This document shows positions 1 to 64,000 of a stretch of DNA of 64,000 bases, in pieces. The stretch covers positions 4,340,001 through 4,404,000 of the forward strand of contig NC_087436.1 in NCBI RefSeq assembly GCF_036321535.1, read 5' to 3'. Numbering within the stretch: position 1 is the first letter of the stretch; the number at the start of each line of letters is the position of its first letter. The position numbers and the translations under genes were made by a program. A model generated the notes under the pieces. The model was given only the letters and a program-made list of their open reading frames with translations, searched no databases and was not told the origin of the DNA. This DNA is from Camelus dromedarius. Taxonomy: Eukaryota.

Positions 1-1589
1 TTCTGAAAGTTAGTAAGCAACTCTGACGGAGTATAATTTACTCTCAAACGAGTTGGTTGGTTTGTCTGTTCCTCCCCCAAAAAACAGCCTAGCAAGACTG
101 GATTTCTCTTCCTATCTTTGTGAAACATGGGCTACATGACTTCCTCAAGGTAGGATTTAGCATTATTTGTCTTTGGTTCCACGTCTAACATTACATCCAC
201 TACAAAAATACTTTTAATGTCAGCACCTATTTTAAAAAGAATTTAAGGTTCTTAACAAAAGCATAACAAGAACAAGACATATAAAGAACAAGACACCTGG
301 AGAAGTTCCAGAGGAGGGCAAAGTGATCAAAGGGATGGAAGAAATTATTTTAAACCAGACAGAGTCAGGGAAGATGATAGTAAAGAGGAACAATGAGAAT
401 CTACAAAACCAGGAAAAGGCAAACTCCAGCTCATTCTAGCATTTCTCAAAACACAAGCTCAGGATGCGTCCTGGAACTTTAAAGAGGCTGATTTGAGGAA
501 AATAAATGAATTGTTAATAAACAAATGGGCCAATAAATTTGTAGAATTCATTACTTCAGAAGAAAAAAGTACAGAATAAAAAGTGTTTGAGAAAGTTTTA
601 AATAAGTGTAATCAAGATCGGGAATGGGAAATTTAGCACAGATAACCCGACTTAAATTTATTCCACAAAGCCTCTTTCAGCAGTGGCTTAAGAACGTGAG
701 CCCACACGTCACCCAGAGGGCCTGTAATTCTCAGTATAGTACTGTCTATGTTGTTATACAAAATGCCACCCTATGCTTAACCCTTAAGGTCTGTATAAAT
801 ATACGAAATGTTCATTATTTTCCTGCACCGTAATTTGGCACTCTGAGAGGATACCTAAAATACAAATCAAAGATTCTACAACTTCTTAAAATAACACAAG
901 GCGAAAAAAATCATCCTCATTTGATAGAGAAGACAACCCAAATAAGCAAAGTCACAAGTCATCCCACCAATAAAAATGTGCTATCGATTAGGAACATGCT
1001 ACTCAAAAAAAAAAAAAAAGCATTTGGGTAAGGAAAAAGTCTAATAACTTTTTAATAAACTGGTTAAAGTGCTAAATGCTCTCCCCCAAATCAGTTGTGA
1101 TTCCTAAGAACTCTGAATTTCCCGAGTAATTGATCTCAGTTACCGTGTCCTCCTGATAACGCAGGAACTGCACCCAGGAAACAAGAGGGTAAGAATCTCC
1201 TGTACTGAAAGAAAAACTCTCAAGGAAGACTGCAGAGAAGGGGAGGAATTTTAATTTCAGAGGCTCCCATTTGGGAGCCCAAGTAAGAGTTTCCCAGAAA
1301 CAAAAACTACAGCGCTGTTTCCCACCCGGTGTACCAGGAAAAGCTACATACACAGGGATGTCCTCTGTGCGCACACACGCTCTGGCTTCCTCAGTTTCCT
1401 TCTGCCAATTACTGTCCAGAAACCTACCAGTGTCCACTCTGGGGAAAGACAGAACTCCTCGAAAAGAAACCTGCAGGCTGGCACATGACACGCACAGAGA
1501 GCTAAAAGGTTACGAAACACAGGACTGCCTGATGCCTTCTGCCCGCAGCGAGGACTCGGTTCCCTGCTCACCTATACACTCCCCACACT

Positions 1590-2628
1590 CCGGGAAAACG
1601 TCGGCAAAACTCCGCGGGATGCGCGGGCCTCCTCCCCCTCCCTTCACCCCCAATTCCCCTTCCCGGGGCCACTCACACGTTAGAGAAGAGCGGAGCGCTG
1701 GAAGTGGGCTGGTTCCCTTCCTCCTCCGGGCGAGGCGGCAGCTGCGGCAGGTCCGCGCGTTACCGAGGAAGCAGCGGCGCTGGTACCGCTAAGCCGGGCG
1801 GCCACCCGGGTGTCTTCCGCGCCCGCGGAGCAGAGGAGGCGGCGGCCCCAATTACCTCCTCTCTCTTCCTCTTCCTGGATCTCTTCAGGCTGGGTCTTCG
1901 GCCCGTCCCGGGCCACTTGTTCCCGGACAGTCACGTTTGGGAGGCTCCGGATTTCGTTTCCGTAGTTTCCTCTGGGCAGAAGCCGCGGGTCCCCCGGGTG
2001 CCCCAACCCGGGGCGGGGGAGGGCGCTCTCAGACCTGCCCCGCAGTCCTGCCGCGGAGCTGGGGGCCGGCCACTGGCCGAGGGAGAAGTCCCCGAGGGGG
2101 CGGAGGGGCGGGGGGAGGGAAGGAAAGGACGGCGGCGCGGGGCCTGCTGTCCCCGCCGCCCCGGCTGCCGCTTCACATCAGCCCCCCCAACACCGGGGGC
2201 CGGGGTCGGGGTAGCCGAGCTGGGGGTCCCGGCTCATATTCCCCAGGGCGAGATGCTAAGGCCGTGGGCGGGTGGCCGAGGTGCCGCCCCGCTCGGCGCC
2301 GCCCCCGCTCCCGACTCCCGCACTTGTAGCTACGGCTGCGACCCCCTCCCTCCACCTTGTGGGGGGTCCCTCGCCCCGCGCCTCTGGACGAGACAGAAGC
2401 TGCCGCCCCTCCGCGGCGTCCTCTCACCGCGGAGTGGCTGACTAGTCCCGCCCGAGGCAGCCGCTCCTGCCCCCCCGCCGCGGGGCGCGGGCCCCGGCGT
2501 GTGCAGCCTGCTCCCTACGCCGCCGCTGCCGCCGGGAAGGTGGGGGCGGAGGGGCGGCCGCGGCTCCCGCTGGCCGCAGGTAGGTCCGAGGTCTCCGCGG
2601 CGGCCAGTGCCCGGTGTCCTCGCTCTCC

Positions 2629-2659
<31 letters not shown>

Positions 2660-2735
2660 TCAGCTCGCTGTGCTGCTCGCTCAGGGCGGGGCTCCCCCCT
2701 CTCTCCAGAGAGAGGGGCGCGAGGAAAGCGGTGCA
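1590..2735. promoter_or_regulatory. CpG island / promoter and 5' exons of an unidentified gene, probably transcribed on the minus strand
   Basis: Very GC- and CpG-rich, with GC boxes (GGGCGG). Minus-strand donors are AACGT|GTGAGT (exon end 1677) and CCGCG|GTGAGA (exon end 2428). A candidate acceptor, cttctgcccag|, lies near 1972. No convincing CDS, so probably 5' UTR exons. Confidence 0.8.
2630..2659 (+). repeat. (GGC)10 trinucleotide repeat in CpG island
   Basis: Read directly: 30 nt of uninterrupted GGC. Confidence 0.97.
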
Positions 2736-2739
2736 GACT

Positions 2740-2900
2740 GATGACTCCTTATAAGGACACTAGTCCCATTCAGGAGGGCTCCACGTTCATGACCTCATCT
2801 AATCCTAATCACCTCCCAAAGGCCCCACCTCTTAGCACCTCGCAAGGAGGAAAAGGAAGGGGGGGTGGCGGGACAGAATAGGATTTCACTTGTGAACATT
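2740..2900. mobile_element. MLT1 (MaLR) LTR fragment
   Basis: ccttataaggacactagtcccatt...atgacctcatctaatcctaatcacctcccaaaggccccacctc matches the recalled MLT1 consensus. Confidence 0.8.
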
Positions 2901-3574
2901 CAGAACATTCATAACACCCTTAAAGATGTTTTTCTTAAGAAGCCCATCTACCCTAGAGATGAAATGCCAATGTTATAAAACAGAGAAATTGCTACTATGG
3001 TTTTTGTTTTGAATAGCAATTTCCCTAATGCTTGGCATGCAAATATCGGTAATACATAGAATTTTCCTTTTGGCTTCTTGTAGTTTAAAAATTAAAGCAA
3101 TGTAATTTCAGGATCATTTTTAATAAGTGAATTTGTGATCTCCAGATGGTTGGCTTTTACTCTCTTACATCATTGCAAAACACATCTTATTAGTGACATT
3201 TTAAATTTTTTAGACCCATGTGTAAGAATGGTTATTCATTTCCCTTTTAAAACCACAAATAAGTATTATTTTTTTTAGTTTAAAGCCATCTGAAACTTAC
3301 AGAATTCCAAGTACAATATAAAGAACTTTTTTTTATCAACTCCCATTTGGGATTGAGTAACCAACTTAATGCCCCATCACCCCCAAAGGCTTAATGGGGT
3401 GCTTCGGTCACCTTCCTACATAATCACAACACAACCATCAAAATCAGGAACTAAACATAGATCATTCATATTACCCAATCCTGAGACCTTTATTAAATTT
3501 CATCAATCATCCCAGTAATATCCTTTATAATAAAAAAAAAAAAGATACACTTCAGAATGTGTTGTTCAGCAGTA

Positions 3575-3716
3575 AACTGGGTGCTTAGTGTCCACAAGGT
3601 CCTGGGTTCAATCCCCAGTACCTCCAATAAAAAATAAATTAATTTTAAAATACATAAAGAAACCTAATTACCTCCCCCCCAAAACAAACAAAAAACAAAA
3701 CAAAACAAACAAAAAA
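3575..3716 (+). mobile_element. 5'-truncated tRNA-derived SINE (Vic-1-type)
   Basis: gtgcttagtgtccacaaggtcctgggttcaatccccagtacctcc (B box), then aacctaattacctcccc and an A-rich tail. Flanked by repeated agaatgtgt. Confidence 0.8.
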
Positions 3717-4519
3717 GAATGTGTATTGCATTTGTCACATTTCTTTAGTGTCCTTTAGTCAGAAATGTTTCTTCAGTCTTCCTTTGACTTTCATGACCTT
3801 GATACTTTTGAAGATTGCAGCCAGTTACTTTGTGGAATAGCCTTCAGTTTGGCAGGAACATCACCAAAAGTGATGCCACGTTCTTCGTGCTCCTCAACAG
3901 GTGACACTCAGCTTCAGGAGCACAACCAACCATCCTGTGCCTTCCATCTTAAAGTTTTAACACAGTCTGTGATCCTTTTCTTCTTGTGTATTGTCTCAGT
4001 TTTCTCCAGGTTAATTTTCTTTTTTGCTTTCATCTTAGACTTCTGTCAAATGTCTGGTGATCCTGGGCTGTCCATACAGGAGAAAAAGCCTGGTTTCCAC
4101 TTTGCCCTGTGCCCATGCCTTTGGGGGCGACTAGTGACTTCATTTCTGACCTTTTCTAGGGTTTCACATCAGGGGTTGGCTGGGCATTGCTGGACGGTGC
4201 CGCAGGAACTTAGGTTTTGCTCCATTTTTCCTTAGTTACTCCTTGTCTATCTACGTTCTATCTTCTAGAATTTCCTGACATCTCCTCTCTGTAGTCACTT
4301 CATCTCCTGTTCTCTTTGTACTTTTTATTCTTTTGTTATTTTAAGGGTTTTTGAGAGGAAGTGGAGGCAAACAGTTTTTTTAAACTGTAGTCTACTTTTT
4401 TTAATGAACATTTATTTTCATTTATTTTTAATTTATGTAAATGGTTGTTAACACTCTCATTTTTAGGTGGGGAGATTTAGTCTTTTTTATTTTTACATTT
4501 CTAATTTTGGTAGCTGTTA

Positions 4520-4702
4520 AAAGGTAGAAACTACTGTGTATAAAATAAATGTTACAAGGATTTGTTGTACAGCACAGGAATATAGCCAGCGTTTTATAAT
4601 AACTTTAAATGGAGTATAATCTACAAAAATATAGAACCACTATGTTGTACTCCTGAAACTAATATAATCTTGTACATTAACCATGCTTCAATACAAAAAA
4701 AA
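4520..4702 (+). mobile_element. L1 3' end fragment
   Basis: ttgtacagcacaggaatatagccagc...tgttgtactcctgaaactaatataatcttgta...caatacaaaaaaa. Confidence 0.8.
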
Positions 4703-4899
4703 TACCCATCATGTCATGGACCGTTCGTTCTTACGGGAGGCAGAAAATCGAGCTGAAAAAGTCAAACAGTGAGTGGTTCCAAGGGCTGCATAGAGAATGA
4801 AGGACACAGTGTACTAAGAAGTGACTTGGTTACTCTTCTACTGGATCAACAGAAAATAACCTCTCTCAGGTAGTGATTTTTAAAGAGAAATATTCACCT

Positions 4900-5400
4900 A
4901 CCAGGTAAAGAACAGGGAAACAAACAGCATTATTGGCAGAGGGAACAGTTAGTTCAAAGCTCCTAACATGAAATGAGCTTGGCATGTCTAGGGGAGAAGA
5001 AAGGCCACTGTAGCACAAGTGGACAAGGGGGAAGAGTGGTATAAAGTCAGCGAGTTGGATGCTTGCAAACCCATCCAGGGCTTTATAAACCGCAAGGAGT
5101 CTGGATTTTATTCTCATGTGATGGGAGGCCAACAGAGTGTTCTATATCAGGGAGGAACACAGTCTGATTTATGTCACAGACCAGGCTGGCTGCACTGTGG
5201 TGAAGGAACACTGGGACAGTACTTGGGAACTGTCTCAGTGGCCTAGGTGAGATGACGGTGTCCTGGGTTAGGATGGTGGCAGTAAAGAGGGAGAGAACTA
5301 GAGGGATGACAGATATATTCCTGAGACAGAGGTGACAGAGCTTGGTGACAGACTGACTGTATCTTGCAGATGAAAGCAAGAACTGAAGGAGTTGCTTATG
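4900..5400 (-). mobile_element. L2 fragment
   Basis: ggcagagggaacag...ggagtctggattttattctcatgtgatgggaggcca...atctgattt is typical antisense L2. Confidence 0.65.
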
Positions 5401-5419
5401 AGACAAACTTACAGTATAG

Positions 5420-5651
5420 TTTTTTAAATTGAAGTACAGTCAGTTTACAATGTGTGTCAATTTCTGGTGCACAGCACAACGTTCCAGCCATACACATACA
5501 TACGTATACTGGTGGGAAGGGATACATTGGGAGTTTGAGATTTGCAGATACTACCTACTACATATAAAATAGATAAACAGCAAATTTCTTCTATATAGCA
5601 CAGGAAATTATATTCAATATCTTGTAGTAACCTATAATGAAAAAAATGTGA
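5420..5651 (-). mobile_element. Short L1 3' insertion with 5' inversion and TSD
   Basis: Antisense L1 tail (5420-5510) is followed by the upstream L1 part in sense orientation (5511-5650). TSD ttacagtatagtttt / ttacaatatagctttt. Confidence 0.8.
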
Positions 5652-6105
5652 TTACAATATAGCTTTTAGAAATAGAAACTTACCTATTTCATGAACTATT
5701 CAAAGTCTTTATCCAGCTATTCTTTCGAATAATGCGCCATTATCAATCGTTGTCACTACCCAAAGTAAACATTCCAAGGTATTTACAACATTGGAAACAC
5801 TAAATGACAAGAGATAACAAATAGCCTTGAAGGAAATCCACATCATTCAAGGAATATCACATCATAAAAACAGCCAGTCATGAACTTTAGAAATTTCTCC
5901 TTTGATTTAGCTCATCTGCACAATTATTGGCCAGTAAGCCCAGGACAAGAAATTTTTAATTCATTAATAAAACTGGGGACAGTGGGTAGTGTCTTTTCAC
6001 CTCTCCAGGTGCAGGTTGGTGTGGTCGCAGTTTCCCAGGATAATCTGGCAGGTGGGAGCAGTCACTGCTGCACTGCTGGGGACTCCACGGCCTTCTTCTC
6101 TGCGC

Positions 6106-6149
6106 TCCTGGGAGTCATGCATGGATGTCCTGGGAGTCATGCATGGATG
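6106..6149. repeat. 22-bp tandem duplication (tcctgggagtcatgcatggatg)x2
   Basis: Read directly. Confidence 0.95.
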
Positions 6150-6613
6150 ACACAGTTGCAGGAGCCAGACAGACGTGATAGGTGTGGTGGGCCCACCGCC
6201 ATGGCTTCCTGGGAAGTGTAGCTTAGCTCTGCTAGTCTGTGTATTCCCACATTTCTCATCCCTTCTCATCTCCTCTTCCTAACCTTCCCCCTCGTGTCAT
6301 TTCAGCTTTCTGCTTTCCAAGGGGAAGGCTGTAAAAAATTTTTTTAATGTATTGGATGATTTCCAATTTGCAGTTTCAGGTATGAAGCCCAGTGTGGGCT
6401 TTGTGAGAGAACCGCAAACCTGTGAGAAAGAACTCTGCTGTCAGGATAAGGGACCCTGTTCCTCCATCCAGCGGAAAAGAAATTGAAAATAGGTCTTCCT
6501 TTTCCCTTGTCTAGAAAAACAAGTGTCCCCAAAGCGCGCAGCCTGGGCTGAGGCTCCAGCCTTTGGCAGCGAGTAACCAAAAGCTATGACTGGGGCCCAG
6601 ATTGGGTCCTTAC

Positions 6614-7632
6614 CTCCTGGATGTGCTCCCTGGCCCCCTGAAGCTCTTCTCTGTAGCCCTTCTGCTGCAGCTCGCTAAGGCTTTCATAATACCCCTCTGG
6701 GTCACGGGTCTCTGTGAAGAGCACCTGGGAGAGGATCTTCCAGCTGGAGGTGTCCAGTGCGTGGCCCAGGGAGACCTGGAGCTGGTAACGCAGAATGGGG
6801 ACCTCCTGCTCAGTCATCTCTGGGGCGTCCCCGGACAGCACTGTCCACACGCCCCAGAGCCCCGCGGGGAGTACCGGCAGGCATGGCTCCAGCTGCGAGC
6901 GCACGGAGCTGGGGTGCTGGTGCGCCGCGCAGATGCTGAAGGAAGCGCCCAGCCCAGCTCCTCGCCAGGGACTCCAGCTCCCTGCCATGTGGCAGCTGCT
7001 CCGCCACCAAGAGCCCAGCGATGCCCGGTCCGCCTCGCCCTCCCTCACCATTTCTAGCATCTCAGTCTCCTCGGTGACCGTCACGCAGGCGCTCACTACC
7101 CGCACTGACAACACCGGGGCCTCCTAGGGCGCCATCGCGGCTGGCCCCCGCCCCACCTCTGCCTCCAGATGCACTCCGGGCCGGGCTGGACGTGGCCCGC
7201 ACTGGGCTCTGGAGAGGACTCTCCGCCTCCTTTCCTGCCAAACTCCATGGCAGCAGGCACCCTGGAAGGCTGCACATGCTCCGAGGAGAGCTGCCCTCCG
7301 ACCAGGCCAGGAGCCTCCGGGGGCCCCAGGCTCCTGCCCGGTGTTACCGAGGCAGTGGCCTCGGGCCGGCCCCTGCTCACTGGGCAGCTCGGCCTGCAGG
7401 TCCTGTCGGATGTGAGTGCGCCAGGCTCGGCGCCCCCTTGCACACCCGCCTGATGCTGGATGCTGCTCCTCTGCCTCTGGGCCGGCTGGTTGTGGCAGCT
7501 TATGGCAAACTTAGCCTCAATCTCATTCCGGGAGACGACAGAGACAAACCTGTGCTTCCCCTGCTCCTCCAGCCCATGCGGCCTCATGGCCACCCGGTCA
7601 AACTCGAGCGTCTCCTCGAGGGCCAACGACAT
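6614..7632 (-). pseudogene. JMY: Unprocessed pseudogene copy of JMY exon 1 (junction-mediating and regulatory protein)
   Basis: Kozak GCCACCATG at 7632. MSLALEETLEFDRVAMRPH...NEIEAKFAISCHNQPAQRQRS matches JMY MSFALEETLESDWVAVRPH...NEIEGKFAITCHNRTAQRQRS. SQLEPCLPV...APEMTEQE...WKILSQVLFTETRDPEGYYESLSELQQKGY...IQE matches the end of JMY exon 1. About 4 frameshifts and an in-frame TAG at 7124-7126. Ends at donor GAG|GTAAGG. Confidence 0.93.
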
Positions 7633-7914
7633 GGTGGCTCTGGTGCCAGGCCACAGGGAAGGTGCCACTGGCCCTGCCGGCCAGGGGACTCACCGGCTGG
7701 CTGAGCCGCACCCAGCCCCCCACCACTCACCCTCGCTGGGTGCCTTCAGCCATCCTGGCGTGCTGGCGGCTCTGCCCCCTCGCTCGCCTGCTGCTCCGTG
7801 CTCAGAGCCTCGCGCTCCTTTGTGGCTCGGCTGGCAGGAAAGACAATACGTGCCCCAGGAGCAGGTACAGATACACACTACTATCTATAAAATACAGAAA
7901 CATCAACTCCCAGG

Positions 7915-8260
7915 TCCTTAATAGCAACAGACAAAAGATGTCACTAAAGAAGATGAGATAAGAGCAGGTCCCCATCATCCAGAGTCCCTCCGAAAGAGTC
8001 CGCAGAAGTAAAGAGGAGATGAACAAGAGAAACAGTTTACTTATACACACGCAGGAGCCAACCAGAAAAGTAACTACCATGTTACATGGTGCAAGTTAAA
8101 GGCTTTTTTTTATCAACCTAACTTAATAGGGCAAAGGGAGAGGAAAGAACTGGCTTCCATGACAGATTTCCTTCTGCATCTATCGAATCTCAGGCATCTT
8201 CAGCTTAAAGTGCCTTTGTATCAGCCATGGGTTCCATCTGACTTTCCATTCCTCGAACTT
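7915..8260 (-). mobile_element. ERV1-type LTR remnant (MER34-like)
   Basis: ttccttctgcatctatcgaatctcaggcatcttcagcttaaag resembles the antisense MER34-type LTR start. Preceded by a short L1 3' piece (7863-7905). Confidence 0.45.
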
Positions 8261-9221
8261 TGTTCCTCTTTTTCAAGATTCACTCATCTATTATGAGCCC
8301 CTGGATTTTCCACGTGAATTTCAGATTGATTGTCAATTCCTGCAAAACACCACCTGGGATTTGGGCAGGCATTCTTTGAATCCTTAGATCTATTCATGGA
8401 CTATTGTCATCTTAGTAGTCCGCTCCATGAATATGGGGTTATTTTCTGTGAATGTAGGTCTTAATTTCTCTCAACAAAATCTCTCAGCTATTGCAGCCTT
8501 CAGTGGCCAAGCCTGGTACTTCCTCACCTCTGTGGGATGCTGATGCAGAACGGACACGACATCCTGGAGAACCTCTACTGCCATGGAGCTGACTTGGAAC
8601 TGAGTCCTGAGAAGGCTTTATTCTTTACGGATTCTTAACTCCTGTAGAATTCATATTTTACTCTCATAAATGCTTATTGTCCTCATAATAAATCTTTTAA
8701 AAATAGGATTAATGTACTTCAATTACTCCATAGATGAGTAATGGATGGGTCACATTCACATAGGATTTTAATCCTTTTAGAATTAGTAGAGCAATACACA
8801 TAACAAAAAATTGAAACATTGCCTAAAAGAGAAGAGATTTGTAAATCCCACCCACAGAGGTGACTGTCATGAATGATTTGGTGCTTATCTCTCAGTCTCT
8901 GTGTCTCTCAGTATGTATCTCTCTGTCTCTGTCTCTCACACACTCACAATCAGATTCATTTACATCTATGTTGATTTCACACATATGTGGTCGTGCAGAT
9001 GGGACCCAGGATGCAGATAGTGGGTCTGCATACTTCCACCTTGAGGCCTCCCTTGACATCGGGTAGAAACCCGACATCCACTTTTCCAACTGCACACCGT
9101 TCATTCATCCACGTGAACCAGAACTGATGGAAACCATTCCCTCTCCATCAACCTAGTGTTGCTTTAATTCCCACTGTTTCAACCAGTGCTGTGATGAACA
9201 CCCTTGAAAAGACATCTTTGA

Positions 9222-9897
9222 ACAGCTGTGCAAGGACTTTACTGGGATGACGTCTAGAGGATCAGCACTGCTGGGGCAGGGATGCACCTGTGGCCCTTTG
9301 ATGTGTCCTGTACCCTTTTCCCCCGGAGAGGAGCATCTGTTTGCTCTTCCCTCCAGGAGACCTGCTGGGGCCTCTGCCTCCTCACATTGTCACCAGGGAT
9401 GGTTGTCAGCAGGCTAAAGACCTGCCAGCATGATGGTGACCAGTGCTGTCCCACAGTGTGTCCGTCTGCCCGTGTCCTCACCCGAGAGGTCGAGCATCTC
9501 TAGCACACACTGGCCACCTGCGCTGCCTCTCGTTGAACCTGCCCGTGTGTGTGCGGTTTCTGTTGAGAACACTGGGTTTCGAGAGGTTTTTGGACCACAG
9601 GGACGTGAAACCTTTCTCCAACCTTGGGTTAAGAGGAACGCATTTTCCAGGTTGTGGTTTGTCTTTCCAGCTGTTTTTCTGGGCTTTGGCTTGTTTTTTG
9701 ATTTGTTTGGTTTTGTTTTTGCCACAGGAAGAGCTAAGCGTCTCCCTTCTGTCCTCTGGCTGTGGTGTCACAGGGGGAACAGCAGCGTCTATCCCGAGAT
9801 CATGCGCAGTGTTACTAAAAGGGCTTCATTTTGTGCATCACATCTTTAATTCCCCTGGATTTCCCTTTCAAATAATAAAAATGCTACTTCAAGTAAA
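9222..9897. repeat. Direct repeat copy A (~680 bp, partly old antisense L1), paired with 12856-13530
   Basis: Near-identical sequence at offset 3632. The paired ORFs 9430..9849 and 13062..13481 translate almost identically. Confidence 0.95.
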
Positions 9898-9934
9898 AAC
9901 AAAAGAAAATCACCAGCCCCAGTTTAAAACATGT

Positions 9935-10180
9935 GGGCAGGCACAAAAAGCCACCTTTCATATGGTTTCATTGACAGGGAACACCCAGGAGAGGTACAGA
10001 CCCCCAGAGACGAAGAGGACTCGGGGCTGACAGGGGCTGGGGGAGGGAGGGAGGGGAGTGTGCGCTCTGGATCCAGGGTTGTACTTTGAGGAAAGAAATA
10101 GTGTGAAATTAGATGGTAGTGATGGTCGCACAGCATTGTGAATGCACTTAACGCTCCTGAATTGCACAATTTAAAAGGGG
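9935..10180 (+). mobile_element. Old L1M (L1MB/MC-type) 3' end
   Basis: aattagatggtagtgatggtcgcacagcattgtgaatgcacttaacgctcctgaattgcacaatttaaaa. Confidence 0.75.
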
Positions 10181-10196
10181 AAAAATCTATATTTTA

Positions 10197-11699
10197 TTAA
10201 AGAAAACTTAAAACAGCAAAATAAAAGATGCCATAATCGATGTGAAACAAAAAAAGGAAAGTAAAGAAAAACCAAACACAAACATCTTCAGGGGAAGGGA
10301 AGTCAAGTTCGGGTGGGGGAGGGGACCGATGGTAGGATTTTGGAGAAGAAGGTGTGGGTGGGCGCAGAGGGGGCTCAGGCCCAAAGGCTGGTGATGCCTG
10401 GACTGGTTCTCCGTGGCCCAGCGGTCCAGGTGCAGGTGCAGGAGCTTCAGGAGCAGCACGAGCTGCAGGAGCAGCAGGAGGGAGCTCGGGGTCTCCTGCT
10501 GGATCCTGATGGTCCTGGTTTTGGTCTCTGGCATCTTCCCCTGCCCCCGCCTGCTGTGGACCTGTAACTGTTGGAAGTGGAGAGAGCTTTCAGTCTAGTG
10601 GAAGTGCTCATGCTGTAAGAGAGGAAAAATTTACCCACGTGCCTCCCTTTCCATGTGCCTCTTCAAGGACAGATATCTTCCCAGAGCTTTCCGAACAGCT
10701 CCCACCCAGCAAGTGCCCACAGGATGTGTTCTGTGACTGAATTCTTCCAGACAGATGGTCTGAGGCCAGTCTTTGCTCTGGTGCCAGCAGCAGCCTCTGG
10801 GGACGCCTCCCTGTGTGGCCCAGCCATCGGCCCTCCCTCACCTACGCACATGCACCAGCCCCGCCCTTCTCAACTTCGGGCTCTGCCTCGGTGGGCTCCT
10901 GGTCCTCCACCTGACTCCCAGGGAGGTGCTCCAGGTCAGAGCCGGGTCTGCTGAGCTGCCTGTCACCCGCGGGCAGGACCCTGGCGTGACGCCTGGGCTG
11001 TTTCGGGGTAGGAGGCCGTCGTGGTGGCGGGGACCCCTCCTTGTGCAGACTCACCTGGAGCTCGTGCTGGCTGTGAGAAGCGTGCAGCGGCCCCTCGCTC
11101 GGAGAGGCGGCGTGGGTGTCCTCACGCAGCGGCTCCTGCGGTGTCCGGCTCTGCAATGACAGTGACTGGCAGCCAGCCCGGCCCGGAGGTCTCAGAGCCC
11201 TGCCCAGCCAGGACCACGCCTGCTTCTGCCCGCTCGACCCTCTGCTGCCAGATCGGACTGGTACCTTGGTCAGCTCAGACGGCCACCTGGGAGGGAAGAG
11301 ACACAGCCAGAGGGCATGGGCTTCGACTCGGGCAGCAGGGCCCTGCCCGGCTCGCCACAGCCCAGCCCACCAGCTGGGACCCGGGGTGCGGACGTGACCG
11401 GCCCCCCAGGCCTCTGACCCTCTCGTGCTTGAGACAGGGCCCCCCCCGCCACCCCAACATGACTGCCCACCTCCAGCAGCGAGGAAGGGGATGTGGGGCT
11501 ACCCAGGTGGGGTCTGAGTGGTGGCCCGGCCTGGGCGGGCATGCCCCGGGCCTCCCTGGGTTACCTTTGGGTCCCTGTGGCCGAAAGGCCAGAGGCGCCT
11601 GGGGTGAGAGCTGACTCAGCGCCGGCACCGCTGGCCCAGCCCCTCGCCGCGGGCCTTCCAGGGGCTGCGGCCTCGGGGTTTTGGGACGCAGCAGAACAT
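10197..11699 (-). pseudogene. Four-exon RALGDS-derived / CDRT15-type gene, disabled
   Basis: Exon 1 (11699-11565): MFCCVPKPRG...QRCRR*VSSHPRRLWPFGHRDPK|GTAACC, compare CDRT15-type MFSCC...HPRRLWPF. Exon 2 (11150-11055): cattgcag|...CAG|GTGAGT. Region 10958-10874 reads QLSRPGSDLEHL..SQVEDQEPTEAEPE, compare RALGDS QLNMPGSDLERRAHLLLAQLEHSEPIEAEPE. The terminal exon (10567-10197) is Pro/Ala-rich, ends in a hydrophobic stretch, and its TAA overlaps AATAAA (10193-10198). Lesions: TGA at 11616-11618 and an exon 3 donor reading TTGAG. Confidence 0.8.
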
Positions 11700-12607
11700 G
11701 ACTGAGTTGAGCTGAGTTCACCAACCAAGTGAGCTGAGTAGGGGCTTCTCGACAGAGTGGGTGCCTGGTGACCTCGGTTCTAAGTTCTGTTGGGTTCTGT
11801 TGCCAGGGAAGCGAGGTCACTTCCTGGGGTCCCCTTCCCCAAGCTTCCTCCTTACACAAAGCTCCCCAAGGGCCTCTCTGGGCTGCCGACGGCTCACTTC
11901 CTACCCCATGCCATGTCCACACACAGTGACACCAACCCAGCCCCCTCCCCAGAACCCTGCGGAGGCCTGGATGCAGCCAGGCCCCCAGCTCTGAGGACGC
12001 AGCTGGGTTCAGGCCTGGCTCCCCCCACAGCAGTGCTGTCACCCTGGACAAGCCACCTGCCCCTCAGGGTCTCCCCAGTCCCCCATCGGCACAGTGGAGA
12101 TCATTCTGTCCCCTGTTTCCTGGAGAAGCCATCATGCCTTAGACACATAAACATCTACAGTCACCCCCCACAGGCTGGCATCACGGGGAGCTCGTGCACA
12201 GATTCAGCAAAGGAAGGGCCCCACATAAGGCTGGCAGAGCACAGAGCGCACCCCACACAGGCCATGGTCCGCCCTGAGCTCTGGGGAAAGTTGCCCTCCT
12301 TGCCGTCTTCTTCCCAGCTCCCTGTCAGGGGGTTGAAATTGAACACAACTCTGACACCGTCCGCTCGGGCATACAACCTCCTAGGTCATTCTGTCTTGTT
12401 CAGATTCAGGCCCAGTGTCCCATCTCGGCCTCTGGGGTGGGCTGCCCCACAATGGCTCCCTGCTTTTTTGCCTTCTAGACACATGTCCTTGTGTTATCTC
12501 CACACTCTCCCCTGCAGGGTCGATGGACATTGGGTCCAGGTTCTGACATGTAGACTGACTTACGAAAATGTGTGTGACTTCCACTCATTCCCAGCTCCAG
12601 CATTCAT

Positions 12608-12770
12608 TTTCTCTGTCTGTCTCTCAGTGCCTCTCTCTCTGTCTTGTCTCTCTCTCTCTCTCTCTGTTTCTGTCTCTCCCTCTGCCTCTCTTTGTTTCAG
12701 TCTGTCTGTTTCCTGTATGTATGTGTGTATATATTTATGTGTATTTGTTTGTATTTATGTGTGTGTATTG
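12608..12770. repeat. Degenerate (TC)n then (TG/TA)n simple repeat
   Basis: Read directly. Confidence 0.85.
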
Positions 12771-12855
12771 TTAGGACACAGGGAAGGTCATTTCTGAAAA
12801 TGCCTTGATGACATATTATTTTGAATTCATGTGACTGAAGGAAAAACCTCCATGA

Positions 12856-13530
12856 AAGCTGTGCAAGCACTTTGGTGGGATCAGCGCTAAGGACCAGTGC
12901 TGCTGGGGAAGGGGTGCGCCTGTGGCCCTTTGATGCGTCCTGCACCCTGTTCCCCTGGAGAGGAGCGTCCGTTTGCTCTTCCCTCCAGGGGACCTGCTGG
13001 GGCCTCTGCCTCCTCACATTGTCACCAGGGATGGTTGTCAGCAGGCTAAAGACCTGCCAGCATGATGGTGACCAGTGCTGTCCTGTACTGTGTCCGTCTG
13101 CCCGTGTCCTCACCCGAGAGGTCGAGCATCTCTAGCACACACTGGCCACCTGTGCTGCCTCTCGTTGAAACTGCCCGTGTGTGTGCGGTTTCTGTTGAGA
13201 ACACTGGGTTTCGAGAGGTTTTTGGACCACAGGGATGTGAAACCTTTCTCCAACCTTGGGTCATGAGGAACACATTTTCCAGGTTGTGGTTTGTCTTTCC
13301 AGCTGTTTTTCTGGGCTTTTACTTATTTTTTGATCTGCTTGGCTTTGGTTTTGCCACAGGAAGAGCTAAGCATCCCCCCTCTGTCTCCTGGCTGTGGTGT
13401 CACAGGGGGAACAGCAGCGTCTATCCCGAGATCATGCGCAGAGTTACTAAAAGGGCTTCATTTTGCACATCACATCTTTAATTCCCCTGGATTTCCCTTT
13501 CAAATAATAAAAATGCTGTTTTAATTAAAA
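12856..13530. repeat. Direct repeat copy B, paired with 9222-9897
   Basis: See copy A. Confidence 0.95.
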
Positions 13531-13564
13531 TAAAATATTCATCAGTCAGAAAAGACATTTGGAA

Positions 13565-16500
13565 TTATTTCAATGTTTTTCAATTTGTTAAGACTTGTTT
13601 TGCAGTCTGTAAGGTGATTTCCGCTGGAGAGTCCACGTGTGCCTGAGGGGCACGTGCGCCCTGCTGCTGTTGCATGCTCGGGGTACCGCTGTCTGGGCCG
13701 TTGGTTTGCAGTGCTGTTCTCCTCTGCTGCTGCCTTACTGATTTTCCTTTGGTTGCCCCATCCATTATTGAAAGGGGAATATTCAAGTCTCCTCCTATTA
13801 TTGTATGGCTTTCTATTTATCCCGTTAGATCTGCTTTATATATTTGGGAGCTCTGGTGTTGGGTGCGTATATATTTCTTGTATTAAAAATATTTTATACA
13901 ATTTTAAAGGTTCTTTTCCATTTACAGTTAGTAAAAAATATTGGCCATGTTCCGCATGTTGTTCAATACATCCTTGAACCTGTCTTAAAACCAGGTGTTT
14001 GTTCCTCCTGCTCTCCCATTGCAAAATTTCCCCTCCCGCCCCCTGATAACCATTTATTTGTTCTCTATATTTGTGAGTGTACTTCATTTTTGTTATATTC
14101 AGTAGTTTGTTTGTTTTTTAGGTTCCATATATAAGTGACACCATACAGCACTTGTCTCTGTCTGACTTAGTTCACTTAGCATGACGCCCTCCACGTCCAT
14201 CCATGTTGCTGCAAACGGCAACAGTTCTGCATATTTTATGACTGACTAGTGATTTATTTATACACACACACACACACACACGCACGCACAATTCACACAG
14301 TATCTTCTTTCCCTATTTATCTGTTGATGGACACTCAGATTGCTTCCGTATCTTGATTATTATAAATACTGTTGCTGTGGACATTGGGATTTTTAAATTA
14401 GTGGTTTCTTTTTTTTTTTTTTTCAGATATATACCAAAGAATGGAATGGGTGCTTGTATATTTATAATTGTTATATCTTCCTTTTAAATAAACCCTTTTA
14501 TCTTTATATAATTATCTTCTTTATCTCCTGTAGCATTTTCTTAAGTTTATTTTTTCCCCTAGAATTATAGCCACCCCTGCTCTCTTGCGGTTACCATTTG
14601 CATGACTACCTTTTTCTATCCCTTTACGTGCAAACTTTGGGTGTTCTTAAAGCCAAGGTGAGTCTCTTATGCACAGTGTACACTTGCAGCTTTTTGTTTT
14701 ATCCATTCAGTCACTCATTTTCTTTTAATTTGTGAGTTTAATCCATTTAAATTTAAAGTAATTATTAGTTGATTATTGTACTTATAGTTATTCTTAATAC
14801 AGTTGTCAACTAGGGTTAAAAGTGTTTACTGCACTACCATTACAGTGTTGCACTGTTCTGTATTTCTTGATATATTTACCCTTTCCAGTACAATTTATAC
14901 TTCCTTCTGCTTTTGTGTTGTTGCTTAGTGTCCTTTTGTTTGAACTTGACAACCCACCCCCTTAGCACTGCTTGTACAGCAGGTCTAGTGGTAAGAAACG
15001 CTCACATTTTGTTTGTCTGGGAAAGTCTCTCTCTCCTTCATTGCACAGGACAGTCTTGCCAGGTGTAGTATGCTTGGTTGGCAGATTATTTCTCTCAGTA
15101 TTTTTAAATATATCATCCTGCTCTCTCCTGGCCTTCAGGATTCTGCTAAAAAGTCTGCTGATGGTCTTAATGGAGTTTCATTGCATTTGATGAGTCATTT
15201 TTCTTTTGCTGTTCTGAAAATTCTCTTTTTAACTTTTGACAATTTAATTTTAATGTGCCTCGGTGTAGACCTCTTTTACATCCAAATTATTTGGAGTCTT
15301 TCGGGATCTATAAATCTAGAAGTAACTTTCCTACCCCTGATTTGGGAAAAATTTAGCCATTATTTCTTTAAATAAGCTTTCTTCTCCTTTCCCTTCTTCT
15401 TCTGAAACTCCCATTACCTATTGTTTATCGTGACTGTGCCCTGTAAGTCCTGTAGGCTTTGTTCACTCTTTTTCATTCCCTTTTACTTTTGCTCCTGTGA
15501 ACAGAGCACTTCAGACAACCTGTCTTCAAGTCTACTTGATTCTTCTGCTTGGTCACATCTGCTGTTGAAGCTCTCTACTGAATTTTTTGGTGAAGTCATT
15601 GCATTCTTTGCTCCAGAATTTGTGTTTGGGTTATTTTGTATGATTTCTGTTTCTTTGTTGAAATGTGCATTATGATCATGTATGAATTTTCTGTTTTGTC
15701 TGGTTGTCTATCTGCATTCTTTTATAGCTCAGTGAGCTTTTTTTAAGATGGTTATTTTGAAATCTTCGTCAGGCAATTAATAGATCTCTGTTTTGGGGGC
15801 TCTGATACTGGAACTTTGTTTTGTTTCTTTGGTGATACCATGTCCCCCTGACCCTGCATGATCCTTTCTCCTGTGCCGATGTCTGCACACTTGAAGAAGC
15901 AATCACCCCTCCCAGGCTTCACACACTGCCACTGGAAGGGGAAGACCTTCACCAGACAAGCCGGCTAGAAATTCTGGGGATTGATCAAACTTTTTCTATA
16001 GATATGTCCACTCTGCTCCCCTCACTTCTTTCTTGGGGAGATAGTTTTAGGACTGTATGCCTTGTCTTAATCCTACAGAGCTGTGTAAGGTGCTGAGAAC
16101 TACCTGCTCCTTTTCCCTAGGGGAGTGCCCTGCTAGGCCAGGGCTTTATGTGCAAGCACCACTTCCCTCCCTCCCTTCTGATGGGTATGTCTTAGAATTT
16201 TGTGTCCTTTCTCTATTCTACAGAGCTATGTTGAATGCCAAGAGTCACCTGCCCCTTTTCATATGGCAGTACACTGAGATGCCCAGACAATGGGTTCACC
16301 CCCACTCCATCCCTCCCTACTGAAGGGGCAGTCTCAGGGCTGTGCACCTTCTGCCGATCCTGCACAGTCAAGTTGTTGCTGAGAACTTCACTGGCTGCTG
16401 AGGCCTGTGTGTCTCTCTAGGAGTGTGGATATAATGGCCTGTGGGAAATTGTGGTTCTAGGGGTGTGTATGCAGGCTGCTATTAGCCTCCACCCATTTCT
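13565..16500 (-). mobile_element. Old L1M fragment (5' ORF2/ORF1 region) with a nested younger L1 3' end (~13880-14450)
   Basis: Antisense L1 hallmarks include ttgtctgggaaagtctctctctccttca and tgtgcctcggtgtagacctctt. The nested piece has ttccatatataagtgacaccatacag...ttcacttagcatga and a (CA)n tract. Confidence 0.75.
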
Positions 16501-19449
16501 TTGTTCCTAGATACCTACCTCTTGGATGATCAAATTGAAAAAAAAAAAAAAAAAAAAAAGGAGAATCACATCTCACCTAAGAACACTTCCTTAACAAACA
16601 CAAGGACAGAAATCAGATTCAGAGCAAAAATCAAAACCCATTTACACCATCAACCCTGCCACACGTATGTAAACCACCCCCTTGCAGCCCTCCAGACGGC
16701 CGCCTGGAGAAAATCCTCACCAAGAGCACAAATGGCCAGAGCCTTTGCCAGGACCGCGTGCTCATTTTCAGAACTTGGTCCAGTTGGTGACTGATATCCA
16801 CGGCTTAAGACAAGGTATTTTTGAGGCTTCCTCTGCTAAGAGCAACTGGGCTAAAAGGGAACTATGGGCTCTGAAAGAGAGAGAGAGCACACAGAGCCTC
16901 TGTGGGTGGATGTTTGAGAACACCCCAAAGGCACACACAGGTCTAAATATGGACACAGGGATCTGCTGATTGGCATCTTCATTGGAAATCTCCTCCATGA
17001 TAGAAAGAAGCAAATTCAAGACGTTGAGGTTGGATGGGCAGGTCGGCCTCTTGAACTTATCATTGAGGAGCATTTGTAATTCTCTGAAGAATTCAAAACA
17101 ACCATTCTTGCTTTACTAACCTCATCTATAGATAAACAGAAACATGGCTCTAGGGGGGTGATTCAAAGCCCACCCACCCTTCTTACTGACCTCAACACCT
17201 CCACCTGCTTCTCCTGCCAGGGCATTGGGGAAAGAACTCTCCTACACTCAAGAAAGAAGAAAACACTTAAATAGTAACTGCCCTACACCTCTGACACTAG
17301 GGAATATGCCCCAGAATTTCTCCCTTAAAAGGCTTACATCCTTCCTCAGGCCCTTGTGATGGCAAGAGCTGTGCTCTCCAGGTCCTGAGAAGCAGGCCTT
17401 TAAGCAAGAACATCCAAGGAAACATCTGTAACTTGAGGGTGCCTTGCTTTTAATTGTGCTTCATACCTCCTGTCATAAAATGGGAGACATTTCTTTCTTC
17501 ACCTGGTAAGTGCAATGAAAATCTCCTTCCCCATCACTCCCTCAACATCACAATGCTTTCTTCCTTTACACACCTGGCCATTGAAATAACTTAGTCCACT
17601 AATCACCACCTGAGACTGGAGAGGGAAAGGCTAATTATAGACTAACTGGATATTTTATCCACTCAGATTGGCTTTTAAGAAACATCAGGATGGCCACATG
17701 TTATTTCCAAAAAATCCTTTGTTTAGAATTTAGTCTGCAGCCTCCATAAATATTCACATACCAGGGTAAATCTCAATCTTGGGTCTTCTCCACAAAAATT
17801 AGTACAAACCTGTAGCTCTCACTAAGCAAGTAATCTTTCCTATTCCATCTGCCAGAAACACAATTCAGAGCCCACTATTTTATATAAACAGATGATTTTG
17901 TATGACTCAGTTTTACTGACTCATGGTTGAAATTTGGAAAGAAAGCTATTATATGTATTTGCATTTGTCTGTAAGATTATGTATGTCTTTTATTTCAGGG
18001 GGAAGGGGGGAGTCCACAATTAAGAACATAGAAGGGTAGGGGAAAGCCATTTTTCTTCCCCTACACATGCAATGAAATACTACTCAGAAATAGAAAGGAA
18101 TAAGCCATCACTCAATGCAACAACCATAGATGAACAGCACATGTATACTGCTGAGTGACAGGATTCAGTCTGCAGAGACCACACGCTGTATGGCTCAATT
18201 CATATGGTATTCTGGAACAGGCAAAACAGAGATGGTGAACAGTTCATGGGGTGGGGGCTGGAAATATTCCAGATGATACTGTAGATATGGACACCTGCCA
18301 CTATGCATTGGTCTAAACATATTTTTTTTTTACCCAACAAGTAAATCATAATGTATTCAAATTTAGTTCTTTTTTTTTTTTTTTATGATATCAGAGTGTC
18401 ACAGGATGGAACAGAGAATGTGACAAAGAGTCTAATTCATTTAGGAAGTACAAAAGAGATGTATGAAAAAACTCACTCTTGGTGGTGGGGCAGAATGCAC
18501 TTGACCTAATTATCTATGGAAATGGACAAAATCTGTAGAATAGATGCAAATTGTGCCATTTATAAATACTGGACTCTTAAGTTCTTTCCCACGGTGGTGG
18601 TAGCTGGCAATACGGAAACTACTCCATCTGTAGGCTGGAATGGAGCAAGCAATGAATTCCGTAAAGTATGAAAAGTTTGTAACAACTGGAAGGCCCAGAA
18701 GTTACAGGGTTATGACCTGCTGTATGGTCGTCATGGCCCTCAACATCTGGAGGGCCAGTGCCCTTCTCGGCAGGTTAAGAGGCTGTTAGGGAGGAGACTC
18801 TTTTCTCAACCACATGGATGTTGGTCATGTAAACATGCCACGGGACTGTCAGTACTGCCTGGGTCATTGTTCAATTGCCCCGCAGCATGGTCAGCTCAGT
18901 AATCGGCCATGAGGCTTGACAGGGCCCAGGCTGGCCTGAGCTGGGAAACCACAAGTGCCTGCCTAGATGGTCAGAGGTTAAGGGCTTCCTGTCTGAGACT
19001 TGATTTTCTATTGATGCCCACTCAGATGGGACAAATGATTCATCAGGTCCCAGGAGGGTCCCATAAGTCCTCAAGAAGGCAGCCCCTGAGGGCCAAGTGG
19101 TCCCTGCACCCAGTCCTCAATACACCCACACATGTCTTCTGAGTGCCCTGTGTCAGAGCTGTGCTGGACACTGGGATCCCTCGAGCAGAGTGGGGCCAGC
19201 AGCACCCTTCCCAGGTGGGAGGGAGGACAGAGAAACACCCTGCATGACTTCTGACACCCTTCAGAAACAGTCAGAAGGATAGACATTTCATTTTTCTCTC
19301 TGAGACCAGGACTTGGCGGGTTAGGGGAGAAAAACAATGACACAGCTCACTTATCTGATTCATGTGTGACCCTGGGAGAACGCTGTGCATCCTGGAGGCC
19401 TCAGAGAGGTGGACAGGGGGAAGGGGCATGCAGGTGGGTTATGCTTAGA

Positions 19450-19660
19450 CCTAACCCTTACCCAACCCCATAACCAAAACCCTAACCACCTAAACCTAAC
19501 AACTTGGACTTTTGACCTCAACTCTGACACCTAAACTCTAATCCCTGACCCTGACCCTTTGTAACCATCACCCTCTACCCTGACTCACCAATCCTGACCA
19601 TATCCTTAAACCCTGACCCCTAAACCCTGCCACGGACTAGGATCACAGACCTAAACCCTA
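19450..19660 (+). repeat. Degenerate telomere-like (CCCTAA/CCCTGA)n tract
   Basis: cctaacccttacccaacc...aaccctaaccacctaaacctaac...ccctgaccctgaccc...taaaccctgacccctaaaccctg. Confidence 0.7.
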
Positions 19661-19699
19661 GCAAATTGGCTACTGAGGGACGATTCCACAATCTCTAAA

Positions 19700-21888
19700 G
19701 TAAACTCAGTGAATGAGTCTTCACGACCAAAGCACAGGCATGAAAGAAAAAAAGAAAGAAAAAACCAAACAGATACATTGGATTTTCTCAGAGTTAAAAA
19801 CTTTATTGCATCAAAAATATTATCCAGTATGTGAAAAGACAGCCTACATATTGTAAAAAAATATTTGTACATTATATATCTAATGAGTCTGTTATCCAGA
19901 ATGTATCAAGAAACTCATCAACAAAAACACAGAAGACACAATTTTTCAGATGCACAAGGGACTTGACCAGACTCTTCTCCAGACAAGGCATACAGTGGTC
20001 AACAGGACATGAAAAGATGTCAAACATCAGTAGTCATGATGGAGATGCAAATTAGTACAATACAATTCCCATTCAAACACACTACAATTGTTGTAATGAA
20101 GAATAATTTAAAGAGAATGAATATTGGCAACAATGTAGAGCAAAAGGAACCTTTAAATACTGCTTGTGGAAATAAATGTAAAGTGGTGCAGCCTACAGGT
20201 ACAATACTTTGACATTCCCTCAAAAAGATAAATGTACAGTACTACATGGTTCAACAACTCCGCATCGAGTGATAGATGGCACAGAATTGGAAACAAGTGT
20301 TCAAGCAAAAAGTTGTACATGAGTATTCATAGCAGCGCTGTTCACAATAGCCAACAGGTAGAAACAATTGAAATGTCCATCAATGGGTAAATAAATGAGC
20401 AAAATGCAGGACATCCGTGAACTGCCATATTATTCTGTAATATGAATGAACAAAGTAAAATAATGTAGATGCTGGAGTCAACAATATGGCAGCTCCTCAA
20501 AAAGTTTAGCACAGAGTTCACATATGAGCTGTCAATTCCATTTAAGGCACGCACTCAAAATATTGGAAAGGAGGGGCTGGAACAGATGCATGTCCTCGCA
20601 TCATTCACAGTAACAAAGGTGGAAGCAACCCAAGTGTCCACTGATGAAGAAATGAATAAATGGAATGCGGTATTTATACACAAGGGAATGCCATTCAGCC
20701 TTGAAAACTAAGGGGATTCTGACACTTGCTACAAGGTGCATGAACTTACTGAAGTAACTGTGCTAAGTGAAATCAGTCAGTCATAGAAAGACATGTTCTA
20801 TGATTCCGCGTACATAAGGCTGCAGATGAGTCAGACAGAAAGAATGTGGTTGTGAGGAACTGAGAGGAGTCAGTGTTGAATGGATACAATTTCAGTTGGG
20901 GAAAATGAAAAAGTTTGGGAGGTGGGCAATGAGAACTTTATTTTATAACACGGTAGGTGTAGTTAATGCCACAGAACTGTATATATAAGAAGGTTGAAGT
21001 GGTAAGTGTCATGTGTTTTTAATCAAAGTAGAAAAAAATAAAGTCCTGTTACTTGTTACAAGGTGATGAACACTGACCACCTCCTCAGGGAAAGACGCCA
21101 TTCAGGAAAGGCCACCCAGGTCACATGCTCCTCTTTTGCTTGAAATCCATCAAAGGTATGACTTGAGGGAAAGTCCCAGTCAGGGTTTCAGAGAAAGAAC
21201 ACTGGATCAGAATGGAAAGAGACATTTCCATAGATTTGGGGCAGCTGATGATAGAAGAAATGGACCTGTGGGGTGGATTATTGTAAGAAATTAGAAGAAT
21301 CATCACTTAGGGGTTATGTGCTGGTTCCCTGGGAGAGTGTCCCTCTTTGGGGTAAAACACACCAGAGTACTTTGCATGAGGTGGCCAACGTGAGTACTGT
21401 GCACCGCTATTGAAAACTGTCTATAGATTTGAAATTACTGGAAAATAAATTCCTTTTCCAAACAGCCATATCAATAAAAGGACAGAAAAGTAGAAAAGAT
21501 ATGAACTTGGTTACAGAGGCCAAGCCCTACCCAGCCTCTGCTCACCCAGTCTGGTGATGCTCATCACCCTTGAAGGAATCCACGTGGTTTTGAAGAGGCC
21601 CTGTGGGAAGATTGTACCAACAGCCACTATGTCTTGGGTGTTGTGGATGACCTGGGTGTGGTAGAAACAGTGGTGTTTCTAATTCCTGGTTGTTTTTTGT
21701 TTGTTTGTTTGTTTGTTTGTTTGTTTTGCATCAAACCACCAAAAAAAGATTGTTAGGACTAATAAATGAACTCAGTCAAGCTGCAGGATACAAAATCAAT
21801 ACACAAATTCACTTGTGTTCGTATACGCTAATAATGAGCCATCAGGGAGAGAAATTAAGAAAACAGTTCCATTTACAATAACATCGAA
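19700..21888 (+). repeat. Old L1M composite, copy 1 of an ancient tandem duplication (partner 23170-25250)
   Basis: Both copies have the same order of L1 fragments and the same junctions. Anchor ggccacccaggtca is at 21110 and 24486. Confidence 0.8.
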
Positions 21889-23169
21889 TCCCTGGCGAGT
21901 CTGGAGGAGACCAGGCTCCTGGCAGCTGAGCAGGGAGCCAAGTCTGAGGGCAGAAGAGGCAGGTGCTGCCCTGGTCAGAGAGGCGGGTGCATCACCCTCT
22001 GCTGGCCAACAGGGAAATGCAGCTGCACCCACTCCCAGTCTAGTGCAGGCTGCGGCCCCTGCTGGCAGTCCTGCTGAATACAGTACATTTTGGAAATGCA
22101 AACTGATGGAAGCAAGTATCCTATGATTTCTCAAAAAATAGTGATGGAGCAGTTAGAAATCATATGCAGTGAAATGGAGACAGACACAAACTTTATAAGT
22201 TACACCAAAAATCACTCAAAAGTATCCTTAGATAAATTCTAAAAGCAAAACTGTAAAGGTTGTAGAAGCAAGCATAGAAGAAAACCTACATGACGGTGCA
22301 TTTGTCATGTGGATGATGATCTTTGACTTTCAACAACACAAAAAGCCAAGACCCAAAGGAAAAAAAATTAATAACATGTACTTCATCAACTTAAAAATTT
22401 CTACTTGGTGAAATAGCTTATTCAGAAAGTCAAAAGACAAGCAACAAGCTGGGAGAAAAATGCTTGAAAAATACATATCTGATAAAAGATTTGTACTCAA
22501 ACTATACAAACAGCTATAAAACAAACAACCCCATTGAAAATGGGTAAAGATCTGGACAGATGTCTGGCAAAGAAGATATACAAATAATAAACAAGTGGAC
22601 AAAAATATGATCAACACCATGTACTATTAGGGAATTACTAATTAAAACAACAAGACAGCACTACACACCTATTAGAATTGCTACCCTCCCTGCAAGGTGA
22701 CCATACCCACTACTGGAGGACAGGGAACAAATGCAACTTTCCTTCATTGCTGATTGGAACTCAAAGACCGCCTCCTAGAACACAGTTTGGAAGTAATTTC
22801 CAAAGCTGCACAAGTCTCACACCTTGAGATGCATCAATCATGCCTCCAGCTTTTACACAATTACTTTGAAAAACTATTCCTAACAAAAACAAGGACGCTA
22901 TTGTGCATGGAAGCCCCACTCCTAGTGCCTAAGCCTTAAAGGAATCAGGATGTCTTCAGTAGGTGACTGTGTAAGCAGATTGGGGTACGTCCATGTGAAG
23001 GGGAGCAGAATAGGATACCCCACGGTATGGAATTTCAAAAGACCCCAAAGAGCTAAAACTATTTGAAAAGAGAAACTCAAAGTTGGAAGCTCACACTTCT
23101 GATGCTGAGGGATGACCATGTAAACTCTCCAATAAAACACGGGGAGGCATTGTCATAACCTTGGGTTTA

Positions 23170-25250
23170 GCAATGATTTCTTACTTCTGACGGCAAAGCA
23201 CAGGCAGCAAAAGGGAAAAAATGAATTGAAAATTGAAAATCCTTGTGCATCAAAAGATGCAATCCAGAAAGTGAAAAGACAGCCCACACATCGGAAGAAA
23301 GTATTTCCACATGACATATCTGATGAGTCTTTATCCAGTGTGTATCAAGAACTTTTACGCATCCTGGACAGAAAGAAACAACCCAATTTTAAATACGACC
23401 AAAGGACTTAAACAGACCTTTCTCCACCCAAGACATGCAAATGGCCCATAAGCAGGTGAAAAGATACGATGGAAATGCAAATTAAAGCCACGAGGCAGAC
23501 AGTCTTTCTCACACTCTCAAATGGTTGTCGGCAAGAAAATCAAAGGCAACAAATGTTGGCAACAATGCAGAGAACTTGGAACCTTTAAACATTACTTGTG
23601 GAAAGGCAAAAGGGTGCAAACTATGTTAACCATATGAAGAAAGACAATTACCGCATCACTTGGTGACTCCACTCCTAGATATAACCCCCCAGGAATTGAA
23701 AGCAGGCATGCGTAATATTGAGAGCAGCTCTGTTCGCAACAGCCAAAAGGCAGAAACAAGGCAGATGTCCCTCAATGGGTAACTGGAACCAAGAAAGTGA
23801 GGTTGGCTCATAAGCCACCATATTAGTCTGTCGTGAAAGGAGTAAAGGGAAAAATGCAGCCTCTGTGGGAAACAGGGCAGCAGCTCCTCAAAACCTTTAA
23901 CAGCATTTGCAGGTGAGCCATCAAATCCACATCTGGGTGTACACCCAGGAGACCGAAGGCGGGGACTGGCACGTATACGGGCACATCCCTATTCACAGCG
24001 GCACTAGTCACAGCGGCAAAATGTGGGAGCGACCCAGTGCCCATCTACGGACGGGCGGACAGGCCGAATGCGTATACACACAAAGGACCGGAATTCCACC
24101 TTAAAAGTTACAGAAGTTCTGACACGTGCTGCAACATATATGAACCTTGAAGCCATGATGATAAGTGAAATAACCCTGTCATAAAAGGACAAAAATGACG
24201 TGATTCCACTTAGATGATGTATCCAGAGAAGTCAAATTCAAAGGCAGAAAGTGCCACGTGGTTTGCAGGGGCTGAGGGGGAGTTAGTGTTTAATGGTTAC
24301 GGAGTTTCACCAGCGAAAATGGGAAAGTTCTGAACACGGATGACGAGGATAGTTGTACAATGGTGTGAAGGTGGCTACTGCCATAGAACCGTGTGTTTAA
24401 GATGGTTTAAGTGGTACATGTTATTGACATTTAATGACAAAAACAAAAATGAGTAAGGTACTGCTACACGTTACAATCCAGCAACGGCCACCCAGGTCAA
24501 ACTCAGCTGTGCTTTCAATCCATCAAGCTTGTGAAAATGAGGGCAAGTGTCAGTAAGAATTCCAGAAAGAAAACTGGATCAGAATAAAAAAAGGCATTTC
24601 CCTAGAGCTGGGGCAGCTGGTGAAAGCTGAGGTGGGCCTGTGCATTGGATTCTAATGTGGAAACCATAATGATTTCCACATTTGGAGGTTATGTGTTGGT
24701 TCCCTGGGAGGGAGTCCCCGTTTTGGGTAAAAGACACTGGAGTGTTTTGTGGGAAGTGCAGGTGCAGTAAAGCAAAGACAGCTGGGGAGTCTGAGTGTAG
24801 AGACAAGAGGTGTTCTGTTCCACTATGGCGAGTCTTCTGTATGTTTGAAATGACTGGAAAGTAAGTAACTTTCCAAAACACTGTGTCAATACCAGAAAGG
24901 CAGAGAAAACACCAAACTTCCTCACAGGCCAAGTCTTAACCAGATCTAGCTCACTGAAAGTTGCAAAGCTAATCACACTTGTAGGAGTCAGACTAATTTA
25001 GAAGAATCGTGGGAAGGCAATATTAGGAGCCACTATGGCCTCCGTGCTGCAGATGACCTGGATGGGATAAAAGAGTGGGGTTTCTGAGTTCCAATTTTTT
25101 ACATTATTCCACAAAAAAGTGATTAGAACTAATGAATTAATTCAGTAAAGTGACACAATTAATACACAAAAATCAATTGCATGTGTAGACACTAATAATG
25201 AACCAAGAGAAAGAGAAAGAAAAAAATCCAATTTACATTGCATCAAGAAA
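23170..25250 (+). repeat. Old L1M composite, copy 2 of the ancient tandem duplication
   Basis: See copy 1. Confidence 0.8.
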
Positions 25251-25459
25251 AACCCAACAAAATAACTAGAAATAACTTTAATCAAGGACTTGAAAAATTT
25301 GCACACTGAAAACTTCAGAACACTGGTGAAGAAACTGAAAATGAGACAGATAAATGGAAAGATATCTATCCCATGCTTATGGATGGAAGAATTAATACTG
25401 TAAAAATGTCCATTCTACCCAAAGCCATGTACATGTGAATACATCCCTACCAAAATGCC

Positions 25460-25990
25460 AATAAGTCCATCGACAGACGACTGGATAAAGAAGTTGTGGT
25501 ATATTTATACAGTGGAATACTACTCAGTCATAAAAAAGAATAAAATAATGCCACTTGCAGCAACATGGATAGACCTGGAGATCATCATTCTAAGTGAAGT
25601 GAACCAGAAAGAGAAAGAATAATGCCATGGTATCAGTCATATGTGGAATCTAAAAAAAGACCCAACTTATTTACAAAACAGAAACAGACTCATAGACACA
25701 GAAAACAAACTTATGATTACCAAGATGGGAAAGGGGTGGGAAGGGATAAATTGGGAGTTTGAGATTTGCAGATACTAATTTATATAAAATAGATAAACAG
25801 CCAAGTTTATACTGTATAGCACAGGGAACCATATTCGATATCTTATAGTAACTTATGGTGAAGAAGAATATGAGAATGAATATATGTGTGTTCCCCTATG
25901 ACTGAAGCATTGTGCTGTACACCAGAAATTGACACAACATTGTAAACTGACTGTACTTCAATAAAAACGTATTTTAAAAAACAACAAAAA
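25460..25990 (+). mobile_element. Cetartiodactyl-type L1 3' end with A tail
   Basis: gggataaattgggagtttgagatttgcagatact...tgtaaactgactgtacttcaataaaa. Confidence 0.9.
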
Positions 25991-26335
25991 GAACCCTTTT
26001 GTTTGGCTTCAAGGTAGAAAACTTAGACCCACCCACTCTGTTCTTCTTAGCAGAACAGGTCAATTTCATTATAATGTGTACTTTCACAACATTTCTGATT
26101 TTAGGAGCATTTCACCATCTCTAAGTGCCAGAATTATGAACAGCCAATTTCATCATGAAAACACTCCTCCTAACAGCCTGCTTTAATGAATTTGAATATC
26201 CTACCCACAGTTTGGATACAATCAATTTATTCATCTCTTGGGAAAAAAAAATTTTTTTTATCACTAACATTAACTCTATGTGTATGACAGGTTTCACTGA
26301 CCACCACCACATCAGGCACCACACCAAGAACATAA
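25991..26335 (+). pseudogene. MT-ND1: NUMT ND1 3' part (unit 1)
   Basis: ggcttcaaggtagaa...ctgttcttcttagcagaa (GFNVEY...LFFLAE), gccaatttcatcatgaaaacactcctcctaac, ends ...acataa. Confidence 0.85.
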
Positions 26336-26695
26336 TATGCCAGATAGAGAGTTACTATGACAGAGTAAATAATAAAGGTTTAAACACTCTTATTCATTGA
26401 GTCAGAAAAATTGGACCTGCCCTTAAGAATTTTAAATTCTTCATGCTACCATATTATACCATATATTAAATATAAGGTTCATACTCCCAAAATATTTTTG
26501 TGTAATCTTTTTGTACCAATAAACACTCTTGTTGTTACTATCATTCTCCTGACCATTATTTCAGAAATCCTAATTATACTAACAAGCTCATTAATGTTAT
26601 CTTCATTTTAATTGAAAAAAAAACCCATGACCTATGGAAGCACCCCAAAAATATTCCTAACACAATCTACCATATCAATAATACTTCTAATATCA
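26335..26695 (+). pseudogene. NUMT tRNA-Ile, tRNA-Gln (L strand), internally deleted tRNA-Met, and ND2 5' part (unit 1)
   Basis: gagttactatgacagagtaaataataaaggtttaaacactcttatt (Ile), cccttaagaatt (Gln), ND2 ATA start at 26519, aaatattcctaacacaatctacc (KYFLTQST). Confidence 0.8.
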
Positions 26696-27329
26696 ATAAG
26701 ACATCTTGAAGGACTCATGACTAACATCCTATGCTCATACATACATATACAAATTCAGGGAGTGCTACATCTCAATTATGACCATCAGAGGCCTTAACAT
26801 AGTCAAGCCACTTGTAGCTCAGCTTAAATTGAGTCTTATTTACCAACATAATTAACCATGATGTGTGATTGACTCCAAGCCCTCAGGACATAGAACCATT
26901 AAAATTACATACCCTTGCATATCAGGTACACAGCTTGCTTAATCAAAACCTCCTACCTCCCAGTATTTCTCATATTTTATAAGCCATTATTGCCCTACCA
27001 GCCCCACAAAAGGCAAAGCATGTAACTATATAATATTCAACTAACTCATCTAACAAACAGACTGCCCTTACTTTACCAGGGCAAAGTTAGGATAACTACA
27101 AACTACTTGACTAATGATACCAGTCAATTACTTAGATATGTGAGTTTCATATAGGCAGACATTCCTCCAGTTCAGCCATTTACATTAAACAAAATTTAAA
27201 AAATATTAAGTGCATGTTAATAATCTCCAAAAAAATTCTATAATAATTGCAACCTAATCCAAACTACAAGCTCAATAGCAATGTATCACTTAAATGTATG
27301 TCTTATACATACAAAATCCTACTCACATT
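26695..27329 (+). pseudogene. NUMT control region (D-loop) 3' half, copy 1
   Basis: aataagacatcttgaaggactcatgactaa resembles the conserved aataagacatctcgatggactaatgactaa. Also ggccttaacatagtcaagccacttgtagct and CSB1/2/3-like remnants. Confidence 0.8.
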
Positions 27330-27934
27330 GTTGACCTAGCTTAATAATTTAAGCAAAGGGCTGAAAATGCCAAGATGTGTCCTAATTTCATAAATACATA
27401 GGTGTGAACCCAGCCTTTCTATTAATGTTTAATAAAATTACACATGCACGTATCTGCAGCTCATTGAGACTGCCCTCTGTATCGCAAAGACTAATAGAAA
27501 CAAACTAAAACATCGCACTAAAAAGTAGCTCATCAAAGCTGAACTATTCCTTAAAGGAAATGGCAGGGATAAAAATTAAGCCATGAATGAACATTTGACT
27601 ATGTTATATTAAAACATTATAATTGGTAAAATTTAAGCTAGCCACTCTGAACATAAGAATAACCCTTATTTACAGAAATCCAGCAGAAAGTGTATTAAAT
27701 AATAGCTTAAAATAAGATCTGAGCAAAAATGAAAAAAGCTGATTAAAAAATCATAAGCTGTAAAAGAGACTTTAATAATTTCTGATTACACAACAGTGAA
27801 GATCCACCTGGGATTACATAGCCCACAATGCTTAGGCCTAAATTCAAATAATTATAACGGCTAAACTAACTATTCACCAGAATATGCGCAGAATCAGCCT
27901 GAAGACAAAGCACTTGGTGGTGATTCATACTCCT
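27330..27934 (+). pseudogene. MT-RNR1: NUMT tRNA-Phe (27330-27398) and 5' part of 12S rRNA
   Basis: gttgacctagcttaa...ctgaaaatgccaagatg; ccagcctttctatt...aaaattacacatgca; ctgggattacatagcccacaatgcttag; ends gcacttggtggtgattcatactcctc. Confidence 0.85.
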
Positions 27935-27959
27935 CTTTTTTTTTAATTAAAAAAAAATT

Positions 27960-28340
27960 TTTTTGACCAGACTATGTGAAGTGGGCAAGACCATGACAAA
28001 CACTATGTGATGGATCACTGCTATGCGGAACCTGTCAAATAGTACACGTGAATGTATTTGCAGCTCAGAACACACTCACCGACACAGAAAACACACACAC
28101 TATGGTTAGTAAAGGGGAGGTGGGGAGGAGTAATTTACGAGTTTGGGATTAGCAGATATAAACTTCTGTGTATAAATTAGATAAATAGGAAGAATTGTAT
28201 CTCACATAAATAATATTCAGTAACTTGTAATAAACTAATACAAGAAAGAATCTGAAAAGGGATATATATATACAAATTTAGATAGATATATGTATATAAA
28301 ATTATTCTGATGTACATTAAAAATTAACACAACACACTAA
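27960..28340 (+). mobile_element. L1 3' fragment replacing 12S 3' part, tRNA-Val and 16S 5' tip in the NUMT
   Basis: gagtttgggattagcagatataaac...aagaatctgaaaag...acactaaatcaagtatgcctcaat. Confidence 0.8.
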
Positions 28341-28344
28341 ATCA

Positions 28345-29918
28345 AGTATGCCTCAATTTGGTAGAAACTTTGATTCAAAATCTAAAGTATAGAAGATTGA
28401 AATTCAAATCTGGTGCTCTAGAGAATGCACCATACGGGAATGATGAAAGAAACATTAAAAGGACCAAAACCCAAAGCTGATTTCTTTTACATTTTGCATA
28501 ATTATTTATCTAGATGACTAATGACGAGAAACTAAGAAAATTAACCTGAAACCAGATGACCTTCTTATGAACAGATTACATAACAAACTCATCTATCTGG
28601 CAGAAGAGTGAGAAGATTAATGCATAAACATAACCCTCCTCACAAGCCACGTGATACCTGGTTGTCCAGAAATGAGTTTTAGTTCAACTGTAAATATTAC
28701 TTACCAACATAACTTTTAACATAATTTTAAATGCCATTCTAAAAAGGTCAGCTTTTTTGATAAGGAAACACCTTCCCTAAAGACATCAGAATCACCATTG
28801 TTGGCTTAAAAGTAGCCACCATTTAAGAAAGTGTTCAAGTCAAGAACACATTCACCTCAATACCAGTAGTCAATAATTCAACTTCTAATTTAATGCTGAA
28901 CTAATCTATGAATTAACAGAAGCAATACTGTTCCTACAGATAACAATGAATATTTTTCCTTGCATAAGCTTATATCAAAATAGATAACCCACTGATATTA
29001 ACAGGAAAATAATCCTGAACCAATACCTAATTGTTATTTAAAGCAATTGTTAACCCAACACAGGCGAGAATTTAAGGAAAGATCTAAAAGAGTAAAAGAA
29101 TTAAGCAATCACAAATTCTGCCTGTTTATACATAAAAAAGAAATAACCTCCAGCACTTCTAGGGTTAATGGCACTACTACCCAGGGACATCTGTTGAATG
29201 GTCATGGCATCCTAGCCGGGGAAGGGTGGCATTGTCCATGCTTCTCTACATAAGGACTTGTGTGAATGGCCACCCTAGGGTTTTACTGCCTCTTTTAATC
29301 AGTGAAACTGACCTTCCCTTGAAGAGACAGGGATAAGAGAAGACAAGAATACTCTGAGGCTTAGTTATACCATTCAAAAACTAAACAGTAACTGAATTTT
29401 AAGGGAGACTATAGCTTTTAATGGATTAATAATTTTGGTTGGAGTGATCACAGACAACAAATGAAACACCAAGTGTTTAAAATTTAGACCAACTATTCAG
29501 AATGTTTTATCACTTACTGAACTGAAATATTGATCAGTGAAGCAGGTTACTCTAGGAAAACAACACAATTATATTCTGGAGTTCTTATCAGTACTAGGGT
29601 TTATTACCTTGATGTTGGATCAGTACATTCCAGTCTGGTAACTCCAATGAATGATGTTCAATGATTAAAGTTCTGTGTTGTCTAAGTTCAGACCGGAGTA
29701 ACTCAGGGCAGTTTATATCTATTAAGTATTTTTCCTAGCATGAAAGGACAAGAGAAATCATGTCAACTTTACAAAATGACTTCAAATGGATGATCTCATT
29801 GCAATTCAATTAATTTATACATAATCTGTATGCTCACAGGCTTTGTTGGGTGGCAGAGCCTGGGAATTGAGTAAAACATAAAGCATTACCCACAGAAGTT
29901 CATGCCCTCTTCCCTATG
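28345..29918 (+). pseudogene. MT-RNR2: NUMT 16S rRNA copy 1 and tRNA-Leu(UUR) (29845-29918)
   Basis: gttggcttaaaagtagccacc, taacccaacacaggc, aatcagtgaaactgaccttccc, ccttgatgttggatcag, aagttcagaccggagtaa, gaaaggacaagagaaat; tRNA-Leu gttgggtggcagagcc. Confidence 0.9.
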
Positions 29919-29920
29919 AT

Positions 29921-31245
29921 AGTGGTTCCAATCAGAATTCTTTCACTAACAATTCCAATTTTACCTGACCTACCAGTCCTCACATTAGTTGAAGATAAAG
30001 CCCTGGGCTATGTACGGATCCAGAAAAGGTGAAACACTCTCAGACCCTACGGGCAATTACAACCCATTGCTGATGCAGATTATTGATTAAAGAACCACTG
30101 TGCTCAGCAGTCTAATCAATTGATACATTTATTATTGCATCAATTCTAGCCTCCACCCTGGCTTTCACATATAAATTCTGCTTCTCATTTCTTATACACT
30201 AATTAATAGCAACCTAGGTGTACTATGTACAATAGCTATATCAAGACTAAGATGTTTATCCCATCCTCTGATCTGGAGAAGCTACAGATCCATAGATGAA
30301 CTAATCAGAGCTCTGTGGGCAAGAGCACAGACCACGTACCATGAAGTAATACTAGGAACTCTTCCATGTCCTACTGATAAATGGATCACATACGCTTTCG
30401 ACGGGAATTATCCCACAAGAACACCTATGACTGTTTTTCTGAACTTGATCCGTAACTATAATTTGAGTTATCTCTATGTTAGCAGAAACGAACCGAGTCC
30501 CACTGATTTTATAGAAGGAGAATCAAAACTTATATTGGGCTTCAAGGTAGAAATGTAGCAGGTCCCACCACCCTGTTCTTCCTAGCAGAAAATGTCAACA
30601 TCATTGTAATGAATATTTTCACAAGGATCCCATATTTAAGAACATTTAACAACCTCTACATGGCAGAATTCTAAACAGCCAATGTCATCATTAATACATT
30701 CCTGCAAGTAGTTTCATTGTTATGAATTAGAACATCCTACCCACCATTTTGAAATTATCTACTTATACATCTCTTGTGAGATATTTCTTACCACTACTGT
30801 TAGCTGTATGTCTATGACAAGTTTAACTACCCATACCCATCATCACATCAGGCACCCCATCACAAACATAAGAAATATATCTGACAGGAGAGTTACTCTG
30901 ACAGAATGTATAACACATGTTTAAACACTCTCATTCCTCAAATCATAAAAATTGAAACTACCCTTAAGAATTTTAAATTCTCCATGCAACCACATTACAC
31001 CATATATTTTACAGTAAGGCCCACTAAATAAGTGTTAAAGCCCACCCCACCCCCCAAATGTTGTATAATCTCTGTTCAATAAACACTTGTTTTCACTGTC
31101 AGTCTTCTGACCATTATCTCAAAACTCATAATTGTAGTAACAAGCACACACTGCTTATTGCTATCTTTATTGCAGCAAAGAGTTTAACCCAGGAGCTATA
31201 GAGACACCCAACAAATGTTTCTAAAACAACCTACTGCACTGTCTT
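29921..31245 (+). pseudogene. MT-ND1: NUMT full-length decayed ND1 (29921-30870), tRNA-Ile/Gln/Met (30871-31078), ND2 5' part (31079-31245)
   Basis: ccctacgggcaattacaacccattgctgatgca (PYGLLQPIADA-like), ttagcagaaacgaaccgagtccc (LAETNRAP-like), gaaggagaatca (EGES), agaaatatatctgac (Ile), agtaaggcccactaaataag (Met). Stops and frameshifts throughout. Confidence 0.88.
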
Positions 31246-31715
31246 ATAGACACCGCGATGCACTTACCTCTAATAATACTACTTTCACACACAACTTGCT
31301 TAATGCATTTGTTTTTTTTTAATTTTGGGGGGATACTATGACTCAGTATGGCCTGCAGAGGACTTAGCACAGTCAAACCCCTTGTACCTCAACTTAAACT
31401 GAGTATTATTTACCAATATATTCAACCATAGTGCTACTGACTCAGTGTTCACAGGACATAGGACCATTGCAGTTCCATACACATGCATATCAGAAACATA
31501 ACCTGCTTAATCAACAGCTCCTTCCTCCCACCAAGTCTCATATTTCATAAGCTATCATTGACTTCCATCCAAACCCCTCAAACAAGGAAAAGTATTTAAG
31601 TATGTAAGATGCGACGAACTCATCTGACAAACAGACGCCCAGCCTTCACCAACACAAAGTTAGGATAACTAACAACCTGATCAATTTCTTGGCTGATAAG
31701 AATTAGCACATACAC
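31245..31715 (+). pseudogene. NUMT control region 3' half, copy 2
   Basis: tagacaccgcgatgcact..., atgcatttgttttttttaattttgggggg, gactcagtatggcc, ttcacaggacata. Colinear with 26695-27135. Confidence 0.8.
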
Positions 31716-31934
31716 ACTATCACCTATAAAGTAGACAGTCAATGCGGAAGTATTGTAGAGAACAGGGAACTATATATAATAACTCATAATAAATTTTAAT
31801 GGAAAAGAATCTGAAAAGCTGATACAGACAGATAAGTTGATGTATACATATATAACAGATGTATAGCAGATACTTCGCTGTAAATCAGAAATTAACCCAA
31901 CCCACTAAATCAACTATACTTCAATTAAAAAAGT

Positions 31935-34135
31935 ACTTTCATTCAACATCTGAACTATAGAAAACTGAAATTTAAGTCTGGTGCATACCAGAAGGGAATG
32001 ATGAAAATAAAACCAATAAAATTACTGAAAAGCAAAGCTTATACTTTTTATCTCATGCATAGTAATTGAACCAGATGAGTAATATAGAGAAATTATGAAT
32101 TTTTGCCCTGTGTAGATACTGGCAGGCATATGCAGAATAGATAAACAACATTATACTGTATAGTACAGGGAAATATATATAAGATCTTGTGGTAGCTCAC
32201 AGCAAAAAAAAAAAAAAAGTGACAATATATGTATGTTCATGTATAACTGAAAAATTGTGCTCTACACTAGAATTTGACACAACATTGTAAAATGTCTATA
32301 ACTCAATAAAAATAATTTTAAATAATCCCTGAATCCAGATGAGCATCTTACGAACAGTTTATGAAAACACATGCAACTATATCGCAAAATATTTAGAAGA
32401 CTCATGAGTAAACGTGACCTTCCTCACAGGCCAGCTGACACATGGTTGCCCAGAAATGGATTGGAGTTCAACTTAAACATTACTTAAAAACATAGCTTTT
32501 CCGAGTCTGCACCTCTTGGGGAATGAGGGAAATGTTAGCTGCTATCTTGACTGTGGTGATGGTATCATGGGTGTAGACATCTATCAAAATTCAGCAAGTT
32601 GTACATCTGGAATATGTGTAGTTCGCTGTACAAGAATCATACCATAATAAGGTGTTAAAAAAAATAGAGAGCAGGAAAAAAGCATAACTTTTAATGTAAT
32701 TTTAAGTGTTATTTTTTAAAGTTACAGCTTTTTGGATACATTATACACTCTCCCTAGAGCATAAGCCTCAAATTCACCATTGTTGGCTTAATAGCAGCCA
32801 TCAATTAAGAAAGTGTTCAAGGTCAGGAACACAGACATCAATGCCAATAGCCAATAAACCATCTCCTATTTTAATACTCTGCTTATCTATGTATTTATAG
32901 AAATAATACTGTTCATATGCATCACAAGCAATATTTCTCCTTGCGTGAGCCTACATCACAACAGATAACCTACTGATAGTTAACAGGAAAATAAACCTAA
33001 ACTAGTACCTAATTATTTATGAAAGCAATTGTTAACCCCAGACAAGTGAGCAGTTAATGAAAGATTTTAATATGTAAAAGGAAATCAGCAATCACAAACC
33101 TTCACGTTAAAAAAAAAAAACAAAAAACCAGAAAGAATGAAAAAGAGAAATGCTCTCCAGCATTTCTAGTATTAAAGGCACTGTGTGCCCAGGGACATCA
33201 GCTCAGTGGTGATGGTACCCTGACTGTGGGGATGTTCCATAGTCATTTGGCTCTAAATAAGGACTTGTATGATGGCCACACGAGGGTCTTTCTGTCTCTT
33301 TTAATCAGTGAAATTGACTTTCATGTGATGAGGTGGGGATCATAGAAGATGTGAAGAACCTACAGGGCTTAAATGAATCCATAGAGAGAGTAAACAATAA
33401 CTGAAATTTAAGAGATAATATAAATTTTAACTGATTAACATATTTTTTGTTGGTGTGACAATGGAGAATAAAACAACCACTGAGGGATTGAAATTTAGAC
33501 CAAGTGTTCAGAATAGTTTATTGCATATTGATATGAAATACTGATCAGTGGAGCAGGTTACTGTAAGGACATTAGGTCCTATCAACTCTAGGGTTTAAGA
33601 CATTGGATCAGTACATCCAGTACATTGCAGGCATGTAACTGTGATGAGTGGTTTGTTCAAGGCTTAAACTTCTGTGTCATCTAAATTCATTATGGAGTAA
33701 TTCTGGTCAGTTTCTATCCATTACACATTTCTCCCAATATATAAATACAAGAGAAGTAAGGTCTACATTACAAAATGACTTCCAACCAATGATATCATTG
33801 CAATCCAATTAATTTCTACATACTCTACTGCACGGCAGTTTTTTGGTTGGTTGGTTGTTTAGTGTGGCAGGAACTGATAATTGAGTAAAATTTAAAGCTT
33901 TATCCACAGAATTTCAAGTCCTCTTCTTACAAAAATGATAACCAGCAGAATTCTTTCACAGATGATTCCAATTTTACTGAACATAGCATTCCTCAGATTA
34001 ATTGATTGCAACGTCCAAGACTATATACAAATTCAAAAATGGTGAAACAGTGTCAGTCCCTGTGGGTGATTACAAGCCATTGCTGATGCAGTCAAATCAT
34101 TTATTAATGGACCACTAAGGTCATTAATCTTATCA
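31935..34135 (+). pseudogene. MT-RNR2: NUMT 16S rRNA copy 2 (with insertions ~32110-32325 and 32501-32680), tRNA-Leu (~33857-33932), ND1 5' part
   Basis: Colinear with 28345-30110, e.g. caccattgttggcttaa, aatcagtgaaattgact, gccattgctgatgcagtcaaa. Confidence 0.88.
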
Positions 34136-36895
34136 TTCTACCCAACATTATAAGAATTGATACCAAGACTTCTCAAACTCTTCCAAAGATAGAAGAGAAG
34201 CAAACACTCCCAAACCCATTCTATGAAGCCAGCATCACCCTGATACTGAAATAAGACAAAGACCCTACAAAAAAAGAAAATTATAGGCCATATCTTTGAT
34301 GAATATTGCTCCAAACTTTCTCAGCAAAAAATTAGCAAACTGAAGCCAACAAAATGAAAAGCAGATCTTGCATGATGATCAAGTTGTATTCATCACAAGG
34401 ATGGTACAAAATATGCAAGTCAATCAAAGTGATAAACCACATCAACAAAAGAAAGGGCAAAAATTACATGATCATCTCAATAGACGCAAAAGAAGCATTT
34501 GATAAAATTCAACATCTTTTCATAACAAAAACTTACCAAAGTTATCTCAACATAATAAAAACTATTTAGGACAAACACAAGGCCAATGTAAAACTCAGTG
34601 GTGAAAAGTTGAAAGCCTTCCTGCTAAAATCTAGAACAAGACTAGGATGTCCGCTATCATCACTTCTATTCAACACAGGGTTAGCAATCCTAGGCATACA
34701 ATCACATAAGGAAAAGAAATAAAAGGGATCCTAATGGGAAGCAAAGAAGTAAAACTGTCACTAGATTCAGATGACAAGATACTACATATAGAAAACCTTA
34801 AGTCCACACAAAAACTGCTAGAGCTGTTGCACAGATTCAGTGAAGTAGCAGGATACAATATTAACACAGAAATCTGTTGCATTTTTTACACTAAAAGTGA
34901 AATTTCAAAAAAGGACCCTTAGAAAACAATTCCTTTTAAAATTGCATCAACAAAATAAAATACTTAGAACTAACCCTGGCCAAGGAAGTGAAAGACTTAT
35001 AAGCTGAGAACCATAAAACATTAATAAAGGAAATTAAGGAAGATTTAAAGAAATGAAAAGACATCTGATGCTCTTGGAAGAATTAATATTGTTAAAATGG
35101 CCATACTGCCCATAGCAATCTACAGATTTAATGCAATTCCTATCAAATTGCACAGGACATTTTTCACAGAAGTAGAATAAATACTAAATAAATACTAAAA
35201 TTTATATGAAATCACAGAAGACCCTGAATTTCCAAATACTGAAGAAAAAGGACAAAACTGTAGGCATAATCCTCTTAGACTTCAGACATTACTACAAAGA
35301 TACAGAAATAAAAATAGTGTGGTACTGGTACAAAAACTGACATTTGGATCAATGGAACAGAACAGAGAGCCCAGAGATAAACCCAGACACCTACTATCCA
35401 ATAATCTTCAACAAAGGAGTCAAAAATATACCATGGAGTAAGAACAGTCTCTTTAGCAAGTGGTGCTGGGAAAGGTGGACAGCTGAACGGAAATCAATGA
35501 AGTTAGAACACTCCCTTATACCATACACAAAAATAAACTCAAAGCAGTTTAAAGGCTTAAACATGTACAGCACACCATAAATCTCTTAGGAGAGAACATA
35601 GGCAATACATTCTCTGACATAAATTGTAGCAATTTTCTCCTAGGTTAGTCTACTGAGGCAATGGAAATAAAAGCAAAATAAACAAATGACACTTTATTAA
35701 ACATATAAGGTTTTTTTGCACAAAACCATAAATGAAATGAAAAGACAACCTAAGAAATACGTTTTGACTGACAAGGACATAATTAGTAAATAATGCGTCT
35801 GATAAGGGCTTAATTTCCAAACTATAAAAACAGCCCACAGAACTCAGTAACAAATGATGCAACTGACAAGGGTTTAATTTCCAAGAATTTACAAAGAGCT
35901 CATACAACTAGCAACAGAAGGAAAAAAGCCATCCAGTCAAAAAATAAGCAGAGGACTTAAAGAGACATTTCTCCAAAGAAAACATACAGGTGGCCAATAG
36001 GCTCATAAAAAGATGCTCAATATCTCTAATTATTAGAGGAAAAAAAAAAAGAAAACTACAGTGAGGTCTGATCTGTTGTTGGTCAGGATGGTTATCATTA
36101 AAATGTCCACAAATGATAAGTGCTGGAGAGGGTATGGAGAAAAGGGCAAACTCCTACACTACTGGTGGGAACGTTATTTTGGTGCAGCCACTATAAAAAA
36201 CAGTATGAAGATTCCTTAAAAAAAATTAAAGTGAGACTTAAAATATGATTCAGCCATCCCACTCCTGAGCATGTATCTGGAGGAAACTCTAATTCAAAAA
36301 GACACCTGCACCCCAATATTCACAGCAGCACTATTTACAAAAGCCAAGACATGAAAGTAACCTAAATGTCCATGGTCAGATTATGAGATGAAGTTTTTTT
36401 AGATAGACAGGCAGACAGACAGAAAGATAACAGAATACAACTCAAATGTAAAACAGAATAAAATAATGCCATTTGCAGCAACATGGATGGACTTAGAGAT
36501 TATCACACCAAGTGAAGTAAGACAGAGGAAAAAAATATTGTATGATATCACTTATATGAGGGATCTAAAAAACGTGGCACAAATTAATTTACTTACAAAG
36601 CAGAAACAGGGTCAGACAGACATAGAAAACAAATAAATGGTTCCCGGAGTGGGGGGACTAGGAAGGGAGGGATCAATTGGGAGTTCAAGATTTCCAGATA
36701 CTAACTACTATATCTACAAGAGATAAACAACAAGGTCCTACTGCACAGCACAGGGAACTATGTACAGTATCATGTAATAACCTGTAATGGTAATGAATAT
36801 GGTGAATAATATATGTGTATATCTGAATCAGTATGCTGTACACCAGAAACTAACAAAACGTGGTGAACCAACTATATAATTCAATATGAAAAAGA
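34136..36895 (+). mobile_element. 5'-truncated L1 (~2.8 kb; ORF2 RT and C-terminal region, 3' UTR, A-rich end), disrupted
   Basis: ORF pieces [30 protein letters not shown] (FADD motif decayed) and [13 protein letters not shown]. Cetartiodactyl-type 3' UTR. Confidence 0.95.
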
Positions 36896-37879
36896 GAGGA
36901 TTGGAAGGAGGAGTCAGGTTATTACTGGCTGTCTTTCAAGTCTACCTGGGGCTTAAAGAGTAAACAGAGTTTTTTTCTCTTTTCCTTATTCCCCTACTCT
37001 CCTGATGAGAAAACTTTCCTACCTGACACCCATCAACCCTAATTCCACCTTGGAATGAGCCAGTTCCTCAGTGGAAGAAGTGAAACAGACCAAAAGGGGC
37101 CAGACTTCAGGAAGGAAGCATGCTAGGAGCAAGCAGTGGCATGCAGCATGAGCAAACTGTATTCTGCCATCCTCAGCCTCTGTGTCCTTTGCTACAAGCC
37201 AGACACTTGCTGTGGGAAGCATCCTTCAAAATTCGCTGCTTCATCCCAGGTCTCACCTTCCCCAACAATACTGCCCTTTGAAAGAAACAGGAGGCCACAG
37301 CATTGGGGCACCTTTAGCACCTTTCTATTTGCTGCAGGAGAACCAGGGAAAAGGGCATGAGAGCTAGGACATCACTGTGCTTCTTAGACATGTTCATCTC
37401 TTTGCTGAGCTCTAAGCACCCTTAGAGACTAAGGACTGTACTACACACGTGTATTTACAGAGCCCAATGTCAGACCTAGGCTGGAGCAGGCGTGCAGTGC
37501 ATGATGAAAGGCTTGGTTTTTTCACTGATCTAAAGTAAGAGAGGAGCAGAAGGAACATGCGTCTGAGTTAACAGCCCTGGTTCTACCACAAATGGGTCCA
37601 TTGCTCCAGCGCTAGTTACTTCCTTTTTCTCAACCCTGGGTCGCTCATCTGCAAAATGAGAAGACTCAAGTAGATAGTGTGGAAAGACCCTTCCGTCCCT
37701 GGACATCTTACATCCTATGGGCTCCTCTAAGCTGCATCCCACCGATTTGGTCCTTGATTATGGGCCATTTGAAGGTTCCTCAATGACAGCATTTTAGATT
37801 TAGAAGTTGTTTTAATAGTATCAATTGCTCATATCGTATCAGGTGCTTCCTAGACAAGGATTCAAGCTCTTCCCAGGTG

Positions 37880-38070
37880 TTCATTCACGTCAGATTCTAA
37901 GCAACCCTGTGCACTTTGCACTATTACCCTTACCTTGCAGTTCAGGAAACTGAAGCAGAGAGGTGAAGTTACTTGCCCAAGGTCGCATGACCGGGGACTG
38001 GCAGCAGCCAGACCCAAACCCAGGCACTCTGGCCCCGAGCCTGGGCGCTAAACCACCATGCTATGCTGCC
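37880..38070 (-). mobile_element. MIR
   Basis: aggaaactgaagcagagaggtgaagttacttgcccaaggtcgca core. Confidence 0.85.
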
Positions 38071-38203
38071 TCCCTAGTCTACGACTGTGAAGGGTTATTA
38101 AGTCCACATACTTGTCGACAGCCCTCCCCTATCAGGAGTCCTGCATAAAGTGGGCAGATCCCTGAGGAGCTGACAGGGGAAGTGCCAGTGTTTAAGAAGG
38201 AGA

Positions 38204-38520
38204 TGTCCTGCTGAAACACCCGTGTGTTCCGCCCCCACTCTAGATTCCTACGTCCTAACTCCCAGTGTCTCAGCATGTGACCGCATCTGGATCCAGGGGC
38301 ATTGCCGATGTCATTAGCTGAGTTATAATTAGGTCATACCAGAGTGGAATGAGCCCCTAATCCAAAAAGGCTTCTGATATTATTTTTAAAAAACAGAGAC
38401 AGATGCACACAAGAACACCCTGGGAAGGTAAAGATGGAGATCAGATTGTGGCTTCTTCAAGCCAAGAAACCACAGAGATTGCCTGCAAATCACCAGAAGC
38501 CAGGAAAGAGGCATGAATCT
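38204..38520 (+). mobile_element. MLT1 LTR, 5' part
   Basis: cctaactcccagtgtctcagcatgtgacc...caagccaagaaaccacagagattgcctgcaaatcaccagaagccagg. Confidence 0.8.
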
Positions 38521-38524
38521 ACCT

Positions 38525-38788
38525 GTGCACACCTCATCCATGGATTCAACTCACTGCAGGTCAAAAATATTGGAAAAGAAATTCCAGAAATGTCCAAAAA
38601 GTGCATAACATTTACATTGTATTAAGTATTCTAAGTAACCTGTGGGTGATTTAAAGTATATGGGAGGGTGTGTGTAGCGTATGTGAAGGTACTATATGCC
38701 CTTTTATAGAAGGAACTTGACCATCCATGGATTTTGGTATCTGTGCAGTCCTGGAACCAGCCCCCGTGGGCACCGAGGGAAGACAGTA
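38525..38788. mobile_element. MER2 (Tigger-derived DNA element)
   Basis: atccatggattcaac...catttacattgtattaagtattctaagtaac...catccatggattttggtatc...gggcaccgagggaagacagta. Confidence 0.85.
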
Positions 38789-39314
38789 TGCGATAAAGAA
38801 CTGTTTTCCAAAATGTATCAAGAACCCTTAAAACTCTGCGATAAGGAAACAAACAGACTGATTAATAAAATGGGCCACAGCCCTGAAAACACATCTTACT
38901 AAAGAAGGAATTCAGCTGCAAAAGATGCTCAACGTCATATGTCATTAAGAAATCACGTGAAATGTCACTTGACACTATTTAGAATGTCCAAAGTCTAAGC
39001 CTGACATGCACCAAATGCTGATGACGATGTGGTGGTGAAAGGGCTTTCATTCGTTGCTGATGGGAATGCAAAATGGCACACACATGACAGTTGGAGATAG
39101 GTTGGCAGTTTCTTCCAAAAATGAAACGTTCCTGTGTAATACAATCCAGCAATGACGCTTCTTGGTACTCACACAAGGGAGACACCTTGGGGAGATGTGA
39201 AGATAGGGACCCGCGTCTCTGTCCCACAGGGAAGATGTTTCTCTTTCATCCCGGGCTGCAACCCCACACTCATTGAGTTACATTCACCCCACCCCCTGCA
39301 TTCTTGCCAACACC

Positions 39315-40175
39315 TTCACCCTGAACCTCCAAGGACTGAGGCCAAGTCTCTACCCAGGTCCCCACGTCCCCTCTAAACCTCCCAGAACTGCGGGGAGGCT
39401 GGGTCTCTACACAAATCCTTATATCCACTCTGAAGCCCTCAGAACCAAGGTCAGGCCAGGTCCCCACAGAAACCCCAGGACCGAGGCCAGAATGGGTCTT
39501 TACCCAGGGGTCCCTGGACCCCGTTTAGCTCCCCAGAGTGAGGCAAGGCTATTTCTCTACCCAGGTCTCGATATCCACCTTGAAGCACCCAGTATGGATG
39601 ACAGGTCTCTACCCAGCGTGACGGGTCCCCCCTGAAGCGCTCAGTACTGAGGTCAGGCTGAGTCTCTTCCCAGGTCCCTATGTCACCTGAAAGCTTCCAC
39701 TGAGGCTAGATGGTGTCTCTACACAGATCCCCACATCCCCCTTGAAGCTTCAAGGACTGAGGCCATGTTCTGTCCCTACCCAGGACCCCACACGCCAAAT
39801 GAAGCTCCCAGGACTGAGACAGGGAGGAGCCAATATCCAGGTCACCATGGACCCCTCAAGCTCCTAAAACTGAAGCCAGGCTGGGTCTCTACCCAGGTCC
39901 CAGTGTTCTCCTAGAAGCTCCAAGGACTGAGGTCAAATCAGGTCACTATCCACATCCTCAAGTGGCCCCTTAAACTCCCAGGACTGAGAAAAGGCAGGGT
40001 CTCCAACCAAGTCAGCAGGGACACCCTGATGCTCCCAAAACAAAGGCCAGACTGGGTATCTACCCAGTCTACACGGGTATCCTGAAACTCCCAGGACTGG
40101 GGGCAGGCCTTCATCCAAGTCTCCACGTGCCTCCCAAGTTCACAGACTGGCCTGGGTCTTCACTCAGGTCCCTGT
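39315..40175 (+). repeat. Degenerate 57-bp tandem repeat (~15 units); consensus translates as EAPRTEARLGLYPGPHVPP
   Basis: ggactgagg-type anchors recur near 39755, 39812, 39869, 39925, 39982, 40039 and 40095. Consensus GAAGCTCCCAGGACTGAGGCCAGGCTGGGTCTCTACCCAGGTCCCCACGTCCCCCCT. Confidence 0.88.
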
Positions 40176-40759
40176 GACCTAATGTTTGCAGAAAACAGTC
40201 AGGTCTAAATGTGCTCAGTGCACACAGAATATGGAGAAATCTAAATTTACCATGTAGACAGAATCTGGTCAGTTTAAACTAGCTGAGGGCCGCTATCCAA
40301 GGAGGCACAGGTCACACACATCTGCCCCTCAACTTGGGCGTGGAGAACTAGGGCTTAAACATTGCTTGGAGAATAAACCAGCATTGGGCTCTGCACTTTA
40401 CCTACATCAGGAAGCTGAACCAAATCTTTCTGTCATTAAACATTTCCACATGCAAGAAAAAAATATTACCAATTGCTCTGATCATGCGATGGTCAGGATC
40501 CAAGGGCAAGCCAGGAGTTTGTCGCAGTGCAGCCCAGTCTCCTGCAAGGACAGGCAAGACATGGCCTGATTCCAGCATCCTGGGCTCCCAGCAGGAGGCG
40601 GCCACACTGGATTCCTGGGCAGGACAGGCCTGCAGGGCAGAAGCAGTGAAAGGCTGTCGGGCCATCCGGTCAGCTGATCCTGGGTGGATCCCAGCTCTGC
40701 ACAGGGGCCTCTCCCCCCTGCCCACTCCACTGCAATAGCTCCTGAATAAAATCTGCCAG

Positions 40760-40898
40760 GGAGGGAGGCTGCAGGAGAAACCAACCCTGCTGACACCTTG
40801 AACTCAGACCTCCAGGCCCCAGATTCCTTGAGACAATAGATGTCTGCTGTTTATCCACCAGTTTGTGGCGTTTGCTATGCAGCCCCAGGAAACCAACA
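40760..40898 (+). mobile_element. MLT1 LTR, 3' part
   Basis: aaccaaccctgctgacaccttgaactcagacctccagg...ccaccagtttgtggcgtttgctatgcagccccaggaaaccaaca. Confidence 0.85.
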
Positions 40899-41243
40899 GA
40901 AGCCATCCTCTCTGAAGAAGTGATGAAGAGCTGGGTTTGCATCTGAGCTCCACCACCTATGAGCCACCCTTGGACCAGTAACCCCCATGTCCGTGCCTTG
41001 GTTTCCCACTTGGAAAATGGGATTGGTAACAGCACCCATCTCATAGGGTGATAGGGCAGATTCCCTGAGCTAAAGTGTGTGAGGTGGGCAGAACTGGGTC
41101 CCGTGGTAAGCATGCAGCATGCTGGCCATCACCCCAAAATTCTGGACCTTCTCCTCTGCAGGGAAAGAGTTATGTCTAGTCTGGGGGAGCCCACCCACTG
41201 GCACCATCTCCAGCTGTTAGCAAGTCTTTGTATACAGCTGAAC

Positions 41244-41753
41244 GGGGGATCAAAATTTGCCACCCTAAATGTACCACTTTGGCATAAGGGTCACTTTGAG
41301 CTGAAGGGGACTGAGAAGCAGCAGAAAGCAAGCCGCTCCCTGCCCCCACCACCGGCTCCCTCTGTGAGGACGCCTCCCCCTCCCGCACAAGGAAGGGGAG
41401 AAGGGGCCTTACCGTCTGAGCCCTCACCGATGGCAGCCTGCCTGCAAACCCAGCCTCGCTGAGCAGGCTTTGTCTCCCCTTGTTTCCCCCCATGTTTTCA
41501 CATTCCCACAACTGACTGTCCCTGGAAGCTGAAACCTGTTTTCTTTTCTCTTGTCACTTCTCCAGAAACGTAACCCCTTTTGCTAAAATGGCATGTGAGC
41601 CCTTAAGTCTGTTTTCTGGGTCTCCAGTTGTGCGAAGGGCTCTGTGCACAGATGTGATAAACCTTGTGCTCCTGTTTATCTGTCATTTGTCACTTTAATT
41701 TGCTGATCCGTGGTATAGACCCAAAGAGGGCAGAGGAAAAGTCCCTCCCCCCA
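41244..41753 (+). mobile_element. Solo ERV1 LTR, MER34-like
   Basis: Starts tgaacgggggatcaaaatttgccaccctaaatgtaccactttggcataagggtcactttgagctgaagg; ends gagggcagaggaaaagtccctcccccca. Confidence 0.75.
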
Positions 41754-42556
41754 CCCCGGGGCATCAAGTACCCCAACAGTCAGCACCACCTGGCTCTTGT
41801 TCTTTCCCCGTGACAAGCACTCACCCTGAGTGTAATGCTTTGGTGAACCCTGGGAGCCTCCCAGAAAACAGAACCTGGGGTGGTCTGGGGCTTCCCAATC
41901 CTGCAGTCAAGGTCGGGGCGGGATCGGCCCCAAGGAAGGCCTTATGGTCTACCAGGGCAAGTGCAGGAGGCCTCAGTTTGTGGTTTAGCTCAGTCCAGGC
42001 CCCCCTTGCATACATGGCATCCTAGCTGTGAGGGGAAGGGAGGGGCTGGCTCCCCCTCCTCCTCAGATCAGTCTATGGCCTTTGTGAAATGCCCCGGGGT
42101 CCACGGTGCTAAAGGTGCCCCAACGCTGTGGCCTCCTGAGACTCCGGGACACACAGGGCATGCAGGGTGGCCACGCTGGGCTCTGACACGGGGTGAAAAC
42201 CCATTCTCAGGGCAAGTCTGTCAGGTGAGAAATGTCAGTCTGTTCTCAGAAACAATAATTAGTACATACATGTAAACTTAAAAACAGTGCAGTGTACTGT
42301 GTATATGTCTCTGCATGCAGTAGAATGTGTCTGTGCCGTCTGACTGTAGTAATTCTACCTAATAAAACTGAAAAAGGAGAAAAAAATACATTACATCTAC
42401 AAGTTAATCTGGAAATAACTACCAGCTTTATCATATTCAATCTTTCCATCCAGAAGCAAAATAAATCTTTACATTTTCCTAATGTTCTAGTAAAAATGTA
42501 TTATTATTACTGATTAAATCTTTTCCTTCTTTAAAAATATACCAACCAACCAACAA

Positions 42557-42650
42557 AAATATAACTGAAAAATTGTGCTCTACACTGGAAGTTGACACAA
42601 CATTGTAAAATGCCTATAACTCAATAAAAAATGTTAAAAAAAAAAAAAAA
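42557..42650 (+). mobile_element. Young L1 extreme 3' end with poly(A)
   Basis: tataactgaaaaattgtgctctacactggaagttgacacaacattgtaaaatgcctataactcaataaaaaatgttaaaaaaaa. Same type occurs at ~32110-32325 and 60291-60385. Confidence 0.85.
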
Positions 42651-43288
42651 GCCTTTGAATAAAAACAAACAAACAAAAGACATACCATCCAAAGGCTGTT
42701 GTGGGGCTCAGGGCTGCCACTGAGTGGGCAGGACAGTTGCAGAGTCATCAGAAGAGAATGTGTCCCTGCGGCAGCTCCCCAGAGGAGCCCTGCTGCAGGC
42801 AGAGGTGGCCCCCGCACTTGGGGCCCTCATACCTTGAAACCACCATCCTGGGCCTTTGTGGGACAGACACTTGGGCACCTTTGGTACTTCCCTCCACCTG
42901 CTGCAGTTAGGGCCTGCCCTGTCTTCTTCATGGCCAAGTTCTCACCCCTCCCCACAGGCCTCCTGGGGGCTAATGGCATGGGGGTGTCCATGGCAGGAGT
43001 GGGAGTCCATGACTGGATGGGGGTGTCCACGGCACGCCTGGAGGTTCCATGGTGGGCTGGAAGCCACGCGGCAGGCAGGAAAGCTGCCAAGACCTTGCCC
43101 GTTTACACGTGTCACGATCACGGTACGGCACCCAGTGCACCAGGCTATCACTGTGGTAGGAGGTGCCGTGGTCCAGGGGCCAGGCGGGCCTGTTGGGGAT
43201 GCCCAGCCCAGGCAGGTGTCTCACTTCTGTGCAGCCAGCATAATGTCCAGGGATCCCCGGCCATGCTCCTAAACTCCCGGGGAGAAGG

Positions 43289-43340
43289 CCTCAGCAAGGG
43301 TCCCTCAGCAAGGGTCCCTCAGCAAGGGTCCCTCAGCAAG
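43289..43340. repeat. 14-bp minisatellite (cctcagcaagggtc) x ~3.7
   Basis: Read directly; the units are perfect. Confidence 0.95.
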
Positions 43341-45790
43341 ACTAAGAGGTCAGCCAGCAGCATCTCCCTCCCCCCACCAAGTTTCAGCAAGAAACAGGAG
43401 ACACCTCTGTGCTGAAAGACAGAACACCAGCCTGTTGTTCTGAGGGAGGTCAGCTGGTAGAGACGGCCCTCGGCTGGTGACTGGGAACCAGGCTGCTGTA
43501 GGGAGTTGAATGGGGGTCTGGATGTTTCCGGGTATGGGATGACTCTTCCACTGCCCACTGGAGCCTCCCCACTCTGAGATTCAGAAGACAAAGGACCCAC
43601 CAAGATGAGTCCATCCCCAGGCTCTGCTGCAAGTCAGCTTAGATTTGCTCCCCTGATCCTGAAGTAAAACATGTGGGAACCAGTGCCTGCAATTCCCCTA
43701 TGGTCAGGATTCTGGGACATTTCCATAACACCCCTTTCTACCCTGTTCTGAGCAAAGTACTGGTCAATCCACGATGCCACCCCCCACGAGCAGACTGGGA
43801 AGCTGAGGCTCCGAGGAGCCAAGAAACCGCCCACAAGCACAGACATGGGGCCACAGTGTGAGGTCTGGACCCTCTGCCTGCTCAGGGTGACCCCCAGCAG
43901 GCTCCACATCCCCCCTCAGAGGGTACCAGCCCACAGAGCCTCCCTATAGGAGAATTCACTTTGCAAAATGTTCTTTTCAGTGGAACTCATGCTACAAAAC
44001 CTGCCTTTAACAGGATTCATTTCCTAATCCTGTTTTTAGGGTCACTCAGCGGGCTTGTCACCCTGAAGCAGGTTCATTCTCATTCACCAGGGCAGCTTTC
44101 CTGGGTCCCACTCACCACCTGGTCGTCCACTCACAGCTCGGACTCAGAAAGGACCCCTCATGCCATGCACCCCCTGGCTCTGCCTGCTTGGTCCCTCATT
44201 CCTTTGTCCCCTGCAGGGTCACCAGGAACTCCCACCCACCTGAGGCAGGCTGTCTGCTCTGCCCTGGGGAGGCCGCTGCTGTCAGGTTGAAGAAACAGGA
44301 AATACCCATGGGGCCACCCTTACCCAGCACAGCAGCCAGTATCTGACTTCGTCACTCTGGATGGGCCCTGGGCGTGGTCCAGGGACCCACAACATCTCCC
44401 GGTTCTTATCACGTCTCAGCACTGTCTAGAAGTGAGCCGCTAAACAACTCTGTGCCAGCAGCAAAGAGAGGATGCTCGCTCACACGCCCCTCGCAACACA
44501 CGGGGCTGATGTGGGCAGGCCCCTCCCAGGATGTGGAACTCACCTGGGCAGGCCCCCTGGCAGGGCTCGGCACACAGGGACCACGCAAGTGGCCCTCACT
44601 GCAGAATACCCTCTGCTCCACCTGTTGCTCAGAGCTGACCCTGAGCACCTCAAAGTGGCAGCTCCTGGGCACACCTGTGACCCTGGGCTTCGCTCTGCGG
44701 GGTCCCCCTCCGTTGGCCCTTCCAGGGGCTTCCAGGTTCCCACAGCATGGGGCCTCTGTCTCCGTTCAGCCCCTTTCTTCTCCTGACTCCTGGATTTCTC
44801 TCATGAGAAGAGGGTTTTCTTGAAATTGTCTACCACTCTTGGGCTAGTTAAAATGATAGAAAACAAGCCAGAGCTGCAGCCCTGACCGTCAGAGCTCCAC
44901 ACCTGCTCCTAGGACCTGGCCTGCACAGCAAGGGGTGTTTCCTGCAACAGCAAGCCCCTGATGGGGGCGGACCAGCTGACCCGGGCAGCCTGAGCAGGCC
45001 GACTAGCCCTTTCCAGGGGTGCCTGGGTTGAGGTCTGTATAAATGCCTCCTCCTTGGAGCCAGAGCATCTGCAGGTGTACCTGAGGCCACGGTCCCTGCT
45101 TGGTCAGTGGTCATGGGGCTGGGCTGGTGGGAGGGAGTGAGGGGCCCCGGCTGTGCAGGCGGCCTGGTCTGACAGGGCCAGGCACCCTTTGCTAAGGAAG
45201 AGAATGTGTCTCTCAGTGCTGTTGGAAGTTCTCCCCAAACAAAAGTGAGGAAGCAAGAAAAAAGGCAATAAAGGCCAGGAGAGGAGGGTAACTCAGGTCC
45301 AGAAGAGCACCTGGACCAGGATTGTCCTACGCGGCCTGCAGGCGCCAACTCAGCATGTGTGCTGTCACTGGTGTGGCTCCAAGCCCCTTTCTCCAGCCTT
45401 TAGGGTCCTTATATACATCCAGGTGGCTCCCCTGGGAAGGGTGAGTAAACTTCAGGGCAGCTGGCCTGGGAGTCAGCTCACATTTAGTAAGAGACACCTC
45501 TGCATGGGGATGCTCCTTGGGGAGCTGCTGGCCACGTGTTACCAGGCAACTTTTAGCAACCTCGTGGTCTTCAGTCTTTGTAAGCCTCTGACCCTTTTTC
45601 CTACCAGAAACACTCTTTAAGGGTTTCCTGAATATGCGTCTCCTGAATGCAATTCTTAAGTCTCCAAATAAACATTTTTACTATTTGCTCCTTTATTTTT
45701 CTTCTTCTTCTTCTTTTGGTTGCACACTTAACACTGTACATGTAAGATTCATCCATGTCTTTGCATAGGTTGGTGATTCATTTCTTTCTG

Positions 45791-46313
45791 CTACTAAATC
45801 CAAACTCGTTCTGCTCGCCACATGACAGGCCAAAAATTGGGAGACGAGCTGTTGGGGCAAGGAATAGTGACTTTATTCAGAAAGCTGGCAGACCAAAAGG
45901 ATGGCAGACTAATGTCTTGGAGAACCATCCTCCCCCATTCAGAATACAGGCTCCTTTTATAAAAAAAAATAACAGGGGAGGGGGTGTGGTTGGTTGTGCA
46001 GACTTCTTTCTGCAGGCATTCTTTGTCCTTGCAGCCTTCCATGTGGACCAGGCCATGGTGTCCCTGTAAACCTCCAACAAAACAAAGGTTATTCTCTAGT
46101 TTGCAGCTTACCAGCTCTGCGTAAGTGCAGAAGTGCTAACATCCTTAAAGGTCAGAGCCCGGAGAATAGGCTCTCCTGTATGTTTCAGGCTAAAGGCAAC
46201 ATTGTTTCACAAAAGGTGCAGCGCTGGCAAGACTGAGCCTGGAAAACAGGGCACAGTGGTTAAAACTAAAGGAGCAGATTCAATATAGAGCCAGATCTGT
46301 TCTCTTCTATTAC
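45791..46313 (-). mobile_element. Solo ERV1-type LTR
   Basis: Antisense poly(A) signal (gactttattc) and TATA (ccttttata); ends ttctcttctattaca. Further LTR-like segments lie at ~44846-45727 and ~46560-46936. Confidence 0.7.
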
Positions 46314-47599
46314 AGAAATATATAATTTTATAAAGTCTACATTATTAATTGTGATTTTTTAAAAAAAAGTCCTACATAGGCTTTTGGTGTCGTGTGTTAG
46401 TAATCAGCAGGCCCAAGCAAAAGAGCAGGAAACAAACTAACGAAGTGGCTTCCCTGGTGCTGAGCTCGCCTGCTGGTCCATTCTGGTTTAAAATTCTTGC
46501 ATCTTGTTTGTCTCTTCTCTCTGGTCAACCCCCAACCTCTCCATCACACTCACTCTCCTTGTACATTCTTTACCCAGGATAGCCTCTCCTTTAACCCAGC
46601 AGCTGTATTCAGAGAAGGTGGTCCTGGGCTGATAGCCTCAAAAGAATACAGAGTTTCTCCACGAGGCCAGGTGGATTCATCGAGACAAAGAAGAACGCAG
46701 CACCCCAGAAAAACACTCTGCTCTTGCTATCTTTCTGCTCTGCTCAGCTATTCTCTAAAACCTCAGGACAGCAGCCCCAGGATGGATACACAGTATCTGA
46801 GGCATGAGCCTGCCCTGACTCCCCTTTCCTGGCAGAGCAAGAAAGCTGCTCTTTTCTGATACTCTGATACTCCCAGAACTCTGTCTCTGGGTTTGAATTC
46901 ATTTTTGGGGGCACAGAGGCTCGTTTTTTGGGAACACAGGTCATGTGTATTTACTCCTGTTTCCTTTTACATTTTTTGTACTTTTGTCATTTAAATTTGT
47001 CTATGGGCAATTTGGGGTGAATTTGGGTGTCAGTTGTAAAGTTTGTGTCTATGTTCTATTCATTCTAAAAAAAAAAAAAAAAAAAAAAAGACCCATAAAT
47101 ACAAAACAGAAACAGACTCATTCTGTGTGATTTCTAATTAATTGTTCCTTAACCATTTTTTTGAGACAAGATGGTGAGATATGCGGCTGTCTTTCTGTTC
47201 GGATTTCCAAACATAGCATCTGCAGCAAAACTGCCTTTAGGGTGAGGCCTCTGGGCTCTGTGAGCACCACATTCCCCGACTTCTCTGATGGCCCACAGGG
47301 GGGCACCAAACCCACATCTCTGACCTGATGGCACAGGTGCGTTCTGCCCATGGGCCTGGCGCTTTGCACAGCTGGCAGGAGTTTTGTCTCCTAGGAACTC
47401 ATCACGGCTTAGGCTTCTAGAGAGTGTGGCTGAGCGTTCTTGGGCATCGCCAGTGAGGAGTCACATAAGAGGTAAAATAAATTTTTTTAAAAAGGACAAG
47501 TGAGGAGCAGCTTCCTGTGTGCAGCTGACTGCTGAGGGGAGGACGCTGAGAAAGAGCTTGATGTGGAAAATTGCAGGCCTTTAGTTGGTTTTATGTGCC

Positions 47600-48290
47600 A
47601 TGTAGGTGGTGACCAGTGATGTGTTTGGCGTATGGTGTCCAGGTTTCCCTACACTGTTTGAGGGGACTCCCCCTCCCTCTTTGTATGTCCTCGGCCCTGT
47701 TTTCATGAATTGACTGACCTCAGCCATGTGACTTCATTTCTGGGCTCTCAGTTCTGTTCCTCTAGTCCGTGTGTCTGTGTGTGTGCCAGTTGCTCCCTGT
47801 TGTTACTACAGCTCCATGATACAGTTTGACGTTAGGGAGGGAGATGCCCCCAGCTGTGTCTTTCTTTTTCAGAATCTTTGGCTGTTTCAGGGTCTTTAAT
47901 TGTTCCATACTAATAATAGGGTTGTTATTTCTACTTCTATGAAAAATGCCATCGGCTATTATATTGGCATTGCAGTGAATTTGTTGATGGCTTCAGGTAG
48001 AATTGACACTTTAATAATAGTAATTCTTCCAATGCCTAAGTACGGAATATTTTTCTGTTTATTTGTGTCTTCTTTAATTTCTTTATTGATGTTTTATAGA
48101 TTTTTAAGTACAGGTCTTTCATGTCCTTGGTTAAATTTATTCCTAGTTTGTTCTATGTGATGCAGTTGTAAATGTGATTATTTATTTTTCTTTCTGATTG
48201 CTATTGTTATATAGAAGTGCAGCTGACTTTTGTATATTGATTATATATTCAACTTGAATGAATTTGTTTATTCTGACAACTTTTTGTAAA
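47600..48290 (-). mobile_element. Old L1 ORF2 fragment
   Basis: ttgttccatactaataatagggttgttatttctacttctatgaaaaatgccat... Confidence 0.8.
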
Positions 48291-48893
48291 GTGATGTGAA
48301 AAATTGTAATTTTAAAATCTCACTGTTTCTCCCACATTCCTGGTCACCCACAGGACCCAAGGCCTGGTGGCTGCTAGCATCCTCTTCCCACGGTACCTCT
48401 TAATAACAGGTAGACTCGTAGGTGGGCAGTCAGCATCACGGCTTTGGTTGACCTTGGCCTGGGGAGGTCCTGGTCTCTATAACAAATTTGATGTCTATTT
48501 TCTCTGCTTTTCTGGCATGGGATTGATACAGTTGTTTTGAAAAGTAATGTAGTTTCCAGTAATTAAAAGCATCTAGAAGAGTTTCAATAATGGTAAAAAG
48601 TACTCACATTTGCCCCTTCATACAAAATACTGCATTGCGTTTTATCCAAAACAGGTACACTCTCCAGAGGAACTTTTACATAGCCCACAATGGAGGAAAG
48701 CATTTAGTTTCCACATTATAAGTTAACCCACAGGCCCGCTTCAGCTTTCACCGGTTGGTCTAACTGCACGTTCTATTTCCTGGAGCTGTTACCGAGACCT
48801 CATTGGAAACCTCGGTGGATTTAAAGCACACAAGATGATCATGAGAGCTGGGAGGACTTTCCTTTGTGGATTTTTTCACTAAGGATCTTTTCT

Positions 48894-49020
48894 TTTTTAA
48901 AATTTTGGTTGGATTTTCTTTTCTTTTCTTTCTTTCGTTTTAATGGAGGTCCTGGGGATTGAACCCAGGACCTTGTGCATGCGAAGCATGTGCTTTACCA
49001 CTGAGCTAGAGCCTCCCCCC
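48894..49020 (-). mobile_element. tRNA-derived SINE (Vic-1-type) with TSD
   Basis: ggggattgaacccaggaccttgtgcatgcgaagcatgtgctttaccactgagcta; TSD cactaaggatcttttc / caccaaggatattttc. Confidence 0.9.
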
Positions 49021-50187
49021 CACCAAGGATATTTTCAGTGTTCATTAACATTGTAAACTGTATCAGTATCACATTCTTACATCCTTTTTTTAAAATTGTG
49101 ATTAAAATGCATAACATGACACCATTTAAATCATTTTAAGTGTACAGTTTTGTGGTGTTAACTATCCTTACATTACTGTACAAACAAGTTTAACAACAGG
49201 TTTCTCTCCTTTAAGCATGGGGGGGTTAGCTAGGAAACTAACTCCCTGAAATGGCACAAGACAGCACCTGAGATACTGAAGGAGGATAATAAAATGGCCA
49301 CACTTAGGCTAACAGATTGCTTATTCCTATGCTTGCCCTTAACACTGTCAACTGACCTGGCTGACTGATGGCTACTCACTGTCAACGGGGTGCTTGTGAC
49401 AAAGCTGGACGGTGGGAGCCTGGGCTCTGGATGCCTTGCTGAGCAGCTGAACCAGAGCCAGCCAGCAGCCACCCGCCTTGGACAACCTGTCGGGTTGGAA
49501 AAATAAGCCTCCATTTGTTGAAGTCAGAAGTAACGAGCTACCTGTTGCTAGGTCCAGGACACGCGTTCCTGGACCAGCCTCCCATAGTGAGCGTGAAAAT
49601 GCTACAGGACATCTCAGAGCAGATTTGCCATTGCTCTTTAATTTTTTGTTTTGGTTTATTTGCTTTTGGTGGACTGGAGGTCTTTATAGTTTACAGGGAG
49701 GAGGAAACACCTCTGTGCATACCAGTTTCCTGGCCTTGTATTTTTTGATAATGTCACTGAAGTGGATTTGCTAGTTAGAAAGGACAAATTGTAAGGCTTT
49801 CCGTACATCTGAGATGGTTAAGTTAGGTACAGCCACATGTTACTGAGGACAGGATGCACACTTTGGGGGATATTATATGCTTTGCCTAAGTCCACAGGAA
49901 AAACCCAAGACTTAAAGCCACCCTCAGATTCTGATGATTTCATCGTTCCGTTAACCTGCAGCCATCCACGTGGGATGAGGAGGGGCCCCTGGGGACACTC
50001 CGCTGTACAGGGTACTGAATACCCTGTAGAAGACTCTCTACTGCTGTTTTCTCTAACAGCCCCTCCCTTCTCTTATCTCTTGACCTCCAGCTGCCCAGTG
50101 CTGCCTGCTGAGGCTGCCGGGCGATCCAGCTAGGATGCTCCTGCTCAGAGTCATCTGATAACACATCCATTTGATCTCTAATCTTCT

Positions 50188-51550
50188 ACAGCAGTTCTCA
50201 AGCTTTGACCACAGAACTCTAGGGCCACAGGTCCCTGAGATCACTGTAATGGCTCCGGATTTGCCTTGTTCACTCTATCTGCAGCAATGGTGTAGAAGCA
50301 ATGCTGAGTACACTGTTGCATCTTAGTGTAAATCAAAGGTGACACCAAAATGCACTGGTACTCACTGGACACTTGACTGCCACAAATTAACTATTTTTTT
50401 TTAAAGGTCAATTTCATTTAAGAAAGTTTTTGATGAAGCAGTGAACATTATTTATTTTATTAAATTTCAGGCCTCGAGGACAAGTCTTTTTAACATTCCA
50501 TGTGACTGATTGGGAAGGTCCCATAAAAAAACTTCCGTTTGCATTCCAAAGTGGAATGGCTGTCTTTAGAAAAAGCTCCCATGTGATTAAGTTGTGAGCT
50601 GAACTGGCTGCTCCTTTATTAGAAACACATCTTTATTTGAAAGAATAACTGACAAGCTACGGTTATTCACGCCTGGGCGCTGGACAGATATTTCTGTAAA
50701 AGTGAGCAGATGGAACCAAGCAGCACTGTTGTCCATGGTAAAATCCAAGCTATCAAGCAAAAGTTAGTTTTGGAAAACTTCTCAGCAACTGAGATCTTCG
50801 GCACTGTCTCAGGAGTTAAAGGCCTTCCTGATAAGATTGATGATAATATTAGTGAATGTGATGTTCTGATATTGTATATTGAATTTGGAAGGGCTTTATA
50901 ATTTTTCAAAATGTTTTTCAAATGACTACTGCATGACATTACAAAATAAAGCACAGGAGAAGGCCCATTCAGATTGCAAGATAGAGCAGTGGCTTTAAAT
51001 GTACCAGAAAACAAAGTTATTAATATGACTTGGACTCCACATTGCAGCTAGCCTTTAAAAAATAGAACTTGTTACATTTTTGTGTAGTATCAGAAAGAAT
51101 ATTCAGAATTATCTGAAAGGATTGTTAAAATATTCCTCTTTATTTCCAACTATATCTGGGAGAGGTCAAATTGTCTTCAAATGCTTCAACCAAAATACCA
51201 CATTAAAATAGATGGAATTCAGCAGTAAATATGAGAATGTAGCTGTAATCTATTGAGCCAGACACTAAAGACAAGTATGAAATATGAAACAATGCCATCC
51301 TTCTCAATAATTTTTTTTTTGGGGGGTTTGGAAAAAGATAGTTACTTTTCACAAAATACATTATTTGTAAATTTCTAACAGGTTTGTTATTATTTAAAGC
51401 ACATTATGAAATATTTTTAAACTGCCTCATTTTTAATTTCTAACATTGCATTTATGTATATGTTCCACATAAACAGAAGTCTTTGGGATCCTCAAAAACA
51501 TGTTTAAGGTATAAAAGAGTTCCAGGATCAAAATCATAAAGAACTCAGTC
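50188..51550. mobile_element. Charlie1-type hAT DNA transposon (~1.4 kb, decayed)
   Basis: Starts cagcagttctcaa. Internal gttgtgagctgaactggctgct and ggtaaaatccaagctatcaagcaaaagttag. ORF 50710..50901 is a transposase remnant. Confidence 0.8.
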
Positions 51551-51674
51551 TAGCATATTTGTTCATCCAGGTGACACTTGTATTTTACTGCCTCCTTTTA
51601 CTTTTTTTTAACCCAAAGTAGAGAATTTTTGCAGTCTTTCAAATAGCATGACTATGAACAAGAGGGAAGTAGGT

Positions 51675-53080
51675 TTTTTAAATTTTATTTTTTATTGAAG
51701 TCTAGTTGATTTACAGTGTTAGTTTCAGGTGTAGAGTGAAGTGATTCAGTTATTCACATATGCACATATATATTTTTTCAGATTCTTTTCCATTATATAT
51801 TATTACAAGAAATTTAATGTAGTTCCCTGTGCTATACAGTAGGTCCTCGCTGTTTATGTATTTTATATACATTAGTGTGTGTGTGTGTGAATCCCAAATT
51901 CCTAATCTATCTTTCCCCTGCCCTTTCCCCTTTGGTGACCATAGTATGTTTTCTACATCCATTTTTGGTTTATAAATAAAATTTCTATCACTTTTTGAGA
52001 TTCCACATATAAGTGATATATATATGTCTTTCTCTGACTTACCTCATTCAATTTGATAATCTTTAGGTCCATATCTGTTGCTGCAAATGGCATCATTTCA
52101 TTCTTTTTTATAGTTGAGTAATATTTCATTGTATAAATACACCACAACTTCTATGTCCAGTCATATGTAGATGGACATTTAGGGTGATTGCATGTCTTAG
52201 CTATTGTAAATAGACTAGTGCTGCTGTGAGGACTGGGGTGCTTGTGCCTTTCTGAATTATAGTTTTCTCTGGATGTATGCCCAGGAGTGGGATTGCTGGG
52301 TCATATGGTAAGTCTATTTTTAGTGTTTTAAGGACTCTCCATACTGTTCTCCATGCACCAAACTACATTCCCACCCACAGTATAGGAGGGTTCCCTTTCC
52401 TCCACATCTTTCCAGCATTTATCATTTGTGGACTTTTTAATGATGGCTGACTGATGTGAGGGGATATCTCATCATGGTTTTGATTTGCATTTCTCTGATA
52501 ATTAGTGATACTAAGCATCTTTTCATGTGCCTGTTGGCCATCTAGATGTCTTCTTTGGAGAAATGTCTTTTTAGGTCTTCGGCCAATTTTTGGATTTTTT
52601 TTTTTTAAGCTGTATGAGCTGTTTGTATATTTTGGAAATTAGCCCCTTATCATTGCATCATTTGCAAATATTTTCTCCCATCCTGTGGGTTGTCTTTTCA
52701 TTTTGTTTATGGTTTCCTTTGTGGTACAAAAGCTTTTAAGTTTAATTAGGTTCCATTTGTTTATTTTTGCCTTTGTTTCCATTACTCTAGGAGCTGGTTC
52801 AAAAAAATATTGCTGCAATTTATGTCAAAGAGTATTCTGTCTATATTTTCCTCTAGGAGTTTTATAGTATCTGGTCTTTAATCCATTCTGAGCATACCTT
52901 TGTGTATGGTGTTAGAGAATGCTTTGATTTCATTCTTTTACATGATAGAAAGTCCAGAAATAAACCCACGCATGTATGGTCTATTAACCTATGACAAAGG
53001 AGGCAAGAATATGCAATGGAGAAAAGACAGTCTCTTCAATAAACAGTGCTGGGAAAACTGGGCAGCTACCTGTAAAAAGA
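51675..53080 (-). mobile_element. L1 3' insertion (~1.4 kb) with inverted 5' segment (52945-53080)
   Basis: Antisense L1 runs to ...attcttttacatg, then sense atagaaagtccagaaataaaccc...gctacctgtaaaaaga, which is the adjacent upstream part of L1. Confidence 0.85.
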
Positions 53081-54132
53081 AGTCATTTTCATTTAAGAAA
53101 ATTTCAATGCCTTGTTGAAGCATCTTTTTCTGCAGAAGCATAAAATGATTCTTTGGGACAAGAAGCCCCTCCTTCTTAAACTAAATCTCACATGGGTAAA
53201 GGATCTCCAGGATTTGCCTGTTCCTCTTATAGCTTCCAAAAAGAGATGCTAGGAAATCTAGACCTGGACTTATATCTACAAATAAAAATGCTACAAATAG
53301 AAAGAGACTCAGAGAATTCAGTTCCACTCACTCGCTATATAAGGGAAATAAAGCCCAGAGATGTTATGTGACTCCTGTAAAGGCACAGGACAGCTTGGCA
53401 CACCTCAAACTGGAACTTAGTTTCCCTGGTTCTTTGTCTCTTTCTATGGTACAGTGTGTCTTGACAATAACTTTTGTTTTAAAATTGCATTTTTGCTTTT
53501 TTGACAATATGATGGTGTTGACCTTAATCTCATCTCAATTTAATGACTTCATCTTTCACAGGCTCTCTCGTGGGTAGAATTATACACAATTACCGGTAGT
53601 ACAGCAGAGATTCCAGAGCTATTGTTGGCATGAAATGGTGAGTAAGTGCAGGATGACCTTTGCTTACCAAATATAGAAACAGAAGACGTTCCCAGATTGT
53701 GGAGGGCGAGCAGTTGCCCAGTGTGTTCATGCATCTGCAGGTCTGCACAAGCTCTGGGAGTCCCTGTGAGTTCACATCAGTGTTTTGACTCATGCAACTT
53801 TTGGCTAAACTCTTAACTTTCCCATGTCCTTCCTCATTTCTGTTCCATGACATGGTTGCGACTAAAATATATTTTCTCTACAGAAGCTCTGTTACATAAA
53901 GAAAACATATCACTCTTTCAAAGGCGTGCAGTCTTTTTCACTGAGAATATTTAATGTGTTGAAAAATAAACAAATATAATTAAAATAAGAATAATGATAC
54001 TGGTTGGATTCTTCCCTGTATAAATTACTTGTATTTTTGCCATCTTGTGACCATACATTAGATCCATGACCTGGAACAGATTCTCACAGAGGCATACATT
54101 TGATCATAAAGTAAGTCAGGGAAGTGAGAACA

Positions 54133-54310
54133 GGGGGAGGGTAGAGCTCAGTGGTAGAGTGTGTGCTTAGCATGCACGAGGTCCTGGGTTCAATCCCCAG
54201 TGCCTCCATTTAACAAAAAAATAATAATAATAAACAAATAAACCTAATTACTCCCTCCCCCAAAAAACCCAAACAAAAAAGTAAATAAATAATAATGAAA
54301 AATTTAAAAA
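54133..54310 (+). mobile_element. Full-length tRNA-derived SINE (Vic-1-type, camelid)
   Basis: ggggagggtagagctcagtggtagagtgtgtgcttagcatgcacgaggtcctgggttcaatccccagtgcctcc (A and B boxes), aacctaattactccctcccc, A-rich tail. Confidence 0.9.
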
Positions 54311-56504
54311 GAAAGGGTGAACAGAAATAAAATATATGTAATGCCACAAATGGGAAAAAAAACAACTCAGGAGTATGTTTCCCAGTGTTCAGATAGCAGG
54401 TCCGCACAGGTGCCTCCGAGTGTAACCACCAGGGAGGTCAGCGTGCACCACTGTGTGATGCGAGCCTTTCACAACCACCTTTTAGTTTTACTAGCATTGA
54501 CTGTCCAATAGTTTAATTCAGGATACAGATTCACTTTGAAAATGAAAAGCACCAGTGTCTGACATGTGTGTGGGAGAAGGTGGTGGTGGATTATGTGGGG
54601 CGTCCGCTAGAACATAGCCGGCGCTTCACCACGTGTCCTCAAAACTCAGCGATTTTGAAGAGTTGAAAAAATACTCTTGGAACCTTCAGGTCATCAAATG
54701 ATCTTAGGCTGCATCTGGTAAGTTGCTTGGTGCTATTGTGGGCATAACTATGTAAAAATAACTCACGTTCCTGCTACCTTTCCCTGCCAGCACACAAATA
54801 CCCATAGAAACTCAATATTATCCTAGGATAAAAACCAGCACATTTTCTCTAAGATTATTTGTATTACTTATATGGCCAAAAATTTTTTTTGATAAATATC
54901 CTGTGCTATTTTTAGTGGCTGACAAGCTCATTCTGTTCTCTGCAGGAATCCTCTTGTGCAGAGCTCCCCATCACTTTGTGATGGATTCCTCACATGTTGG
55001 GATGGGGCAGCACCATCGCATCCCCAAAGTGGGGTTTAATACAGTTAGTATATCTGGACCCTACTAGTCAAGGTACCAGTTCTCCCAAGGACAAATGTGA
55101 CTTTCTATCCGGCAGGCTCCCCCACAGGGTTATAGCTAAACATAGAAATTACAGAAAGGCTTTGCATACAAGTTATTAATGTGTTCTGTCTTTTAAAAAT
55201 CAAAATGTTAAAGCCGTGAGGATCTTGGTGAACACGTTTGTTTTATTATTTAGGACAAATACGATAAATAGAAAAGCCTGCTCTGAGGATAGGTTCTTTC
55301 TGTACTTAGTTATCTGAAGACCTCAACAGCATTGCCAATAACTCTGTATGTCTGCATTTAGTATTAATGTCATAGGAACCATCCACTTCCATCAAAATAG
55401 TCCAAGGAAACAGGTGTAGAATAGATTATAGTCCATTTAAAACATTGCTTGCTGAATTGTTTTTAAATAGGCTTCTGTGAAACTGCACCCACTGGGAGAA
55501 AAATGAAATCAGAATGAATCACACACCCAAAGGTCATTGATCTAAAAATACAGGTCCTGTGAAATGCATGAACACATTCGCCTTCATGGCAGTCACCAAG
55601 TGAGAGGATTTCAGAGTCCTGCCAAACCGTTTAAGCAGCTAAGCTTGCTGATTAATTTATCAGCAGCAGAGAAGGCAGCAGCTCCAGTGCCCTGTGTCCG
55701 CAGGGAGGAGAGCAGTAAACAGTGACCTGCCAGGGACGGACGGAGATCAAGAGCCCCCTCTCTGCGGGAGGGAGGAGAAGCATCTGGGCGCAGCACAGGG
55801 GAGCCAGCCTCAGCCCCCAGGAGGTGCCGGGATGGGCACCAGGGGCGTGCCGCGCTGGGGACGAGGCCAGCTTGGAAGTGGGGCAGTGTCTGCGGCCATC
55901 CAGACAGTGATCATGGTTCCTAAAAGCCATGGAACTTAGGTGTTTCTCATGTTGGTGTCTCTACAGTGTCCTGGAGAGGGAGAGTGCTTTCACAGGGACA
56001 GGGGTCTCCTTGTGGGGAGGGCGGTAACAGGAATGCGCTGGCTTGTCTTTCATTTTTGAACTGAGCCCTGAGCCAGTGGACAGCTCTCTCTGATAAGTGT
56101 TAGAGGGGATATTGGATACGTATTTCAGTTTTGATAGCTTGGCACGAACAGTTGCCTTGCTTCACAGAAGGCTCAGGGGTGGATACCTCTTCCACAGTGA
56201 TGCTGCACTGTGAGAAAACTGCCTTTTGATAATACTGCTTATTGGTGAATAAATACGCACACACAAGTGGGGTGACCAGTAGTGGCGGCAGTAAGGTCTG
56301 TTTACCCTGGTGCCGGCTAGTTAGGGACATGTTGTCATTAGAGAATTAAAAATAATAAAACCAGCAAACATCAGGATGGCATTGTTATCACCATGCTGGT
56401 GACTGTTAACATTATCAGCAACAAAGTGCCCCTCCCTGTCAGAAAGGACCCCCTCACGCTGGCGTGCAGTCGCCCTTGGTATCTGCAGAGGGCTGGTTCT
56501 CTGC

Positions 56505-56755
56505 AGTAAATTTGGGAGTTTGAGATTCACAAATATTAACCACTATATATAAAAATAGATTTAAAAAACCCCAAATCTCTTCTATACAGTACAGGGAACT
56601 AGATTCAATAGCTTGTAATAACCTTTAATGAAAAAGAATATGAAAACAAATCTATGAATGTATATGCATGACTGGGACATTGTGCTGAACACCAGAGATT
56701 GACACATTGTAACTGACAGTACTTCAATAAAAAAATAATAATAAAAAAAAAAAAA
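56505..56755 (+). mobile_element. L1 3' end with poly(A)
   Basis: tttgggagtttgagattcacaaatatt...gtacttcaataaaaaaataataataaaaaaaa. An oppositely oriented copy of the same type lies at 57410-57635. Confidence 0.88.
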
Positions 56756-59700
56756 CGGAACGACAATGGAGGAGAAGGGTGGCTAGATTTCCCTTCGGCA
56801 GCAAGAGATGCCTCTACCTCTACTGAGAGGGAAGAAAGGAAGCACTGAAGTTCCTGTGGGTTATGCAGTTCAAGAGGGGAGACCTCCTTTAAAGGTTTCT
56901 CTTTCAGCAATAAAGAGAGAGAAATGAATGAAGTGAAAATGAGATGACACAGAAAATGTGTCTGTAAGTGAGGAGGAGTGGCAGGGTGGTAGGTTTGTAT
57001 GCTAAGGTCGTACTTGGGAGAATCTGTTGAGGGCAGTGGGAGAGCCGGCTGGACATAAAGGGGTTTCTGGGTTGCACCAAAGACACAGGTGGGGCTGGTG
57101 GGGCTGGAGACCATGGCTTTGTGGAGGCACCTGCCTCCACTCCTGTTAGGTTTTCTCCAGCCCGGCAGGAGAGTTGGGGCTACGCTACCAGAACAGCCAG
57201 TTGATGGTCTCAATCCAGGTGAGGCTCACAGGGCCTTTTAGTGGGATGAACAAGGAGTGGGATTCCTGCTAAAATGTTCTGTATGGATGTGGATCCATGC
57301 CAGCCGACAGATGGCTTTAGATTGTGCTCCACATAGTGTGGACACAAAGAGTTTGCACACAGGGTGGAAATGCAGGACCAGAGGGGCAAAAATAAAAGCC
57401 TGATTTCTTGTTTTATTTATTGAAATACAGTCAGTTACAATGTGTCAGTTTCTGGTGTACAGCATCATGTCCCAGTCACACACACACACACACATATATT
57501 CATTTTCATATTCTTTTTTTATTAAAGGTTATTACAAGATACTGAAGATAGGTCCCTGTGCTATACAGAAGAAGTTTATCTTTTATCTATTTTTATATAT
57601 AGTAGTTAGCGCTTACAAATCTCAAACTCCCAAGTAATTGACTTTTAATCCATAAAACTTCAATGAAATATGAAGGATTGCTTATGTATTTTACTGCAGT
57701 CTTTAAGTGGGGCTATGGCACTGCCCTAAACTAGCATTTGTATGTCTAACAGCTCTTCCAAAAGATGACAGCTAATTCCATCCCCATGTGCTGGTTTGCC
57801 GTCTTAGAAAAACAGCCTAAGTTCCTGAACTTGAAATGGTGATAACATAGTTTTGTTTTTCACATGTCATGAATTTTATTTAACTCCATTTTGCTCTCTG
57901 GAAAGGACAGAGTTACCAGAGGGAATTCATATCTTTTTGGAAAAATTTCCCTTGGCTTTCTCAGCTAACTTACCGCTCATGATGCAAAACCGTTCTGTCT
58001 GATGTAAAATTGTCAAAGTGCGAAACTTCAATATCAGAAGGAACATGGTGCTAAATTTAAACTGGGAAAGGACTTTACAATCAGAGAGTCTATTTTGTGC
58101 TCTTAGTAATAATAGAGAGTGACATGTCTTTGCCACTAGCTGACTTTTCCGTGTCGCTTCTGCAGCCAGCAGCCACAATGCTGTATGTTGACCTCGATGG
58201 ATGGTGACACATCTCATTAATTATGTGGACACAAACCCCCTTTATGAGTAGGGGGTGGGGTGGGGGGGACGTTTCTTGTCATTTTAGCTGTGTGCCACAC
58301 CAGATATCTCATCTGTTCTCACTGATTTCAGTGAGAGCCTGTTCACTTTTGTGTTGTGGCTGTTTCATGTGTTGCTTGTTTATAAGTGTCTTTGTGGACA
58401 TACTTAGGTGGATGTGTATATGTAGGTTGGCTTGTGCGCTTTGGGGCTAAGGTCCTAGCCTTAGCTGATCACTGCAGTCACTAAAAAGCACTGAGCAGTA
58501 ATTTAGCCACTTGCAGGGTTAAGTCGGCTACATCCGGTAGACGCCCAACATTTCAGCTCTATTGACGTGGAAGCTGAGAAATAATGTAACGTCACGGAGC
58601 CACACACCATTAGGTATGTTAGGGCCTGGGCTGACCCTAAAGTCCCAAGTTTTCAACATACACTCAAATATTCTTCTTAAACTGTTCTCAAACTAGCTTG
58701 CAAGATTGATTGCAGATAATCAAGCAAAGAAAGTGTGTCCCATTTCCCAAGCTGAATGTATTTGAATTCCCTAACCTATATCAGTTAGCAAGGCTTTGTT
58801 AACACTTGTCTGCACCAAATTATGCCATTAACCTTTCCTTGGAAAAAAAAAAAAAGCTGTAAATTTAAGCACAATTTAAAACTATGTTCTTCTCATGTTT
58901 TAATAGATGAATTAATATTTAGTTGAATGTGTCATTTTGTTTGCCTTTCATTTTAAGATGCATTTTATTTTAAGATGCCTTTTATTTTAGGAAATAGTAC
59001 ATGAGCATCAAAAGTCAACAACAGTTGAATATTATCCAGTCAGTTTAACTGTTATGTTGAAGGCTATTGTGTGCAGTTCTAAGATCTTTAAAAGAAAGTT
59101 ACTCTCTGAAAGGGAAGCAATGGTAAGAAATAACACTTAATCTATCAGATTGATCGATAGAGAACTGTCCCCCACTAATCTATGACTTATAACTAAGCTG
59201 ATGTTCAAGGTTTGGAAACATAGAAAAACAAGGCGATATGATTTCTAGCCTTCTGACTGGAGTGATGGGAACATCCATCGAAAACAGTGATCTGAAAAAA
59301 GGAGAAAAGCCCTTTTTTCACATGAGACACTGGGCATATTTGGTTTTGTTGTTGAACTTCCTAATCTCAAAGCTCTGTGAGCAAAATATTATTGCTCCCA
59401 TTCTAGGCGAGGAAATTGAGATTTGAAGAGACTTCACTCAAGATTACAGAGCAAAAGCAAAATGTGACTCTCAGGCCACGTTCCTGATTCTACATCCACG
59501 CCACCTTTCATGGATTATGTAAAAAGGAACATTTGTCAATAAGAATTTTTTATTGTGTCTTCAGTGCTGTTGATCAGAAGTATTCTAGTTTGCCTCATAG
59601 TCCTATTCTTGTCACATTAAAAATGCTCACGTAGATGATGATGAGTTTGATAAAAGTGCCCTTCCATAACTTCCCAATCCCATGGTAACAGACATTTTTA

Positions 59701-60949
59701 GATGGTAATTTCATGACATCCTTTCCTTATTAGGTGAAGAATGCATGAACCATTCACAGGGGTAACAACTGGGGTTGGTTTATGAATTCAGATGAAGTGT
59801 ATCACGTTTCCTTTGCTTTATCGCCTCTGTGTCAGGTGACAATATGTTTCTTTACCTGCAAAGCTCAGAGCCTCCTTTTGAACCAGCATGACCATCAAGG
59901 GATCAAACTGCCCTGGGAAGGCTGACTTGCACTGGTCCTTCTGCTTTTCGCATCTCTTCTTTCTTTTAACTCAACGTGTCACACAAATAAATGTCAAAAA
60001 CAGACTGCCATTCATTTTTGTTAGTCAAAAACCAAATCAAAGATGTGTGAGAAGGAAGGAGTGTGGAGAATTATGCTTGAAGTCAGAGGAGCAAGCATCA
60101 GAATGCGCAAGCCACAGCTGTTTCCATCATCAGCTCCTCTAGAACTGGAATTCTCCCCACACGGAGAAGCTCTTTGGTGATAACATACCCCAACATGTTA
60201 CTGTAGGAACAGAGTAGCTTTTAAAAACGGGCATTTAATTTCTCTTTGAAAGTTGACAAATTTCAAAGAAAATATTTGTTTATATTAACTTTTTTTTTAT
60301 TGAGTAATAGTCATTTTGCAATGTTGTGTCAAATTCCAGTGTAGGGCACAACTTTTCAGTTATACATGAATGTATGTATGTTCATAGAAAATATTAAACA
60401 CTCTTGTTTGTCACAGTGCCTGTTCCTCTGCCAGACAAAATAATTCACCAACTAAAATAAAATTCAAGGTGACACTGAAGAGAATTTTCCTCAAATGAGG
60501 TTGATGATGTGTGGTATTTATTTACTTTCCATTTTCCACTTATACCTAAATTATAAATACTTTGCATTTATTTTTTTTCCTGATAGTGGAAAGAAAATAG
60601 AAAAGAAAAATAATTGAGTTATAAATGCTAGTCCATTATTATTTCAATTAAGCTAGCAGATAGAGCACAAGTTAGGTGCTGAGTAAAATGAGTTTTATTA
60701 GGATTATTATCCCTAAAATGAACAGTGAGAATATTTTACCCTGATCCACATTATCCTCTTTATTCCAGTAAAACCAAATTGAGCTACTTTGCAGGTGGAA
60801 CAATGGTGCCCAGGGGTGAAATCTCACAAGCTCCCTCATGCAGTCTCTGTACTACCCTGGTAGGGTCTTTTTTTTTTAACATCTCCATGCCTGTGTTCTT
60901 ACCTGTTGGTAGGAATAATACTAGAGATGTGATTTTTATATAAATAAAT

Positions 60950-61300
60950 GTTATGAACTAAATGTTTGTCTTCCTCCCCAAATTTATGTGTTGGGACCCC
61001 TGTCCCCTAATGTGGCAGTCTTAGGACATGGGGCCTTTGGGAGGCAATTAGGATTCAGCGAGGTCATGAGGATGAAGCCCCCGTGAATGGAATTAGTGCC
61101 CTTATATTATGAGAGTGGTACGAGAGTGAAGTCGTGGCTCTCTGCCACATGTGGACTGGAGAGGCTGGCAGTCTGTCGCCTGGAAGAGCGCCTTCCCCAG
61201 AGCTCAGCCCTGCTGGCCGGTAATGGTGGCGAGAACATAACTGTTGTCTGTGAACCATGCAGTCTGTGTACTGTGTTACAGCGGCCAAATGGACTAAGGC
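60950..61300 (+). mobile_element. MLT1A-type LTR
   Basis: tgttatgaactaaatgtttgtcttcctcccc...gggcctttgggaggcaattagg...gttacagcggccaaatggactaaggca. Other MLT1 copies lie at ~61590-62050 (-) and ~63285-63575 (+). Confidence 0.8.
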
Positions 61301-62074
61301 CAGTATTTATGATGTGGACTTGTGCCACCAAACACGAGATTTGTGGCTTTGTGACATGGCTTCACTGAGAACAGTACAGAATTTGCCTTCTGTTTCAGTT
61401 GGCCTGGTAGCAACACTTTCCTGGAATTATTGAGATAATGAATGTGATTCAGTTTTGCTCTGCCGCCCCAGCCTCCTCTACCCTCAGCCTCCCCTCAGCC
61501 CTCTTCTATCTGAGCCCACGTCACTCTTCCAGAGGCCATTTCAAATGCACCTCTCCTGTGTTGCTTTCACGCTTCCTGATCTCAAGGCTGCATTAGTTTC
61601 CGTGTGCTGCTGAAACAAGTTGCTACAAACTTAGTGGCTTAAAACTTCTCACTGCTCTGGAGGCCAGAAGTTCAAAATTGGGTGTCAGCAAGGCTGTGCT
61701 CCTTCCAGAAGCTCCAGGGGAGAGTCTACCCATGGATTCTTGCCGCTTCGGGTGGGTCTAGGTAATTCTTAGGGCTGTGGGAGCACCTCCCGGCCTTCAA
61801 GGACAGCACCTTCAAATCTCTCTATTAGGTTTCATAATAACCATCTCTCCCTCTGCTGTGTAGTCACCTTCTGCTTCTCTCCTATAACACCTGTGATTAG
61901 ACTGGGGACCCGATCACCTAGCCGAGAGTCATCTCCCCAAATCAAGATTATTAACTCACATCTGCAAAGGCACTTTTTCCTAAAAAGGCAAGATATACAT
62001 ATTCTATTGATGAGCGTCTGCTATCTTTGCTTTTGAGTGGCTGTTAATCAGACTAGGACATAAGTGATCTCTTC

Positions 62075-62862
62075 TTTGTTTTGTTTTTAATTGAAATATA
62101 GTCAGTTACAATGTATCAGTCTTGGAGTGCAGCACCATGTCCCAGGCATGCATATACACACATATATTCATTTTCATAGTCTTTTTCATTAAAGATTATT
62201 ACAAGATATTGAATATAGTTCCCTGTGACATACAGAAGAATATTTTAAATCTATTTTTATATATAGTGGTTAACATTTGCAAATCTCAAACTCTCAAATT
62301 TATTCCTTCCCACACTCTTTCCCTGGTAACCATAAGGTTGTTTACTATGTCTGTGAGTCTGTTTCTTTTGTAGATGAGTTCATTAGCATCCTCATTTTTC
62401 TTTCTTCTTTTTTGGTTCTACATACAAGTGATATCATGTGGTAATTTTCTTTCTCTGTCTGACTTACTTCACTTAAAATGTCTCCAGGTCCATCCATGTT
62501 GCTGCAAATGGCATTATTTTAGTCTTTTTTATGGCTGAGTATTATTCCATTGTATAAATATACCATGACTTCTTTATCCAGTCATCTGTTGATGGACATT
62601 TAAGTTGTTTCCAGTCTTGGCTATTGTAAATAGTACTGCTATGAACATTGGGGTGCAGGTATCATCCTGAAGTAGGGTTCCTTCTGGATATATGCCCAGG
62701 AGTGGGATTCCTGGGTCATATGGTAAGTCTATTCCTAGTCTTTTGAGGAAACTCAATACTGTTTTCCACAGTGGCTGCACCAAACTGCATTCCCACCAGC
62801 AGTGTAGGAGGGTTCCCTTTTCTCCACAGCCTCTCCAATATTTGTCATTTGTGGACTTTTTA
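62075..62862 (-). mobile_element. L1 3' insertion (~0.8 kb)
   Basis: ORF 62574..62783 (VQPLWKTV...[14 protein letters not shown]...CTPMFIAVLFTIAK) is the L1 ORF2 C-terminus. Confidence 0.92.
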
Positions 62863-64000
62863 TGTTACAGATAAGGATGTTGAGGCTCTGAGAAGCTAAG
62901 TAACCTGTCCAAATTCCAGTGGCTCAGAAGTGCTGGAATGAACAAGCTAAGGAGCCAGTTTCCCACTCATCATCTCCTCTGGTGTGTATGCACTGAGTCC
63001 ACGCTGGAGGTCATACACTCCTCTAGACAGCGGAGACCGAGGGGTGAACAGAAAAGTTGGTGTCCCTTCCTTCACAGAGGTGACAACCAAGTGTGAGGGA
63101 CACAGGCACTGTTCAGGCAGCCACATAAGTATATGTAAAGTGTCATCTGTAATATGTGTTATGAGGAAAGGAATGTGACAGTTTGTGTCATAAGAGGGTT
63201 AAGCATATTCTTAGGGAGGAATCCTAGAAAGCTCCCTGGGAAAAGCTCCTCAGGGTTTAGCTGAGAAGGAGGGTAGCAAAGGCACTGCTGTGGACTGAAT
63301 CATGTCCCCCCAGATTCATATGTTGAAACCCTAGTTCCCTCTAACATGATGGTGTTTGGAGATTGGTCTTTGGGAAGTAATCGAGTTTATATGAGGCCAA
63401 GCGGGTGGGGCCCTGGTCATGGGATTAGTGCCCTTATAAGGAGAGACTTGGAGAGCTGGCTCTTACCCTTACCACCTGCATGCAGACAGAGAAGAGGTTA
63501 CATGAGCACAGGCGGGCTGCCTCCAGACCACCAGCAGGGCTCTCACAGACACCAGCATGCTGGCACCTTCTTCCTGGCCTCCCTGTTGGTGTTTCCTGCT
63601 CCGTGGTGCTGTGTGGGCAGCTGAGCTGGCTGAATGGAGGGGCATACATGAGGAGACCCCTCAGCCTGTTGGAAGAGGACAAAGGCAGTGTGGTCTGTGT
63701 GCAGACCGCAAGGACTGGCACAGTTTGAATGAGGCTGTGAGGGCCCAGGCAGGGTGGGTGCACACGAGACCACTCTAGGAATGGGCTTTTGTACCGAGAG
63801 CATCAGGTGGACACGGAGACACTCAAGTCCTGCCACAGTTTTGTTCTGGAAGGATCCCTCTGGCTGCTTACAGACTGTGGAGGGGGGTGGGCATGGGGAG
63901 GGGCTGGTCCCCAGGCTCCTGCGTGCACAGCTCAGCTCACTGGGGAAGGAGCACTGAACAAATGAAGGATAAGAGGGAAGACCTGAGACGGTCTACAGAC

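Follow-up and report, generated by a model that had tools for sequence, protein, structure and literature searches.

The analysed window is a 64,000-nucleotide stretch of the Camelus dromedarius genome (NC_087436.1, positions 4,340,001 to 4,404,000, forward strand), and all coordinates refer to it. A spliced gene copy lies on its minus strand. Joining four pieces of 135, 96, 37 and 371 nt in phases 0/0/1 yields 212 codons followed by TAA, and the coordinates and join proposed in an earlier note on this DNA were reproduced, including an AATAAA that overlaps the stop codon. All acceptors are AG and the first two donors are GT; the third donor reads TTGAG. Exon 1 comprises a 5' UTR (11700..11798), the translation of which matches N-terminal extensions of cattle and buffalo models, and a coding part (11565..11699) for a 45-residue leader that is basic, amphipathic and bears a Cys-Cys pair. 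Exon 2, as drawn in alpaca models, spans 10874..11150 and includes a RalGDS-like part (11150-11055), a GTGAGT read-through (11054-10980) and a remnant of the end of the REM domain with the linker that follows it (10872..10979). The last exon encodes a Pro/Ala/Glu-rich linker (10290..10567), which ends in an LDFP motif and is about 50 residues shorter than in the alpaca paralogue P0004. It closes with a Phe/Leu-rich, 30-residue C-terminal tail and the stop codon (10197..10289), encoded by T-rich DNA and predicted to be helical. The AATAAA, seen in the sequence at 10193..10198, is a putative poly(A) signal. The region 10197-10594 is open in two frames of 130 and 128 codons, both with a hydrophobic end, and parts of the second frame occur in alpaca proteins of the P0007/P0009 type and in ruminant proteins. 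Within intron 1, a 22-nt AG...GT piece at 11265-11286 (minus strand) follows a strong pyrimidine tract and resembles a micro-exon; it is used by no alpaca model.

While the join and its phases were right, the four exons first proposed are not the main form. The 144-nt segment 11054-10911, formerly read as intron 2, is in frame, contains no stops and is coding in all 20 alpaca proteins. The annotated form thus has three exons and 260 codons. Three deer models (P0050, P0107 and P0118), of ten ruminant models examined, lack the segment. Since P0107 and P0118, which continue beyond it, appear to be spliced at the equivalent donor, the four-exon form is a candidate minor isoform.

Both lesions described earlier are present. 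The only internal stop in the joined frame is a TGA at codon 28 (11618-11616 on the minus strand), where Trp is found in 20 of 20 alpaca proteins and in 93 of 101 distinct leaders. At the damaged TTGAG donor (10869..10873), the dromedary copy encodes Val where the read-through translations of its relatives give Gly, which confirms a G-to-T change at position +1 of the exon-2 donor. The sole in-frame ATG is the first one; the stop lies at nt 84 and the last junction at nt 412. An early stop far upstream of the last exon junction is expected to elicit nonsense-mediated decay, and such decay is thus expected here. Given the TGA, the lack of a later in-frame ATG, the distance from stop to last junction and the damaged donor, the copy is most likely a pseudogene from which no protein would be made. 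In an index of sequencing runs, seven RNA runs from two studies, one of them a reproductive-system RNA-Seq study, contain 0.22-0.34 of the words of 10150-11800 and one further run contains 0.19; these shares fit the dromedary copy, paralogues or DNA carry-over alike and were not used as evidence. Six-frame profile scans of the whole 64 kb detected one leader and one exon 2, with no second copy and no GEF exon.

A search with exon 1 retrieved seven alpaca RefSeq protein clusters (82-91% identity, E 3e-18 to 3e-16), and all dromedary parts beyond exon 1 match the same proteins, so the reconstructed gene is no chance assembly. The clusters hold 20 distinct sequences, some of them isoforms of one gene, under at least 35 accessions and on contigs of seven differing sizes. 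RefSeq labels them 'uncharacterized' or 'skin secretory protein xP2-like' (e.g. XP_072796879.1, XP_072816817.1, XP_072821441.1). The family is thus not hidden, as had been claimed, and the intact paralogues that had been suggested as possible are found as 20 proteins with Trp28 and shared exon boundaries. All paralogue proteins are gene models, and the comparisons made here are of predicted proteins. The dromedary copy is 81-86% identical to the alpaca paralogues over the first 170 residues and groups with six of them in the tree (support 96/93), on a branch (0.15) longer than that of any other camelid sequence (at most 0.07). The only further match in one search was P0024, a partial Camelus ferus model. 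The alpaca 'xP2-like' proteins share exons and leader with the dromedary copy and vary at their C-termini, with the tail in 8 of 20; they differ from it in lacking the stop at codon 28 and the damaged donor, and in a longer Pro/Ala repeat. Exon 1 has a best 19-residue hydropathy of -0.86, which by hydropathy gives no N-terminal signal peptide. Window pieces of the dromedary copy and two paralogues matched no Pfam family. The database labels, 'xP2-like' as well as secreted or GPI-anchored protein, were rejected on these two results. ESM Atlas gave no usable match, and a metagenome contig scan for paralogue DNA gave 598 pattern matches, none of which was confirmed.

We built a profile from 16 leaders, which matched 168 proteins. 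Among the 120 matches listed are at least eight primate proteins named CDRT15 or CDRT15-like, macaque ral-GDS-related and equid RalGDS-like proteins, and GEF-less models from bats, cattle, buffalo, sheep, deer, armadillo and tamandua. Exon 1 and the CDRT15/CDRT15L2 leader share 47-53% identity (E 2e-14 and 6e-14 in pairwise comparison). The likeness to CDRT15/CDRT15L2 and RalGDS-like genes proposed in the earlier note is thereby borne out by both profile and pairwise comparison. A Cys occurs within the first 8 residues of all 101 distinct full leaders and an adjacent CC in 90; their mean net charge is +9.6, and the hydrophobic moment of the central segment exceeds that of shuffles in 99, counts that are inflated because the sequences are related and were found with the leader profile itself. 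The best-kept residues are Cys3, Cys4, Pro6, Trp28 and LWPF. A Cys near the N-terminus together with a basic amphipathic segment is typical of N-terminally S-acylated proteins, and the leader has both. The leader is portable, judging from Molossus models in which it is fused to other proteins, namely to a PACS-type C2 domain in P0038 and, in P0042, to the N-terminus of COPS2 (E 1e-51). Part of the leader and exon 2 are tandemly repeated in P0027 (5 stretches) and P0025 (13 stretches).

Primate CDRT15 and CDRT15L2 have an MFSCC...RRLWPF-type leader and no GEF, as in the camelid family, but carry Arg at position 28. Their TM-like segment, present in 5 of 9, lies 52-77 residues from the end and is not homologous to the dromedary tail, the score of which against two CDRT15L2 proteins does not rise above composition controls (1997/3000 and 2216/3000 controls reach it). 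The CDRT15L proteins appear, from their predicted sequences, to read through the exon-1 donor into the counterpart of dromedary intron 1. In a tree of 88 columns, CDRT15 and camelid leaders fall in separate supported clades on a backbone without resolution. CDRT15 is given as a 188-residue protein with a predicted plasma-membrane location in the accessible part of one report (PMC10403009).

The link to RALGDS was drawn through proteins that databases name RalGDS-like and through their Pfam domains. Residues 1-140 of P0004 gave 35 matches among 1.84 billion representatives, including horse, donkey and rabbit proteins named RalGDS or RalGDS-like, one with RasGEF and one with RasGEF_N. P0004 is 40% identical to horse RalGDS-like P0055 over leader and exon 2 (E 4e-11). 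A leaderless exon-2 profile matched the end of the RalGDS-like REM domain (hhalign E 1.8e-6, probability 89.8, 39 columns; a second comparison gave E 5e-5), so that a REM remnant of RALGDS type supports the relationship first suggested. Only these 39 C-terminal columns of REM (RasGEF_N) are left in the dromedary copy. The LDFP motif of its linker corresponds to the one located ahead of the RasGEF domain in relatives with a GEF, where FPP stands directly before Pfam RasGEF position 2 in 15 of 15 proteins checked (of 25). GEF-less proteins of camelids, deer, armadillo and bats align at the FPP motif and then continue into a Phe/Leu-rich tail. For the CDC25-homology (RasGEF) domain, Pfam gave no match and the six-frame scan of the window no exon, and the sequence departs where this domain starts, in agreement with the REM/CDC25 loss noted before. 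Horse, donkey, rabbit and macaque RalGDS-like or RGL4-like proteins share the leader, the exon-2 part, the REM end, the Pro-rich linker and the (LD)FPP motif. The 25 examined retain RasGEF and others REM parts alone, whereas both the REM core and CDC25 are missing from the camelid family. At an E threshold of 0.01, RasGEF is found in 25 of 25 GEF-bearing leader proteins and a Ras-association domain in none, nor does the camelid family contain one. Homology shows that the family descends from leader-bearing RalGDS-like genes, as far as gene models represent them. Horse P0055 is itself REM-only and GEF-less and belongs to a 63-member cluster, an independent large expansion of a non-catalytic form.

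Ruminants carry similar GEF-less models under unrelated names: Bos indicus P0119 ('fibrous sheath CABYR-binding protein-like'), Bubalus P0166 ('PTPN23-like') and Cervus P0125 and P0127. They have an MFCC-type leader, the exon-2 read-through, the REM remnant and the FPS junction, as in camelids. Identity to the camelid models is 28-39%, the linker is partly in another frame, and a sister relation is unsupported by the tree, which leaves camelid and ruminant leaders unjoined. The old exon-2 donor is read through in camelids, ruminants and bats alike; of 33 proteins tested, 19 contain a strict motif for this, and several of the misses carry a variant. The GEF-less layout is thus shown by homology of predicted proteins to be common to camelids and ruminants, and that of bats is similar.

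The tail was compared with tails of relatives against 3000 composition controls each. None of the controls reaches the score with cattle or with deer. The similarity is marginal for buffalo (152/3000), armadillo (131/3000) and one bat (47/3000), and no better than composition for tamandua and seven other bats (156-2335/3000). A TM-like segment within 15 residues of the C-terminus occurs in 8 of 20 alpaca, 4 of 10 ruminant, 6 of 25 bat and 4 of 7 xenarthran models, and in none of the 25 GEF-bearing leader proteins. AlphaFold2 predicts P0004, from a 7-sequence alignment, to be disordered (mean pLDDT 51) apart from two helices, one confident at 283-312 and the other weak at 21-31. A C-terminal hydrophobic helix is predicted for the dromedary copy and 8 of 20 paralogues, a feature that composition often yields by itself. 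The homology of the tails shows shared DNA, not selection.

Self-comparison of the window revealed that the gene is enclosed by 691-bp direct repeats, with an upstream copy at 12842..13530 and a downstream copy at 9208..9898 that are 92% identical. The period is 3634 bp and about 1.2 units are present. A piece at 12410..12445 (minus strand), upstream of the ATG, matches the alternative C-termini of alpaca P0017 and P0020. Because the C-terminal peptides of these two models match the window at about 12430, we infer that their splicing joins one unit to the flank of its neighbour, as would occur in a head-to-tail array in alpaca. The stretch 10160..10481 (plus strand) resembles the alpaca satellite VpaSat05-8550 (GenBank QB059671), with six of six tested short words in order. 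These six words of 10-17 nt amount to 78 collinear exact bases, and each occurs once in the available part of the supplementary list, every time in VpaSat05-8550 (PMC13751797). The comparison is one of exact words picked after the likeness had been noticed; with 78 collinear exact bases, the match is nevertheless not due to chance. As printed there, the first ~400 nt of VpaSat05-8550 contain the region of the gene's last exon and tail (PMC13751797). The monomer has 63.5% GC, like the gene, but is 8.55 kb long compared with the 3.63-kb period, and it is catalogued as a satellite. The two VpaSat05 primers have no match in the 64-kb window. According to the accessible text of that paper, VpaSat05 was amplified by PCR only in South American camelids and gave a FISH signal, possibly non-specific, at all centromeres; the four passages of it that name VpaSat05 mention no gene (PMC13751797). 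Neither the direct repeats nor the VpaSat05 match featured in the first reading of the locus. A VpaSat04 motif match, a single 15-mer in unrelated context, was rejected.

Several other features were observed in the window. The sequence just upstream of the repeat (13540-14800), which we take to be LINE-1-like, matches other dispersed repeats of the window, among which the gene unit is inserted. About 1.5 kb beyond the downstream repeat, two GC-rich frames at 6584-7700 (minus strand) give WHAMM-JMY_N matches (E 1.3e-6 and 3.2e-3) that are not in frame with each other; a broken WHAMM/JMY-like copy is the probable source. A CpG-island-like stretch at 1500-2900, with ten GGC units at 2630-2659, is possibly a promoter. 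A degenerate tandem repeat of ~55-nt units at 39300-40120 is visible in self-BLAST and was missed by TRF.

The literature search, conducted mostly without subscription papers, found no paper on this family or leader. In rat, in the excerpts available, Ralgdsl11 and Cdrt15l2 lie ~40 kb apart and fail liftover in the majority of strains, and IsoSeq data support a further RalGDS-like gene (PMC13477028). The terms RALGDS, RGL and 'ral guanine' do not occur in the accessible main text of the horse/donkey T2T paper (PMC13477059), and the accessible supplement on alpaca oocytes lists RALGDS itself only, with no family member (PMC13663546).

We conclude that the dromedary locus, with about 1.2 units of the 3.6-kb repeat, is very probably a lone, defective member of a gene family that has been amplified in camelids and spreads in tandem arrays, a confidence that applies to its identity and origin alone. 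Homology shows that exon 2 was joined to the REM end by a deletion and that, from the first helix of the CDC25 domain on, T-rich DNA read as a hydrophobic tail took the place of this domain. Membrane recruitment of RALGDS depends on its Ras-association domain, and for this reason the leader may be a natural replacement for it, standing in for the missing domain in GEF-bearing relatives. Intact paralogues would be cytosolic, disordered proteins, and there is about an even prospect that their leader binds membranes through acylated cysteines and a basic amphipathic helix. More tentatively, and with a probability somewhat below even, the tail of those that have one might insert as a tail anchor, which would make the protein a non-catalytic spacer or tether fixed at both ends.

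The family could instead be mostly passenger sequence in a GC-rich macrosatellite, its proteins being predictions over open GC-rich frames and its tail a read-through into T-rich DNA, which we consider possible but rather unlikely. Hydrophobicity comes cheaply from such DNA: the tail DNA is 53% T, 5071 of 20000 shuffles (25%) are stop-free and equally hydrophobic, and the second open frame of the last exon is hydrophobic too. The tail might derive from the antisense end of an old LINE-1, which it seems to resemble, an origin for which self-comparison of the window gives no support; the 3' flank has no significant match to other repeats of the window, which argues against the passenger interpretation. 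Further points in its favour are the varying C-termini of the alpaca models, with the tail missing from 12 of 20, and the high divergence. Leader identity to cattle, counted by eye, does not exceed that of the translated 5' UTR, and with a camelid-ruminant identity of 28-39% most sites thus evolve at or above neutral speed. The printed VpaSat05 consensus, inspected by eye in its available part, has an in-frame stop just before the tail, and other pseudogene-rich repeat blocks are described in alpaca in the accessible text (PMC13751797). Constraint on the leader nevertheless goes beyond neutral expectation. In 13 hand-picked lineage representatives with a mean identity of 44%, 8 columns are kept in at least 12, and neutral star-tree simulations, run without an ascertainment filter at divergences bracketing the observed identity, reach 8 kept columns in 3 of 120 and 0 of 120 runs. 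Camelids, cattle and deer also read the tail in one and the same frame, even though part of the ruminant linker is read in the other, and the exon-2 read-through is kept open in camelids, ruminants and bats.

The leader might direct the protein elsewhere, for instance as a mitochondrial presequence or as an Arg-rich signal for the nucleolus or for RNA binding, rather than serve as an acylated anchor. Its N-terminal position, its charge and its amphipathicity fit a presequence, but such a signal has no need of the best-kept Cys3, Cys4, Pro6, Trp28 and LWPF, and a GEF-bearing RalGDS-like protein would presumably be useless inside mitochondria, which makes this option improbable. It is far less probable still that the dromedary copy itself functions, whether by read-through of its stop, by a start further downstream or by a product in a shifted frame. 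Only two clear lesions are present, and use of a GT one base before the damaged donor would shift the frame into one that has a hydrophobic end and remains open over 228 codons beyond codon 28; yet the only in-frame ATG is the first, the stop (nt 84) precedes the last junction (nt 412) and eliminates a residue that is among the best kept, and no camelid branch is longer than that of this copy. Capture of the gene by a retroelement, with the two 92% identical direct repeats as its LTRs, was considered and rejected as hardly credible since introns are retained, no target-site duplication or tRNA primer site is seen by eye at the repeat ends, no retroviral ORF is seen by eye among frames of at least 110 codons between the repeats, and alpaca models appear to splice from one unit into the next.

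With the locus thus read as a disabled member of an amplified family, a wider proposal can be made, although we regard it as doubtful as a whole. CDRT15/CDRT15L2, RGL4, the expanded RalGDS-like genes and many models mislabelled 'xP2-like' or 'CABYR-binding-like' may belong to a single superfamily of placental mammals, based on a portable first exon of 45 residues that would target membranes and would have replaced the Ras-dependent targeting of RALGDS. In one branch, with camelids, ruminants, bats and armadillo, a tail anchor would have taken the place of the GEF at one common position, giving a disordered membrane-to-membrane spacer that was amplified in camelids as a gene-bearing macrosatellite, catalogued to date as satellite DNA without coding function. 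The dromedary copy alone, a pseudogene, is of little import. The value lies at the family level: one leader across CDRT15, RGL4 and RalGDS-like proteins, the exchange of GEF for tail, and a gene within a catalogued satellite. The family offers a testable origin and a candidate function for human CDRT15/CDRT15L2 and RGL4 and for dozens of mislabelled livestock, bat and horse models.

Two known systems are reminiscent of this family. S-acylated proteins of the GAP-43 and RGS4 type combine an N-terminal Cys with a basic amphipathic segment, as does the leader, in which acylation is putative. D4Z4/DUX4 and RS447/USP17 are gene-bearing macrosatellites, GC-rich tandem units of several kilobases with broken orphan copies elsewhere. 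The dromedary gene differs from them in having introns and no catalytic or DNA-binding domain, and no sequence relation to them is claimed. The sequence match to VpaSat05-8550 suggests that this published alpaca satellite may be a gene array.

What the first reader, a model, noticed from the sequence alone, without database searches (positions are those of the whole stretch)
25991..34135. Ancient NUMT amplified head-to-tail, with a repeated ND2-to-D-loop junction
The non-mitochondrial junction ND2(5' part)->control region occurs twice (~26695 and ~31245). ND1 appears three times, and 16S, D-loop and the IQM cluster twice each. The anchor ggcttcaaggtagaaa is at 26005 and 30538 (period 4533). 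The copies share derived lesions, so most decay happened in one nuclear ancestor before amplification. Examples are an internal ND2 deletion after the SSHW region, tRNA-Leu aattgagtaaaa, 16S atcagtg(a/g)agcaggttact and ND1 ggtgaaaca. Tandem NUMT arrays are known (the domestic cat Numt), but one this degraded is unusual.
Basis: partly seen in the sequence, partly recalled or inferred. Interest (0 to 1): 0.7.

Follow-up and report, generated by a model that had tools for sequence, protein, structure and literature searches.

The report
Fossil tandem mitochondrial array in camels
A piece of mitochondrial DNA that entered the nuclear genome of a camel ancestor tens of millions of years ago first decayed, was then copied head-to-tail, and seems to survive as dead arrays on three chromosomes; it has no function but shows what becomes of such arrays over deep time.

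Summary
Real. Window 26000-34139 holds three partial head-to-tail units of one mitochondrial fragment (mid control region to ND2 nt ~215), 61-72% identical to mammalian mtDNAs and ~76% to each other. Both junctions map to the same mtDNA places within ~20 nt. "Most decay before amplification" is overstated: about 40% (37%, CI 30-45; 43%, CI 29-54). The locus is already listed as six BLAST hits in a published wild-camel NUMT table (PMC10764098, Cfer_numt21-26), which scores that species as having no tandem duplication. Coordinates in the same table show two further arrays on other chromosomes with the same junction spacing and an ~0.8 kb insert at the same place. This points to a dispersed family of fossil arrays, inferred from coordinates only. 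It works like the cat Numt macrosatellite but is far older and decayed between units. No function. Eight paper searches found no description of the array; the alpaca NUMT paper was not held. This scan had not noted it before.

The parts
26000..26694 (+). Unit 0 (remnant): ND1 from about nt 600, tRNA-Ile/Gln/Met (about 23 nt of the Met region lost), ND2 nt 1 to ~218 with a 40-nt internal deletion
26692..26697 (+). Junction 1: ND2 nt ~216-221 joined to the central control region
   Evidence: split alignment to three reference mtDNAs
26695..27329 (+). Unit 1: control region, central block to 3' end; keeps the two C-rich blocks seen in the horse-like and pig-like references
27330..27936 (+). Unit 1: tRNA-Phe and 5' part of 12S rRNA (single copy in the window)
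   Evidence: E 4e-72
27972..28357 (+). Unit 1: 3' end of an L1 element, joined to 16S at about nt 60; shared with unit 2
   Evidence: L1 label from likeness to the flanking elements and from recall
28365..31240 (+). Unit 1: 16S rRNA, tRNA-Leu, whole but broken ND1 (~29918-30868), tRNA-Ile/Gln/Met, ND2 nt 1 to ~200-213 with a 34-nt internal deletion
31236..31248 (+). Junction 2: ND2 nt ~197-213 joined to the same control-region block
31243..31702 (+). Unit 2: control region, ended by a ~1 kb unit-specific deletion that removed tRNA-Phe, 12S and the front of the L1 piece
31703..31931 (+). Unit 2: remnant of the shared L1 3' end, same join to 16S; sister of the unit 1 copy (91/91), 26% different
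31935..34139 (+). Unit 2: 16S rRNA, tRNA-Leu and ND1 nt 1 to ~210, cut off by an L1
32112..32323 (+). L1 3' end inserted into unit 2 only (after amplification)
32497..32682 (+). Second insertion private to unit 2, with a ~14-nt target-site-duplication-like repeat on both sides; retroelement 3' end by recall
25000..25990 (+). L1 3' portion abutting the left end of the array
   Evidence: label by recall
34140..36890 (+). 5'-truncated L1 abutting the right end of the array
   Evidence: label by recall

Best explanation
A dead nuclear pseudogene array built in five steps. (1) A mitochondrial fragment from an early ungulate-grade ancestor entered the nucleus (shown: homology; donor lineage unresolved). 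(2) One copy decayed by about 0.08-0.13 substitutions per site, lost ~35-40 nt of ND2 and took an L1 insertion at the start of 16S (shown). (3) A unit of about 5.5 kb, from mid control region to ND2 nt ~215, was amplified head-to-tail in the nucleus to at least three copies within a short time (nuclear amplification shown; short time inferred from equal divergences). I favour the ND2/control-region join as the amplification junction, propagated by unequal crossing-over or a rolling circle of excised nuclear DNA (inferred). (4) Pieces of the array reached at least two other chromosomes (inferred from published coordinates). (5) Homogenisation stopped. Each unit gained another 0.14-0.20 substitutions per site plus its own insertions and deletions, and L1s cut both ends (shown). 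Rough dates, inferred only: insertion about as old as NUMTs that camels share with horses and carnivores; amplification some 40-60 million years ago.
For: Units form one clade at 100/100 in three trees, and splitting them is rejected (p-AU 2e-71 and 5e-5). Shared derived bases are 80 of 1002 and 30 of 341, above all 2000 shuffles. Without CpG sites they are 62 of 937 (mean 16.4, max 29) and 26 of 323 (mean 10.0, max 20). They occur in all 10 bins along the units. Shared deletions include 4 nt and 2 nt in 16S, a 29-column core in ND2 and 1 nt in ND2. The L1 ends in units 1 and 2 join 16S at the same place, are sisters among 9 L1 ends of the window (91/91) and differ by 0.26, close to the 0.23-0.24 of the rest. 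The three blocks show equal divergence (147/653, 99/409, 407/1706; chi-square p 0.75). All six Cfer_numt21-26 rows land on the right window features with one offset. On CM020778.1 and CM020785.1 the tRNA-Gln-to-tRNA-Phe distance is 924 and 941 nt, against 900 here (plus ~23 nt lost in unit 0) and 12,881 for intact mtDNA. Both carry 824 and 804 extra nt at the 12S/16S border.
Against: How the junction arose is not shown: both outer ends are cut by L1s inside ND1, so no unit shows sequence beyond the join. The sister arrays rest on BLAST coordinates in a table, and their DNA was not seen. One of their three measurable junction gaps is 1074 nt rather than ~920. The L1 sister grouping is not starred, and by pairwise difference the unit 2 copy is as close to an unrelated window L1 (0.24) as to the unit 1 copy (0.26). 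Placement among horse, pig, whales and ruminants is open (p-AU 0.29-0.47), and no camelid mtDNA was available. None of the three loci is among the seven cross-order ancestral NUMTs of PMC10764098, which weighs against the older date or means orthologues were lost or missed.
Confidence: 0.7

Rival explanations
1. The junction formed in the mitochondrion. A deleted, multimeric mtDNA (control region to ND2) integrated as a concatemer, the array was homogenised by unequal exchange long enough to spread the L1 and other lesions to all surviving units, and then froze.
For: The unit begins upstream of the conserved control-region blocks, as a replicating deleted molecule would need (recalled). ND1 runs seamlessly through the middle of the array. 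Young concatemeric NUMTs exist, such as the 76 kb chimpanzee array (passages of PMC13629686).
Against: It needs two processes where one suffices. The unit stops before the light-strand origin, which deleted animal mtDNAs usually keep (recalled). No stretch without shared lesions was seen in 10 of 10 bins.
Confidence: 0.22
2. A concatemer integrated once and the units simply decayed on their own, with no later nuclear amplification or homogenisation.
For: Same junction twice; equal divergence between units.
Against: It predicts no shared nuclear lesions. Seen: 80 and 30 shared derived bases, shared frameshifting deletions and a shared L1. The model without a shared branch fits far worse (2 x log-likelihood difference 127 and 54).
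Confidence: 0.02
3. Independent insertions of mtDNA side by side.
For: None found.
Against: One clade at 100/100; separation rejected; same junction within ~20 nt on a 16.5 kb genome.
Confidence: 0.01
4. Assembly artefact.
For: The read-level check could not be run, so contiguity across the junctions was not seen directly.
Against: The units differ by 23-24%. 20 of 24 runs hold 97-98% of the words. An independent published table gives the same order and spacing.
Confidence: 0.01

Closest known systems
Domestic cat Numt (Lopez et al. 1994; seen only as cited in passages of bioRxiv 10.1101/2022.04.04.487049 and PMC13629686)
   Same: A sub-genomic mtDNA fragment inserted once and then tandemly amplified in the nucleus. 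That its unit also runs from the control region through the rRNAs is recalled.
   Different: Cat: 7.9 kb unit, 38-76 copies, about 1.8-2 million years old, one site near a centromere. Here: ~5.5 kb unit, three partial copies per site, 23-24% divergence between units, an L1 inside the unit, probably three chromosomes.
Cfer_numt21-26 of Camelus ferus, Table S3 of PMC10764098 (Uvizl et al.)
   Same: The same locus: all six rows map onto the window's features with one offset.
   Different: Listed there as six separate hits. Table S2 gives this species no tandem duplication event. The junction, shared L1 and family are not mentioned in the passages I read.
Mega-NUMT arrays of chimpanzee (76 kb) and human (PMC13629686 passages; PMC7897518 search listing only)
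   Same: Tandem mitochondrial copies in the nucleus; rolling circle or repeated expansion proposed.
   Different: Very recent, over 99% identical to mtDNA, whole genomes rather than a fixed sub-genomic unit, polymorphic.
Ancestral NUMT blocks 'candidates 5 and 6' of PMC10764098
   Same: Similar decay in camel: their 16S hits are 75.1% and 73.0% identical to mtDNA, against 72.4% here.
   Different: Single colinear insertions with orthologues in other orders. No cross-order orthologue was called for this locus.

Membership tests
NUMT | Homology and colinearity with mtDNA | tested here: met
NUMT | Embedded in nuclear DNA and decayed without regard to function | tested here: met
   L1 flanks and inserts; stops and frameshifts under code 2; 21-26% change at invariant columns
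Tandem NUMT array (cat Numt type) | Head-to-tail units of one mtDNA fragment with a recurring non-mitochondrial junction | tested here: met
Tandem NUMT array (cat Numt type) | Amplification after nuclear insertion | tested here: met
   shared L1 and lesions
Tandem NUMT array (cat Numt type) | High copy number (tens of units) with near-identical units, i.e. a living macrosatellite | tested here: not met
   three partial units in 64 kb, 23-24% apart; whether it once had many units is unknown
Cat/Panthera Numt itself | Felid origin 1.8-3 million years ago, 7.9 kb unit | tested here: not met
   camel locus, different unit and age
Integrated concatemer of deleted mtDNA | Junction older than any nuclear decay | tested here: inconclusive
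   outer ends cut inside ND1; junction too decayed to read microhomology
Dispersed camelid family of these arrays | Same junction, L1 and lesions at the other loci at sequence level | not testable with these tools
   no genome held; only coordinates compared
NUMT ancestral to Cetartiodactyla or Laurasiatheria | Orthologue in pig, whale, cattle or horse | tested here: inconclusive
   not among the 7 cross-order candidates; no such spacing seen by eye in 254 of 600 orca rows; cattle and horse rows not read

The most novel reading that the evidence does not exclude
These are the fossils of a mitochondrial macrosatellite: a cat-Numt-like array that arose from an already decayed, L1-bearing NUMT in the camel lineage (or just before the even-toed ungulate radiation), was spread to at least three chromosomes, and froze some 40-60 million years ago. 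It would be a dated record of the whole life cycle of a mega-NUMT array, one that published tandem-duplication filters miss.
Probability: 0.55. Interest if true: 0.55.

Novelty: new variant of a known kind. Interest (0 to 1): 0.42.

Why it matters
The tandem NUMT arrays in the passages I read are young (cat ~2 million years, chimpanzee under 0.4 million), so their long-term fate is unrecorded there. This locus keeps an ordered record (insertion, decay, L1, amplification, dispersal, freezing) with eight or more units that can be put on a tree. It also shows that NUMT catalogues miss old tandem duplications and so over-count insertions: the wild camel is scored with none. Presence or absence of the single unit, the junction and the array in pig, whale, cattle and horse would be a clean phylogenetic marker. 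There is no sign of function, so the interest is evolutionary and methodological.

Tried and rejected
Whole-genome search: no genome is held. The read-level check of the stretch returned no result, so copy number and joints were not seen in reads. Naming the reference mtDNAs by cluster look-up was not possible. One was checked against PDB ND1 (near-identical to chain 5gpn_e, pig by recall); the other species labels are recalled. ARAGORN and Rfam at gathering score find nothing in the array; at E up to 5 there is only one weak tRNA hit, 30940-31009. Viral-contig scans gave 7 loci that were not used and 0 loci. Placing the donor mtDNA: grouping with rodents or macaque is rejected (p-AU 4e-5, 6e-4); the six other placements tried are not. 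I first took L015/L022/L026 for camel mtDNA and later recognised them, by recall, as dolphins, so no camelid mtDNA is in the trees. The pig and orca tandem cases in Table S2 (rows seen: Sscr_numt180-185, Oorc_numt510-511) have other content. A second camel family seen in the same table (control region to COX1, on many chromosomes) runs past the ND2 junction and shows no 0.8 kb insert, so it was set aside. A telomere-like look at 19450-19660 is not above chance (3 matches, 1.6 expected). The four runs with 0.00-0.01 of the words are small and say nothing.
Full report
Observation. Window 26000-34139 is mitochondrial in origin. I fetched 20 mammalian mtDNA loci that lie as contaminants in public contigs. 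BLAST matches of over 100 nt run at 61-75% identity. Profile searches over the whole 64 kb give 12 hits in this stretch with E from 4e-5 to 5e-179, and 4 hits elsewhere with E 0.26-0.35. Species labels for these references (horse L025, pig L021/L024, cattle L014/L009, sheep L012, goat L016, dolphins L015/L022/L026, rat, mouse, macaque, rabbit) are recalled. Only the pig ND1 was checked, against PDB, and the trees recover the expected groups. No camelid mtDNA was obtained. 20 of 24 listed sequencing runs hold 0.97-0.98 of the stretch's words; 12 of the 20 are flagged as a possible source.

Anatomy. Read as contiguous mtDNA, there are three partial units. Unit 0 (26000-26694) keeps the 3' third of ND1, tRNA-Ile/Gln/Met and ND2 to nt ~218. 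Unit 1 (26695-31240) runs from the central control region through tRNA-Phe, the 5' part of 12S, an L1 3' end (27972-28357), 16S, tRNA-Leu, ND1 and the three tRNAs to ND2. Unit 2 (31243-34139) runs from the control region through a remnant of the same L1 (31703-31931) and 16S to ND1 nt ~210. It has lost ~1 kb and gained two private insertions. L1 elements abut both ends. Split alignment to three references puts junction 1 at ND2 nt ~216-221 and control-region offset -2 to +3, and junction 2 at ND2 nt ~197-213 and offset -15 to +5. ND1 is therefore in three pieces but never more than twice at any base.

One decayed nuclear ancestor. The units are one clade at 100/100 in each segment and in the concatenation, and trees that split them are rejected. 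To avoid alignment bias I added each unit to the mtDNA alignment separately. At columns invariant in all references, units 1 and 2 share a derived base at 80 of 1002 sites (shuffle mean 26.5, max 42 of 2000), and units 0 and 1 at 30 of 341 (mean 11.9, max 21). The excess holds without CpG sites and appears in all 10 bins. Shared deletions include 4 nt and 2 nt in 16S and the ND2 deletion (40 and 34 nt, same 3' end). The strongest sign of nuclear amplification is the L1. Both copies join 16S at the same place, are sisters among 9 L1 ends in the window (91/91, not starred) and differ by 0.26. Against this, the unit 2 copy is 0.24 from another window L1.

How much decay came first. The estimate is 0.10 shared against 0.16 and 0.19 private, and 0.13 against 0.15 and 0.20. 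That gives shared fractions of 0.37 (0.30-0.45) and 0.43 (0.29-0.54). ML trees give up to about half. More decay followed amplification than preceded it, or at most as much. Divergence between units is the same in three blocks (22.5%, 24.2%, 23.9%; p 0.75), which fits one short burst and no later homogenisation.

Already listed, not recognised. In PMC10764098 I read passages and parts of the supplement, which is held cut, including all 318 of 318 Camelus ferus rows of Table S3. Rows Cfer_numt21-26 on CM020769.1 map onto tRNA-Ile/Gln, tRNA-Phe, 16S, the second tRNA cluster and the second 16S of the window with one constant offset fitted on one row. The window is thus this locus in Camelus or a very close relative. 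Table S2 lists no tandem duplication for this species, and the text says such cases were scarce.

A probable family. Two other blocks in the same table repeat the architecture: Cfer_numt143-150 on CM020778.1 and Cfer_numt192-201 on CM020785.1. Normalised to the same mtDNA positions, the gap from tRNA-Gln to the next tRNA-Phe is 924 and 941 nt, against 900 here, where unit 0 lacks ~23 nt. Intact mtDNA would give 12,881. A third gap is 1074. Both blocks carry 824 and 804 extra nt at the 12S/16S border, where the L1 sits here, and periods are 5.6 and 6.6 kb. This suggests an ancestral L1 insert of ~0.8 kb, later cut in unit 1 together with the 3' half of 12S. The family is an inference from coordinates; I saw no DNA from those loci. 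An earlier, unchecked note of this scan places a multi-chromosome duplication family 4.2 Mb from this window, which fits a duplication-prone chromosome end.

Age. The donor groups with horse, pig, whales and ruminants against rodents, rabbit and macaque (96/98), but its place among them, or just below them, is open. In camel the 16S hits of this family are 69.6-73.0% identical to mtDNA for the hits over 700 nt. NUMTs that the paper calls shared with horse and carnivores or bats give 73.0% and 75.1%. If local rates are alike, the insertion is about as old as those, and amplification falls at ~60% of that depth, roughly 40-60 million years ago. That brackets the 55.9 million years the paper uses for the camel split. 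Against the older date: none of the three loci is among the paper's seven cross-order NUMTs, and I saw no such spacing in 254 of 600 orca rows read by eye. Cattle and horse rows were not read, and of pig only 14. Any orthology tables in the unseen part of the supplement could bear on this.

Mechanism. Best reading (0.7): insertion, decay with an L1, nuclear head-to-tail amplification with the ND2/control-region join as its junction, dispersal, freezing. Main rival (0.22): the junction came from a deleted multimeric mtDNA, and the array was homogenised for a time. Both outer ends are cut inside ND1, so this window cannot decide between them. Independent insertions, a concatemer without later amplification, and misassembly are rejected. 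Reading frames are broken, and nothing points to function.

Comparison and novelty. It works like the cat Numt (7.9 kb, 38-76 copies, ~1.8-2 million years; known to me through passages of 10.1101/2022.04.04.487049 and PMC13629686) but is not a member of it and fails the high-copy, near-identical test of a living macrosatellite. Eight searches (listings and abstract starts only, apart from the papers named) and passages of the pig atlas PMC11403998 gave no description of this array or of a tandem NUMT this decayed. The alpaca NUMT paper cited there is not held and could hold one. This scan's index had nothing on it. Verdict: a real new variant of a known kind, interest 0.42.

Noticed in passing
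window 6587-7689 (-): Two frames hit Pfam WHAMM-JMY_N (E 1.3e-6 and 0.003): probably a broken WHAMM-like copy.
   Followed up: no
window 9208-9898 and 12842-13530: 690-bp direct duplicate at 92% identity, much younger than the NUMT array.
   Followed up: no
window 19796-21580 and 23236-24989: 1.9 kb direct repeat at 62.5% identity, spacing ~3.4 kb; either two old L1-like pieces or another ancient tandem duplication next to the array.
   Followed up: partly
window 39311-40105: Degenerate ~57-bp minisatellite, at least 9 copies at 60-80% identity.
   Followed up: no
window 48944-49016 (-) and 54137-54208 (+): tRNA-Ala-like elements; probably the camelid tRNA-Ala-derived SINE (recalled).
   Followed up: no
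window 1700-2700: CpG-island-like stretch (GC 0.69 at 2001-3000) with a GGC run; likely the promoter or first exon of an unidentified gene.
   Followed up: partly
PMC10764098 Table S3, e.g. Cfer_numt9-13, 62-68, 80-86, 97-101, 102-109, 114-120: A second, separate old NUMT (control region to COX1, ~72%) recurs with nearly the same hit borders at ten or more camel loci: a segmentally duplicated NUMT family. Orca has an analogous family (16S 2281 to COX2 7445).
   Followed up: partly
L015:8833-9357: The dolphin-like mtDNA contig runs into unrelated, non-mitochondrial-looking sequence: a chimeric contig.
   Followed up: no
L023-L027: Five prokaryote genome records carry mammalian mtDNA contigs of 1.2-16.6 kb, i.e. 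host contamination.
   Followed up: no
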